Position numbers and translations under genes: made by a program. Below are positions 1 to 64,000 of a stretch of DNA of 64,000 bases, piece after piece. The stretch covers positions 1,364,001-1,428,000 of the forward strand of contig CDPCPM010000604.1 in the NCBI GenBank assembly GCA_976551045.1, read 5' to 3'. The DNA is from Glaucostegus cemiculus. Its lineage: Eukaryota. The notes beneath the pieces were generated by a model that was given only the letters and a program-made list of their open reading frames with translations, was not told the origin of the DNA and did no database searches. How positions within the stretch are numbered: position 1 is the stretch's first letter; each line of letters begins with the position of its first letter.

Positions 1-530
1 GGAGGGAGGGGAGGACAATGAACAAGAAAGGAAGTGTGCGGATAGGAAACGAGAGTTAGAAAGAGCGAGAGAGGAGGCAAGGGCGAAGGGGAGCTGGCAG
101 GGCCGGGGAGGGGGAAAGGAGGGTGTAAAGGGATGAAGAAAGGAGGGATGGGGGAAAGGGTCCAAGGGTTGTGCAGAGTGTGAAGGGTGGGAAAAGTCTG
201 AGGCAGAGGAATGGGAGGAGGAGGGGGGAGGTGATGAGGGGAGCGAAGGACCTGAGTGGGTGAAATGTGGTGGTGGAGAAGAGCCAATGAAAGGGGAGGT
301 GTGCGAGGGGAGAGAGGACGAGCAGAGGGGGGGAAGGAGGGGGACAGGTAAGGTCACGGGACGAAGGATGGGGTTGGAGGTGGGAAGGGTGGAGGGAGAT
401 GGTGGATGGTAGAACTGAATCGAGGGAAGGGGTGAGGAAGCTGAGGGAGAGGCAGAGTACAGGGTGGGGGGTGGAGAAGGGAAGGAGAGGAGTAACAGGG
501 TGGGGAAGACGTGAGGATGGATGAGCAAGC
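1..530. repeat. Purine-rich (G/A) low-complexity tract
   Basis: Strong G/A bias with many G runs and no fixed period. Confidence 0.8.
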
Positions 531-911
531 TAAGAATTATCACACGTTACTACAGTGTTCTACAGCTGCAAAACTTCCATGCAGAATAATTTCTATAACT
601 GACACTATATTTAAACATGAGATCACCATCAAGATTTGTATATTTTGTCCAATCTCCCTTAGATAAATCTATGGGAGTGTAGATAAAGAAATGCCCATTT
701 TCAAACCTAATACGTGGTAACCCTTATACACCAGAGGATGAACACGGTGCCCCCTGGATGGGTAGACCAGGGTTACAGGAAGAGGCACCGCTTCCTCTCG
801 AGTCACACCCCCTGCCTACCCAGCGTGGCCATGGTCCCTCCCGGTGGTCAGCCTACCCTGTCTAGCCAGCCCTGCAGAGGGATGTTCCACAGTTCCCTCA
901 GAGTGACAACA

Positions 912-1633
912 CTGGTAGATGGGGGTGATGGCAAAGTTGCCCACGTAGGTCAGGGCACAGAGTATAAAAGTTGGGATGTTACGTTGCAACTTTACTAAAC
1001 ACTGGTTAGCCTGCACTTGGAGTATTGCGTGCAGTTCTGGTTGCCAAAGTCGAGTTTATTGTCACATGCACAAGTGCATGTGTGCACAGGTGCAACGGAA
1101 AGCTTACTTGCAGCAGCATCACAGGCACCTAGCACCATAGGAGCAGCACCCACACTACAGGAAGGGTGGGGCTGCGCTGGAGAGAGCGCAGAGCAGATTC
1201 ACCAGGATGTTGCCTGGATTGGAGGAGTTTAGTTACAGGGAGAGACTGGACTGGCTGGGGTTGTTTTCCCCGGAGTGGAGGAGGCTGAGGGACAATCTGA
1301 TAGAGGTGTATAAGATTATAAGAGGCACAGATAGGGTAGATGGTCAGGGTCTTTTTCCCATTGTAGGGGCATCAAAAAAAGAAGCCTTGGGTATAAAGTG
1401 ATGAGTGCTTTAAAGGGGATCTGATTGGTAAGTGTTTTACACAGACAGTGGGTGATATCTGGAACTCATTGTCTGAGGAGGTGGTGAAATCAGATGCAGT
1501 CACTGCGTTTAAGAGCCACATAGGCAAAGCACTGAAGGATATGGACCTAATGCGGGCAAATGGGATTAGAACAGATGTGCAAAAAAGGTCGGCATGGACA
1601 CGTGGGGCCCATTTCCGTGCTGTGTGATTCTGG
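912..1633 (+). mobile_element. CR1/HER1 LINE 3' fragment (decayed), with a small Rex1-UTR-like insert at about 1047-1150
   Basis: LEYCVQFW, MLPGLEEFSYRERLDWLGLFS...RLRDNLIEVYKIIRG (CR1 ORF2 C-terminus) and CR1 3' UTR. Confidence 0.85.
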
Positions 1634-2203
1634 GACTGCTGAGCTGCTGCAGTGCCACTCGGGACTGGCAGGGGGAGCCCCTCAGCAGTAAATGATCACC
1701 GGTGGTGCGCTATCAATGAACCAACTCAGTGACTGCTCTCTTGCCCAGGGTAGGTAATTGATTCAGGACCCGTGGGAAAGAAAACACTCACAGGACTGTA
1801 TAACGCTATGACGGTGACCATGCCAAATACAGCAGAGGTACGTGGGACTTTGATTCAAAATTCAGGCAGACCCTCCGCGTGCAAGACTGAGGGCGTGCTG
1901 CATTGTCAGCGGTACCCTCTCTTGGATGCGGTCAGTAAAACATGGCTCTGCTCTGCACTTTCAGCCGATGTAGAAGGTCCCTTGGGCCTTATTGGAAGAG
2001 CAGTGTTGAAATCAACGACTGGCTCCATTCCTGCCGCCCTCACGGATACTGTTATCCCTTGGCTGACATCACCAAAATCCACGAGCCCAAATCTGCAGGG
2101 GATTTTGTGGATTTCGGATGTGTGTTCCCATCAATACAGAACTTCACAAGTACCTCACGGGCCGCGCAAGAGGGTGAATATTTTTACCCCGAGAGCTCCT
2201 TAC

Positions 2204-2257
2204 CTGGAATCCCCTGCGGCCCTGCACTCCGCGTATTCCTGGTGGTCCCATCTCACC
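2204..2257 (-). CDS. COL9A3: exon 23 equivalent (54 nt) GEMGPPGIRGVQGRRGFQ
   Basis: Acceptor tctgcacag, donor GTAAGG; ends RGFQ like human exon 23. Confidence 0.92.
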
Positions 2258-5200
2258 CTGTGCAGACCGGGAAAGGAGAGGTGAGTGGTGAGCAGTGACC
2301 AGCGACCAGCAACATGCACGAGGATACCAGCAGGTACGTACACGTGCACGAGGTCATGCAGAGATACACTCATGTTAACACGCACACAGAAGTGTAAGGT
2401 ATACGCACAGATACACAAACAGGTGCAGGTGGACGCAGGAACCCACACAGTAATGTTAGAGGGAATTCTAGCATCAGAGGAGGACATTTGGCCCATTCTG
2501 TCCCTGCCATCCCCATGCAGTCCCATTCCTCTGCCCCCCCTCTCATGCTGATCCAATTTCTGTTTGAAATCAATGATCATCTCCATTTGCACCATCCTTG
2601 CAGGCAGTGTGTTCCAGGACATCACCATTCAGTTCTTCCTCCAGCTCCATTAGTCCTTGTACCTTAGGCTGTCAGAGTCTTGTCCACTTCTATCATTATC
2701 TCCCCTCAATGTCTTTTGCTTCAAGGACATCACCCCAGCTACTCCAACCTAACCTTGCAGTCATTCTTGGAACCCTTCTGCTGAAGCTCCCCTGTTAACC
2801 TTCAAGACCTTCACACCCTTCAACAGTGTGGTCACCAAAAGGGGCATAAACAGGGTGAATGCACACAGTCCTTTTCCCAGTGAAAGGGAACCAAAAACTA
2901 GAGGGCACAGGTTTTAAGGTGACAGGGGAAAGATTTAATAGGGACCTGAGGGGCAACTTCTTCACACAGAGGGCGGTGGGTGTGTGGAACGAGCTGACAG
3001 AGGAAGTGGTAGAGGCAGGTACAATTATGACATTTAAAAAAACACCTGGACAGGTCCATGGATAGGAAAGGATTAGAGGGATATGGGTCAAACACTGGCA
3101 AATGGGACTGGCTTAGATGGGAATGTTGGTCAGCATGGACCAGTTGGGTTGAAGGGCCTTAGATGGGAATGTTGGTCAGCATGGACCAGTTGGGTTGAAG
3201 GGCCTGCTTTTTTGCTGTGTTACTCTGTGACCCTATAACCAGAAATGGACACTGTACTCTGGATGTGTCTTCACCGAGTTCTGTTTATGGACTTAAAACC
3301 TGTAGTTATAAAGCCAAGATCTCATGTGTTTTGCTAACAGCTCTCTCAATATACTCTGTAATCTTCAAAGATGTTTACACTGGAGCCCTCAGGTCTGTCT
3401 GTTCCTGAACACTCTTCGGACATGTGCCATTAAGTCTATATTCCCTCTCTCCCTCCCTTCTGCCAGAATACATCACCTCACACTTCTTTGTATTGAAGTC
3501 TATTCCACCAGCTTATCCAGGTCCCACTGCAACCAATGGGTCTCCCCTTCATTGTCACATGCCCAAAGTTTGGTTTGGTTGGTCGATGCTTAAATTTGTG
3601 TATGAAATATTCAGATCATTCTACTGAAGCTTGGGACACATTAGCGACCACTGTAACTCATCGCTTTCTATCCTCAGACCAATTCTTCATCCACGCTGAC
3701 ACTGTCCTCCTCTTCTATGTAGTTTTGTTAACCAGTGATTTATGTGATGCTTTGTCAACTTTTTTTTTTACGTAGACAACATTTACTGCATTTCCTTCAT
3801 CAACCCTCTTTATAACTTCATCAGACATTACAATGAGGCTCATCTGACATGATGCACCTTTTACAAGTCCCCACAGGCTCTCCTTAATAACTCAAAGCTC
3901 TCCCAGTGTCAGTTAGATTTCTCCAGAACCACACCCAGCAGCTTGGTTAAATAACCAGTCTGCGCTTGCTTGGAATGTCCCTATGTCTCTCTTTGATCCA
4001 GGGGGTCATATCTGCCACTTTCCAATCCTCTGGCAGCTCCCTGATGTCCCCCAGCAACCTGGGCTGAGGTCACGTGGAGTGGTGAGCTGCACACTCTCAG
4101 CAACACCAGCCTTCCTGCCTGCCCCGTCTGTTACCATTGCCACCACTGCTTCTACTGATATTTTGTATATTGATGCTTATTAACTATTCTGTCCCCTAAG
4201 TCACCTTCTATGCCCTGACTTACCACCTGCCCTTTACTACCCATTCACACAATGGAGAAGTTTCAGTTCTCTTCTATACTAACAGTTACTCTATTCTCCC
4301 CTCCTTGCCAGCCTTTTCTTTCCCTTCACTTCTCTCTACTCATTGCATTTAGCCTGGTTCTTGCCTGAAGAGTTCACCTGCCCTGTGTCGTTCTCTGTAT
4401 TTCCTTGTTTCATTGTATTCTCTCTGTGTGCTTCACTGTCCAAGGGCCCTCATCACTCCCCTGGTGGCAATGGACCAAGTTGGGCTGCAAGCACAGATGA
4501 CCATTATTTGTAACTAAATGTGATATCACTGAATGTTGTATCTGGTCATGTGCCTACCATGTGCAAGTGCACATTCCAAGACCCTCAAACAAGCCAACAC
4601 ACCTTCTGGAGCTCTATGTTTGCCACGCACTACCCTTTACATTCTGCCTGTTAGACGTTGGTCTGTGATCCCACAAGTATCATAACGGTACACCACACTG
4701 GTAACGAGGAGGGGACTGCAGAACCTGAAGATGCCCTATGACAAGGGATCTTCTCCTTGTTGTAGGGCACGTCAGAAAACTCAGGATTAGTCCTTTCAAT
4801 GTGCAGACTTGAAGTGACAAGACTTGAGTCTCAAGATTCAAGACTTGAGAGATAAAGTGTTGTACATGTTGTTATCAAATGGAAGGAAGATCAGACCCAT
4901 TCCAACTACACTGGGAGCTTTGGCCTTTATGATTAAGGGTGCAAGGCCTTCAGTTCTTATGTAGAATGGATGGAGAAGCTTTTCAGGGTAAATGTATGTA
5001 TGAGATTGAGGTTGAAAGTGGGCCTGCTGGATAGAAAGCCATAGACGAGCATAAGAAGGTAACCTTACTGATAGCGAGGAGCTTGGAGAACAAAGCTCCT
5101 GATGCTTCACAGGACAAAATTGTTCATTCACTGAGCTGACAGATTACAGAGTCACTTTAGCTCTGCACCTTTGGGTGTCACAGAGAGCTACAAATGCAGG

Positions 5201-8200
5201 ACCAGACAGCAAAGGTCAAGTAAGACCATTGGTGATACAGTGATATAGATGGATCTTCTCAACACGGTAACTCTGGCCCCTTCCTCATCAGGTGCTGAGG
5301 AGCAAATTCAATCTAAGTTACCAGCTCCAGGAGGTTTAACGCTTGAGTGTGTGTATAGAGGGTATAGAGGGCGTGCAGCGTAGGTTCACAAGGTTAATTC
5401 CAGGGATGTCAGGACTGACTTATGCTGAGAGGTTGGAGAGACTGGGTTTGTACACGCTAGAATTGAGAAGATTAAGAGGGGATCTGATTGAGACTTATAG
5501 GATTATTAAAGGTTTGGACAGGATAGAGGTAGGAAATATGTTCCAGATTTTGGGGAAATCCAGGACCAGAGGGCATGAGCTTAGAATTAAGGGTATGCCA
5601 TTTAGGACAGAAGTGAGGAGAAACTTCTTCTCACAAAGGGTGGTAAATTTGTGGAATGCACTGCCTCAGAGGGCAGTGGAGGCCAATACACTGGGCACTT
5701 TCAAGGAAGAGTTAGATAGGTTTCTTATAGATAGGGGAATCAGGGGATATGGGGACAAGGCAGGAACAGGTTATTGAGGGTAGATGATCAGCCATGATCT
5801 CAAAGTGGCGGAGCAGACTCGAAGGGCCGAAAGGTCTACTTCTGCTCCTATTGTCTATTGTCTACAACCATCACATTGATGGAGGTGGCTTCAAAAACAT
5901 TGAAGGACTTCAGCCAGGGTTCATGCTGTTGGCGGATATGGGGAAAGCTAACGTAGCAAAGGGCGGAGACCTGACCCTCAGCCCCGGGTTTGGTGGGACT
6001 GGTGGTGTCGTGAAGATCACCCATCACAGCTGTGCTGGAGCAGCTTCAACTGCAGAAAGGAAGGATCCTAAACCCTGGAGTGTAAAGATAGACCCAGAAA
6101 CACAAGTCAGAATAATGTTGGCTGGGTTGGCTGTCAATACAAGGAGAGCACCTGGAGTGTAAAGCTACAACACAGGGACCTGCACAACATTGATGAGCCA
6201 CTTGAAGAGCAAAGCTCACATTGCGTCTGCACCTCTAGCAGTAAAAAGGATAAATGCAGAAATCTTGAAATCAAAGTGAAAGTTGACGATTCAGTGTATT
6301 AAGATCCAGATTGATTCAGCTACTGACTCCCCAACTACAGGCAGAGATATGGACATCAAGAAGTTCAGCAAGGTGCTGTTAACAAAAGATGTCACGAGGC
6401 TGAGGCGTGTTCTGGTGGGGCCTCAAGAAGCCCCGGTCAGATGTGATGTGTAGTTTTTCTTAATGGTCACAAAGGGAAGCAACGAATCAGAGCAGCTTTC
6501 CCCAGTGGCATGGGACCAACATTCATCCTTCTCTCAACACTACCACAGTTGATTATCTGGTCACTGTTACAACCCGCTTGTGGGAGCTTGCTGTGTGCAG
6601 ATCATCTACTATTGCATGCAGTTCTGGTTGTCCCCATTACAGGACGGATGTGAGGCTTTGGAGCAGAGGTTCACCAGGATGCTGCCTGGATTAGAGAGCA
6701 TTAGCTATAAGGAGAGGCTGGACAAACTTGGGTTGTTTTCTCTGGAGCATTGGAGGCTGAGGGGAGACCTGACAGAAATATCTAAAATTATGAGAGGCAG
6801 AGATAGGGTAAACAGTCTGAGTCTTTTTTCCAGGATCGAGGTCAATTACTGAAGGGCATAGCTTTAGGGTTAGAGGGGGAAAATTTAAAGGAGATGTGTG
6901 GGGGCAAGTTTTTTTCCCAACACAGAGAGTGGGTGTGTGCCTGGAACGGGCTGCCAGGGCTGGTGGTGGAGGCAGATACAATAGTGGTGTTAGACAGACA
7001 TGAACGGGTAGGGAACGGAGGGATGTGGATCACGTGCAGGCAGACGGGATTGGTTTAATTTGGCATCATGGTTGGCACAGACACGATGGGCTGAAGGGCC
7101 TGTTCCTGTGCTGTTCTATGTTCTATGGTTTAAGTGTTCCCTACAGCGGGAAGTGCTCTATTGGCTGCAGTATCCCGTGAAGGCTGATACAGAGAGGTGT
7201 GGCTCACTGCTGGATCTTGTCCGGTGAGGCTTCACCTAAGGACCCTGAGACATTTTACATCAAAGGTGCCTTTTTATCCCCAAACAAAAGTTGTTGTTGT
7301 ATTTGAGCTCCATCTTGCTATAAACATCGACTTGACTGAACTGTGGCTGCGTGCCTGGGATTTATCCCAATGTTGTCAACCCTGCCAGCTTCTCCGCCTT
7401 GCAAGCCGGTTTCTGGAACATTCCTGCAGGATCCCAGGTACTGAATGGAGTACGTGTCATTCACTGCTCCTGCAACTGTGGCCAGGAACCATCCCCCACA
7501 CGGGAACTATGCAAACATCAGACCCCGGCTGGGTCAGGCAACCATGCAGCCTTGCACAGATCAGCAAACAATAAGCCTTTGAGCGAGCTAGACAGACGGA
7601 CCAGTCTTTCTAACAACTCAGAATAACCAAGTCCCTTCCTGTAAAAAGTAGTGAAATAACTTTGGGATAAGTTCAGGTCCCTGTGAAGGGGCCACTGAGC
7701 ACGGGGCTGCCTGCTTCTGTATGGAGTCTAGTCTCTCCAGCAGGAAGTGGGGGGTGGGAAAGGGGAGGAATTGGGGGCCAGAACAGCGGCAGTAAGTCGT
7801 GACCTCTTCTGAGCAGTAAGGGGGGGAGAAAGGAGTGAATGAGGGGAGGAAGGGGTATAAAGATTGAAGGGAAGGGGACAGAGAAGGGGGAAGGGAAGAC
7901 CAGGGGATGGGTGTAGAAGAGGGTAACGCCCTCCCCACCAGATACAAAAGGAATATTTCCGTTGCAGTTGGAGATAGGGAGGGACCCGACCACACTGGCC
8001 TTCAGTGGTTCCACCTCCTGCTAACACCCTCGATGTGTGCTCTGTGCAGTGGGGACAGCTGAAAGTCAGCCAGGGCTCTGACCTCTGAGCCAGAAGGTGC
8101 TGGGGCTCAACTCCTAGAGTGCTAGATGTGGTCCTGAGGCAGTGCTGTGGTGTCGGAGGTGTTGGCCTTTGGATGAGATGTTAACCTGAAACAAACAGGT

Positions 8201-11200
8201 GTGACTGTACCTCTGGGAGTTGAATGCACCTTGTAGTATGACTTCTCACACTTGTTACCAGACACTGCTGTCAGTCCAGAGGTCCTGCCTTCAATAGGGG
8301 GTGTTGATTGGTTCCTGTGCCCCTGCTACTTTCCTGGGAAGAAGCAATTCAAAAGAGCCTACAGACACCTCTCTATGGTGACAGATTCCATTACGAAGAA
8401 AAAAAACCATGGAGCGTTCCCTGTTTTCATGGGCAACATTTCTGCTTCAACACCACGGCAGGTTATTTGCTCATTCGCCCATCGCTGCTTGTGGGAGTTT
8501 GCTGTACTCAAGCTGACCAGTGAAATTCCTGTATCACCACAGTGATCCAGAGATACCTTCTGTAAAGCAATCACTGCTGAGGTAAAGGAACTGGGACATC
8601 CTGAAATCCGCTATAGAAATGTAACTGTTAAACTGTCTGACAATGAACACAGGTTATTTCTGAACCAAAAGGTTTAAAGCAGTGACTGTGAAACCACACA
8701 CGTGTGCACACACAGTGACATGTGAATCGCACACACACAAGCACACACAGTGATGTGAAATCACACACTTGTACACAGACTTAGTGATATATGAAAACAC
8801 ACACAGTCAGTGATACACATTCACACACTTACCAGTGCACACATACAGACACCGCCCCGCACAATCACATGTGTACACAATAACACCTCTATAAGAGATC
8901 ACTCCTCATCCCTGGCCCATGGTGTTGGTCCTCCTGTCTGTGTCTCTGCAGCCAGGAGCTTCCACAGTTTAAACCAATGACATGAACCGGAGGGGAGATG
9001 AGGCAATACTTTTTCATGGAACAAGAAAGGGCCAGAGGGTGCAGATTTAACAGGAGCTTTACAAAGGGACCTGGGTAAATACTTGAAAGAAAACAGCTTC
9101 GAAAGGTTAAAGGACACAAGAGGGACAGTGAGACTAATTCTAGGACCCTTCAAAGAGCAGGCAGATCAGTCCCTGTTGGAACTTTGTTTCTCTACAATGC
9201 TGGAGGAGGAGAAACAACTTGCTCCCTGTGATGGGGAGAGGCAAGGGGAAGATCTCCACCATCAACTTCATCTGAAGCCTTGGTCAGTGTCACAGGGGCA
9301 CAGGGAGAAGGCCGTTCAGCCCATCAAACCTGACTTGCCTTTCCAGAGATTCAGGATGATCAGTCTCTCAGCAGCTACGTTTTAGGAACATTCTGTTCAC
9401 GAGTTGCGATGTCATTGATAGTGCCAGCATTTATTGTCCATTCCTAATTGCCCCTGAACTGATGGTATTGAACTAAAAAGAGTGCTGGCTGAGTTACAAG
9501 GAGAGGTTGTGCAGACTAGGACTTTATTCCCTGGAGCATAGGAGATTGAGGGGTGACCTGAATGAGGTGTATATGATCATGAGGGGCACAGACAGGGTGA
9601 GAGCACACAATCTTTTTCCCAGGGAGGGGCTGCTAAAAACAAGAGGGCAATGGTTTAAGATCAGAGGCGAGAGATTTAAAAGGGACATCAGGGGCAGTTT
9701 CTTCACACAAAGGGTGGTGCGTATTTGGAATGAGCTGCCAGAAATAGTGGTTGAACCGGGCACATTAGCAACGTTTCAATCCATCTGGATATGTCCATGG
9801 ATGGGAGAGGTTTAGAGGGCTCTGGGCCAAACGTGGGCAGATGGGACCAGCTCACTGGGCAATGCAGTCGGCATGGACAGGTTGGGCCGAAGGGCCTGTT
9901 TCCGTGTTGTGTGACTATGACTGTAACTGTGGAGATGTCAGAAGTCACAGCTAGGCCAGAGCAGGTGAGGGCAGCTGATTTCTTTCCCCACATTGAAACC
10001 AAGTGTGTCACAGGATCAGTCTATTGTCCTCAGGTGTTGAGTCAGTGATTGTCCCGGGTAAGCATTCCCCCAGATGAAGAGCCTCTCCCGAGAAAAGGCG
10101 GCTGGTGTGGTGGAGGTGACCTAATGGAGGACTTTAAATTGACGGAGGGAACGTTTCCACTGGTGTGCCAGGAGCAGCACCAGAGACCATCGGTTTCAGA
10201 GACTCAGCCAGAAATCCAACTGGGAATTCAGGAGAAACTCCTCTCCCCATGGAGCGGAGAGAAGGCAGATCTCTCCCACATGGGGAGGGGTGGCGGAGAG
10301 AAGGATCAATGCATTCAATGCAGGCTGGGCTAGAAGATAATGGAGGAGGGGAGAGAGGTTTGCACTGATAGTTCTGGATGGAAGGAAAGGTTTCAGTGGA
10401 GCTGTATGGGTGGCCGGGCTGTTTCTGCACCATTTGTCATCCTGCCTAACCCCGCATAACCTGATTCAGAACGCCCACCATCCTGTGCATTTCCCACCTT
10501 CACACTGAATGGATCTGCCCGGGCTTTTAGATTCTGTTTCCCAATCCCAGACTCTCCGACCAGTGGAACCGGTTTCTCTCCCTCTGCCATCTCCGGTCCC
10601 CTTTGTACCTTGGAAACATCAAGCGAGTCAGCCCTTAACCATCGAAAACCAGGAGAAATGCAGGGCAGGTTGCCGTAGACCTCAGTGCACACCAGGTCCT
10701 TCAGTAGCTCTTGGGCAGGGGGACACAGGAGGAAGAGGAGCTTCAGGTGGGCCCAGCAGTTTGAGGAGGTGAGGAGATGTGGAGCGGAGACCAGATATAC
10801 TGGTAGGTCTGCTGCACCTGAGTATGGAGGGGTGATGGAGCAGTGGGAAGATAAGGCAGTCAAGGTCCACACTGGGGAAGCCAATCACAAAGGCAGGTGA
10901 GGTCCAAGTCAAAGACAGTTCAGGGAATTGGGGAGGTGTCACAAGGCTTCTACATTTCCCCAGAGAACCATAAATGGCTGTTCTTGCAGGGAGCTGGGGA
11001 ATTATGAGGAACAAGTGCTTTAAACGTAGTGTCGAAGATGACCGGCCTGATTGACAGGCAGTCCTGTGAGGCACTGTGCCAGTGCTCTCTGGAGTTTGGG
11101 GAAACGAAGCATGTACAATCCTTCGAGAGCTTCATGAAGTGGATGCTGAGAGATAGTTTTTCCTCTGGCTGGGGAGTGTAGAACAAGGGAGAATCATCCA

Positions 11201-14200
11201 TTTTCTCCACAAAGGACAATGGGCAGCAGGTGCATCACATCTGCCGGGCGAGGTGCTATCCTTACTCGGGAATCTGTTGCCTTTACTCCCCTCATCACTG
11301 GGTCTGAATCCTGGAACTCCCTCCCCAGCACCATGGGGAAACCTTCAGCAGGAGGTCTGCCATGGGTCAAAAAGGTGGCTCCCCACCACCTTCTCAAGGG
11401 CAGCTACGGATGGACAATAAATGCTGGGCTTGGCAGTGACACCCAGGTCCTGTAAATATAACACGTTAATAACATTAAGACTGAGGTGAGAAGGGGTTCT
11501 TTCAGAAGACGGTGAATCTTCAGAATTCTCTATCTCGGAGAGCTGGGGATACCCGGTGACTGCATCCGACATTGAAATCCATACATTCCTGTGGGAGCTG
11601 AGGGATACAGGGTAGGACGAGTAAGTAGGGTGAAGATCAGCCATGATCTTAATCAATGGTTAAGAGGAGTTGTTGTGCCAAATGGTCACTTCTGGACCTA
11701 TTAAAATATCTAAGGTTCTGCGGGACATTGGCAGGATGGACATGGAGAGACGTTTGTGGCGTCACTGTTTAAAAATAAGGAATTGCCCTTCTAAGAGAGA
11801 GGTGATTATTTTTCCTTTTAGAGGGAGGTGAATCTTTGTAACTCCCCTCCCCCACAGGTTGGTGCAAGCAGAGTCTTTGAGTATGTTTAAGGCAGAAGGA
11901 GACAGATTCTCGGTAGCATGGATATGAAAGGTAACTGTGGCTCTAAGAGACTGCAGAGCTGAGGTCCCAATGTAATGGAGGGGCTCGAGCAGCTGAATTC
12001 AGATGATCTGATATATTTACACCAACTGACCTTACAGTGCCTGTCTCCCTCTTGTGCTTCCCTCTGTCTAGGGAATTCCAACACTATCACTATCTCCATA
12101 TTGTGACAGGATCCAAGAACCCATGGTTCCCCGTTACGTGTTATTCTCCTGTCATTGGGGGAGTCCTTGGAAATCTGGGGCAATGAAAGGGGGCTTAGAA
12201 TAGATCTACCAACACTCCAATCCCTTCGTCCTGACCTCTGTACTAGACGTGGGGCAAAGGGCAGGTACAGAAGCTGCTGAATGTTTTCAAGACCGATTGC
12301 TCCTGTATCCTGGGTCACACCTGTCGGGGCAGAGGCCATGATGGGATTATGGCTGCAAAGACTGAGGGCCAAGGATGGGGTGGACGGATGGTCAACGTTA
12401 GCCCGAGGTTTTCTGTTGCTGCCACTTACGTCAGCACCCCTTGGTCCTCGCTCACCCATGTCGCCAGAGTCACCCAATTCTCCCTGTGAAGTGAATAGAA
12501 AACAGAACATTTAAAAGAGTGACAAAGAAACAGGTGAACGCAACAATGACCTGGTACAGGTGTACCCAGACCCAGTACAGGTAAGCTCAAAACAAAACAG
12601 AAAATGCCAGTAAAACTCAGCCTGTCAGGCAGCATCTGTGGAAGGAGAAACTTCCATTGTTTTGCATCTGTGACCCTTCAACAGAACTGGGAAAGGAAGA
12701 GAGGTGAAAGTTCGTTTTCAGTGGGAGAGGGAATGTCCGTGATAGGATGAATCTATATGGCTTCTTGACAGTACTTACCTGCACATTAAGCTTATAGGTC
12801 TCTGTAGTGAATTGATAATGGTGAGGTGGTGGGACATGCCCTGTGTGGGGAAGATGAGAAAAACTGAGCCAGCATGAAAATGGAAAAGGCTAGAAAAACA
12901 CAGCAGGTGGGGCAACATCTGTGGAAAGAGAAACAGTTAATGTTTCAGATGAGGGGCACTTCAACAGATCTGAGAAAGAGAGAAATAACATCTGGGTAGC
13001 AGCGAAATGGGGTGAAACCAAGGGACCTTCTCCGATGGAGTGAAGGCATGGCAGGTGAGATGAGCTAGTATGGCCGTGCGTTTTGTTGCTGACGTGCGTC
13101 TGGCTGGACTGTACACGGAGAGGAAAGGAGGTATGCAGACGGTTCTGAGATGGACAGAAGGAAAGAGCGTGCTACCTGAAGTTGGAGAATTTGATACTGA
13201 GTCCAGAGGGCTACAATGTGCCCAGTTGGAAGATGAGGTGTTGTTCCTCAAGATTGTGTTGGGTCTTGTTGTAACAGTGCAGGTAAACACGATGTTGACA
13301 GTACAGGTAAACCCAGCAGTACAGCAGTGACCCAATACACAGACATAGACAACATCAGCTCAGTGCACTTAAACCCTGTGTTGGGTATGAACTGGTGCAG
13401 ACCCGGAGCAGTTAAAGCAAAGGTGAAACATTGTGGATGCTGAAAATAGAAATGCTTTAAACTCTGGCAGATTTACCTGAACCATTGGTTCTGCGTCTCT
13501 CTCCCCAGATGCTGCCTGACCGGCTGAGTATTCCTTTGCAATCTCTGGTTTTAACTCAGTACTGGTGGAGCTGGGCTAACGTAGTCAGTTACAGGCAAAC
13601 TGTTGGGTGACGGTGTTCCTGCTGCCTCTAGTGTTATGGGAGACGCTACGAGCAACGTCGCTGGGGCCTGACTCCGAAGCGAACTCCGGCGCTGGAGGAC
13701 TTACCACACTGCCAGGGGGTCCCTGCGGTCCTGGAGCTCCCATTGGTCCTCGGCTTCCCTGTGTGGGGCAAAAGGAACAAACCATCAGCAACAGACCCGG
13801 GCAGAACATCGGGCAGACCAGTGACACCATGAGTGATACACTCGCACACATGTTCCTGATGTCCCAACAGGCCCAACATCAGGGAGACTGAATGGCTGCA
13901 GGCTCACCCTGTACAGGTGTACCTGGCCAAGACCCAGTACAGGTGTACCCAACCCAGACCCAGTACAGGTACACCTGGCCCAGACCCAGTACAGGTACAC
14001 CTGGCCCAGACCCAGTACAGGTGTACCTGGTAGGGGTGTACCCAGCCCAGACCCAGTACAGGTGTATGTAGCCCAGACCCAGTACGGGTGTACCCGGCCC
14101 TGAGACAGTACAGGTGTACCCGGCCCAGATGCAGTACAGCTGTACCTGGCCCACACCCGGTATGGGTGTACCCGGCCCTGAGATGGTACGGGTGTACCCG

Positions 14201-17200
14201 GCCCAGACGTGGTACAAGTGTGCCTGGCTGTCAAAGCGGGGTTGGACTGTATGAACGTGGACTGTGAGAGACACCAGAACCGGTGACCATAAAATGGTCG
14301 CCAATGAAAGCAAAAGGGAATTCAAGGAACACGTCTGTCCCAAGGGGCTGCGGGAATGAGGGTCTGAGCAGCCCGGGAGAGGTGGGAACGGGGTTATGGG
14401 GAAGCAGGTTAAATACACAAGTGTGAGAGGAACGGAAGGTAGATGGTGATGGAGACGGAAGGAGTGGGAATCGGCTGGTGTGGATCCGGAACGCCCAGCA
14501 CAAGGCCTAGTGCGCTGTTTCAATGCAATAAATAGTGTGTAAAATTATGTAGCTTGTCCCATAGTGAGCGGTGTTCTTTCTTCAATGCAGAATAAGCCCT
14601 GGTGTGTCAGCCGGTGTCTGTTGCATTTAATTTCAGGTTGTGGATTTTCAAACCCCACGGGTTGCAATGCTGTCACTAAACCACTCATGCGAGGCCTGAT
14701 TTCTACCCGTCAATCACCACGTGATCCTGTTGAAAATTTACCCCAATCCTGCACTAATGGTTACACAACCGGTGCATTGCACAGCATCTGTGCTGCGTGG
14801 GAGCAGCAACAGAGCTGCACGGGTCCAGTTACAGTGCTGCATGGGGCCAGCAGTGGTGTTGCTGGGGTTCGTTGTGTTGCTTGAGATGTGTGATGGCACT
14901 GGACCAGACATGTGTCGTGCACTGGTGGTGTTATTGACCGTGTCGTGCAAGGCTGTGTCGTGCACTGGTGGTGTTATTGACCGTGTCGTGCAAGGCTGTG
15001 TCATGCACTGGTGGTGTTGTTGACCGTGTCGTGCAAGGCTGTGTCGTGCACTGGTGGTGTTATTGACCATGTCGTGCAAGGCTGTGTCGTGCACTGGTGG
15101 TGTTATTGACCGTGTCGTGCAAGGCTGTGTCGTGCACTGGTGGTGTTGTTGACCGTGTCGTGCAAGGCTGTGTCGTGCACTGGTGGTGTTATTGACCGTG
15201 TCGTGCAAGGCTGCGTCGTGCACTGGTGGTGTTATTGACTGTGTAGTGCAAGGCTGCTCACCTGTTCGCCACCAGCTCCCTTATGTCCTGGCTTCCCAGG
15301 TAATCCCTGAGGTTAAAAAAGAGGTAATAATCAGTTCAGTACATTGGAGATATAACGTAGATGTCATTGTGATTTACACCAACAGTCCATAATGTTCTGA
15401 CCACGATTGGGACTGATGTTTAATACATTAAATAGAGAGCTCAAAAGACAAAGAGCCTGTCTTGGCACTTGGTCTCAAGGAACTTTGCTGTGTTACGTCA
15501 GACATTTTGATTTGTATTGAATCAAATCCACTGATGTCAGTGAGCTCCTGGAGTCCCGGTGTTACACATGTAGGTCCCAGGAAGGCAACATCTATCAGCG
15601 GGGACCCCCACCATCCGGGCTGTGCCCTCTCCTCGATGCTGCCGTCAGGCAGGAGGTACAGGAGCCTGAAGCCCCCACACCTCACGGTTCAACAACAGCT
15701 TCTTTCCCACTGCCGTCAATTCCTGAAAAACTCTAATACTACCTTGGACAATATCTCTCCTCTCTGGCTCCCAACTTGCACTAATGTTGGTAAGTTTATT
15801 TTGTCATGTAAGTTAGGTATAATTTATGTTAATTTAAGTTGATATAATTTATATTTGCAATGCACAGTGCTGCTGCAGCAAGAAGTAATTTTCATGGCAT
15901 TTATACCCTGGGTATGTCTGCCCATGACAATAAACTTGAACTCAGTCTGAAAACTTTGATGCTTTTTCTTGGGATACCCAACAGAATGCACTCCTGACCC
16001 AGCGGCCCCGCTCCTGGAAATCTTGATGTAGCCATTCCGGCAACAAATATGTTTCCGGGAGTTGGATTCAGCACATCTACTTGAACCTGCACTGGGAGCT
16101 GGGGTGGCTCGATCCGACTACAGGGCGGAGGTAGACCCGAGTCCTTCAGAAAGTTCACCAGTTGAATCGGTTATGTTTGAGGCACAAGGGACAGCAGATG
16201 CTCTAATCTAGAGGGAAAATCAATCTGCTGGAGGAACTCAGCAAACTGAGCGGCATCCGTGGAGGGAAAGGAATTGTTGACAATTCCTGCCGAGAATTTG
16301 CATCAGGACCGAGAGTGTAGGGGGGGATATGGCCGCTAGAAGGAGGTGAGGGGGGTGGTGGCAAAGAACAGGCGAGTCCAGGTAAGGAGGGGTTGATGGG
16401 CAGGAGGAGCCAGGTGGGGGAGGGAGGCGAGGAGATAGTGACAGAGGCTGGGAGGTGATGGCTGGTAACCTCGAAGGAGGAGAAAGGAAGGTGATGTGTG
16501 GAACCAGATAAGGGAGAGATGCTGGGCAGGTGAAACCAGGTGGGGTAGCAGAGAGAAGCTGGGTAACAGGGGGCAGGCTGGAAGAAAGGGTGTGTGAGGG
16601 AGGACCAGGGTGGCTCAGGATGAGAGAGAAAGGAACAGAAGAGCTGCGGGTTACCTGAGATTGTAGAATCCAGTGTCCGCGCCCTTGGGTTGTAGACTAC
16701 CCAGGTGGAAAATGAGGGACTGTTCCTCTAGTTTGTGTTTGGCCTCCCTCTGGCAGTGGAGGAGGCTGAGGACAGACAGGTCGGTGTGGGGACGTGGAGG
16801 GGAGTTGAAATGGCTGGCAGCCAGGAGCTCCAGATGGCCACGCCGGACAGAACGCAGGCGCTTGGCAAAGCGGTTGCGCAGTCTGCACTTGGTCTCGCCG
16901 ACGTGCAGGAGCAGCGAACGCAATGGACGAGGTTAGAGGAGGGTGCACGTGAACCTCTGCCTGACCTGGAAGGGCTGGCTAGGTCCCTGGATGGTGGTGA
17001 GGGAGGTGGCGCAGGGGCAGCATTTGCACCTCCATCAGTTACAGGGGAAAGTGGGGACGGGTTGGGTGGGGAGGGATGGAAGGACCAGGGAGTCACAGAG
17101 AGAGTGGGCCCTGCGGAAGGCAGAGAGGGGTGGGGAGGGGAGGGGAAGGTGTGACTGGGGGTGGGATCAGATTGTAGTCAGTGGACACGTTGAAGGGCGA

Positions 17201-20200
17201 TGTGCTAGGTGTGGAGGCTGGTGGGGTGGGACCTACATCTGTTCGGTTCAGGAGGAGGCGGAGTGAGAGCAGAAGTGTGGGAGGAGTGGGTGAGGTGGGT
17301 GAGGGCTCCATCAACCACAGTTAGAGGTGAAGTCACACTTCCTGTAAAGGGAAGACATCTCCGACATCCTGGAGTGGAAAAGCCTCTTCCGGAGAACAGA
17401 TGCAGCAGAGATGGAGAAACTGAGAGAAAGGGGTGGTGTCCGAACAAGAGACGGGGTGGGAGGAGGTGGGAGTTGCGGGAGTTTGTGGTAAATGTCGGTG
17501 TATGGTCTTTCTCCTGAGGTGGGGGACAGTGAGAGCCAGGAAGGGGACAGAGGTGTCAGAAGTGGTCCAGGTGAATTTGAGGGCAGGATGGAAGTTATAG
17601 CGAAGCCGATAACCTTGATGAGTTCTGCACGGGTGCAGGAAGCAGCACCAATGCAGTCATCGGTGTGACAGGGAGAGCGAGTTGGGGAGGGGCGTTAGAG
17701 TAGGTTTGGAACAAGGACACCTCCCAGCCTCTGTCACTATCTCCACCCCTCCCTCCCTCACCTGGCTCCATCTGCCCATCACCCGGCCCCACCTGGATCC
17801 ACCTATCGCTGGTCAGCTCCCACCTCCCCCCTCCTCCTCCCCTCATTATACTGCCTATCTCCCCTTGACATGCTCAGTCCTGATGCAGGGTCTCAACTCG
17901 AAACATTGAACATCCCTCCGCCTCCACAGATGCTGCTCGACCCACTGAGTCCCTCCAACAGATCCGTTGTTGGTGCCGATCCTAGCGCCTGCAGTGTTGT
18001 CTGTCCTCCTTTCACCTCTCACCACTTTCTTTTCTATCGAAGTAGATGGACTCACATTTTTCCCATTATATTCCATCTGCTGCGTCCTCTCCCATTCTGT
18101 CTATGGCCCCCGAAGGCTCTGCACCCTTCTCACAGCCCACATCCGTCTAGTATCGTCAGCAGGCTCGGATATATTACACTCATCCAGAACGTGGGCTATG
18201 AGAGCAGGTCCAAGGCTGGGTATCCTGCCATGGGTGACTCACTGCCTGTACCCCAAAGCCTCTCCAGTATCTACAAGGCATAGGTCAGGAGCGCGATGGA
18301 AGGATGTAAATCTTCCATTGGATGTAAGGGATGTACCAGTCCAGGTACGGGATGCCTTAGGTTGGACAGGTGGGGCTTTTATCTGCTAATGTTTAGAGAG
18401 AGGGAGGGGATTTGACCTTCACCAGAACGACTTCAGCCGTTCAAGAAGTGGCTCACCGCCACCTCTTCAAGGGCAAGTAAGGGTGTCAGTCAGTAAATAA
18501 GGGCAGCAAGTGGCCAGATCTCGAGAAATGAATGTATAATAATATCTACTGTGAGGAGCTGAGACATCAGTGCCAATCTCTGTGACTCCTCACCACTCAC
18601 TGCTCAACCTGAAAATGGTCTGTCTATTCAGCTTCTGTCTGTGAATCCACCCTCAGCCCAGGCTTATACATCACCCCCAACACTGTGTGTTCTGATTGTT
18701 GTTAATTGTAGCGTCTTATCCAAGGCCTTCTGAAAATACACCACATCAAATGGTTTCCCCAAATCTATTCTGCTAGTTACGACCTCAAAAATTTTTACAG
18801 GTTTGTTAAACGCAATTTCATTTTCATAAATCCACATTGATTCTGCCTTATCCTATAATTCACTTCTAAATTCCATGTTACCACATTCTTGCTGATAGAT
18901 TCTGGCATTTTCCCCAAAACTGATATCTGTAGTTATCCATTTTCTCTGCCACACAAATGACCCTCTACTCTTTCAGACCAAGTGAAGGGTCTCGACCTGA
19001 AACATCGACTGTCCACTTCCCTCCACAGATGCTGCCTGACCTGCCGAGTTCCTCCAGCATCTGGTGTGTTGTTCTTGATTCCAGCGCCTGCAGTCTCTTA
19101 TGTCTCCAAGATAGATTTGCTACCTTCCAACCTGTGTGAACCATTCTAAGATCCATGGACTTTGGCAAGATGAGAACCATTGTCTGCTCAGCTGCCCCCT
19201 ACAAAACCCCACAGTGCAGATCATCGGTCCTGGGGATTTATTGCATTTCAATCCCATTAAGTTCTGCGGCACAATATTTGTGGAAGTTTAACAAAACAGA
19301 ATGACTGGGAGTAGGAGAGGTCACAACGATCCCTGCCCTTTCACCATGTCTGTCCAATGAAATGTTCAATTTAAATCTAGATGGTCATGGCAGTCTATTG
19401 GAAAATATTTGTCATCAAATCAGAAGCATCCAATGACTTGTGAATCCCATTCATTGTTACTGGGAATCTTCGGTACGCTACAAAACTTTGCCTTCAGGGA
19501 TCTACTTCCGAAAGGACAGGATTCCGATTCCTGATCATAGGGGGAACCTGATCCGTGGCGAGCTGGGCAGTTGGACCGTGTGTCTGGGGCTGTTGAAGGA
19601 AGGGACGGACAGAGATCCTCCCCCAGATCACAGGGGCTGGGTTGGAATGAGAACTGGACCCCCGGCGTTTCTGCCCTGAGAATGCAGTACAGTATTCAGA
19701 GGCACATCACAGAGGTGGTCACTTGGGTGTGGTCCTGGAGCCTTAACCATGGAACTGGACTCTGTCTGTGCAGGGAGAGGCACACCGGGAGAGGGTACAG
19801 GTCAAGGTAGGGAGCTGCCTAGTTTTAAGACTCTGTTAATTGTGTTATTTTTCTGATTATTCACCCTGGCCACTGTTGTGTGCTCTAATAGTGCCCTCAT
19901 TCTGTTATCTGTGTGATCTAACCATATTTTCATTCTGGCTTCTGTTAACTGTGTGCTCTAATTGTGCTCTCATTCTGACTTCTGTTATCTGTGTGCTCTA
20001 ACCATGTTCTCATTCCGGCCTCTGGTAACCGTGTGCTCTAATTACACTCTTGTTCTGACCTCTGATATCTGTGTGCTCTAACCATGTTCTCATTCCGGTC
20101 TCTGGTAACCATGTGCTCTAATTACACTCTTGTTCTGACCTCTGATATCTGTGTGCTCTAACCATGTTCTCATTCCGGCCTCTGGTAACCATGTGCTCTA

Positions 20201-23200
20201 ATTACGCTCTTGTTCTGACCTCTGATATCTGTGTGCTCTAACCATGTTCTCATTCCGGCCTCTGGTAACTGTGTGTTCTAATTGTGCTCTCCTTTGCACT
20301 CCTTCACTCAGCCCTCTGTTACTCAGGCAGTTCAATACTCACAGGCTGCCCTACGGGACCTTTCTCTCCAGGGGCCCCGTTACGTCCAGGATCGCCCTGT
20401 AACACAAGAAACACATCACACCGTCAGAATGAACACACTTCAATGAGTTATCTCCATCCTTCTCCCTGTACCGAGAACCACTCGGTATTGTCACAGTTTT
20501 GTTTAACAGTGGCAAATTTACTCCTTACCTTCTCACCGTTGGTCCCCGGATTTCCATCTCGCCCATCCCGGCCTGGAATTCCCTGAAATATTTCAGAGCA
20601 TTGTTAAACCTTGTAAAAGCAAGTCAATTCCAGAAGATCAAAATTCATCAACGAGCCCTTAAAGGTGTGAAATTAAAGGACATGACGGAAAGTTTAAATG
20701 GCCTGAAGGGGTTTGTGTTCCGTGTGCTGAGCCTCACTAAAGTCACCCAAAAGCACAGTGGGTCCATCATCCCTGCCCCTCCACACATCCTCTGCCTCTG
20801 ATCAGTCCCAGTGTTCGTTCAACATTCAGTGCTGAACGAGCAGACTGTCATGATTCTGAGTACTGGCCCTTGACTTGGTTCCTTAGATGCCTCGTTGTAC
20901 AGCACATGGATTCCATGCTGGACTGATTGCACAATGACACACACCTGAGCCCCATCAGGGGCCTAGCATAAGTACCTGGGTTTCTCTAGCTCTAGTTGCT
21001 GGAGGATTGGTCAACCTTGAAGATTCAGTTTGGTTCCTAGCTGCTTAGAGTGGTCTACTCCAGAGCAGTCCTGAGTTCTCTCATCCTGCTTGAAGATTCA
21101 GTTTGTGTTGGGATTACTACTCAGATCTCCGAGGCAAGATTCCTTCCAGAGTTGCCTGTGTCCAGTCCTGAGGAAGTATCCTGACTCCAGTCTTGTACCA
21201 GTGTGCTGCATTTAGGTTCTCTGTGAGCTTGCTCTTCAGTCAACATTGTGACACAGACGTTTTGTCTGAATCGGAAATCCCTGGTGCCTGGAACTATCCT
21301 GGAGAATCTTCCAACTTCTTCACATTCTTCTTATAAAGTGGGGCCCAGAATTTTCAGTTAATTAAGCTACAGTTGAGGCAGCATTAATGTAACCACTTCA
21401 CTTTATCATGTACTTTGTGCCTCTGGAGTGTCAACTTTCCAATTGCTTTCTCAACATGTCTTACCATCTACAAAGATTTGGTCTGCAGGTATCCCCAGGG
21501 TTCTCTGTGCCTGCAATCCCTCTAGAGTTGTCCTGAAATTATTAATATTCCCTGTTCTCAGTCTCGCCAGGGAAAAATGCACCACTTCACCCATTGGCCT
21601 GCAGCCTGTCCCTATCATTATCCCCCCTGCAGGTTACACTTCCAGCCTCTGTGTTATCTTGTAACTGTGCCCAAGATGAGCTGTAGACTCAGAACCAACC
21701 GCCAGATCTCTGACCCAACCCCCAGATCTCTGACCTGACCCTTAGATCCCAATCTTCCCCAACAGAATCAAGGGAGGTCATTTGAACTGATGTGAATTGA
21801 AGCTGCTTAGGACCTATTACTGCTGTGAAAATGCTTTTGTTATTTGAGGCCTGTAAATTTTCAAAGATTTACTGCCGAAAACATTTTTGGCCTAAATCAA
21901 ATCTACACAATTTTATGTTCATGGATTATAGTTTTCCCACAAGAATATTTTAAAAGTAAAGGATTTTACAATTTTATTTCAACTTTCACAGAGCTTTTTT
22001 GCTATACTTTGGCTTCTACTGTAATTATATGGATATATTCCAACTTTTAATAAGCACTGGAAAATGTTTAAGAAGTCAATTATAATTATACTTTTTTTCC
22101 CTTGATTTTTGCCTGTGAGAATCCTTTAACGTGATTGGCTGCTCAGCCAGTTTTTGGACATTTAGGCTGTGGGGCACCAGGAGTCCTCTTGAACTGACCA
22201 CTTGATGGTCAGAACAGGGGTTAACCCATAACTCAGAGGCAGTGGATCTTCAGGGATACTTTCCAGCGACATTGCCTCTCCCCTGACCACAAGTTCCAGG
22301 CCATTCGCTTTGAGTTCCATGACTGCCAGCCCAGTGACTGTGTGAGAGGAACAGATTCAATCAAAGCAAACATTCCAGAAATACTTACCGGCCCCCCCTT
22401 CTGTCCAGCAACACCAGGCAACCCTCGTGGGCCAATCTTCCCCTGTAACAAGACCAGAGAGGAGTTAACAAACCCTGAACCATTTTTGGCCATCGGTTGC
22501 TCAGCATCAGCTGTCCAGGTGCGGCAACTGCCCTGCCCAGGACCGCACAAAACCGCGGGGTTGTGGACACAGCCCAGCACATCACGGAAACCAGCCTCCC
22601 CTCCATGGACTCTGTCTACACTTCTCACTGCCTCGGTAAAGCAGCCAGCATAATCAAAGACCCCACCTACCCCGGACATTCTCTCTTGTCCCCCCTCCCA
22701 TACAAAAGCCTGAGAGCACGTACCACCAGGCTCAAGGACAGCTTCTATCCCACTGTTATAAGACTATTGAACAGACCTCTTGTATGATAAAATGGACTCT
22801 TGACCACAATCTGCCTCGTTATGACCTTGCACCTTATTGTCTGCCTGCACTGCACTTTCTCTGTATCTGTTACACTTTATTCTGCATTCTTTCTTTTTCA
22901 AACTTTTTATTAGTTACAAATCAATACAGATTAATATATAGCATCAATGTTCACACATGTATTACAAAGAGATCAGGATAACAATCATAGCATAGGTCAT
23001 CATAAGAAACAATAAATTATAATATATAACAAAACAGATCCATCAATCTCTTGGTTGATGAATATAGTATAAAAGATAAGAAGGAAAAAGATTTATTATA
23101 TAAATAGGGGAAAAAAGAAAAAAAAACAAATCAATTTAAAAAAAATTGTAACAATATAAACTAAACAGAAAATTTTAGGAAAAAAAACAAAAAAGGCTGG

Positions 23201-26200
23201 GCTAAAATTTCTCTATAGGTCTGGCCCATGTCCAATGCAGAGGTCGATCCCAGACCAGGATACGTTGACTGACCAGCTTCCTCACAACACCCATCCAGCA
23301 CAGGAATTAAACCTTCTATAAATCTGGACCTAGATGGATTTATTTTTCCTCACTTTATTCATCCAATACCCTTTGCTGTTAACCAACGTGTTAATTGGTA
23401 GCTCCCTCTGCACTGAGTCAGGAAGTTCTGGGTTCAAGTCCCACATCAGGGACTTCTACTCCACGCCAGCAGTTCCAGCCCCTGGGCTGCAACCCAGTTT
23501 GGAGATGCAGAGGTGAGGAATGGGGTTGAAGGGACGCTGCCACATCTTTTGATGTGCACCCAGGATGTAGTTTGTGGGCCGCAGAAACCTTCCAGTGTTT
23601 AAGAGGGATCCCTGTGCTTGAGTGGGCAGCCTGCCTGCTCTCGGAGTTGGACAACAAAGATCCGAGGGCATTATTTCCAGGAAGGGCAGACCAAGGCTCC
23701 CTGAAGTGCTGGATTTATCGCCCAGTCAATATTCCTAAAAACAGACCATCCGGTCACAATTATGTTACTTCCTGGCCCCCATTGCTTGCTGTGTGAATGC
23801 TGGCTGGTGTGTTTCCGACATCATAGCACAGACTACTCCTCCAAAGGCTCCTCCGGGGTGGCTCAGCCGGTAGTGGCACTGCCCCACAGCTCCAGATACC
23901 CAGGTTCAATCCTGACCTCCAGTGCTGTCTGTGTGGAGTTTGCACGTTCTCCCCATGACCACATGGGATCCCCCCTCCCTCCCCCCCCACCCCCGTGCTC
24001 TGGTTTCCTCCCACATCCCAAAGGTGTGCTGGTTGATAGGTTAATTGACCACTGCAGGTTGCTGCTCGTGTGTAGGTGAGGGGTAGGATCTGGGGTGGGA
24101 GGTGGGAGGTGGGGGGTGGGGGGGATGTTGCTGTGCGAACGTGGGGAGCATTAAAAATAAAATGGGATTAGTGTAGAATCGGTGTAAGTGTGTGGGCGAT
24201 GGTCAGCACTGACTCGGTGGGCTGACGCGTACTGCATCTCTCTCTCTGACTCGTGGGGACATCCTGAGATTGGGAAGGTCGACATTTCTTCACTGCCTGT
24301 GACGTGACTTGCGGCTCCAATGGTTTTTATCTCACTTACTCTGTAACTTACACTGTACATTGAGTACAACGAGCAATGACAAATTAAGGTAGGATCACGG
24401 CTGAAGAAATCTGACCGTCACTTACCCGGCTTCCCTTTGTTCCTGGGAATCCAATATGTCCCTTTGGACCTGCATCTCCCTGGAATCAACACCAGACAAA
24501 CCATAAAACAGCAGCAGAGACAACCCTTCTCAGTGCACCCACTCACTAAGTGATGGTCACAGGACACTGGTGCTCAACTGACCCCAACCACAGAGCTGCA
24601 GTCAGTCCCACACCACGCTACCCCGACCGACCAGCTCCCTCACATCACCCCTCAAAGATTGAAGTTTTATCCTTCTCCAAGTCTGTGCACTGGCCAGTGT
24701 TTTCTAGTAAAATAAACTTTGCTTTTGAAAGACTTTTACATGTAGTTATGTTATAGATATTGACAGTTGCTTAACATATTGATTCAATTCCTGGACCATT
24801 AACTTTGACACAAGTTTGAATCCCACCATGGCAGCTGGGAATTTGAAATTGGCTAATTAATTACAATCTAAAAGCTGAAATATGAACACTAGTATCAGCA
24901 GGAATGATCAGAAAACTACTGGACCTCTATAAAAACTCACCTGGTTCACAAATGTCCTTTAGGCACATGTAGGACCTATACCCCAGTGAGTCAATGTTGT
25001 AGACTCGTCAGCACAGAGAGGCAGTGTGTGTGGGACCTGTACCCTAGTGAGTCACCCTCTGTATGTGGCTCCAGACTTACGACAGTCTTGCTGAAACATT
25101 TCAGCAAGCCACACAGCTGTCCCAAACCTCTGCACACTGTTTGAGATGACACCTTCTCAGACCATTAGGAGCAGGTTATAATGTTGGTCTTGTCAAAGAT
25201 CAGCCCATCCTTAATTACATGCAACCTCCGTACAATGTGCCTAGTTATGTCACGGTTTCAGAAGTACTGTGGTGATTACCAATATCCCGTTAGATACATA
25301 TTATTTCATTGCAGCATCCAGGGCAAGGGCTGCAGTCCATTACCTGGGTGCGTCATGTGTTGGACTCCCTACTTATATTATCTTTACTGGAGTGTGTTAG
25401 ATTTACAAAAAGTATTAAATGGCTGGGGAGAGTTGTTGCATATGGATATAATACAGGTAAACGTGGAGTCACAGGAATCAGTGCCTGCAGGACTTGTAGA
25501 CCGGTGAGTCAATGTCTGTAGACTTGTCACCAGAGAGCGAGGCACTGTGTGTGGAACCTGTACCCTAGTGAGTCAACGTATAGAGACTCTTACTCCAGGG
25601 AGAGGCAGTGTGTGTGCATCTGTCTCCTGCCATGTATAGTTACGTGGGTTTTAAGAGATCCAGTGTCCTCAGTGTGTTCTCTGTGCTCAGTACCCAATTA
25701 TTCCAGGGCCACAGGGAGGCTGTAATATTCCCAGCAGGATGGAACAGACCACAGTTGTGAAAGTCCCTCTGACTGACAGGGGAACAACGTAGGATCAACA
25801 GTCCAGTGCTGGNNNNNNNNNNNNNNNNNNNNNNNNNNNNNNNNNNNNNNNNNNNNNNNNNNNNNNNNNNNNNNNNNNNNNNNNNNNNNNNNNNNNNNNN
25901 NNNNNNNNNNNNNNNNNNNNNNNNNNNNNNNNNNNNNNNNNNNNNNNNNNNNNNNNNNNNNNNNNNNNNNNNNNNNNNNNNNNNNNNNNNNNNNNNNNNN
26001 NNNNNNNNNNNNNNNNNNNNNNNNNNNNNNNNNNNNNNNNNNNNNNNNNNNNNNNNNNNNNNNNNNNNNNNNNNNNNNNNNNNNNNNNNNNNNNNNNNNN
26101 NNNNNNNNNNNNNNNNNNNNNNNNNNNNNNNNNNNNGTGCGTGTGTACTTCAGCATTGGTGAGGGTGTGTTCTGCTGGGTGAGGGCAGTGTGGGGCCCTG

Positions 26201-29200
26201 TTGTAGTTATGGAACTTTGAGGAGGGATTCCAAAATGAGGTAAATGTCAGTCTCACATATAACACCATAACACTGGTGTGAGAGTTGTCCCTGGCACTCG
26301 TGTTGTATGGAGGCTGCACTGTCATTAAGCGGGTGGGTATTCCATGTGTGGGCTTCGGATTGGAATCTTGAAGTCTGCTTTTCTCTGCGCTCTGTGGATG
26401 TGCTGGAAGCTTGGAACTAGTGTTGAGATTTTTTACCATTTCCACATCACGCTGACAGACTCGCACCCTATACCCCTTTTAGCCACATTTAACCCCATTT
26501 GATTTGAGGATATAATGAAAACTATTCCTGGGGAATAGCCACGTTCCCAAGTCATATAAGGAAGGACAGATTGATGCAGAGGGTGCACATTAGAACATAA
26601 AACCCCTGATCAGAGTGGAACTGAGTGATGGGACTAGAGGTGGGCTAGAGGATAGGTCGGTGGATTGACTGGGCAAATGCTGCCCCTGAGGTGGAGAGAG
26701 TCGAGCTCTGTGACCACGGAGGACAGGCTGCAATGGGTATTTCCCAGAGGGAAGACTCCAACTGGGACTGAGATGCAGTAATCAGTCCAAATTGTGTCCG
26801 GTGTAAGGCTGGTGTTTGAGGTTAATGTTGGATGACTCAACCTACCCCCACAGGACTTGCCATTCCTGTCTGTTGTGGGGAGCACTTCTGCCTCTGCCTG
26901 ATAGTTGTGGGTTCAAATCCCGTGCCAGAGTACGTGTGATGCCCCGGGGGAGTGCTGCTTTGTTGGAGGTACAGTTTTCCCCACCCCACCCCACCCCACC
27001 AGATAGACATTACGATGAAGTTCCTCCTGCTCTCTCAGTTGGATTTAAGACCCCATGCACCATTTACCCAGCGCCCTGCCCAACATCCCTATCACCTGAC
27101 CATCATCGGTGCCAGTTCCCCATCGCCCGCAATCCCCCGACCTTTCAAATACTTATCCATCTCCACCTTAAACGCATCCAATGATCCGGCCTCCACCTCC
27201 CTCGAGGGCAGAGAATTCCAGAGGTTCACCCCCCCCTCTGAGGGAAGACATTTCTACCCACCTCAGTTTTAAATAACCGGCCCCTTATCTTGTAACCATG
27301 TCCCCTTGTTCACGACTCTCCCACGCCTGGAAACATCTCAACATTGACACTGCTGCCCTCTGAGGGCTAGAAGAATGTTTGAATAAGGTCACCCCGCATT
27401 CTTCTAAACTCCGAGGAATACCGAACCACACTGTCCGGCCTCTCTGAATAGGACAAACCCTCTCGTCCCAGGAATTACCCCAGTGAATCTCCTTGGGACT
27501 GCCCCCAATGTTACTGTGTCTTGTTATAGGTAAGTTGGGGGCGGGGGGAGGCTGCTGAGCCATGCTCAGTACTCCAGGTGTGGCCTCACCTACACCCTGT
27601 ACAACTGGAACACAACCTCCCGATTCTGAACCTCCAACCTCTTTGCAATATTAGGGGCGGCACAGCAGTGTAGCGGTTAGTGTCACACTCTTACAGCGCC
27701 AGTGACCCAGGTTCAATTCCCACCACTGTCTGTAAGGAGTTTGTACGTTCTCCCTGTGACTGCGCGGGTTTCCTCCGGGTGCTCCGGTTTCCTCCCACAT
27801 TCCAAAGACCTACGGGTTAGTAGGTTAACATGGGTGTAATTGTGGGCCGTTGGTCAGGAAGGTCCTAGTACCGTACTGTGTAGGTAAAGTTTTAAAAAAA
27901 GGGCGGCATGTTGTTTGCCTCCTTCGCTGTGTGGGACCTGCCGGCTCAGCCCAACCCACTCCGTCCAAAGGCAATAGGAAGGAGGGAATTTTAATCCGCA
28001 ACCCTCTCCCACCCCTGCCCACTCCTGACCCACACAATTCCCCCCACCCTTCACTCCCCACCCACACATGCACATTTGCCTCTGTCCCCCTCTCCCCACC
28101 CACACTCCCCATCCCCCAGTCTCCTCCCCACCCCTCTCCCCACCCTTTCCCCTCACATTCCCCACCCTTCCCCCTCCCCACAGTCAACACCCCTCTACCC
28201 CTCCCACCCTACTGACTCTCCGAACCAACATTAGGAAAATATCTCGTCTCATCCCATGACCAGGGTTCGGACAATCAGGAACGACCGCGGATAGGACATC
28301 CCAACCCTCTCCGACTCCACACAACTGCCTGCAAAGCCCTTCGGCCCATCGCTCGGAGAGGATGCACCCGGTACTATCATACTTACAGCTTTCCCAGGGG
28401 GCCCCGGGGGGCCGGCAGGTCCAGGAAATCCGATCAGACCCTGCGGGAGAACGGGAGAGTCAGCTCCAAGGTAGCGGACGGGTCCCTGTGATGGTCACTC
28501 AGTCTGCACCATCAGCGCGTCAGTGACCCAACAGACTTCCACCCCGTCACTGGGTGTCCACAGGGAGGGAGAGAGGGTTCCCCTCGAAGACCAGGCCAAG
28601 CTCCGGAATTCCCCCGGAAGCTCCCCGTATCCCTCCAGCAACGTGTCCCGTGGGTAGTTCCCTGCTCACTGGGTCGGCCGTCGTGGGTTCACATCCCACT
28701 CCGGGACCTGAGCACCTGCGGGGGTGGGTGGGATGGGGGTGGGTTCCTGTACGACCCTGGACCAGTGGAGGGAAGGCCCCCCCGCCTCACTGGGGTGTGG
28801 GCAGGAACGACCACTCACCACGGTTACACAGTCTGGTGCATGTCCTTCAGGAGACTACCGGTTACTGGGGGTAGAACCAGCCCCTGTCAACCTTAACCCT
28901 TACCTCCCAGTCAAAGTTAACCCTTCCCCTACTGGCCCTTAGGGCCGAGCGGCCTACGGGAGGTCACTGTGCTCAACTGGATGCTGCATTTTTTACAACG
29001 GTGACCACACTTCAGATTGGGACGATTTCATTGGCTGTGGGGATTTTGGGATGGTGAAGGGCGCTGCATAAATTCAGCTCCTGCTTTTATCTCCTCCTCG
29101 GAGGCATTTCTTAAAACCACTACTCGCGCCCCCCCCCCCCCGCTCCCTCCCTGCTTCCCCAACCCCCACCCAACACCCCTGCCCCTTCCCGGGGCACTGG

Positions 29201-32200
29201 GCTCTCTTCCTTTGCTACGGGTGCTACACGAATGCAGGTGGTTGTTGAAAGGCGGTATTGGGCTGCCTCCTTGTATGGACTCACCCTGTCACCGGCAGGG
29301 CCAGGTTTGCCCAGGGGGCCTCTCAGTCCTCGAGGACCCTGCGGAGTGAACAGAAGAGCCCGAGGTAAATCACACTCGCCACAGCCCCGTCAGGAACACC
29401 CCACCCCCCTCCTTTCCCAGGCCCAGCCCTGTGCCCCGGATCCATGGGTTTTCATAGATTTACAATGCAAATCATTTTCCAGATTGCTGTATTGCTCTAT
29501 GACTCCATCGAGTCATAGAGCAATACAGCACGGAAGCAGGCCCTTCGGCCCAACTCATCCATACTGACCAAGGTGCCCACCAACCTAGTCCCATTTGCCT
29601 GCCTTTGGCCCCACCTCCCTCGAAACCCCTCCTATCCGTGGACCTGTCCAACTGTCCGTTAAAAGTTGTTAATGTACCTGCCTCAACCACTTCCTCTGGC
29701 AGCTCGTTCCATGTACCCACCACCCTCTGTGTGAGGAGGTTGCCCCTCAGGTCCCTTGTACATTTTTCACCTCTCACCTTAAACCCCTGCCCTCTAGTTT
29801 TTGATTCCCTTTCCTGAAAAAAGACTGTGCTCATTCACCCTGTCTGTGCCCCTCGTGTTTTAGAGACATCTATAAGATCACCCCTCAGTCTCCTACGCTC
29901 CAGCGGATAAGGTTCTCGTCTGCCCAACCCCTCCCTATAACCCAGGCCCTCGAGTCCTGGCAACATTCTCATGCACCTTCTCTGCACTCTGTCCAGCCTA
30001 ATCGTATCCCTCCTACAACAGGCTGACCAAAACTGCGCACAGTGCTCCAAGTGTGGCCTCACCAACATCTGGTACAACTGCAACATAACGGCCAGCTCCT
30101 ATACTCAGTGCCCCGACTGATGAAGGCCAGCGTGCCAAACATCTGGTTCATCACCTTGTCTACTTGTGACACTGCTCTCAGAGAAACATCTTCATTAGGG
30201 ATGGACAATAAAGCCTGTAACTCTAACAATTAATAAGCAATATTTCAGTAACATTTCTCAAGGGGCTCACTTTGACCTGCCCAACTGCGAGGGAGATGTT
30301 TGTAGGATGGCACAGCTTGATGGGCTGAAGGGCCTGTTCTGTGCTGTATTGTTCTATGTTCTGTTCTATGTTCTATGAGGGAGAACTTCCTCTCGTGGTC
30401 ACGGGGTGAAGGCTCTGACCTGTCTTCTGCGCTGTCATTGAGAGGGGTCTGGCTACCCAGACTGGCCCAGGAGATGAAGCTCCACCTCTGGGTCTGAGGG
30501 GTGATCTGGACCTCAGTCCCAGGCAGCCCCAGGCTGTGGAGTGGAGTGGCTCCAAGTACTGAGCAGGGAGTGGGGGTGGGACGAGGGCTCTGTGACTGAC
30601 CCTCCCTCTCTCCAAGGGGAGCAGCCTCAAAACCTTGCTCCCGGATGTGAGTCACCAGGCGGTGCATTCACTCTCCGCTCTGGAGCTCAATAGTCCAGGC
30701 TGAAGGTCCAAGTGGGGTGCTGAGGGAGTGCCACATGCTCACTGGGGGAGTGTCCAGGTTACAAAGACTTTTAAGAGACATTTGGATAAGTACATGGATA
30801 GGTTTAGCGGGATATGTGCCAAACATGGGCAAATGGAACTAGCTTAGGTGGGCACCTTGGTTGGCGTGGACGAGTTGGGCCGGAGGGCCTGTTTCTGTGC
30901 TGTATGACTCCATGACTCTATGGAGACTTGAGCCCACGTCCCACCACACCAGCTGAGCAATATAAATTCAATTAATTAAATAGATCTAAAATTAGAAAGC
31001 TGTTCTCTGTAATGGTAACCTCAGTACTGGTAGTCTCATAAATGGTGGTCTCAGTAATGGTAACTACCAGATTGTTATAAAAACGTGAGTATGCTGGGAA
31101 CATTCAGAAGGCCAGGCAACGTCTGTGGAGAGAGCAACAGAGTTAACCTTTCAGGTTGAAGACTCTTCATCAGAACTGAAACATTACCTCTCTCTCTCTC
31201 TCCCTCTCCCTCTCTCCCTCTCTCCCCCCACACACAGATACTGCCTGACTGCTGAGAGTTTCCTGCATTTCTGTTTTTTATGTCAGAGTTCCAGCATCTG
31301 CAAGATGGTGATTTTCCTCTAACTGCTGTCATAACCCATCTGGTTCACACATTGCCGGCCGAGCTGGTGTTTGGGAGGTCTGGAGAGGTAGGCCTTACTT
31401 CTAGGGACAGAGGGGCTGGATTTGGTATTGGTAGAGAGCAGCTCGCAATGAGTCACCACGTTCTGGTGCTACTTGCAGGAATCCCTTCCCGGGACATGAT
31501 GTGGTTAAACGTTCACCGATCTGGAATGTGACAGGTGCCAGGGGTTTGGATTGACATCGGCACAGGAAGAGTCAACGGCCTGCAAGCAGCATCAGTCCAT
31601 CGCCCTGGGCTGGTAAAAGCTTCCTGCCCTTTAATCTGCCATAAGAAACCTCCAGCTGGGTGACTGCCTGACTCCCGACTCCCCTGCTGAGGAAACAGAC
31701 AATGGGTTCCCACCTGCAGGACTTCTCCGTACCAGCAGCGTTGGCCCTCAGCTCACTGACACACTCACTCCCCACCCACAACATAGCTGCGGCCTCAGCC
31801 TCCGTCTCCGCAATCTCCTCCTGAGACCTCTGCTCCCCTCCGATCCCATCCCCCCAGCCGTCCCTGGATTTACTTTCTCCACCAGCAGCGGCCGTGCCTC
31901 ATCTGACTGGGCTTCGGACTCTGGAATCCCCTTCGGAACCTTCAGGGCGGCACGACAGCGTAGCGGTTAGCGCGACGCTGTTACGGCGCCAGCGATCGGG
32001 GTTTGATTCCCGTTGCTGACTGTAAGGAGTTTGTACGCTCTCCCCGTGTCTGCGTGGGTTTCCTCCGGGTGCTCCGGTTTCCTCCCACATTCTCAAAGAC
32101 GTACGGGTAGGTTAATTTGGGGGTTTAAAATGGGCGGCGCGGACTCGGAGGGCCGAAAGGGCCTGTTACCACGCTGTAAATAAACAAAAAAAGTCACTGT

Positions 32201-35200
32201 TCCCTCGATGCGACTCCTTGACCAAGCATTTGTATACAGCTGGACGTTACTTTTTTCTGACAACTGGTATTGGTTTTGGTTTATTATTGCCACTTGTACC
32301 GAGGTACCCCTGAAGAAGTAGAGGGGCTGGTGAGCTGTCTTGGCCGTGGCGTCTATGTGATTGGACCAGGAAGGCATCATTTCTATAAAATGCCTTCAGA
32401 CATTTTCACTACATCAAAAGGCAATAAATAAATCTGAGCACTGAGTGAGATACTGCATCAATAATGGAGCACAGAGATCTCTGCCTCTCTTTCCTTCATG
32501 TGCCTCCCTGGGGCAGGGAGTCACAGAGGTGTACACCACAGGGAAAGGCTGTCCGGCCCATACCTGCCCATGCCGACCAAGATGCACATTCAAGCTAATC
32601 CTGTCTCCCAGTACTTGGCCCACATCCCTCTAAACTCTTGTCAACCATATACCTGTCACATACCTGTAATCCACCTGCCTCAGCCACTTCCTCTGGCAGT
32701 TGGTTCTATATATCTATCATGCGCTTTGTGTAACAAAAGACGTATGGGTAGGTTAATTTGGGGCGTTAAAATGGGCGGCACGGACTCATTGGGTCGAACG
32801 GGCCTGTTACCACGCTGTAAATAAAAAAAAAGTTGCCCCTCAGGTTCTTATGAAACCTTTCACCTGTAACCTTAACACTGTTGATTCCCCAATCCTGGGA
32901 AAAAAGACCACTCACCCTTCTATGCCCCCCCCCTCAGTTTATACACCTCTATGAGATCACCCCTCAATCTCCTGCAGTCCAAGGAGTAAAGACCCAGCCA
33001 GTCCGACCTCTCCCTATAACTCAGTCCCTCGAGTCCTGACAACATCCTTGTACGTCTCTCCTGCACTCTTTCCAGTTTAACTCACATCCTTTCTAATACA
33101 GGGTGAACAAACCTGAACAAGTTCGGCCTCACCAACGTCTTGTATCATCGCAACGTAACCTCCCGACTTCTGTACTCAGTGCCCTGGCTGATGAAGGCTG
33201 GTGTGCCAAACGCCTTCTTCACTGCTCTGTCTACCTGAGACCCCACTTCAAGGGAACTATGCACCGGTGCTCCAAGCTCCCTCTGTTTTACAGCCAAGGC
33301 CCTTCCTTTCAATGTAAAAGCATCTCCAGAGTGTCCCAGGAGATTGCACCCACTCTGTGTGTCCTGCTCCAGGTACCTCGTTGCACAGGAGGTTGCACAG
33401 AACAATATCGTGGAATCAACAGGAGCCGGGGCACCTCTGTTATTTTCTCCCCGGACCAATCATTTTCTCCGGAGCTCCCATGTTTTTGGTTCCTGTCTTT
33501 GATACCTCCCCAGCACACATCTCTCTGAAGGGTCAGTGACTGAAGGTGACTGTGGACTGAGCAAACCCTCTGGGCCGGTGACACCAGGTGAGAGTACGTG
33601 GGTACACAGTGGTTTGGATAATGCACTGTGGCTGTGTGGTCAGTACACAGGAATCAGTCACAGGAACGGTGGCTTGAATTGTAAGGGGAGGTCGGTTAGG
33701 CTGGGACTGTTTTCCCCGGAGTGTAGGAGGCGGAGGGGTTTAGGGTTTATAAAATCGTGAGGGGTGCAGATAAGGTGGAGGGTCACAGTCTTTGTCCCCA
33801 GGGTAGGGGAGTCCAAAACTAGAGGGCGCAGGTTCAAGGTGAGAGGGGAGAGACTTAAAGGGAACCTGAGGGGCAAGTTTCCGCACACAGGGGGCGATGG
33901 GTGTGTGGAACGAGCTGCCAGAGGAAGTGGCAGAGGGTGGGGACAATCACAATCAGATGGGTTCGTGGATAGGAATGGTTCGGAGTCAAATCCGGGCAAA
34001 CGGGACCAGAACAGATGGGCATGGATGAGTTGGGCCGAAGGGCCGGTTTCTGTGCTGTCTATGGATCGATAAGAGGGTTAAACTGTCAGTGTTGGTGAGA
34101 TGAGCATTCCCATCAGGAACGTCGGATCAGCCCCGGGAAACGGTGGTGCAGTCAGGCGCTCGGAGAGTGGCTCCTCGTTCCTGGTTCCTCTGCAGCTTTG
34201 GAATTTTGACCTCATTTGGGGCTGGAAGAGTAAATACCATCTCCCTCCACAACCAGTCAGGACAAGCTGCTCCTACCTGTAATCCAACAGGTCCAGGAAA
34301 ACCTGGCACACCAGGATGTCCGGGATCGCCCTGAAATTCCAAACAGTCAACAGTTAGAAGGTGGGTAAGAATCAGGGCAGCCCCGCTAACCCATCCTCAT
34401 TCAACCTCCTCTTCAGAGCTTCAAGGAATTAAAGAGGGCAGCAGAGTGGTGCAGCAGGTAGTGCTGCTGCCTCACTGCTCCAGGGATCCCGCTTCGATCC
34501 TGACCTCTGGCGCTGTCTGTGTGGAGTTTGCGCGCTCTCCCTGTGACCGCGTGGGGTTCCCCCCCCCCCGGGGGCTCCGGTTTCCCCCCGCATCCCAGTG
34601 ATGTGTGGGTTGGTAGGTGAATTGGCCGCTGTAAGTTGCCCCCCAGTGTGTGGGTGAGGGGTGGGAGAATCGGTGATGGGGAATGGGACTGGTCTAGGAG
34701 CCAGCATTGGTTCGATGGTCGAATGGGCGCCTAGATCGCAAGCAACTATGAAACATGGAATAAATCAGCTCAAAAGGCCAGAGACAGCAAAACTCCCCTG
34801 ATTAACTAACGTTCTTCAGGGCAGAAAACTGCCGGTCTGGTCTCTACGTGACTCCAGACCCACCTAGGTGGTTAACTCTTAACTTCCCGCTGAATTAGCC
34901 CAGCGGAGCACTCAGTTCAAGGGCAACTCAGGATGGGCGATTAACGCTTGCCGTGCCAGTGGCACCCAGTCTCCGTAAGGACAAGGTTGCTCATCTGCCG
35001 GTTCTCCTCACTGTCCCACTCCCTCTGGTCCAAACCGCCGGGGAGTTACCTTTGCTCCAATCTTCCCAGGTTCTCCGCGTTCCCCCTTGTGGCCTGTGTG
35101 ACCCTGGAAGGGAAGAGAGAGACTGTTAGTGGCACTAACGCACCAACGGTTTTAGCAACAGACTCAACCCAACAGCCGCACCCTCGCCAGCCGAGGCACT

Positions 35201-35705
35201 GCAGAATGGATCACAGGTCAAATGATCGGGCGAAATGGGGCAGGGCTGAACAGATCACAAGGGTCACAGAGAACTACAGCGATCTCACTGCGTGAGGCAC
35301 AGGCAGCAGGAGTGGGTGCTCTCCCCCACACCCCCCCCCCCGTCCTCTTTGCCAATGGAAATCACTATCTGTGTTGTGGTTCACTGGAATGAGGGGGACT
35401 AATGCCCCCCCTCCCCTCATGAACCAACGGTTGGCTAGTCGGAGATTCCAGCTCCATTTATCTTCCTGCTTTCCACTGATGCTCCTGGATCTCCGCATGG
35501 ATATCGGGCGGTACTGGAGGGGAATCCACAACTCCCATTGCTCTCACAAAGCCTCTGGTAAATTTATTAACTACCGCATTATCAGCACAACACACACATA
35601 CAGTGATGTATGTACATGCAGAGCAATGGTTAGTGTATAGCAGTCTTCACCCACACAGCAGGGTGCACACACACACACAGAGCAGTCCTCACCCACACAG
35701 CAGGG

Positions 35706-35750
<45 letters not shown>

Positions 35751-36372
35751 CAGTGTTTACACACAACAGTGTCCACAGACACAGCAATATTTACACACAC
35801 AGCAATATTTACACACAGCAGTGTTCACACACACACACAGCAGTGTTCACACGCACACACACAGCAGTGTTCACACGCACACACACAGCAGTGTTCACGC
35901 ACACACAGCAGTGTTCACACGCACACACACAGCAGTGTTCACGCACACACACAGCAGTGTTCACACGCACACACACAGCAGTGTTCACACGCACACACAC
36001 AGCAGTGTTCACGCACACACACAGCAGTGTTCACGCACACACACAGCAGTGTTCACACACACACAGCAGTGTTCATGCACACACACAGCAGTTTTCTCAC
36101 ACACACACACAGCAGTGTTCACACGCACACACACAGCAGTGTTCACGCGCGCACACAGCAGTGTTCACGCGCGCACAGCAGTGTTCACGCACGCACACAC
36201 ACACAGCAGTGTTCACGCGCACACAGCAGTGTTCACGCACGCACACACAGCAGTGTTCACACGCACACAACAGTGTTCAGGCACACACACACAGCAGTGT
36301 TCACACACACACGCACACACAGAGCAGGATTCACACACACAGAGCAGGATTTACACACAACACAGCAGTGTT

Positions 36373-36403
<31 letters not shown>

Positions 36404-39400
36404 CAGGATTTACACACAACACAGCAGTGTTCATACACACACACACACACAGCAGGATTTACACACACACAGCGCACTGCTCCACGAACTGTCACCCGTT
36501 CACCTCTCACTGCTACACAGTAATTATCCAGTCGGCATAAACCTTTCCAGGTGGAATTTGACAGGGGGAAGGTGGGGCTTCCTCTGGCTGACGGATGGAG
36601 ACCGGTACACCGAGAGCGCCCGCTCACCTTGAATCCGGGCATCCCAGGAGGGCCGGCTGGACCAGCGGGGCACATTGCCGGGCACTGCAGAGAGGTGGGC
36701 AGAGGGAGGAAGTCAGAGTTAGTCACTGTAAGTTGCTCAATCAATTTCAGAAATCAGTATCAATAACCAAACAGTCATCAATTCAAATCAAAAATCCACT
36801 GCTCTCAAGTAACAAACTATTAGCTGTCAAACAATATCAGAAATCAATCACTGTCAGCAATCAATCAACTACTGTTGTCAATTAGTAATTGTTGTCAATC
36901 AATAACAGTGATTAACAATCATTGTCAATCAACATCCACTGTCAATCATTACCAGTCACGTAAGATGTCAACCAATGTCAGCTGAGCACTCATCTCATGA
37001 TGACGACTGTTCACTGACCCTGTGGGGTTTTGGCATGAAAGGTGTTGGGGCTGTTCTGGCAGGCTGGGGCAGGCGGTGTTTAGTCATCCCCAAACTTCAC
37101 CTGATCAGCTGTACATCCAGGACGAGGAGGGGTTGACAGCCGGCACAGCTGGCACAGCTGTCCCTCCACTCAACCACTGGATTCCACACGGATCTCAAGA
37201 GCAAAGTCTGCTCCTGTTGGGATTCCTCCGCTGTGATCCCTGAGATGGGGCAGGGATTTGGGTGGGGTGCTGGTTACTGACCTGGAGTTGGGATGAAGGA
37301 GGTTCACTTACTTAACTTGAAATTATTTTAATGTCTTAAATATTTATTGATCTGTAATACATTTTATTTTTATAAAGGGTTAAGAGTTAACATCTTACAT
37401 TTCGATTGAAAGCATTTACTATAGTTTTTAAGGGTCTCTGTAGATCAGACCTGAAACCTCTCACAAAGCCTTCAGTTTCTATTTTTTTGACACGTGGCAC
37501 AGAGGGTAGCGCCACCACCTCACAGCGCCAGAGATCCAGGTTCAATTCCGACCTCTGCCGCTGTCCGGGTGGAGTCTGCACGTTCTCCCTGTGACCACAT
37601 GGGTTTCCCCCGGGTCCTCTGGTTTCCTCCCACATCCCAAAGACATGTGGGTCGGTGGGTTAACTGACTGCTGTAAACAGCAGCAGGTGAGTGGTAGAAT
37701 TTGGGGAAGAGTTAATGGGAAAATGGTGAGAATAAAACCGGTGCAACACACACAAGATGCTGGAGGAACTCGGCAGGTCAGGCAGCATCTGCAGAGAGAA
37801 ATAAACAGTCAACGTTTCGAGTCAAAACCCTTCATCAGGACGTTGACTGTTATTTCCCTCCACAGATGCTGCCTGACCTGCTGAGTTCCTCCAGCACTTT
37901 GTGTGTGTTGCTCCAGATTCCAGCATCTGCAGAATCTCTTGTGTCTGAGAACAAAATGGGTTAAGGTAGGATCAGCGTAAAGTGGGTGCTTGATGTTTGG
38001 GGCAAACTTGGTGGGCGGATGGTCTGTAGGACTCTACGAGGTGGCTCAGCCTCTCGCAGTTTCCAGCGTAGGAGCAGATCTGTCCACTGACTGCCCAACA
38101 CTGGAATTGGGGGACCCAGCACAATTGAAGGCAAACTTCTGGACTGGGTTAGACTGGACGTGGAGAAGGTGAATCCAGGTAGCAGATCAAACTGAGAACC
38201 ATCTGATTCAGAAAATAAAGGCTGGCAGATGGTATGTTGGCCTTTATAACTTGAGTACTAATGTTCTTTAATTGTCTAGCGCCTTGTCAAGACAACATCT
38301 GGAACATTGTGGACAGTTTTGGTCACCCTGCCTGTAAGTGAGAGAGGGAGTGGAGCAAAGGTTCGCCGGCCTGGTGCCTGGTGCGGTGGGGTTGCCTGTG
38401 AGGGAGATTGAGTAGATTGGGCCTGTGTTCTTCAGGGTTTAGAAGAAGGAGATGATCCAATTGAAATTTTTAAAAATCCTTACAGGACTCGACAGGATGG
38501 AGACGGGAGGCTGTCTCCGCTGGCTGGGGAGTGTAGGACGGCGGGTCACCGTCTCAGAATAAGGGGTGGGCTGTTCAGGACACGGATGGGGAGAGATTCA
38601 TTCACACAGAGGAATCCTCTGCCCTGGAGACCTGTGGTGGCTCAGTCACTGGGATCGTTCCAAACGGAGACCGATAATTTTCTGGATATTAAGGGAATTT
38701 CGGGATGTGGGGATAATGCAGGAGAATAGTGCTGAGGTAGATCAGCCGGGGATGATGGAGCAGGCTCTGGGGACTGGATACCCACTCCTGCTTCCATATC
38801 TTATGTTCTTACATTCTGCCTTGTCTTTCCAGCTGTTAGGATCAGGACGCCAGCTCAGGTCACTCACAACGAACCTGCAGAAGGCGTTTACATGAGCGCG
38901 CGCACGCACAGAGCCAACGAACGGATTGGAAAACTTACAGAGAAGTCTCCACTTCCTTCTCCTGTATAAAGTCCGGGCTCACCCTAGGAGGTGAAAGAAA
39001 GGACAAGAATGAGGACAAGTTCTGGTTTAATTACATAAAATAAGTTTCATTTTCCAACCGTCACGCATCATCTCCCAGAAGACGAGGACTCATCCCAGGG
39101 TTCCGGCTCTCTGGGACTCAGCCAAGTGCTTGGACTGTGGGTGTGGATCTCGACACCAAGCACTACCCGGAAAGGCACTGAGGCCAACCTCAACAGGGTG
39201 AGGATGACCTCACAGGGTGGATCAGCTTCCTGATCTCCATTCCACTCAACCCATTCAACCTCTTCCCAACTGTTGCTGCCTCGGGAATTGCCTACTCCCG
39301 ACTGGTCTCCTCCATTCTGCTCAGTGTCAGAGTAATACTGCACGGAAACAGGCCCTTCGGCCCAACTCATCCATGCTGACCAAGTTCTCTACTGAGCTAG

Positions 39401-42400
39401 TCCCTTTTGCCTGAGTTTGGCCCACCTCCCTCCAAACCTTTCCTATCCATGAACCTGTCCAAATGCCTTTTAAATGTTGTAACTGTAGCCACCTCCACCA
39501 CTTCCCCCGGCAGCACGTCCCACACACCCACCACCCTGTGTGTGTGAAGACGTTGCCCCTCAGGTCCCTTTTAAATCTTTCCCCTCTCTAGAGTTAGACT
39601 CCCCTACCCTGGGGAAAAGACTGTGACCACCCACCTTACCCAGGCCCCTCAACAGAAAACGTTCCCACTTCTGACCTCACTGTATGATGACAGGAAAGTC
39701 TTCTGGAGATAGTTGGGCTTGGGACATTCCTCTGACAAACTCTTTCAGTGACAGCCTGTGGCTGGAACCATTAACCTCCAATACCCATCCAACTCTGTGT
39801 GAGTTGTGACCCCAACAACTGGAGTGTTTCCTCTCTTACCAAGGATCCATGATGCCACACCTTGTCTAACGGTTCCTTGTACTCCCCAGACCTGGGTGCC
39901 TGTGTCCCCCCTTGCACCCAGTGCTGTTCACCAGCGCCTGTGCTCACTGAACCAGACCGCCGCCTGCTTAAGTAAAGCCTCAATTTCAAATTTCTCTCCA
40001 GTGTTTCCAAATCCCTCCACGTCTGTAACCTCCACAACCCTCCGAAACATCTACTCTCCTCTGATCCTGACCTCCTGCACACCCCAAAATTAATTCACTC
40101 CACCTTCAGCAGGTCATCCCTCCTGCTGCCATGCCCTTGAGTTCTGAAGTCCTGAACCTCTCCTCGTCCACTCCCCCTCTCCTCCTTTAAGATCTCCCCC
40201 TCCTGACCGAGCGCCCCCCTCACCTGCCCCCAGATTTCTTCCCGTGGTTCTGTGCCAGATTCTGGCTGGTCATCGCTGTCACTGAGCTCGCTGGGGTGCC
40301 TGCTAAGTTCAACGTGCGAGCTGGACATGAGTGATTGTTGTGAGCTTCATTGAGGTGGGTGGCAGGTGTCCCCCAAACCTCCTCAGGTTGGCCCTGGTGT
40401 TTCAGACAAAGCGCACTGAATAAATGTCACACCTACCGGGGGGCCAGGGGGTCCTGGGGGCCCGGGAAGCCCAGGTAGACCGTCTTCACCCTGAGAGGAT
40501 ACAGAGAACGTTAACACTGGCAGGTTTACATCGTCCAAGTGGGCATGTTGCATTGGGAGTGGGCAGTGCCACTTAGCAACAACCCGTGCCCTCACTGAGC
40601 AGCCGTCTGCTCCGCCAAATTCTCCCCCACCGGGGGAGGGGACGGAGAGCCGAGCTGTTGGTCAGCGGGCGTTACCGAGTCGTGGCCCAGAGTGGGGGCC
40701 ACTCTCGCTGCAGCTCTGGGCTTTCGGGGTAGGGCGGGCGGGGACCCAGTGCAGGGGAAGGAGATTTGGCTCACTGGGAACACCCTCAGCCTTGAGGCAC
40801 ACGATCACGGCTTCAGGCCTTGCTGGAAACCCAGTCCGGGCCCGTGCAGTACTGAGGGAGTCCGGTCCCATCTGTATCCTCAGGAGGACGTGGATGGTCC
40901 CATATAACCTTAGGGGACGTGCACCCTGTCCGCTACATCCAACATCACCCAAAAAAAGACCCAATGAGCTTCACTTTGCTGCTCGTGGGAGCTCACTGTG
41001 CACAAAGTGGTTGCAGAATTTCCTTTCTGTTGAATACACATTGGGGAATTGGCTGTGGAACACTGGGAGTTCCTGCACTGGAGAAACACAAGGTCTTTCT
41101 TTCTGAAACACTCTGAGTAGTTTCTGCTCGGGGAGAACGTTTATCCGTGGGAGCAGGGTGAACAGGGGAAGCAGTGAAATGGCTCTCCCTCCTGCTGACG
41201 TCAATGTCATTGACTATGTTGAACCTCATTGGTGTTCCTCTCCCACTGACCTTCATCTTAGATTTGTTGGACTGACCTCCTGGGCCAGATTCACCAGGGC
41301 AGGGACCCTAAGTAGGGAGAAGGACCAGGTTCCCACACAGCCCCTGAAAGGGATGGAACTCATTGGACCAGGGGGGCTTTCAATCCACAGACTAAATCAC
41401 AACTTTGCCAGGGCACACCCTGCCTCACAAGGGTGAACAAGGGCAGCGGGGGTTCCCAGCAGGTTCCCCTCCAGCTCACACACACATCACCGGTCGTACA
41501 TCCTCACTGGGTCCAAATCCTGGAACTCCCTCCCCAGGGGCACATAGGGAGCACATTCACCAGGTGACTGCAGCCGAATGAGGCAGCTCACCCCCACCAT
41601 TGTAAGGGCAGGTAGGGATGGGCGACAATCGCTGGCCTTGCCGGTGGTGCCCAGATCTTGGAAGGCGAATAAAAGCAGGAGCCTTTGGGCAAGTGTGACC
41701 GTGTGTGGAATAGCCACAATATGTTGTAGGATATTGTTCACTTACCCTGGGGCCACTTGGACCCTGGGGACCTTCCAGTCCGATATCTCCTTGAGGTCCC
41801 TGGAGAAGTTTAATGCAAAAACAATGATTTTCATATTCAAACCATAAACCGTTTTCAGGCACAAATACCAGACAACATTGGGACCGTTATTTCCCAGAAC
41901 ATCCCAAATCCATTCACTGACCCCCCCGGTGCGCTGACCAACAGTGCGCTGACCCCTGGCATGCTGACCCACAGTGTGCTGACCCCCGGTGCGCTGACCC
42001 CCGGTGCGCTGACCAACAGTGCGCTGACCCACAGTGCGCTGACCCACAGTGCACTGACCCCTGGCATGCTGACCCACAGTGCGCTGACCCCCCGGTGCGC
42101 TGACCAACAGTGCGCTGACCCACAGTGCGCTGACCCCTGGCGTGCTGACACACAGTGCGCTGACCCCCGGTGCGCTGACCAACAGTGCGCTGACCCATAG
42201 TGCACTGACCCCTGGCGTGCTGACCAACAGTGCGCTGACCCACAGTGCGCTGACCCCTGGTGCGCTGACCCACAGTGCGCTGACCCACAGTGCGCTGACC
42301 CCTGGCGTGCTGACCCACAGTGCGCTGACCCCCGGTGCGCTGACCCCCCGGTGCACTGACCCCCGGTTCGCTGACCAACAGTGTGCTGACCCACAGTGCA

Positions 42401-45400
42401 CTGACCCACAGTGCACTGACCCCTGGCATGCTGACCCACAATGCGCTGAGCCCCGGTGCGCTGACCCCTGGTGCACTGACCCCCGGCATGCTGACCACCA
42501 GCAAGCTGACCCCCACTCTGATGACCCCCCCAGCCTGCTGACTCCCAGCACACTGACCCCTGGTACACTGACCCCCGGCACACTTAAATCTCCTCCCTCT
42601 CACCTTAAACCCATGCCCTCTTGTTTTTGATTCCCCTACCCTGGGGGAAAGATTCTGACCTCTACCCTGTCGTGCCTCTTGTGAAACCCCATCTGCCACA
42701 AGTCAGAATGGGCTTTCGAGAAACCGTTACCAGCTAACTGGATCGAATCAATTGAAAATGATCAATTAAATATAATCACAGACACATTGACATCAACAGG
42801 ACCAGGGCCAAATCCACTGTGGTCCATCTCAACAGATCCTGGCTTCGTAGGAGCTGTGTGGTGTGAGTGGCTGCACTGGTCCAGAGGACCAGATCCAGAG
42901 ATTTTAATTCACTTTAATTGCCCACCTCACTGCCACTCTGACCTGTCTGCAGCTTCCTGCGCTGTTCCAGGGCGACCCAACAAAAGCCTGAGGAACAACA
43001 CCTCACCCTCTGTCTGGGCACGCAGCAGCCAGCAGAACTCGATGTCGAGCGACAAGCTATCTGCTGGAGGAACTCAGGGGGTCAAGCAGCGTCTGTGGGG
43101 GGAGCATCTGTTGATGTTTCGGATCGAAACCCTGCATCAGGACTCAGTGTTGATTTCTCCAGATAACTTGCTCTTTCTCTCTGCTGAACTGGACATTTTG
43201 GCATCAGTTTGGCTCAGCTTTTCCTTTTTAAATCATTTTTTTTAATCCTTACTTTGTTGTGTGCCTGGGCCCAGTGGGTTCCCAACTAGCCAGGACATAC
43301 ATTGAACAGGGAATACAACCTCAGCAACATGTTACACAAATTAAAGAGCCTAACTGCCCTCTTACTGCCCCATTTCAGCCCCCTCAGGAGAAATTCCCAT
43401 TGTTCTGCCCATCCCTCTCCCCCACTTTACCTCAAATAACTTGTTATCTCTCCCACTTCTGGTGGAGAGTCCTGGACCTGAAACATTGGCAGTTTCTCTC
43501 TCCACAGACGCTGCCTGACCTGCTGAGTGTTTTCAGCTCGCTCTGTTTTCTGGAAGGATCAGTCACGGTGCCCTGAAGCTCCTGATCCAGTTCCCCACCC
43601 ACCAGGTTACACAACTGTACTGGATAAAGAGGTTATAAGAACCTCCTAATTGTGGTGCTGACTAACTGGAAACACACCACAGGTTCACCATGAACGTAAG
43701 GCAGTGGATACTCTGTCAGCCAACCAGGACAACAGTGTCCGTCACCCAGAGCTAACTCTGGCCTCCCTCCCCTGAGCTGCCCACAACCTGGACGTGTCAG
43801 TCAGAATGGAATCCTTCTCCGTTAACTGGGAATAGACGTTCCAGAGGTTTGATCACCCCTGCAGGGGCTCAACACTCCAGCTGTAAGGAGACTATATTTC
43901 CCTCAACTTGCACTAATTGCATTGTGGTTATTTTGTCATGTAAATTATGTGTAATTTATGTTAATTTAATTTTATGTAATTTAGTTTGTCATGCACTGTG
44001 CTGCTGTTACAAAGAGCTAATTCTTATGGCATTTATACCTTGAGTATGTATGCTCATGACAATAAACTTAAACTTGACACGTGAGAGAGAGAGAGAGAGT
44101 GAGAATGAGAGAGATTGAGGGAGAGATTGAGGGAGAGATTGAGGGAGAGATTGAGGGAGAGATTGAGGGAGAGATTGAGAGAGAGATTGAGAGAGAGATT
44201 GAGAGAGAGATTGAGAGAGAGATTGAGGGAGAGATTGAGGGAGAGATTGAGGGAGAGATTGAGGGAGAGATTGAGGGAGAGATTGAGGGAGAGATTGAGG
44301 GAGAGATTGAGGGAGAGATTGAGAGAGAGATTGAGAGAGAGATTGAGAGAGAGATTGAGAGAGAGATTGAGAGAGAGAGGGGGATTGAGAGGGGGATTGA
44401 GAGGGGGATTGAGAGGGGGATTGAGAGGNNNNNNNNNNNNNNNNNNNNNNNNNNNNNNNNNNNNNNNNNNNNNNNNNNNNNNNNNNNNNNNNNNNNNNNN
44501 NNNNNNNNNNNNNNNNNNNNNNNNNNNNNNNNNNNNNNNNNNNNNNNNNNNNNNNNNNNNNNNNNNNNNNNNNNNNNNNNNNNNNNNNNNNNNNNNNNNN
44601 NNNNNNNNNNNNNNNNNNNNNNNNNNNNNNNNNGTGGAAGGAAGCGGGAAGGAATAAACACAAGCATTGAACAGAGGGTTTGAATGGCCTCTGTGTAACT
44701 CCATGCACTGAAAACCAGAATTGCAGAGTGGTGCAAGAGGCATCAGCTCCACGTGGCTCCCCATCTCCTCCTCACACTGAGATCCACGTCCAGTGAAGCG
44801 CGCACTTACCGGGGGTCCGATCTCCCCGAAGGGTCCAGTCTCTCCAGGTTCCTCTGACTGAGGGAGGAAAACACCACAATGAGCTTCACGGTAATAACCC
44901 AGTGATCAGAATAACAGCCAGTCCATCAAAACTGGCTCAAACCCATTTCAACGCAGGCTACACCACTCTGACCATGGTCTTCCCGCTAGGCCCGAGCTCG
45001 TGAGCCATGTCAGGATGGTTGACTGTGACGGGCTTCACAACCAGGTAGGTGAAACCTCCTGTGGACGTGGTGGAGTCATGAGGAGAGAAGGACATCTAAA
45101 CCACCCCTGACCCAATGCAAGTGTTCTGAGGTTGGTCCCCATCAGATACTGAGCCTGTTGAACACCCTGGCCCGGGGACTGAGTGTTGTTCTGACCCAGC
45201 GGTTTGAGACTGCTCACACACAGTAGGCAGCACATTCACCTCCCATCAGAAACTTGTGGGTTCACGACCCACTCCAGGGACATGAACATCAAGTCTGGGC
45301 TGACCTTCCCCTATAGTGCCGACTGCACCATGGGAGGGGCAGTGAGGGAGGGTCACACTGTGGGGGGAGGCAGCTCTGAGGAAGTGTCACTGTGTGGGGG

Positions 45401-48400
45401 GGGGGTCGGTACTGAGGGAGAGTCACTGTGTGGGGGGGTCAGTACTGAGGGAGGGTCACACAATGGGAGGGGCAGTACTGAGGGAGTGTCACTGTGTGGG
45501 GGGGGTCGGTACTGAGGGAGGGTCACACGATGGGAGGGGCAGTGCTGAGGGAGTGTCACTGTGTGGGGGGGTCGGTACTGAGGGAGGGTCACACAATGGG
45601 AGGGGCAGTACTGAGGGAGAGTCACTGTGTGTGGGGGGTGTCGGTACTGAGGGAGGGTCACACGATGGGAGGGGCAGTACTGAGGGAGTGTCACTGTGTG
45701 TGGGGGGTGTCGGTACTGAGGGAGGGTCACACGATGGGAGGGGCAGTACTGAGGGAGTGTCACTGTATGGGGGGTGTCAGTACTGAGGGAGGGTCACATG
45801 ATGGGAGGGGCAGTACTGAGGGAGTGTCACTGTGTGGGGGGGTGGGTTGGTGCCGGTCAGCCTGTCTGCCTGTCTTCCGCGCTTACGTGCACGCGCGGGT
45901 GTCCCTGGAGAGGGAGCACGCGGTTTCCGCGGGCACCCTGGTCGAGTTCCGCGTGCGGTGGGCCCCAGGGGGTGTCGCGTGTGTCATGGATGGTGGAAAT
46001 GCGATTCTTATTTGATGTGTCGCGTGTTATGGGTTTAGTGTTGCGTGAGTTTTCTTTGTCGTAGTGTGCTTATTTTCCTGTAGTTGTGTTGTTGTCTAGT
46101 TTTCTTTTTGTATTAGATGTAGTACGTTGACACTGGTTGTCATTTCTGCAGTGCTTTTGTATGCTTTTAGTGAATAAATGTTGTATATTAAAAAAAGGGT
46201 GGGGGTCGGTACTGAGGGAGGGTCACACGATGGGAGGGGCAGTACTGAGGGAGGGTCACTGTGTGGGGGGGGCGGTACTGAGGGAGGGTCACACGATGGG
46301 AGGGGCAGTACTGAGGGAGGGTCACTGTGTGGGGGGGGCGGTACTGAGGGAGGGTCACACGATGGGAGGGTCAGTACTGAGGGAGGGTCACTGTGTGGGG
46401 GGTCGGTACTGAGGGAGGGTCACACGATGGGAGGGGCAGTACTGAGGGAGGGTCACTGTGTGGGGGGGTCACACGATGGGAGGGGCAGTACTGAGGGAGG
46501 GTCACTGTGTGGGGGGGTCGGTACTGAGGGAGGGTCACACGATGGGAGGGGTAGATTTGGGATGGGATGGGTGGTGATGTTACTGGGATACTCAGAGGGA
46601 CAGGCTGCCTTCTGATTGATATCGAAGAGCCTGTTCACCCCCTCTGTGGTGTAAGAGCCCACGGCACTTCATTCAGGGAAAACGAGGGAGGTATTGTGTC
46701 GCCAGCCAGTGTTTGTCTCGCAAACAACTGGACTCTGAGTTGTCTGCTCATCGCTGTGACACCAAGACCGGCGCAGACCCTCGGGGTAACCAGTGGTTCC
46801 ACCATGTTCAGGGGGTTACTCACCACTAGTAAGTCCGCTCCGGGGAGTCCGGGTGGTCCTGGGTCTCCCTGCCAAGAAACAACGTTACCAGCTCACAGTC
46901 AACGTCGTTAGGCTGCTGTCCCCTCCAGCCCCACCCTACACAGAGTTCACCCTCTCACTCCAGAGTAGGGTTCGAATCCCGCTCCCGTCCCCGAGCCGTA
47001 CTCCAGGCTGAGGGTCCTGGCGGGGTACAGAGGGGGTCACCACTCTGTTTGACTGGCTGAGAATTAAACTGAGGCCCCGTCGGCCTCTCAGATCATTCAG
47101 CTGGATCACTGGAACGAGGGCAGTGTTCCCCCACACTCCCTCAGCACGCGCTAGCCCTGAATACCTCTGAAAGCAGGTGAACTGGTAGTTTTCCCAATCC
47201 CTCCCTTGTGGGATCTTACTGTGCACCCTTTTGCCCCATGCTTCTGCGGGGGCTGCACCTCAAAAGTCCTCAGTTGCTGAGGGGATTCTGTCCAGTGCCC
47301 AGGCACTGTATTGGAGCCATTGACAAGACCATGAGGGTTGGGCTGAGGCTGAGTGTGGGGCACTGCCCACTACCTCACACACAGCGGTGTGTGAGCTGCA
47401 GTCACACCTCGTCGGTCAAGCGTCAGGGTGACACTAGGTCCCTGAAGGGTGTCCCTCTGTGAGTCAGCAAGCAACAGCCCACCCAGAGTGCCGTGTGCGG
47501 TGTGAGGTCCAGATATTGCAGTGGGGGCATTAAACCAGTGCATTTCTGCAACCAGGTGGTTAGTTCACAAGTTCACAAGACAAGGGAGCAGAAGTAGGCC
47601 ATTCAGCCCTTCGAGTCTGCTCCATGAGAAGAGAAAAGATAACATGTCTATCCCCAATTTCCAGCCTGATCCCCATATCCCTTGATACCTTGATTAATTA
47701 GGTACCTAACCAACTCCCCTTTAAATGCCCCCACTGACTGAGCCTCTACAGGAGGCTCTACAGGAGTTAGCAGTTAACTTAGAGAACATAGAACATTACA
47801 GCACAGTACAGGCCCTTCAGCCCACGATGTTGTGCCGACATTTTATCCCGCTCTAAGATCTATCTAACCCTTCCCTCCCACATAGCCCCCCATTTCTCCA
47901 TCATTCATGTGCCTAAGAGTCTCTTAAATATCCCTAATGTATCTGCCCCCACAACCCCTGCCAGCAGTGTGTCCACACACCCACTACTCTCTGTGTAAAA
48001 AAACTTACCCCCGACATCCCCCTTATACCTTCCTCCAATCACCTTATAATTACGTCCCCTCACGTTAGCCATCGTTGCCCTGGGCCAATGTCTCTGAAGT
48101 AAGGAGCACACACCTCCGCTGGGGCTCCCAGCACTGCCACCATTACTCAGAAGAGGATGTGTGGGGTCTGCCGCCCCCTTGAACCTGCGGTGCTTTGGGT
48201 GAAGGTGCTCCCTCAGTGCTGTTGGGGAGCGGGGTTGCAACTTAGACCCAATGACGATGAGGGAACGGCGATCTCTTTCCACGGCGCATCATTCACTTGG
48301 AGGGGAAGCTCCTGTTGGAGATGGTTCCATGTGTCCACTGTCCCAGTGTTTCTGGCTGAAGGCGGCCGTGGGTCTGGGACGGAGCTGATGGAACAGCGGC

Positions 48401-51400
48401 CATGCCGGTGGGTGAGGCTGTGCTGCAGATTCTCCCATCCGGGCAGGCGGAAGGTGTTCCAGCACACCCCTGACTGTAGCCTTGGGGGTGTCAGGAGGGG
48501 AGTCACTCACCACAGGATCCCCAGCCCCTCAGCTCCTCCTGCAGTCACGGTGTTTATGCAGCTGGTCAGTGGTAGCCCCAGGTGGGCTTCTACCACTGTG
48601 GGGACCTGGATGGTGGGGACCCGGTGATGGTAATGCATTAAACACCAAGGGCAGGTGCTTGGACTCTCTTGTGATGGAGCTCGTCATACCTTGTCATTGT
48701 ATGTAGATGGTGGGACCGTTACTCACTGTCAGTCAGCAGATTGACAGCTGCCATCTGAAACTTCATGAACAAAATTTTACTTTTGGTAACAATGACCCTG
48801 CCCCCATGGTCCCGGCAGTTAATCACCCCTCTCCTGTACCCCCGCTCCCGCTTCCCACCGTGTTGGAGTTGAAAGCTGGAGGAGGAAGATGCCAGGGGCA
48901 CTTAAGGACAGCTTCTACCCCACTGTGATAAGACTATCGAACGGTTCCCTTATACAATGAGATGGACTCTGAACTCAGGATCTACCTTGTTGTGACCTTG
49001 CTGTCATGATTCTGAGTACTGGCCCTTGATATGGTTCCTTAGATGCCTCATTGTACAGCACATGGATTCCATGCTGGACTGATTGCACAATGACACACAC
49101 CTGAGCCCCATCAGGGGCCTAGCATTAGTACCTGGGTTTCTCTAGCACTAGTTGCCAGAGGATTGGTTAACCTTGAAGATTCAGTTTGGTTCCTAGCTGC
49201 TTAGAGTGGTCTACTCCAGAGCAGTCCTGTGTTCTCTAGTCCTGCTTGAAGATTCCGTTTGTGTTGGGATTACTACTCAGATCTCCGAGGCAAGATTTCC
49301 TTTCAGTGTTGCCTGTGTTTGTTCCTGAGGAAGTATCCTGACTCCAGTCTTGTACCAGTGTGCTGCATTTGGGTTCTCTGTGAGCTTGCTCTTCAATCAA
49401 CATTGTGACACTTGCACCTTATTGCACTGCACTTCCTCTGTAGCTGTGACACTTTACTCTGTACTGTTACTGTTTTTACCTGCATTACATCAATGCACTC
49501 TGTACTGACTCAATGTAACTGCACTGTGTCATGAATTGACCTGTACCATTGGTTAGTAAGACATTTTTCACTGGACCTCGGTAGAAGTGACAATAATAAA
49601 CCAATCCCAATACCAAAGAAGAGTTCTGATCTGGGGTCCTGCTGTAAACACTGGATTTAAACCAGCCAGCCCCACCACATCTCAGCATCAGTGGGTCTGG
49701 ACACAACAACGGCCTGGAGATCCTGCAGAAGGTTGACCTCACGCCTCGCCGATGGCCCCCAAACGTTCTCACACAGTGCCCGCTGCACGGTCTGTGTTCA
49801 CGTTTAGTCACGTTGTCCGCTGGGGGAGGAGGGCACCGTGTTCCTACAGTCGAGACATCTGCAACCTCTTCCCTCCCCTAAACCCCACCCTGGGGGGATA
49901 CGATGCCCGGACAGCCAGTTGTTTAAAGGTCAGAGCGTACCGTTAGAATCGGACTTACCCTTTCACCCCGGAACCCGTCAGCACCCGGTGGCCCGTCAGG
50001 TCCGGGTAAACCCTGCGGAGAGAAAAACGAGTCAGAAGTTGGGCTCAGTTCACCCTCCCGCCCACTTCCCCCACAGCCTGTGGAGCTGCTGCCCCACAGC
50101 TCCAGGGACCCCGGTTCGATACCGACCTCCACCGCTGCCTGTGTGGAGTTTGCACGTTCTCCCTGTGACTGTGTCGGTTTCCCCTGGGTGCTCCGGTTTC
50201 CTCCCACATCCCAATGACGTACGGGTTGGCCATTTAATTGGCCGCTGTAAACTGCCCCTAGTATAAGGTGGCACAACATGGTGGGCTGAAGGGCCTGTAT
50301 TGTGCTGTATTATGGTTCCATAAGTGGGTGGGGGGGTGTGTGGAATCAGGGTGGAGTTGATGGGAGTGAGAGAAAGAGAATAGGTTACAGGGATATAAGC
50401 GGGGGAATGGGACTGATGGGATGGCTCTGAGAGCTGGAATAGGCACGATGGGCCAAATGGCTCTTTTTCTACTGGAATAGAATACCTGAAATACACAAGA
50501 TAATTTTAAGTTACGCCCCTTGGCTGGGACTCCCCCAATACTACATGTGATAAAGTCCGGGGTTTGCATAGATTTAAGAGAGTGAGAGAGTTTTCTTGCC
50601 GAAGACGGAGGGGAGATTTAATGGATACGATAGCGTCTTTCAAGAGGCTGTTAGATAGGTACATGGAGCTAAGCAAGATAGAGGGCTATAGGTAAGCCTA
50701 GTAGTTTCTAGTGTAGGAACAAGTTCGGCACAGTTTTGTGGGCCAAAGGGCCTGAATTGTGCTGTAGGTATCTATGTTCTATGATATCGAAAGATGAGGG
50801 GTGTGGACAGAGTGAACAGTGGGAGGCTGCCCCTGTTGGCAGAGGGGTGAAGGACTAGAGGATCCAGGGATAGACTAAAGGGAATGAGACCTCAGAGTGA
50901 CATGAGGGAAAGTTTTTGATGCAGCACGTACTTGGAATCTGGAACATACTGTCCGCAGCTTCCACTGTGGCCTTAGAGTCAGAGTCATAGAGTACCCACC
51001 GAACATTGAAAGGCCTGGATAGAGTGGACGTGGAGAGGATGTTTCCAGCAGTGGGAGAGTCTCAGACCAGAGGGCACAGCCTCAGAATAGAAGGACGTCC
51101 CTTTAGAACTGAGGTGAGGAGGAATTTCTTCAGCCAGAGGGCGGTGAATCTGTGGAATCCATTGCCACAGATGGCTGTGGAGGCCACGTCACTGGGTGTA
51201 TTTAAAGCGGAGGGTGATAGGTTCTTGATTAGTGAGGGTGTCAAAGGTTACAGGGAGAAGGCAGGAGAATGGGGTTGAGAGGGAAAAATAAATCAGCCAT
51301 GATCGAATGGTGGAGCAGATTCGATGGGCCAAATGGCCTAATTCTGCTCCTATGCCTTATGGTCTTATAGTCACACAGCATGGAAACAAGCCCTTCAGCC

Positions 51401-54400
51401 CAATTGGTCCATGCCGACCAAGATACCCGTCCAAGCCAGTCCCATTTGACCTCATTTCTCCCTCTAAACTGTGTACCTGTCCAAGTGTCTTTTAAGTGTT
51501 GTAATTGTACCCACCTCTACCACTTCCTCTGGCAGCTCGTTCCACTCACCCATTTACCCCTCTCACCTTTAAATCTGTGCCCTCTAGTTCTTGATTCCCC
51601 AACCCTGGGGAAAAGACAGACTGTGTTCACCCTAACTATGGGTCTCATGATGTTATACACCTCTAGACGATATTAGACGAACTTCTAGGGAATTGGACAG
51701 ACACATGGTTGAGAAAAATTTGCAAAGCTACAGAGAAAGGGTCAAACAGGTTAGTTGCTCTTGCAGAGAACTGGAATGGTTATGATGGGCCAAATGGCCT
51801 CCTTCTGGGATGATAGCAAATTGGGGAATGCAGATGTGGACGGAGTCAGCCAATGCCTTCACCAGGGCATTGGATGCTGGACAGATTAGTCTAGTGGTGG
51901 CTGGCACAGACGATGGGTCGAATGGCCTCCCTCTGTCCCATAACAATTTTCTGAGGAAAGCTCCTCATCATTAGTTAAGGAATAGCTGGGGACTTTTTTT
52001 TTTACCCTCAACCAACTTCACCTAAAGGACAAATTATCAGGTCACGACCTCACTAGACTTTGTGGGTTCCTGCTGTGCAGTAATTACACGCTACAGTAAT
52101 TGCACGCTTCATTGGCTGAGAGGCACTCTGGGACGTCCCAAGCTCAGGCATGGCATGGTGCAAAGGGCAGTCTGTCCCTCTGCTCTTCATTCCAACCGCT
52201 GGGCCATCCGTTGGGATGGTCTGGTTTCATTTTGTCACGTGGTCCCCAACACCCTTTCCTCCCACAACTATACAGTTCTGATATTTGCAGCACTCCTTGT
52301 ACTTGCCCTGCCAGTGGTGTGGATCAGTCCCCCCACCAGTCTGGGTAGGAAACGTCTGGTCTCATTTGGTTAATGGCCATCACAGTTGGAAACATTGGTC
52401 ATTAAATAACTCACAGCCACTGAGCAACACTTCCATGGGCACTGAGTACTGAAGTCCCTAATTACATTCTCAAATCCAATGACCTGTTAGCTGGGAGCCC
52501 TTTCCCATTACGCTACTAATGAAGCCCATTTCAGCAATTATTTTCATCTTCAGCAATTTTCCGTAACTTTGTATATTTCTTGACAGAAGCCAATATGGAG
52601 GTCCTGTTTCCAGTAATGCCACATTTTGCAATCACTGATTAAATGATTTAATTCCCAGTGCCATTAACTACCTGGAGAACATATTTCAAAGTTCCAGAAT
52701 CTGTTGTTTTGTTTTGCTTTTTGTAATAACCTGCCAGAATGGCGACCTGAATCCAGGGATAAAGGCCTGTGTTCACAACCCCAAGATGTTTCAAAGCCCT
52801 TTACTGTCAGGGAGGTACCTTCGTAACACGGGAAAATAAGCAGCCAAGTTACACACAGCAAGCTCCCACAAACAGCAACGTCACAGAATAATCTGCTCCT
52901 CTTATGTGTTCTTGAAGGATAAATTTCAGCCAGATACTGGAGAGAACTCGCTGGTTTTTAGAAGGACTTGGATTAAAGTCATGTCTTACAAAATCTCAAG
53001 ATGTCCCAAAGTGGAATGAAGTATGTTTTAAGTGTAGTTAGCATTGTAGTGTTGGAAAAGGAGCAGACAGCTGGGAACAGAAAGCTCCCGTACACAGCAA
53101 TGTGATAACCTTACTTTCAGCGATGCTAATTAAAGGACAAACATTGGGCAGGATTTTATGTTCCAGGTAATCTCTAAATTACATCCACCTTGGAGAAACT
53201 GGGATTTAACATTTCACCCAATGGATTCTAGATCTTCTAGATGAACTATTGATCCCCCAATCTACCTCATCGTGGCCCTTGCACTTTAGTTGTCTGCCTG
53301 CACTGCACTTTCTCTGTAACTGCAATACTATGTTCTGCACTCTGTTTTTTTCTTTTTACTGCCTCGATGGACTTAGGAATGGACTGATCTGTCAGGACGA
53401 CACGCAAACAAAAGCTTTTCACTGTGTCTCAGTACACGTGACAATAACAAACCAATACCAATTCCAATTACAACTGACCCCTAAGGACACTGATTGATTC
53501 AACTACATTCTGAAGGAAATGCCAAGGCTAAGCCTGATGATATGCAATGGAAACATCTACTGGTTCGTTAAGTTTCTCAGTCGATGGAGAGCCCCGGTTT
53601 TGTCCTGGGAAATTAAACTAAATTAAACCAGTCACTGGCATTGGGAACCTGGTCTGTGCTCAGCCGATAGAGCAGCCGCTTCTGCGGGGTGTTGGAGAAG
53701 GGGAGGGGAGCTCAGCAGGGAGTCTGGAGAGGCTGTGGCTGTTCTCCTTAAATCAGAAAAGGTCAGGAGGACATTTAATGGAGTGGTTCTGGGTGGAATC
53801 ACTGGGAGGTGCTGCTGAATGGGGGTGGGCCAGACTCAGGAGGAACTTTCAAACCCACTGGGTTAAACCTGTAAGGGGAAAAATGCAGAGGGCAGTTAGC
53901 TGGTGAGCTCTCGCAAAGGGCCAGCACAGGGACGAAGGGCAGAAGAGCCTTGCCCTGTGCTGCACCATGCTGGAGTTCAGTACAAGATAGAATCATAGAG
54001 TAACACAGCATGGAAAGAGGCCTTTCAGCCCAACCTATCATGCTGGCCAAGATACCTATCTAAACCAGTCCCCTTTGCCTGCGTTTGGCCCATTTCCTCC
54101 TAAGCCGTGAACAGCAAACGACCAGCTGAAGGAACTCCGCAGGTCCAGCAGCAAGTCCTGGTGCAGGGTCTCAACCTGAAATGTTGACAATTCCTTGCAC
54201 ACCTCGCCCCCACCCAGATGCTGCTCCACCCACTGAGTTCCTCCAGCACATTGTTTGGTCACCCTAAAACATGAACCTGTTCACGTATGCAGCTGCTGCT
54301 TGTGAGATCTTGCTGTGCATGAATTGGCTGCCCCATTTCCCTAAGCGACCACAGTGTCCACATTTCACACCTGTGGCTGTAACACACTTCAGGACATCCT

Positions 54401-54709
54401 TATGGTGTGAACATTGAACGGTGGCCCATTCTCCGCTCACCTGAAGCAGGTCTGGATTTCAGGAGGAAGGCAGAGGGTTGAACTGGTACTCACGTCTATT
54501 CCTGGAAGTCCTGGCAGGCCTGGGACTCCAGAAGGTCCTGGGTCTCCAGGTTCACCTGGAAAGCCCTAGAAGAAAATCAAAGTGACAGGTCACCCCGTAA
54601 AATGGTGGATGTCATTCGGCAAATCTCCACAGAGAAACTCTCCAAATTGTTCTAATTTATGTCATCAACTTACCGGTGGACCTGGTAAGCCTGGTGGACC
54701 AGGTTCGCC
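2204..54709 (-). CDS. COL9A3: Collagen alpha-3(IX)-like gene (FACIT), partial: 21 exons equivalent to COL9A3 exons 3-23 (COL3, NC3, most of COL2); 1104 nt / 368 aa
   Basis: Manually read Gly-X-Y exons, all AG/GT bounded and phase 0. Sizes 36,72,54,45,48,54,54,45,57,54x8,45,54,54,54 match the COL9A3 pattern except exons 6, 7 and 10. Diagnostic peptides: CPAMCPAGPAGPPGMPGFK, GPRGLRG, GRNGAPGEKGP, RGFQ. Ortholog versus paralog is unresolved. Confidence 0.88.
2820..3235 (+). mobile_element. CR1/HER1 LINE 3' end with a 46-bp tandem duplication (3112-3203)
   Basis: GERFNRDLRGNFFTQRAVGVWNEL; cttagatgggaatgttggtcagcatggaccagttgggttgaagggc x2. Confidence 0.85.
5355..5863 (+). mobile_element. CR1/HER1 LINE 3' end, young
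   Basis: Uninterrupted ORF2 C-terminus (VQRRFTRLIPG...FFSQRVVNLWNALP), 3' UTR and (ctattgt)n tail. Confidence 0.92.
6610..7126 (+). mobile_element. CR1/HER1 LINE 3' end inserted into a Deu-SINE remnant
   Basis: YCMQFW...RFTRMLPGL; gggctgaagggcctgtt and gttctat tail. Confidence 0.85.
9488..9925 (+). mobile_element. CR1/HER1 LINE 3' end
   Basis: LGLYSLEHRRLRGDLNEVY...FFTQRVVRIWNELP; gggccgaagggcctgtt. Confidence 0.88.
11220..11450 (+). mobile_element. 3' end of an older LINE family (CR1/L2 group); related copies near 18150-18530(+), 41480-41660(+), 48190-48690(-), 59610-60310(-), 62170-62350(-)
   Basis: Recurrent tcctggaactccctccc...caccaccttctcaagggca...ggatgg.caataaatgctgg motif seen several times in the window. 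Confidence 0.6.
12430..12483 (-). CDS. COL9A3: exon 22 equivalent (54 nt) GELGDSGDMGERGPRGAD
   Basis: Acceptor ttcacttcacag, donor GTAAGT. Confidence 0.9.
12880..13550 (-). mobile_element. Penelope-like fragment (endonuclease C-terminus remnant plus terminal repeat pieces)
   Basis: Minus strand about 13170-13290 reads LEEQHLIFQLGTL*PSGLSIKFSNFR*; flanking cagatgctgcctgac-type repeats. Confidence 0.65.
13705..13758 (-). CDS. COL9A3: exon 21 equivalent (54 nt) GSRGPMGAPGPQGPPGSV
   Basis: Acceptor ccccacacag, donor GTAAGT. Confidence 0.9.
13907..14228. repeat. Minisatellite, unit about 26-28 bp (cccagacccagtacaggtgtacctgg)
   Basis: About 11-12 degenerate copies; a related unit lies at about 12550-12582. 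Confidence 0.9.
14912..15255. repeat. Minisatellite 43 bp x 8
   Basis: gtgtcgtgcactggtggtgttattgaccgtgtcgtgcaaggct, near-perfect, ending 6 bp from exon 20. Confidence 0.95.
15262..15306 (-). CDS. COL9A3: exon 20 equivalent (45 nt) GLPGKPGHKGAGGEQ
   Basis: Acceptor ttttttaacctcag, donor GTGAGC; 45-nt size as expected. Confidence 0.92.
15575..15945 (+). mobile_element. Rex1/Babar LINE 3' end
   Basis: DPHHPGCALSSMLPSGRRYRSLK followed by an AT-rich UTR ending aataaacttgaac. Confidence 0.75.
16183..18006 (-). mobile_element. Penelope-like element (decayed RT plus GIY-YIG endonuclease) with inverted terminal repeats
   Basis: 16651-16923(-) reads VGETKCRLRNRFAKRLRSV...HFN...KLEEQSLIFHLGSLQPKG; RT-like DDCIGAASCTRAEL...FHPALKFTW near 17570-17680(-); about 16183-16310 is an inverted copy of about 17870-18006. 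Confidence 0.85.
18965..19107 (+). mobile_element. Penelope-derived terminal repeat (short non-autonomous copy)
   Basis: gaagggtctcgacctgaaacatcgactgt...cagatgctgcctgacctgccgagttcctccagc. Confidence 0.75.
19870..20291. repeat. Minisatellite with a 40-bp monomer organised as an 80-bp dimer
   Basis: gtgtgctcta/atgtgctcta recurs every 40 bp; near-identity at 80-bp period (19991, 20071, 20151, 20231). Confidence 0.9.
20343..20396 (-). CDS. COL9A3: exon 19 equivalent (54 nt) GDPGRNGAPGEKGPVGQP
   Basis: Acceptor ttcttgtgttacag, donor GTGAGT; GRNGAPGEKGP is the same as human. Confidence 0.94.
20529..20582 (-). CDS. COL9A3: exon 18 equivalent (54 nt) GIPGRDGRDGNPGTNGEK
   Basis: Acceptor tatttcag, donor GTAAGG. 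Confidence 0.92.
20846..21253. mobile_element. Solo LTR copy 1 (408 bp), 5-bp TSD CAGAC
   Basis: TGTCA...TGACA termini, CAGAC on both sides, about 95% identical by eye to 49002-49410. Confidence 0.85.
22389..22442 (-). CDS. COL9A3: exon 17 equivalent (54 nt) GKIGPRGLPGVAGQKGGP
   Basis: Acceptor tcttgttacag, donor GTAAGT. Confidence 0.92.
22520..22890 (+). mobile_element. Rex1/Babar LINE 3' end
   Basis: VVDTAQHITETSLPSMDSVYTSHCLGKAASIIKDPTYPGHSLL...RLKDSFYPTVIRLLN. Confidence 0.85.
22890..23215 (-). mobile_element. Probable L1/Tx1-type 3' UTR (AT-rich) truncating the Rex1 UTR
   Basis: Minus strand is T-rich and ends aataaaaagtttgaaaaagaaag. Confidence 0.4.
23405..23830 (+). mobile_element. 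SacSINE1/Deu-SINE-like remnant; others near 1850-2100, 8070-8625, 26880-27110, 45240-45330, 46960-47090, 52020-52190, 52740-53150(-), 54280-54410
   Basis: gagtcaggaagttctgggttcaagtcccac head here; Deu-like ttatctggtc...gtggg.gcttgctgtg...ttcattggctg motifs in sister copies; assignment from recalled consensus. Confidence 0.55.
23855..24250 (+). mobile_element. V-SINE (HE1-like tRNA-derived SINE)
   Basis: A/B-box head, V domain ggagtttgcacgttctcccc...ggtttcctcccacatcccaaag. Confidence 0.85.
24426..24479 (-). CDS. COL9A3: exon 16 equivalent (54 nt) GDAGPKGHIGFPGTKGSR
   Basis: Acceptor ttgattccag, donor GTAAGT. Confidence 0.92.
25813..26136. other. Assembly gap (324 N) in intron 15
   Basis: Run of n. 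Confidence 1.
27110..27650 (-). mobile_element. CR1 LINE fragment, decayed
   Basis: ggcagagaattccagaggttcacc, cttctaaactcc, agtactccaggtgtggcctcacc (reverse complement of VRPHLEY). Confidence 0.75.
27653..27890 (+). mobile_element. V-SINE (HE1-like)
   Basis: gggcggcacagcagtgtagcggttag...ggttcaattccc...ggagtttgtacgttctccc. Confidence 0.88.
28387..28440 (-). CDS. COL9A3: exon 15 equivalent (54 nt) GLIGFPGPAGPPGPPGKA
   Basis: Acceptor ttctcccgcag, donor GTAAGT. Confidence 0.93.
29285..29338 (-). CDS. COL9A3: exon 14 equivalent (54 nt) GPRGLRGPLGKPGPAGDR
   Basis: Acceptor ttcactccgcag, donor GTGAGT; GPRGLRG...GDR as in human. Confidence 0.93.
29508..30175 (-). mobile_element. CR1/HER1 LINE 3' fragment
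   Basis: MLQLYQMLVRPHLEHCAQFW...; RDLRGNLLTQRVVGTWNELP. Confidence 0.9.
31085..31305. mobile_element. Penelope-derived fold-back (inverted) element nested in a SINE remnant
   Basis: Inverted gcagcatctgtgg-type and cacagatactgcc arms; minus strand has ctgatgaagagtcttcaacctgaaag. Confidence 0.65.
31945..32192 (+). mobile_element. V-SINE (HE1-like), full length and young
   Basis: CpG-rich tRNA head, V domain, CR1-derived tail gggccgaaagggcctgtt, A-rich end. Confidence 0.92.
32520..33290 (-). mobile_element. CR1/HER1 LINE fragment with a nested 5'-truncated V-SINE (about 32735-32831, +)
   Basis: QVDRAVKKAFGTPAFISQGTEYRSREV; nested gacgtatgggtaggttaatttgggg...cgctgtaaataaaaaa. Confidence 0.85.
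33670..34060 (+). mobile_element. CR1/HER1 LINE 3' end
   Basis: PRVGESKTRGRRFKVRGERLKGNLRGKF; gggccgaagggcc tail. Confidence 0.85.
34277..34330 (-). CDS. COL9A3: exon 13 equivalent (54 nt) GDPGHPGVPGFPGPVGLQ
   Basis: Acceptor aatttcag, donor GTAGGA; GDPG...VGLQ as in human. Confidence 0.93.
34434..34735 (+). mobile_element. V-SINE (HE1-like)
   Basis: gctgcctcactgctccaggg...gtggagtttgcgcgctctccc...ggtttccccccgcatccca. Confidence 0.82.
35050..35103 (-). CDS. COL9A3: exon 12 equivalent (54 nt) GHTGHKGERGEPGKIGAK
   Basis: Acceptor ctcttcccttccag, donor GTAACT. Confidence 0.93.
35640..36475. repeat. (CA)n-based compound micro/minisatellite, unit (ca)n-gcagtgtt
   Basis: Many cacacagcagtgttca units with variable CA tracts; agagcaggatttac variant at the right end. 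Confidence 0.95.
36628..36684 (-). CDS. COL9A3: exon 11 equivalent (57 nt) CPAMCPAGPAGPPGMPGFK (NC3 cysteines, COL2 start)
   Basis: Acceptor ctctctgcag, donor GTGAGC; CPxxCP motif of collagen IX NC3. Confidence 0.95.
37494..38030 (+). mobile_element. V-SINE interrupted by a Penelope-derived fold-back element (37738-37945)
   Basis: V domain at about 37565-37645; insert flanked by tgagaataaaa / tgagaacaaaa (candidate TSD). Confidence 0.85.
37806..37841 (-). ncRNA. Minimal type-I hammerhead-ribozyme-like motif in a Penelope terminal repeat
   Basis: Minus strand: GUC-CUGAUGA-A-GGGU-UUUG-ACUC-GAAAC-GUU-GAC (conserved core, stem II, short stem I). Confidence 0.55.
38215..38810 (+). mobile_element. 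CR1 LINE 3' fragment, old
   Basis: gtatgttggcctttata, catctggaacattgtggacagttttggtc, cctgcttccatatcttatgttctta tail. Confidence 0.7.
38939..38983 (-). CDS. COL9A3: exon 10 equivalent (45 nt) GEPGLYTGEGSGDFS, first half of NC3
   Basis: Acceptor tttctttcacctcctag, donor GTAAGT; in frame; positionally equals human GHPGVLPEGATDLQ. Confidence 0.88.
39325..39650 (-). mobile_element. CR1/HER1 LINE 3' end
   Basis: aaacaggcccttcggcccaac...ttgcccctcaggtcccttttaaatc. Confidence 0.85.
40437..40490 (-). CDS. COL9A3: exon 9 equivalent (54 nt) GEDGLPGLPGPPGPPGPP
   Basis: Acceptor tcctctcag, donor GTAGGT; matches human GPSGLPGLPGPPGPPGPP. Confidence 0.93.
41746..41799 (-). CDS. COL9A3: exon 8 equivalent (54 nt) GPQGDIGLEGPQGPSGPR
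   Basis: Acceptor cttctccag, donor GTAAGT. Confidence 0.92.
41915..42582. repeat. 15-bp minisatellite (gcgctgacc-cacagt/cccggt/aacagt/cctggc)
   Basis: About 44 units sharing a ctgacc core with interspersed variants. Confidence 0.95.
42965..43550 (+). mobile_element. Penelope-like remnants (endonuclease C-terminus plus inverted terminal repeats)
   Basis: gaggaacaacacctcaccctctgtctgggc (EEQHL.F.LG-like); inverted tgctggaggaactcag...cctgcatcaggac; ccacagacgctgcctgacctgctgag. Confidence 0.6.
44083..44428. repeat. 12-bp purine repeat (GAGATTGAGRGA)n
   Basis: Blocks of gagattgaggga / gagattgagaga running into the gap. Confidence 0.95.
44429..44633. other. Assembly gap (205 N) in intron 7
   Basis: Run of n. 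Confidence 1.
44810..44857 (-). CDS. COL9A3: exon 7 equivalent (48 nt) SEEPGETGPFGEIGPP
   Basis: Acceptor ttttcctccctcag, donor GTAAGT; downstream tandem AGs would give 44 or 42 nt alternatives. Confidence 0.8.
45322..46552. repeat. G-rich minisatellite (about 31-34-bp monomer, alternating dimer) interrupted by a Tx1 insertion
   Basis: gtactgagggag-ggtcacacgatgggaggggca / gtactgagggag-tgtcactgtgtggggggg units. Confidence 0.92.
45847..46196 (+). mobile_element. L1-clade Tx1-like LINE 3' end (5'-truncated)
   Basis: CLPVFRAYVHARVSLEREHAVSAGTLVEFRVRWAP...stop, T-rich UTR, AATAAA, poly(A), candidate TSD gggtggg. Confidence 0.75.
46824..46868 (-). CDS. COL9A3: exon 6 equivalent (45 nt) GDPGPPGLPGADLLV
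   Basis: Acceptor tttcttggcag, donor GTGAGT; four Gly-X-Y triplets plus LLV; no GT at the canonical 36-nt position. Confidence 0.82.
47780..48085 (-). mobile_element. CR1/HER1 LINE 3' end
   Basis: RGRNYKVIGGRYKGDVGGKFF; (agaacat)n tail. Confidence 0.85.
48900..49615 (+). mobile_element. Rex1/Babar 3' end split by solo LTR copy 2
   Basis: cttaaggacagcttctaccccactgtgataagacta before the LTR; cttgcaccttattgcactgcact...gacaataataaaccaat after it. Confidence 0.8.
49002..49410. mobile_element. Solo LTR copy 2 (409 bp), 5-bp TSD CTTGC
   Basis: TGTCA...TGACA termini, CTTGC on both sides, same orientation as copy 1. Confidence 0.85.
49959..50012 (-). CDS. COL9A3: exon 5 equivalent (54 nt) GLPGPDGPPGADGFRGER
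   Basis: Acceptor tttttctctccgcag, donor GTAAGT. Confidence 0.93.
50075..50470 (+). mobile_element. V-SINE (HE1-like) with a nested CR1-tail fragment
   Basis: V domain at about 50140-50220; gggctgaagggcctgtattgtgctgta insert. Confidence 0.8.
50615..50783 (+). mobile_element. CR1 3' end, same subfamily as 58431-59343
   Basis: gtctttcaagag...gataggtacatggag...gggcctgaattgtgctgtagg...tctatgttctatg. Confidence 0.8.
51005..51368 (+). mobile_element. CR1/HER1 LINE 3' end, tail-to-tail with the next copy
   Basis: KGLDRVDVERMFP...FFSQRAVNLWNPLP. Confidence 0.9.
51368..51665 (-). mobile_element. CR1/HER1 LINE 3' end
   Basis: catggaaacaagcccttcagcccaa...ctctagttcttgattccccaaccctgggg. Confidence 0.82.
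54494..54565 (-). CDS. COL9A3: exon 4 equivalent (72 nt) GFPGEPGDPGPSGVPGLPGLPGID
   Basis: Acceptor tttcttctag, donor GTGAGT; 72 nt is the alpha-3-type size; ends GLPGLPGID. Confidence 0.93.
54674..54709 (-). CDS. COL9A3: COL9A3-like exon 3 equivalent (36 nt) GEPGPPGLPGPP
   Basis: Acceptor ttttaacag, donor GTAAGT; matches human GEAGPPGLPGPP. Confidence 0.93.
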
Positions 54710-55084
54710 CTGTTAAAAGCAAAGGAGATAACTATTAGTTATACTTGGAAGTAACCGATCGCACTCCATGTCATTTGGTTTTACAGAGAAGACAGAGGAG
54801 AGGAACAGGCCACTTGATCCAACTGGGGTTTACGCTCCGCATGTATCAACTTCTGGTTTCTGGAATAATTTGCAATGAATTACTACTGACAATAAATAAT
54901 TCTCTACATGTTCCTTTGCCACTTCTGCTTTCACTAATCGGGACTCCCCCCCCGAATTGCCCAGTTGCACCACTAACTGGTTTATTCTGCCTCATATCCT
55001 CAACAAGTGCAATAGGTCACTGGTCTTTGTTCAAACGTCAAGTCGTAACGCTGTCCTCTTCAAGCAAACTTTGTGGATCCCCAT

Positions 55085-55480
55085 GGCCCTCACCTCTCTT
55101 ATCTTTCAAAAATGTGTCTCATTCCTCTTTAAATCTCCTCAGTGATCCAGCCTCCACCACCTTCTGGAGTGGAGAACTCTGGACTGACCCACTCTAATCT
55201 TGCAACTACATTTTCTCATTCAAGACTCTCCCACTAGTGGAAACACCTCAACACCCACCCTGTCACACTCCCTTAGCATTTTCATGTTTCATTAAGACCA
55301 TCCCTCATTCTTCTAAACTCCTAAGAATATGGATCTAATTTCTTGAGTCCTGTGCGATGGACAATTCTCCCATCCCTGGTAATAGCTGAGTGAATCTCTG
55401 CTGGACTGTCTTCAATGCCTGTATATCCTTTCTTAAATAAGGGGGCCAAAGCTGTGCACAGTACTCCAGGTGTGGCCTCA
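55085..55480 (-). mobile_element. CR1 LINE fragment, old
   Basis: cattcttctaaactcc, gcacagtactccaggtgtggcctcac. Confidence 0.7.
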
Positions 55481-55894
55481 CACCGATCAAACGGTTGACC
55501 AACACACAGTTACAGCCTTCTCATTTGTGAGTCAGGCAGACTCAGAACTGAGAAGGAAGTTATGAGTCAACCACTCAGAACTGTTGGCAGTCAGGGACAG
55601 ACAATGATAACTGGCGTGCCAGTGATGTCCAAACTCTAAATAACAATAAGGACAGCAAAAAACAACTTTGTTGGTATTGGAATGTGCTAAAGTTATGAAA
55701 TCTTTCACTATCTTCCTCCATCTCTGGAGAACAGGGCATAGAACAACTTGAACCTTCATTTATGAGCAGTTTCAAACACAGACAACAGCTTAATTATATC
55801 TCAAGTACCTCAAGTTGTTTCACAGAAGTCAGCGTCAAATAACTTTGACCTTGAGCTACGTAGGAGATGTTAGGGATGAACAGACAAAATCTTA

Positions 55895-56310
55895 GACTCA
55901 TAGAATAATACAGCATAGATACAGGCCCTTTGACCCGACCCGTCCATACCGACCAAGATGCCTGTCTGAGTTAGTCCCATTTCCCTGTGTTTGGTCCCTA
56001 TCCCTCTAAACCTTCCCTATCCACCTGCCTGTCTAAATGTCATTTAAACACTGTCATTGTACCTGCCTCTACCACTTCCTCTGGCAGCTCATTCCAAGTA
56101 CCTACCACTCTCTGTGTGGAAAACTTACCCCTCACATCATTCCCTCTCACCTTAAATCTATGCCCTCTAGATTTAAACTCCCATTCCCTGGGAAAATGCT
56201 GTGACTATCAACTGAATCTATGCCCCTCATGATTTATAAACGTCTGTAAGGTCACCCCCGAGCCTACTTCACTCCAGGGAAAACAGTTCCAGCCTGTCCA
56301 GTCTCTCCTT
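55895..56310 (-). mobile_element. CR1/HER1 LINE 3' end
   Basis: acaggccctttgacccg...ctaccacttcctctggcagctcattcca. Confidence 0.85.
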
Positions 56311-57051
56311 AGTCGCGGTGACATCCTTTAACTTGGGCTTAAACATGAAGCATGAGAACAAGGGACAACTCAATGACACCAGGAACATCTGCACCCATGT
56401 GTGAGTCACTGCCCATCCCCCACAAACCACGGATGGAAGGTCCTTATCCCAGCATATCTCTGCTGGTCCTTTGCCAAGGTACTGAACAGTAAACCCATTG
56501 CCATGCGCTCCCTCTAGAGCAGACAGTTACGAACCAACTGAGCATTCGTGATCCTAGATAATTCTTCCGCTTGCTGTTGTCCAGAACCTGACCTGGTTCC
56601 AGTACGGTCCTGAGCCAGTAGTGAGGTATCGGCAATGAGCAGAGGCTGTTTCCGCACAGGTAACTCCTTGTAGCAGTGGAAAGGCAGGTATCAGTGGTGG
56701 AGCAGCATGTCCGAGCTCCCCCCTCTACTCTTCCGCAAGAACTTCCCCACCCACGTGTCAGGTAACAGAAAGGTGAGGGGGGAGCAACAGACTCCCCGCA
56801 CCCATTTCCCTCCACCCAAGAAGGCAGTGTTGGGGAAGAAGGTGAGAGGGTGAGGATTAGCCCAAGCACTGGGTGGACCTACTGCTGGTCACTCCTTGGA
56901 CTGCACTGTGTCCCTTACATCTGGCACATGCTGGGCAGGGAGGGAAGGAAGGGAGGAAAGGATAAATGAAGAGGAGACAAAGAATTGAGCCAATGAGGTA
57001 CCATCGTGAGGTACAAAACTTCTGCATAGCAAGATCCCACACCCAGTAATC

Positions 57052-57520
57052 AGGGAGTTGTGGACATGGCTCAGCACATCACAGAAACCAGCCTCCCCTC
57101 CATGGACTCTGTCTACACTTCTCGCTGCCTCAGTAAAGCAGCCAGCATAATCAAAGACCCCACCCACCCCGGACATTCTCTCTTCTCCCCCCTCCCATTG
57201 GGCAGAAGATACAAAAGCCTGAAAGCACGTACCCCCAGATTCAAGGACAGCTCCTATCCCGCCATTATAGGACTATTGAATGGTTCCCTAGTACAATAAA
57301 CTGAACTCTTGACCTCACGTTCTAACTTGTTATGGCCCTTGCACCTTATTGTCTGCCTGCACTGCACTTTCTCTGTAACTGTAACACTTTATTCTGCATT
57401 CTGTTATTGTTTTCCCCTGTACTGCCTCAATGTACTGATGCTGTGAAATGATCTGCGTGGATGGCATGCAAAACAAAGTTTTTCTCTGTACCTTGGTACG
57501 TGTGACAATAATAAACCAGT
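57052..57520 (+). mobile_element. Rex1/Babar LINE 3' end with UTR
   Basis: DPTHPGHSLFSPLPLGRRYKSLKART...; sister copy of 22520-22890. Confidence 0.88.
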
Positions 57521-58064
57521 TTACCGGTTTAGTTTCTCTCTCCACACACGGCCTGATCTACTGAGTTTCCTGCCTTTACATGTGGCCGTGTGCCAGTGCT
57601 CAGGTCGTCTGCTTCAGTGTGAGGGAAACCCACCTGTCATCCTCAGTTACACTTCCATTCTAATCACGTGATTGGGAGTATTCAGCTCTGTGGAAACACT
57701 GATGAAGATTTGATTTGATGTTCCCAAGGGAACAGTGAAGGAATCAACCACAGCCCAAGGGGAACTCCCGGAGAACCACGTGGCAGCTCTGGGAAGGCAG
57801 TTCCAGACTTTCACCTTGCCACAACCCTTTTCCAATGAGAAAGCGCTCGCTGGAATCACCCCTAAATGGCCAGGCTACAGTTTAAGATTCCGCCACCTTG
57901 TTCTGGACTCTCCACACCCTGGTGAACAGTCTCAGTCTGTCCATCGTACCATGTTAAACATCTCAAATATGTGCTCCCTCAATGTTGAGTACTCGAGGGG
58001 GTTATAAACCCAGTCTGTGCAGCCTGTCCTACAATCATTCATCTGTTAGAATTCTGGTGAATCT

Positions 58065-58385
58065 GCACTGCATCTGCCTCACAGCTCCAGTGTCCCAGGT
58101 TTGATCCAGACCACTGGTGCTGATGGTGTGGAGTTTGCACGTTCTCCCTGTGACGGTGTGGGTTTCCCCCAGGTGCTCTGGTTTCCTCCCACATCCCAAC
58201 AATACATGGGGTTAGTCGGTTAATTGGCCGCAGTAAATTACCCCTCACACACAGGTGGGTGGTGGGAGAATCGGGGGGCAGCTGATGGGCACATGAGAAC
58301 AAATAGATTACAGGGACATAGTGGGGTGAAGGGATTGCTCTGAAAGCTGGCATTGACCTAATGGGCCAAATGGCCTTTTTCCACA
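58065..58385 (+). mobile_element. V-SINE (HE1-like)
   Basis: gtggagtttgcacgttctccctgtgac...ggtttcctcccacatccca. Confidence 0.82.
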
Positions 58386-58430
58386 TTGTCTGAGAATATA
58401 AAACACAAAACTTGGGTTTTGCCACATCTG

Positions 58431-59343
58431 TCTAGTAAGTTTGCTGATGACACGAAGGTTGGGGGAGTTGTGGATAGTTTGGAGGGCTGTCAGAGGCTAC
58501 AGAGGGACATAGATAGGATGCAGAGTTGGGCTGAGAAATGGCAGATGGAGTTCAACCCGGATAAATGTGAAGTGGTTCATTTTGGTAGGTTGGCGGAATA
58601 TAGAATTAACGGTAAGACTCTTGGCAGTGTGGAGGATCAGAGGGATCTTGGGGTCCAAGTCCATAGGACACGCAAGACACTCAAGGTGACTGCGCAGGTT
58701 GACTCTGTGGTTAGGAAGGCGTATGGTGTATTGTCCTTCATTGGTCGAGGGATTGAGTTTAGGAGTAGGGAGGTACTGCTTCAGTTGTATAGGTCCCTGG
58801 TCAGACCCCACCTGGAGTATTGTGTTCAGTTCTGGTCGCCTCACTACAGGAAGGATGTGGAAGCTATAGAGAGGCTGCAGGGGAGGTTTACGAGGATGCT
58901 GCCTGGGATGAGGAGCATGCCTTATGAGAGCAGGTTGTGGGAACTCAGCCTTTTCTCCTTGGAGAGGAGGAGGATGAGGGGGGACCTGATTGAGGTATAT
59001 AAGATGATGAGAGGTATTGATAGGGTAGATAGTCAGAGGCTTTTCCCCAGGGCCGAAATGGTGGCCACAAGAGGACATAGGTTTAAGGTGCTGGGGGGAA
59101 GATATAGGGGAGATGTCAGGGGTAAGTTTTTTACTCAGAGAGTGGTGAGTGCGTGGAATGGGCTGCCGGAGATGGTGGTGGAAGCGGATACGTTAGGGTC
59201 TTTCAAGAGACTGTTGGATAGGTACATGGAGGTAAGTAAGATAGAAGGTTATGGGTAAGCCTAATAGTGTGGGGACATGTTCGGCACAGCTTTGTGGGCC
59301 GAAGGGCCTGAATTGTGCTGTAGGTTTCTATGTTCTATGTCTA
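58431..59343 (+). mobile_element. CR1/HER1 LINE, 5'-truncated, with an open ORF2 C-terminus (RT FADD motif)
   Basis: SKFADDTKVGG...WQMEFNPDKC...LVRPHLEYCVQFW...; no stops to 59258; (tctatgt)n tail. Confidence 0.95.
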
Positions 59344-60469
59344 ACCATAATAAAACTTCTGCCTCTTTGCATTCCATCCCTCTCAGGTTAAGACCAATGT
59401 TTCCTTAAACTTTTAAGTCACCTTTACTTTAAGAGCATAGCAGTGTCAGAGTGCACAGATTCCTACTGTACATGGCTCCCTATTTTATGTAAAGACACTA
59501 ACGTTTCATTTCAAAGCTCAAAATTCTGTTTGTTTAACAAGGTCTTAAATGGGCAAAAAATGAGTTAAACTCTGAGGTAAAACTGCTTTGCATGCCTTTT
59601 TAAACTTACGACCCGACCTGGGCATCGCTGGCAATGCCAGAATTTACTGCCCATCACTAATTGCCCTGGAGAAGGTGGGGAAGAGCTGCCTCCTTGAACC
59701 ACTGCAGTCCATCTAGTGAAGGTGCCCCCACAGTGCTGGCGGCGAGGGGGGTTCTGGGAGTTAGACCCCAATGCAATGAAGGAATGATGACATATTTCTG
59801 ATCAGAATGGTGTGTATGTTGGGTCAGGGCTGGGGCTCCTGCCTATCTGCTGCCCCTGTTGCACGAGGTGGACTTCACAAGTTTGAGTGACTCGAGCAGA
59901 GAAGCCTCGGCCTCAGGGAGAGGCCACAGTTCACCCTGTAGGTGGTCCACCCCACGGTGATGAAGGGGGGTGAGATTTTAGCACGATCCTGACATGATCC
60001 CGATGCACCTTCCCTCATCCTGACACGTGGAATGTATTCGACACACTCCTGACTTGTGCCTTGCGGAAGATGCAGAGGCTTTGGGGAGCCTGGGGCAGGG
60101 GCCTCACCCTGGGATATCCGGCCTCCGACCCTGGTCTAGCGGTGAGAACATTTATAGAGCTGATTTAGTGTGCGCCTGGTCAACAACGACCTCCAGGGAC
60201 CGGACGTTTGATGATGGTCACGGTGTTGAACATCAGCAGAAGCTGGTTGGACTTTCTCTTGCTCGAGACGAACATAGCCCAGCAACTGCCCGTCACAAAT
60301 ATTATTTGCATTCATGACAAATCATGGGTAAAATCACCATGAGGTATCCTACTCCAGCGTGACTCAGCCCGAGATTTCTACACCCACACTGTGCTGAGCA
60401 GGCAGCAGCAGGATGCTATGTGTCACATCATTGTGGCTTCAGGAGGATGTAACTAAATAGCTCAACAGC

Positions 60470-61958
60470 AAATTATTCATCATTCGTGACAGGTGAAGTG
60501 CCGGAAGACTGGAGGGTGGCTAATGTTGTGTCTTTATTTAAAAAGAGCTGCAAAGAAACACCTGAGAACTATAGACCAGTCAGCCCAACATCTGTGGTTG
60601 GTAGGTTACTAGAGGGGATTCTGAGGGATAAGATACACAAGCATTTGGAAAGACTGGGGTTGATTGGGGAAAGTCAGCATGGCTTTGTGTGTGGGAGATC
60701 ACGTCTCATGAATCTGAGCTTTTCAGAGAGGTAACCTAGAAGGTCACTGAGGGGGGCATCAGACGTAGTCCACATGGACTTCGATAAGGTCCATAAAGGC
60801 CGATAAGGCCTTTGATAAGGTCCCACATGGTAGGTTGCTATGGAAACTTAGATCTCAGTGGATCCAGAGAGAGCTGGTTAATTGGATTGATGGTAGGAAG
60901 CAGAGGGTGATGGTGGAAGGTTGTTTTCCGGACTGGAGGCCCGTGACCAGTGGTGTTCACCAGGGCTCGGTGCTGGGCCCATTGTTGTTTGTCATCCACA
61001 TCAATGATTTGGATGAGAATGTACAAGGCACTGTTAGTAAGTTTGCAGGTGACACTAAAATAGGTGGTGTCATAGACAGAAAAAATGCTTCTCAGGATTT
61101 ACAGAGGGATGTTGATCAGCTGGGTAAGTGGGCCATGGAATGGCAAATGGAATTTAATTTGGATAAGTGCGAGGTGCTGCACTTTGGGAAGACAAATCAG
61201 GGTAGAACATTCACAGTGAACAGAAGGGCCCTGGGGAGTGTTGTAGAACAGAGAGACCTAGGAGTAAAGTGCATGGTTCCCTGAAAGTGGCACAGCAGCT
61301 AGACAGGGTGGTGAAGGTGGCGTTTGGCCCACTGGCCTTCATCAGGCAGGCACTGAGTATAGAAGTTGGGAGGTTGTGTTGCAGTTGTACAAGATGTTTT
61401 TGAGGCCACATTAGGAATATTGTGTTCAGTTTTGATCGTCCTGCTACAGGAAAGATGCCATTAAGCTGGAGAGAGTGCAGAGGAGATTTACGAGGATGTT
61501 GCTGGGAATTGAGGGACTGAGTTATGGAGAGAGGGCGAGTAAGTCGGGACTATTTTCATTGGAGCATAGGAGAATGAGGAATGATCTAGTAGAGGTGTAT
61601 AAAATCATAAGGGGCATAGAACAGGGTGAATGTGCACAGTCTTTTTCCCAGGGTTGGGGAATCAAGAACTAGAGGGCGGAGGTTTAAGGTGAGAGGGGAG
61701 AGATTTAATAGGAACTCGAGGGGCAAGTTTTTCACCCAGAGGGTGGTGCGTATATGGATCGAGCTGCCAGGGGAAGTGGGTGAGGCAGTTACATTAACAA
61801 CATTTAGGAGATATTTGGACAGGTACATGGATAGGAAAGGTTTAGAGAGATACGGGCCAAACACGGGCAAATGACACTAGCTCAGATGGGAATCTTGGTC
61901 TGCATGGACCAGTTGGGCCGAAGGGCCTGTTGCCATGCTGTCGTGCTGTATGACTCTA
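60470..61958 (+). mobile_element. CR1/HER1 LINE, about 1.5 kb, frameshifted RT
   Basis: VPEDWRVANV..NYRPVS..SQHGF; GVHQGSVLGPLLF..FAGDTK; broken into several ORFs. Confidence 0.93.
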
Positions 61959-62689
61959 AAAGGATTCTTAAACTCAACAAGAAAATTCCTTGGATTTACT
62001 TGAGAACTGCCAGCAATTCTGCCTAATTGTAAAGGTCCCAAACATCCTGACAGGCCTTCACCAGAGCTTTGGTGTCTGCATGCTAACGGTGAACACCTCC
62101 TGGGGTCCAACAACAGATCTTGACCTTGTTGCTATCCCCTGCACTTGCACTGCCTTCCTTTAGGTGCAGGGTGTGAGTATTTATTGTCCATCCTTATTGT
62201 CCTGGGGAAGGTGATGGTGAACAACCTCAGTCCTTCTGGAGAAGGTGCTCCAACAGCACCATTGTTGGACCCCGTGACAGTGAAGGACCAGCAATATATT
62301 GTACACTGAACTTGGAGGGGAACCTCAGACGTTGGTGTTCCCTTGTCCTTCTCATGGGCAGTGGTCTTGGGTTGGTTACACATTTTCAAAGAGTGGTTCT
62401 GATTATTTCACATCAACCTGTCTCCAAGTTGATGAGATGGGCTGGTGTGTCTCTGGATGATCTGAAAAGAGCAATGTTAATTGTGGCCGTGTCAGTGTGA
62501 CTGAGCAGTACTGAGTCTGTCAATTCAGCCAAAATACTGGTGCAGGGACAGGAGGCAAAGCAAGATCTCCCTCCCTAAGCCGGAATTAAAGTCTTGCAGA
62601 CTGACCGCTGGCCAATCAGCAGTGACTTAATACTCAGACTGATTTCCTCCCCTCTTCAAGTTGGCATGGGAGAAAGAACTTGGTGAGAG

Positions 62690-63012
62690 TGTGGCACGGT
62701 GATGGAGCAGCCAGCATTGCTGCCTCACATCTCCAGGGACCCGGGTTCAATCCTGACCTCGGGTGCTGTCTGTGTGGAGTTTGTATGTTCTCCCTGTGAC
62801 CGCATGGGTTTCCCCCGGGTGCTCCAGTTTCCAGTTAATTAGTTTCTGTAAATTAATCCTGAGTATGGGCAAGTGTCGAAGGGAAGTTGATGGGCATGTG
62901 TGAGAGGGAATTAGTTGTAGCAGTACAAGGCGATAACGAGAGGGGAACAGGACGGATGGGATCGCTGTGCTGGTACCTGGCATGGACTGATGGCCACCTT
63001 CCTGTGTTGTAA
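62690..63012 (+). mobile_element. V-SINE (HE1-like)
   Basis: ggcacggtg...gggttcaatcctgacctcgggtgctgtctgtgtggagtttgtatgttctccc. Confidence 0.82.
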
Positions 63013-63799
63013 TAAAGTGGGTGATTGTCCGTCCTGTTGAAACGCACGGCAGAGGTAAAACGATGCATCAACCTTGCTGTGTAATGGTTGGTGTCTGGAT
63101 CGGGAGCAGATTGGAAACAGCCCTCAGTTATCCCACCCCTTGAGCATTCCCTCACACAAGGAGAACCAAACAAAAGAACAGGATACTCTCCCAGGTTCCC
63201 TGTGGATGGTTCCTACTTGGAACTGGGTGGGCAGCTTTCATCTTGTTTATTCCTTCCTGGGATGTGCTCGCTGGATATTTCGGAGGGCGGGTTAAAGGCG
63301 GACACCTTGCTGGAAGGTTGGGTGAGGAGCTTTGATGAACGGGGTGGGTTTGTACAGCAGTCCTGTAGTTTCCTGGGCACCATCATTGGTGAGAGGTTGT
63401 CGGCTGGAACCCCCTTCTGCCCTGGTAGGACTCGATCTCAGGTCTCAGATCAACAGTTCACTGCATACTAACCAGTGACCTAACTACTGCTCCACTGGCC
63501 CGTGGTATTGAATAAACCCAGCTCCATCTTTTGTTTTCAAGTAGTTGTGAAATTCACTGGGAAAAGGGTTAAAGAATTGTGTGGCCAACGTAAACCAAAC
63601 CCGCGCTGCTGTTTCTGGCGGCAGTGAGAAGGATCTTTGGTTTGGAAGAGGGGTTTGGTATTGAGGGTGGGGAAAGGCCTGGGATCATTGCTCTACTGTC
63701 TGCCGGATGTGGGTGGATGAAGCTTCCTCTGTCAACACCTTCTATAGCCTGCACTCTCGACACATACCGCAGCAGGGAAGCAATGTTTAGCTATATCAG

Positions 63800-63924
63800 G
63801 GTCAGTGGGATTAGGGAAGGGGTTTGTCCAGGGACACACAGGGAGGGGTCAGTGGGAGTAGGGCAGGTTTGTCCAGGGACACCTAAGGGGGTCAGTGGGA
63901 GTAGGGCAGAGGTTTGTCCAGGGA
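63800..63924. repeat. Short tandem repeat, about 3 copies of about 44-46 bp
   Basis: ggggtcagtgggagtagggcaggtttgtccagggacac units. Confidence 0.75.
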
Positions 63925-64000
63925 AAACCACTCTTCCCTCTGTTCCAGGCACTTGACTCCTTTTACAACCATTCCTGATGGGAGATGGATTCGTGGAGGT

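Follow-up and report, generated by a model that had tools for sequence, protein, structure and literature searches.

A candidate glycosaminoglycan acceptor serine in the NC3 hinge of alpha-3(IX) collagen is part of a motif common to the four collagen IX genes of Glaucostegus cemiculus

In humans, the NC3 domain of alpha-2(IX) collagen reads GLEGSADFLCP and that of alpha-3 EGATDLQCP. The alpha-1 NC3 of birds and mammals is several residues shorter than that of alpha-2, a difference believed to kink the molecule. Collagen IX is described as a part-time proteoglycan (PMC4859157) possessing one chondroitin sulfate (CS) site in NC3, on alpha-2 (PMC8465916), and a single CS chain (PMC10987296). The fishes possess extra collagen IX genes (PMC10119692, PMC8423624), and teleost collagen IX has FTIR sulfate bands which, as presented in PMC6521242, are assigned to no chain. 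In the literature searched, in which older biochemistry and figures are thinly covered, neither a glycosaminoglycan (GAG) site on alpha-1 or alpha-3(IX) nor a comparison of NC3 across fishes was found. The supplement of a zebrafish glycoproteomics study (PMC7758351) is uninformative on alpha-3: there were no matches to 'col9', and two of the three places mentioning 'collagen' concern types XVIII and XV-B.

According to PMC5992326, xylosyltransferase XT1 requires a Ser with Gly or Ala at +1, both being equally good, is otherwise lax, and favours an acid at -2 to -4. On a folded protein it needs about four extended residues on either side, accessibility being a major determinant. The same source indicates that nearly all known GAG sites carry Gly at +1, and that some of the sites xylosylated by XT1 may not be elongated. 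CS is described as the default chain, heparan sulfate (HS) needing several acidic residues C-terminal to Ser-Gly (PMC10570366). Prediction by motif only is held to be ambiguous, and matches are often undetected or unoccupied (PMC8418075).

The window, that is the whole stretch of 64,000 nucleotides of contig C604 which was analysed, contains part of a collagen gene with the following features:

2204..54709, minus strand: COL9A3 exons 3–23, the in-window part of the gene; exons 1–2 and 24–32 are in adjoining stretches of C604
40437..40490, minus strand: exon 9, 54 nt, the last full triple-helical exon of COL3
38939..38983, minus strand: exon 10, 45 nt, phase 0-0, closing COL3 and opening NC3, reading GEPGLYTGEGSGDFS
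38945..38959, minus strand: EGSGD motif, candidate xylosylation site, in a register common to the four collagen IX genes
38951..38953, minus strand: AGT codon of the candidate acceptor Ser, position -5 relative to the first NC3 Cys
36628..36684, minus strand: exon 11, 57 nt, the NC3 Cys pair CPAMCP and the start of COL2, reading CPAMCPAGPAGPPGMPGFK

The 45-nt exon 10 is regarded as confirmed, its splicing being predicted from splice signals, from the reading frame and from four homologous genes. A ..ctag acceptor rich in pyrimidines precedes it and a gtaagt donor follows. It ranked first (score 11.5) among the 23 Gly-starting, phase-0 AG..GT candidates lying between exons 9 and 11; the runner-up (8.5) has an identical acceptor and a different donor. 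The pattern [DE]GS[GA][DE] was found once among the 127,996 six-frame positions of the whole window, and is thus not a common chance word. A chance exon call was ruled out by this rarity together with the top rank. The original prediction, made from the letters of the window, that exons 10 and 11 splice to give a Ser motif followed by CPAMCP agrees with the translation, the splice signals and the candidate ranking; its exon numbers match a gene model that places both exon 2 and the candidate for exon 1 beyond the window.

By its sequence the gene is an otherwise ordinary ortholog of COL9A3. The exon chain that was built (exons 2–32) specifies the layout COL3-NC3-COL2-NC2-COL1-NC1 with a short N-terminus devoid of an NC4 globule, and a candidate signal-peptide exon (exon 1) lies 1.9 kb above exon 2. 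The last exon matches named alpha-3(IX) proteins at 67–73%. When exon 30 was compared with PDB, alpha-3(IX) was the only full-length (1–61) top match (67 bits; alpha-2, 60.6; alpha-1, 60.4), three unrelated long collagen-like chains scoring above it owing to repeats. Database alpha-3 proteins scored best on the C604 locus in five of the five cases that gave a result. In a tree of exons 29, 30 and 32 (8 rows; protein models P0001, P0006 and P0008 were excluded as frame-shifted or incomplete there) the gene joined four amniote alpha-3 sequences at 88/92, below the star threshold of the tool. Directly upstream, some 6 kb from the candidate for exon 1, the minus strand carries the PF04664 exons of OGFR (C604:1449666-1451477); OGFR and alpha-3 are fused into a single protein model in turtle (P0004). 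The exon 30 match, the five queries, the tree and this neighbour bear out the earlier assignment to an alpha-3-type chain. A structure-atlas top match to 'CO9A3 fragment' (0.97) was weak, with recognition below the threshold of the tool. No PDB chain spanning NC3 exon 10 or 11 was found, some queries matching helix only. As in tetrapod COL9A3, OGFR lies on the same strand, there are 32 exons, the helix exons measure 54 nt, NC3 has its Cys pair, and NC2 and NC1 are nearest to named alpha-3 proteins.

Searches of the same genome revealed three further collagen IX genes, on C106, C215 and C59. These were named from NC1/NC2 sequence and the tree; C106 we take to be alpha-2 and C215 alpha-1, labels which are partly our assumption. 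Two of the loci are positioned as follows:

G000:C215:5777591-5777635 (L064:7591-7635): alpha-1 NC3 exon, 45 nt, one codon shorter than the 48 nt of alpha-2
G000:C59:9691500-9771300 (L028-L036), minus strand: fourth collagen IX gene, exons 2–32 open and of the expected sizes

Exon 10 of alpha-2 (48 nt, 16 residues) reads GPPGNLHGAEGSADLL and retains EGSAD, while those of alpha-1 (GLPAVTHSDGSGEVL) and of the fourth gene (GPPGTAGDGSGEVV) contain DGSGE. Since the alpha-1 NC3 exon is only one codon below that of alpha-2, the hinge is nearly symmetric. The gene on C59 is nearest to alpha-3 yet outside the alpha-3 clade in the tree, and its exon 1 was not located by the search that found exons 2–32. 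It is likely to be the duplicate that mammals lack, and zebrafish col9a1c or bowfin 'col9a3-like' may be related to it. A PF02210 scan marked no NC4 exon at the collagen IX loci of C215 or C59.

In all four genes [DE]GS[GA][DE] is present, its Ser lying five residues ahead of the first NC3 Cys. The Ser codon is AGY in each and TCN in none, and the neighbouring Gly codons vary at the third position, which points to descent and not convergence. The exon 10 identities to the window exon are 53% for alpha-2, and 50% and 33% for the other two paralogs; among six homologous 54-nt exons, 5 of 72 X/Y columns (about 7%) are invariant over the four genes (3 of 44 when Pro is left aside). In composition shuffles the motif fell at the Ser register in 0.00007–0.0006 of the trials per peptide; as the four paralogs are not independent draws, this figure means that the motif is real and says nothing on its use. 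The sharing of motif, register and codon family suggests that the site is older than the duplications and was held in the lineage.

The original prediction had placed the Ser in the register of the alpha-2 site, and the alpha-2 gene of this genome does have its own Ser five residues before the Cys. The motif is not peculiar to alpha-3, as had been supposed; the alpha-1 and fourth genes carry it also. A 'doubly glycanated' molecule is likewise not the upper limit, the alpha-1 motif raising the maximum to three chains per trimer. A swap of the site from alpha-2 to alpha-3 was excluded, alpha-2 having kept EGSAD.

The site in the window, E-G-S-G, has Gly at +1, Glu at -2 and four residues between Ser and Cys, as in alpha-2. 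Acidic residues within eight positions of the Ser number one per side, equal to alpha-2 of this genome, and form no cluster; the sequence spacing of exon 10 permits about four extended residues each side of the Ser. As a candidate site it conforms to the sequence rules set out in PMC5992326, in keeping with the earlier description of a xylosyltransferase-type motif. Compared with the alpha-2 CS/DS site it is alike in register, in the acids at -2 and +2, in Gly at -1 and in the distance to Cys; it differs in having Gly where alpha-2 has Ala at +1, and in that the alpha-3 acceptor is a candidate. The view that it is 'more canonical' than alpha-2 stands as regards this Gly, which is shared with nearly all known sites, but not as regards enzyme preference or acidity, XT1 being equal with Gly and Ala and the acidity being the same. 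The E-G-S-G core is in common with the EGSG sites of bikunin, syndecan-1 and collagen XVIII; those sites, however, have denser acidic clusters and are on open chains, whereas the alpha-3 Ser lies between two triple helices.

Outside this genome, a metagenome contig (L073) contains exons 6–11 of a tetrapod-type COL9A3. Over exons 8, 9 and 11 it is identical to the window gene at 40 of 55 residues, the paralogs giving 29, 34 and 37. Its exon 10, GLPGTLPDGGGDLQ, is 42 nt against 45 nt in the window and has DGGGD, with the same acid/Gly frame and GGT in place of AGT, a change of one base. The Ser is therefore present in four of four paralogs of one cartilaginous-fish genome and absent from the one outside alpha-3 ortholog, so that the expectation of an alpha-3 without Ser elsewhere holds for one tetrapod-type chain. 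It follows that Ser was lost at least once from alpha-3 and that the surrounding frame persists without it; the best reading of these sequences is a loss in at least some tetrapods. The window gene also differs from L073 in a longer COL3 interruption at exons 6–7. These exons (46824-46868 and 44810-44857; 45 and 48 nt) encode LLV-SEEP, by which the COL3 helix is interrupted for 7 residues; the corresponding exons of L073, 36 and 24 nt long, contain a short imperfection only.

In the protein collections, the alpha-3 models (P0001-P0009) are mis-predicted or partial, and exon 10 is in frame in none of them; the homolog searches yielded no alpha-3 from a second cartilaginous fish. The collagen IX NC3 Cys motif was present in one (P0007) of the 129 proteins collected, a set consisting mostly of unrelated collagens. 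The turtle model P0004 is out of frame at exon 10, the shifted reading allowing S, G, R or C at the Ser. P0064, named 'alpha-1(IX)-like', was dropped, being without NC3. A primer for zebrafish col9a1c (residues 43–52) translates as SKDGKGDTVC (PMC10119692); if the register is read correctly, its DGKGD would correspond to the NC3 motif, Lys replacing Ser. Zebrafish Col9a1c and bowfin 'col9a3-like', both actinotrichia chains, are products of extra collagen IX genes, as is that of C59. D-G-K-G-D-T-V-C stands in the same register, but the zebrafish stretch has Lys and comes as early as residues 43–52; in the C59 gene NC3 is preceded by a full COL3.

The reading that we favour, at somewhat better than even chances, is that the shared Ser motif is an ancestral GAG acceptor which no chain has lost here and which probably bears CS/DS part of the time. 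A single gene preceding the duplications would have possessed [DE]-G-S-G-[DE]-x-x-C. In the non-helical NC3 hinge the Ser would be within reach of the cis-Golgi xylosyltransferase; the default chain, CS, would follow, for the site has no acidic patch of the kind that selects HS. The state with one chain on alpha-2 would then be derived, Ser having been lost from alpha-1 and alpha-3 while alpha-2 keeps the less usual Ser-Ala. In favour of this reading are the retention of the motif in all four paralogs at exon 10 identities of only 33–53%, and the fact that the alpha-2 member of the set is the counterpart of the known CS site. We put the chance that the alpha-3 Ser is at least partly occupied by CS/DS a little above even; occupation of all three chains in this animal appears doubtful. 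A more tentative extension is that the ancestral molecule was symmetric, a proteoglycan glycanated on all three chains, that in cartilaginous fishes alpha-1, alpha-2, alpha-3 and the fourth fish-type chain each carry chondroitin at NC3, and that birds and mammals came to their single-chain form when alpha-1 and alpha-3 lost the Ser.

It is possible, if less probable, that the motif is ancestral but merely a flexible acidic turn before the NC3 Cys, only alpha-2 being xylosylated and the Ser of alpha-1 and alpha-3 being inaccessible in the trimer. The frame D/E-G-x-G-D/E persists with Gly in L073 or, by the primer reading, with Lys in Col9a1c, so that its conservation may be partly structural. 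With three adjacent hinges enclosed by a triple helix at either end, the enzyme may find room only on the longest (alpha-2, 16 residues against 15 and 15). The weight of accessibility for XT1 (PMC5992326), the many motif matches that were not found occupied (PMC8418075) and the single CS chain given in reviews for birds and mammals (PMC8465916, PMC10987296) are consistent with such a turn. However, the Ser is invariant in four ancient paralogs, against about 7% of ordinary X/Y columns, and a purely flexible turn would accept Gly or Ala; moreover, an alpha-2 exon longer by one residue offers little asymmetry by which alpha-2 would be singled out.

We consider it unlikely that the Ser is modified without a full CS chain, by a capped xylose linker, HS or phosphate. 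The Ser-x-Glu of alpha-1 and of the fourth gene is similar to the motif of Fam20C, but in alpha-3 the +2 residue is Asp and not Glu. A capped linker is compatible with the xylosylation of more sites than are elongated (PMC5992326), and EGSGDF, with its aromatic residue at +3, resembles a zebrafish collagen XVIII HS peptide in the supplement of PMC7758351; initiation of HS needs several C-terminal acids (PMC10570366), however, and alpha-3 has one. That alpha-3 gained an alpha-2-like site by gain, conversion or swap, special to it or to its lineage, is very improbable: although the sole other alpha-3 exon read (L073) has no Ser and the window exon 10 is closest to alpha-2, the paralogs largely refute such a gain, for alpha-1 and the fourth gene agree with alpha-3 in motif, register and codon family, alpha-2 retains its own site, and one ancestral origin with later losses is simpler than three gains.

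With an ancestral acceptor on every chain, the collagen IX of this animal may carry up to three chondroitin chains, compared with the single one of birds and mammals. In the literature searched, no cartilaginous fish was found to be described as having the acceptor motif on all of its collagen IX chains. If all chains are acceptors in elasmobranchs, the restriction to alpha-2 is a derived asymmetry and its odd Ser-Ala site is explained; a more heavily glycanated fibril surface would be predicted in shark and ray cartilage, vitreous and fin fibres, and with every chain glycanated the charged coat on the fibrils would be several-fold denser. A trimer in which three nearly identical sites neighbour one another would also serve as a natural experiment on how xylosyltransferase selects its sites. 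The collagen IX pathway and gene family are unchanged by the finding, and the motifs can be read from annotated shark proteins.

Other FACIT genes were encountered in the genome. The collagen IX gene on C59 is arranged tail to tail with a vWA-bearing FACIT gene, presumably COL22A1-like, and alpha-1 on C215 is also tail to tail with another FACIT gene. The vWA exon of COL21A1 (C292) shows 94.6% identity to a ray protein, 89.2% to that of a shark and 57–74% to those of five bony vertebrates, which bears out the elasmobranch host of the original prediction. Beside COL21A1 on C292 there is a second, COL21A1-like FACIT gene at G000:C63:7508784-7553743, the vWA exon of which has 52–59% identity to ray and shark COL21A1 and 72% to a frog 'XXI-like' protein.

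Within introns of the window there are two N stretches (25813-26136 and 44429-44633; 529 bases), near which no expected exon is missing. A dispersed repeat, probably a SINE-type element, translates as a mimic of Gly-X-Y and gives false collagen exons on both strands; it is also present in L002, L005 and L007, and its copies in the window are:

3110-3209: Gly-X-Y-mimicking dispersed repeat
30850-30894: the same repeat
51384-51437: the same repeat
55919-55954: the same repeat
61888-61932: the same repeat

Follow-up and report, generated by a model that had tools for sequence, protein, structure and literature searches.

A widened imperfection predicted in the COL3 domain of the collagen IX alpha-3 chain of Glaucostegus cemiculus

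Long interruptions of the triple helix are common in other non-fibrillar collagens, and COL3 is, to our knowledge, the domain in which all human collagen IX mutations that cause multiple epiphyseal dysplasia (MED) cluster. In collagen IX, NC2 selects the chains and sets their stagger, and a disulfide bond joins alpha-1 to alpha-3 (PMC5126661), while COL3 is described as projecting into the perifibrillar space (PMC12564068). G1G is the entry for human alpha-1 and alpha-2 at the COL3 site in supplement 4 of PMC11923368. In the data of that paper G9G makes up 8 of 393 human interruptions (counted by eye), and its account includes heterotrimers with unequal interruptions, for which kinks with semi-structured loops are proposed. 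The human MED lesions described in PMC12564068 and PMC4236474 are in-frame COL3 changes (exon 3 skips of 12 aa and one Gly missense change) lying near the N-terminal end of COL3, away from the exon 6/7 imperfection; because such changes cause MED, COL3 length is not neutral in humans. Our literature search found no report of a long break within the collagen IX COL3 domain, and neither an SEEPG nor a GADLL motif occurs in the parts of the PMC11923368 supplement that were searched.

The window analysed here is a 64,000-nucleotide stretch of the Glaucostegus cemiculus genome, and its gene is, on the basis of its C-terminus, its NC2 domain and its neighbour OGFR, a COL9A3 orthologue. The best matches of the last exon were Col9a3, the top 8 among 32 matches being Col9a3-type as judged by name or sequence; none of the 32 carried the name of a cartilaginous fish, and those of alpha-3 type were partial or partly frameshifted models. 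NC2 is identical at 25 of 35 positions to both reptile alpha-3 chains (P0003 and P0004), versus 21 of 35 for P0006 and P0008, and its cysteine is retained, as it is in alpha-1 of the same genome. When the NC2/COL1 exon was used as query, the best collagen IX chain was alpha-3(IX) of entry 9WXP. OGFR exons lie immediately upstream on the same strand (tblastn and Pfam PF04664), and the turtle model P0004, an OGFR-COL9A3 fusion, has the same neighbour order. The complete set of coding exons was located, in order, with a candidate, signal-peptide-like exon 1 lying 1.8 kb ahead of exon 2 and OGFR further out. The layout is COL3-NC3-COL2-NC2-COL1-NC1, with a short N-terminus and without NC4. The typical COL9A3 arrangement of 36- and 24-nt exons 6 and 7 with G1G is absent, the exons here being 45 and 48 nt with G9G, but that arrangement is a typical trait and not one that defines orthology.

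An NC3 pattern search matched the window COL9A3 only, and an alignment of seven exon frames gave 24 weak, unrelated matches. One metagenome pattern scan gave 0 matches and another 4, with SEEP upstream in none. Ordinary collagen IX chains seem to be missing from the collections searched, because none of the 201 proteins fetched exceeded 26% Gly and no full-length collagen IX was among the 150 representatives listed.

The features on which the argument turns are as follows; every exon boundary, including those of the 100 comparison exons used below, is a prediction.

54674..54709, minus strand: COL9A3 exon 3, 36 nt, 4 triplets (human exon 3 is given as 12 aa in PMC12564068)
54494..54565, minus strand: exon 4, 72 nt, 8 triplets (63 nt in alpha-1 and alpha-2, 72 nt in the fourth gene)
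49959..50012, minus strand: exon 5, 54 nt
46824..46868, minus strand: exon 6, 45 nt, 4 triplets plus LLV, GDPGPPGLPGADLLV; donor GTG/GTGAGT; 36 nt in the paralogues
46824..46832, minus strand: 9-nt extension of exon 6 (LLV); its last codon is a weak alternative GT, and the 36-nt position has no GT
45343..46551, no strand: intron 6 minisatellite with a 33/66-69-bp unit, split into two blocks by an unrelated insert, without a collagen-like exon
44810..44857, minus strand: exon 7, 48 nt, SEEP plus 4 triplets, SEEPGETGPFGEIGPP; acceptor ...ccctcag, donor CCG/GTAAGT; 24 nt in the paralogues
44846..44857, minus strand: SEEP, the second half of the break, containing weak AG sites at +4 and +6
44082..44617, no strand: period-12 simple repeat in intron 7, spanning the N stretch, with no exon possible inside
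41746..41799, minus strand: exon 8, 54 nt
40437..40490, minus strand: exon 9, 54 nt
38939..38983, minus strand: exon 10, 45 nt, covering the end of COL3 together with NC3, where an acidic Ser-Gly motif (EGSGD) occurs
36628..36684, minus strand: exon 11, 57 nt, carrying the cysteine pair of NC3 and the start of COL2

The original prediction of a 45-nt exon 6, a 48-nt exon 7 and a seven-residue break between their triplets was borne out, splice sites included. Exons 6 and 7 are together 33 nt longer than in all three paralogues and encode 31 aa, compared with 20, and their predicted product contains a G9G break, that is, nine residues between glycines, seven of them outside triplets. The predicted flanks are 27 and 16 triplets, where the definition given in PMC11923368 calls for at least two on each side. 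We scored splice sites in bits with a model trained on predicted exons and ranked them, leave-one-out, against 100 comparison sites. The main donor of exon 6 scores 8.5 bits, with 27 of the 100 at or below it, and the main acceptor and donor of exon 7 score 10.6 and 13.2 bits (72 and 98 of 100 at or below). Tandem in-frame sites had also been noted on both sides of the break, and they are present, a GT lying 3 nt before the exon 6 donor and an AG lying 6 nt past the exon 7 acceptor, though both are weak: the resulting 42-nt exon 6 donor scores -3.7 bits and the 42-nt exon 7 acceptor 0.2 bits. Because each of these lies below all 100 leave-one-out scores, the V-less or SE-less forms that had been thought possible are probably negligible, and a single main splice form is predicted. 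The AG at +4 of exon 7 is out of frame and ranks with 14 of 100 at or below. In-frame alternative dinucleotides occur at 11 of the 100 comparison donors and 9 of the 100 acceptors, and their presence on both sides, as here, is uncommon.

Splice sites restoring the canonical 20 aa had been named as the finding that would speak against the break, and no usable pair exists. The 36-nt donor position reads TT, the 24-nt acceptor position has no AG, and the sole pair giving 20 aa requires a GC donor together with an acceptor at -12.6. Nor does a one-base assembly error at the 36-nt donor account for the exon size, since replacing the first T by G still leaves the site with a score below all 100 real donors. 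The gap in intron 7, which the original prediction had wanted closed, contains no exon that would restore 20 aa: its letters are present in the genome copy, where they continue the period-12 simple repeat, and no exon can lie within the run because neither AG nor GT occurs in it on the coding strand. A hidden 24-nt exon was ruled out there and in introns 5 to 7, and these introns yielded no other collagen-like mini-exon. A control that called exons by four terminal Gly triplets and good splice sites, run over 1,328,000 bases (both strands of the four collagen IX regions and their flanks), returned one unlisted candidate only, on the coding strand within the COL9A1 gene, i.e., an exon missing from the list. 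As the control yielded no false exon, exons 6 and 7 are not chance calls. The idea that exon 7 duplicates another exon was rejected: the best comparison matched at 25 of 48 positions, and the background median was 22.

When exon sizes were compared across the genome, as had been proposed for COL9A1 and COL9A2, exons 6 and 7 proved to be 36 and 24 nt in alpha-1 (G4G) and alpha-2 (G1G), and also in a fourth gene (G4G). Over exons 2 to 9, alpha-3 has 27 + 16 = 43 triplets, alpha-2 29 + 14 = 43, alpha-1 26 + 13 = 39 and the fourth gene 35 + 13 = 48, so COL3 lengths already vary among the chains of this species. The 11 extra residues of alpha-3 therefore stand as a count, but the break in register with its partners that had been attached to them was overstated: six of the 11 form two Gly-X-Y triplets and the total of 43 is that of alpha-2, which leaves a net non-helical excess of five residues. 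Elsewhere, chains of the fourth type from paddlefish and trout have G4G (four of the six proteins examined), and the two shark models among the six contain no in-frame copy of the segment. For amniote alpha-3, reading back two frameshifted public models suggests an eight-residue G1G segment. The fourth gene bears NC4, its NC2 and NC1 are alpha-3-like, and its product could alter the make-up of the trimer. Ser-Gly motifs are present in the NC3 of all four collagen IX chains.

We think it rather probable that exons 6 and 7 widen the COL3 imperfection to G9G and are likely to give the alpha1-alpha2-alpha3 trimer, otherwise normal, a kink in its COL3 arm that is broader and offset; the partner genes for this trimer are present in the genome. 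Collagen folds by C-to-N zippering, and a flaw in COL3, N-terminal of NC2 and NC3, is reached late. The chains would be selected at NC2 and their register reset at the NC3 cysteines, after which the helix would zip N-ward for 13 to 14 triplets until it met the flaws of alpha-1 (G4G) and alpha-2 (G1G). Alpha-3 would continue to 16 triplets before its seven loose residues, and the three flaws, lying within about 3 triplets, would merge into a single flexible zone, unfolded locally and bearing a small loop of alpha-3, past which the helix would re-form over 26 to 29 triplets per chain. COL3 points away from the collagen II fibril, and the change is therefore likely to be tolerated. A loop or second hinge, as had been suggested, is the likely structural outcome of the widened break. 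In entry 9WXP, a collagen II/IX/XI fibril, alpha-1(IX) has its first piece starting within COL2, and an NC3 query matched none of the entry's chains.

It is also possible, at a distinctly lower level of probability, that selection maintains the break as a functional element of collagen IX throughout the cartilaginous fishes (as a second hinge, or as a ligand or protease site), with the two triplets added in exon 7 offset by two that have decayed in exon 2. The good splice sites of exons 6 and 7 and the clean triplets beside the break fit such a history, as do the total of 43 triplets shared with alpha-2, the 27 Gly positions ahead of the flaw compared with 29 in human alpha-3 (counted by eye) and the broken GDP-TAP-L stretch with which exon 2 opens. 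Against it, no relative's orthologue was among the matches from the sequence and pattern searches, and the decay in exon 2 is equally explained by the short alpha-1, whose 26 triplets before the flaw would leave those of alpha-3 unpaired anyway. Equally speculative is a broader scenario in which cartilaginous-fish collagen IX comprises four chains, all able to carry GAG at NC3, alpha-3 has gained a conserved second COL3 hinge altering off-fibril reach in permanent cartilage, and the fourth chain, most of the Ser-Gly sites and any hinge of this kind were lost later, in tetrapods.

Slightly less probable again is a main transcript unlike the model, one that omits exon 6, exon 7 or both, or that is spliced at the tandem sites. 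Both exons are in phase 0, so any skip would preserve the frame, and skipping both would give an unbroken helix; alternative GT and AG dinucleotides lie within 6 nt, and the T that begins exon 7 is matched in only 4 of the 100 comparison exons. However, the main sites fall within the range of other exons while the alternative in-frame sites score below all 100, introns 5 to 7 offer no other candidate exon, and all three paralogues retain both exons.

We regard it as improbable that alpha-3 no longer fits alpha-1 and alpha-2 and instead forms a homotrimer or pairs with other partners, such as the fourth chain, which bears NC4 and would substitute for alpha-1. That gene, with its alpha-3-like NC2 and NC1, does exist, but its chain would fit no better, because its exons 6 and 7 are likewise 36 and 24 nt with G4G. 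NC2, which governs chain choice, is conserved at the 25 reptile-identical positions and the alpha1-alpha3 cysteine pair is kept (PMC5126661), and the COL3 flaw, lying N-terminal of NC2 and NC3, would be met late in folding; the homotrimer or alternative partners proposed originally are thus not supported. It is very improbable that the larger exons reflect a mistake in the assembly or a dead gene copy, for although there is one assembly only and exon 7 lies in repeat-rich surroundings, the exon 7 region matches the genome once, all other exons are open and in order, two exons 2 kb apart are both altered and both in frame, and a one-base change creates no usable canonical donor.

If the splice model is right, this locus, a single gene from a single assembly, offers a natural test of the length mismatch that the COL3 arm of collagen IX tolerates. 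A G9G break with a two-triplet offset at the built-in imperfection would then be compatible with an intact gene, which would point to the loss of N-terminal COL3 binding sites, and not to length mismatch itself, as the cause of MED. The MED in-frame deletions of human COL9A1, COL9A2 and COL9A3 resemble the present case in changing the COL3 length of one chain, but they delete 12-49 aa close to the N-terminal end and are pathogenic, whereas the window gene adds residues at the imperfection and is apparently intact. Its break belongs with the long GnG interruptions of non-fibrillar collagens in its G9G length class, and in being unequal between the chains of a heterotrimer with a proposed kink, and differs from the G1G listed for human alpha-1(IX) and alpha-2(IX) at the COL3 site (PMC11923368). 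The window gene has the exon skeleton of COL9A1, COL9A2 and the fourth gene and, like them, only one COL3 imperfection, where exons 6 and 7 meet; those three genes, in contrast, retain 36 and 24 nt (G4G, G1G and G4G). The closest counterpart is the known COL9A3 gene of the FACIT family, which it matches in exon order and in exon sizes other than those of exons 2, 6, 7 and 10, in the NC3 cysteine pair, NC2, NC1, the lack of NC4 and the upstream OGFR, and in having the break at the same COL3 place with 43 triplets across exons 2 to 9. It departs from that gene in having G9G and not G1G, a break 16 and not 14 triplets from the end of exon 9, an exon 2 with its first two triplets decayed and an acidic Ser-Gly motif in NC3.

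The gene in the window is the COL9A3 orthologue. Exons 3 to 23 of this minus-strand collagen gene, numbered as in human COL9A3, lie inside the window; adjoining stretches hold exon 2, a candidate for exon 1 and the rest of the 3' exons. The best 8 of 32 matches in a last-exon search were Col9a3-type by name or sequence, NC2 was identical at 25/35 positions to two reptile alpha-3 chains and at 21/35 to two mammal chains, and its immediate upstream neighbour, on the same strand, is OGFR, a pairing shared by a fused OGFR-COL9A3 model of a turtle.

COL9A3 locus and upstream genes (G000, the genome assembly, 2.85 Gb; C604, the window's contig; L numbers, separate stretches of the genome)
G000:C604:1364001-1428000, COL9A3 window locus
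L012:5802-5867, minus strand, exon 1 candidate encoding a 22-aa signal-peptide-like sequence
L012:3933-4010, minus strand, exon 2, with two acceptors 6 nt apart giving 78 or 72 nt
L013-L015 and L018-L019, minus strand, OGFR and an RRM gene farther upstream of COL9A3

The RRM gene resembles that of a poly(A)-binding protein. A second N run (25813-26136) is intronic, between predicted exons 28387-28440 and 24426-24479; the expected exon series is complete there, with none missing.

Exons 6 (46868-46824, 45 nt) and 7 (44857-44810, 48 nt) read exactly as in the original prediction of a long break at the COL3 imperfection; as predicted exons they give a G9G break (nine residues between glycines), with 27 triplets before it and 16 after. 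The exon sizes were compared with those of COL9A1 and COL9A2 in this species, both 36+24 nt versus 45+48 nt, and with a further paralogue, as this genome holds four collagen IX genes.

Exons 6 and 7 and COL3 imperfection in the other collagen IX chains
C215, alpha-1, 36+24 nt, G4G
C106, alpha-2, 36+24 nt, G1G
C59, fourth collagen IX gene, 36+24 nt, G4G

Among six fourth-type proteins examined, four, from paddlefish and trout, are G4G, and the other two, shark models, contain no in-frame copy of the segment. Human alpha-1 and alpha-2 are given as G1G in PMC11923368 (supplement 4), and an 8-residue G1G segment appears to fit two amniote alpha-3 models, both frameshifted, once these are read in the shifted frame. 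Within this genome the enlargement is thus confined to alpha-3, where it is likely derived. Exon 7 was rejected as a duplicate of another exon on comparison with the other exons; for LLV, the strong downstream donor would suit a 9-nt insertion and a shifted donor equally. A literature search, with subscription journals mostly outside its coverage, returned nothing on a long break in collagen IX COL3 or on the structure of shark COL9A3; the segment may already be present, unremarked, in public gene models of relatives. We consider it unlikely that the break is a selected hinge present throughout the lineage.

Splice sites were scored with matrices made from 100 further predicted exons in the collagen IX genes of this genome, with leave-one-out scores for comparison. 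The exon 6 acceptor (8.2 bits; 35/100 at or below) and donor (8.5 bits; 27/100) and the exon 7 acceptor (10.6 bits; 72/100) and donor (13.2 bits; 98/100) all fall within the range of these exons. There is no site at either canonical boundary, the 36-nt position reading TT and the 24-nt position lacking AG, and the sole splice pair yielding 20 aa would have to combine a GC donor with an acceptor that scores -12.6 bits. A one-base error at the 36-nt donor position was considered and rejected, as a site with G there would still score under all 100 donors. The suggestion of an exon hidden in the intron 7 gap falls away: the N run is lettered in the genome copy, where it extends a period-12 repeat whose coding strand contains neither AG nor GT in this run. 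A scan of introns 5 to 7 for other collagen-like mini-exons found none, and a false-exon control over 1,328,000 bases turned up a single unlisted candidate, on the coding strand within the COL9A1 gene. Because the main sites score within the range of the other exons, the canonical sites are absent and the control is clean, the enlarged exons, with their predicted boundaries, appear real as far as sequence goes. That the main transcript skips one or both is quite improbable: skipping would preserve the reading frame but gains no support from the splice-site scores. In intron 6, a GC-rich insert (45843-46200), with AATAAA and an A run at its end, interrupts a minisatellite and looks like a retroposed element.

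The tandem in-frame sites noted on both sides of intron 6 are present, but the V-less and SE-less isoforms drawn from them gain no support. The alternative donor (42-nt exon 6) scores -3.7 bits and the alternative acceptor (42-nt exon 7, GAG) 0.2 bits, each under all 100 comparison sites, and G at acceptor position -3 occurs in 0/100; such transcripts are predicted to be negligible. The +4 acceptor of exon 7 (5.4 bits; 14/100) is plausible yet out of frame, except with a +4 donor of -3.2 bits. Among the comparison sites, 11/100 donors and 9/100 acceptors have an in-frame GT or AG no more than 6 nt away, so such alternatives on both sides are uncommon.

The fourth gene is separate from the COL9A1-type gene on C215; the two may be the zebrafish col9a1a/col9a1b pair. 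Its NC2 and NC1 are alpha-3-like, and its NC4 exon has 18 protein matches, from sharks (89%), sturgeon, paddlefish, bichir, coelacanth and teleosts, labelled collagen alpha-1(IX) or unnamed, with no tetrapods among the 18. In one paralogue exon, identity reaches 89% with two sharks but no more than 70% with bony fishes, so the animal is probably a cartilaginous fish. A leucine-rich-repeat reading frame (L035:2686-3504, plus strand) lies just 3' of the fourth gene on the opposite strand.

Fourth gene and NC3 acidic serine motifs
G000:C59:9691600-9785000 (L033, L036-L045), fourth collagen IX gene, with an NC4-type exon, a 72-nt exon 4 and a 45-nt exon 5
Window 38939-38983, EGSGD
C106:9809838-9809885, EGSAD
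C215:5777591-5777635, DGSGE
C59:9748025-9748066, DGSGE

Paddlefish fourth-type chains likewise carry EGSGD or DGSGD in NC3; a review gives alpha-2 alone as chondroitin sulphate carrier (PMC12564068). The fourth gene and the four-chain NC3 Ser-Gly motifs may merit attention equal to the break. As a candidate partner, the fourth chain would allow alpha-3 to have switched partners, but it likewise has canonical exons, and we regard such a switch as very unlikely. It is scarcely credible that the enlarged exons are an artefact, which would demand two in-frame errors 2 kb apart.

The original interpretation is partly supported. Of the 11 residues held to be out of register, 5 are indeed extra loose residues; the other 6 make up two additional triplets of exon 7, and over exons 2 to 9 alpha-3 has 43 triplets, equal to alpha-2 (43), with 39 in alpha-1 and 48 in the fourth chain. 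Counted by eye, 29 Gly positions precede the flaw in human alpha-3 (PMC11923368, supplement 3) versus 27 here, and exon 2 of COL9A3 opens with a broken triplet stretch. This might be compensation, although alpha-1 is also short at the N-terminal end of COL3: its first COL3 exon (G000:C215:5816739-5816792, L065) has 54 nt and 4 triplets versus 25 aa for the human counterpart, COL9A1 exon 8 (PMC12564068). The chains of this species thus already differ in COL3 length.

NC2 selects chains and sets their stagger, with an alpha1-alpha3 disulfide (PMC5126661; a review agrees on selection and stagger, PMC12562938), and both cysteines of that pair are retained here. The trimer would form normally, and NC3 cysteines would put the chains back in register. 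The helix would zip 13 to 16 triplets and reach three flaws about 3 triplets apart at most, which would make one flexible zone carrying a short alpha-3 loop, and beyond it would re-form over 26 to 29 triplets per chain. COL3 sticks out from the fibril (PMC12564068). The first alpha-1(IX) piece of PDB 9WXP begins within COL2, and an NC3 query gave no match to its chains, which is compatible with a mobile arm. Counter-evidence comes from human COL3 lesions, which cause MED, although they sit near the N-terminal end (PMC12564068; PMC4236474). Unequal interruptions in heterotrimers are known and have been proposed to kink the helix, and G9G accounts, by our by-eye count, for 8 of 393 human interruptions (PMC11923368).
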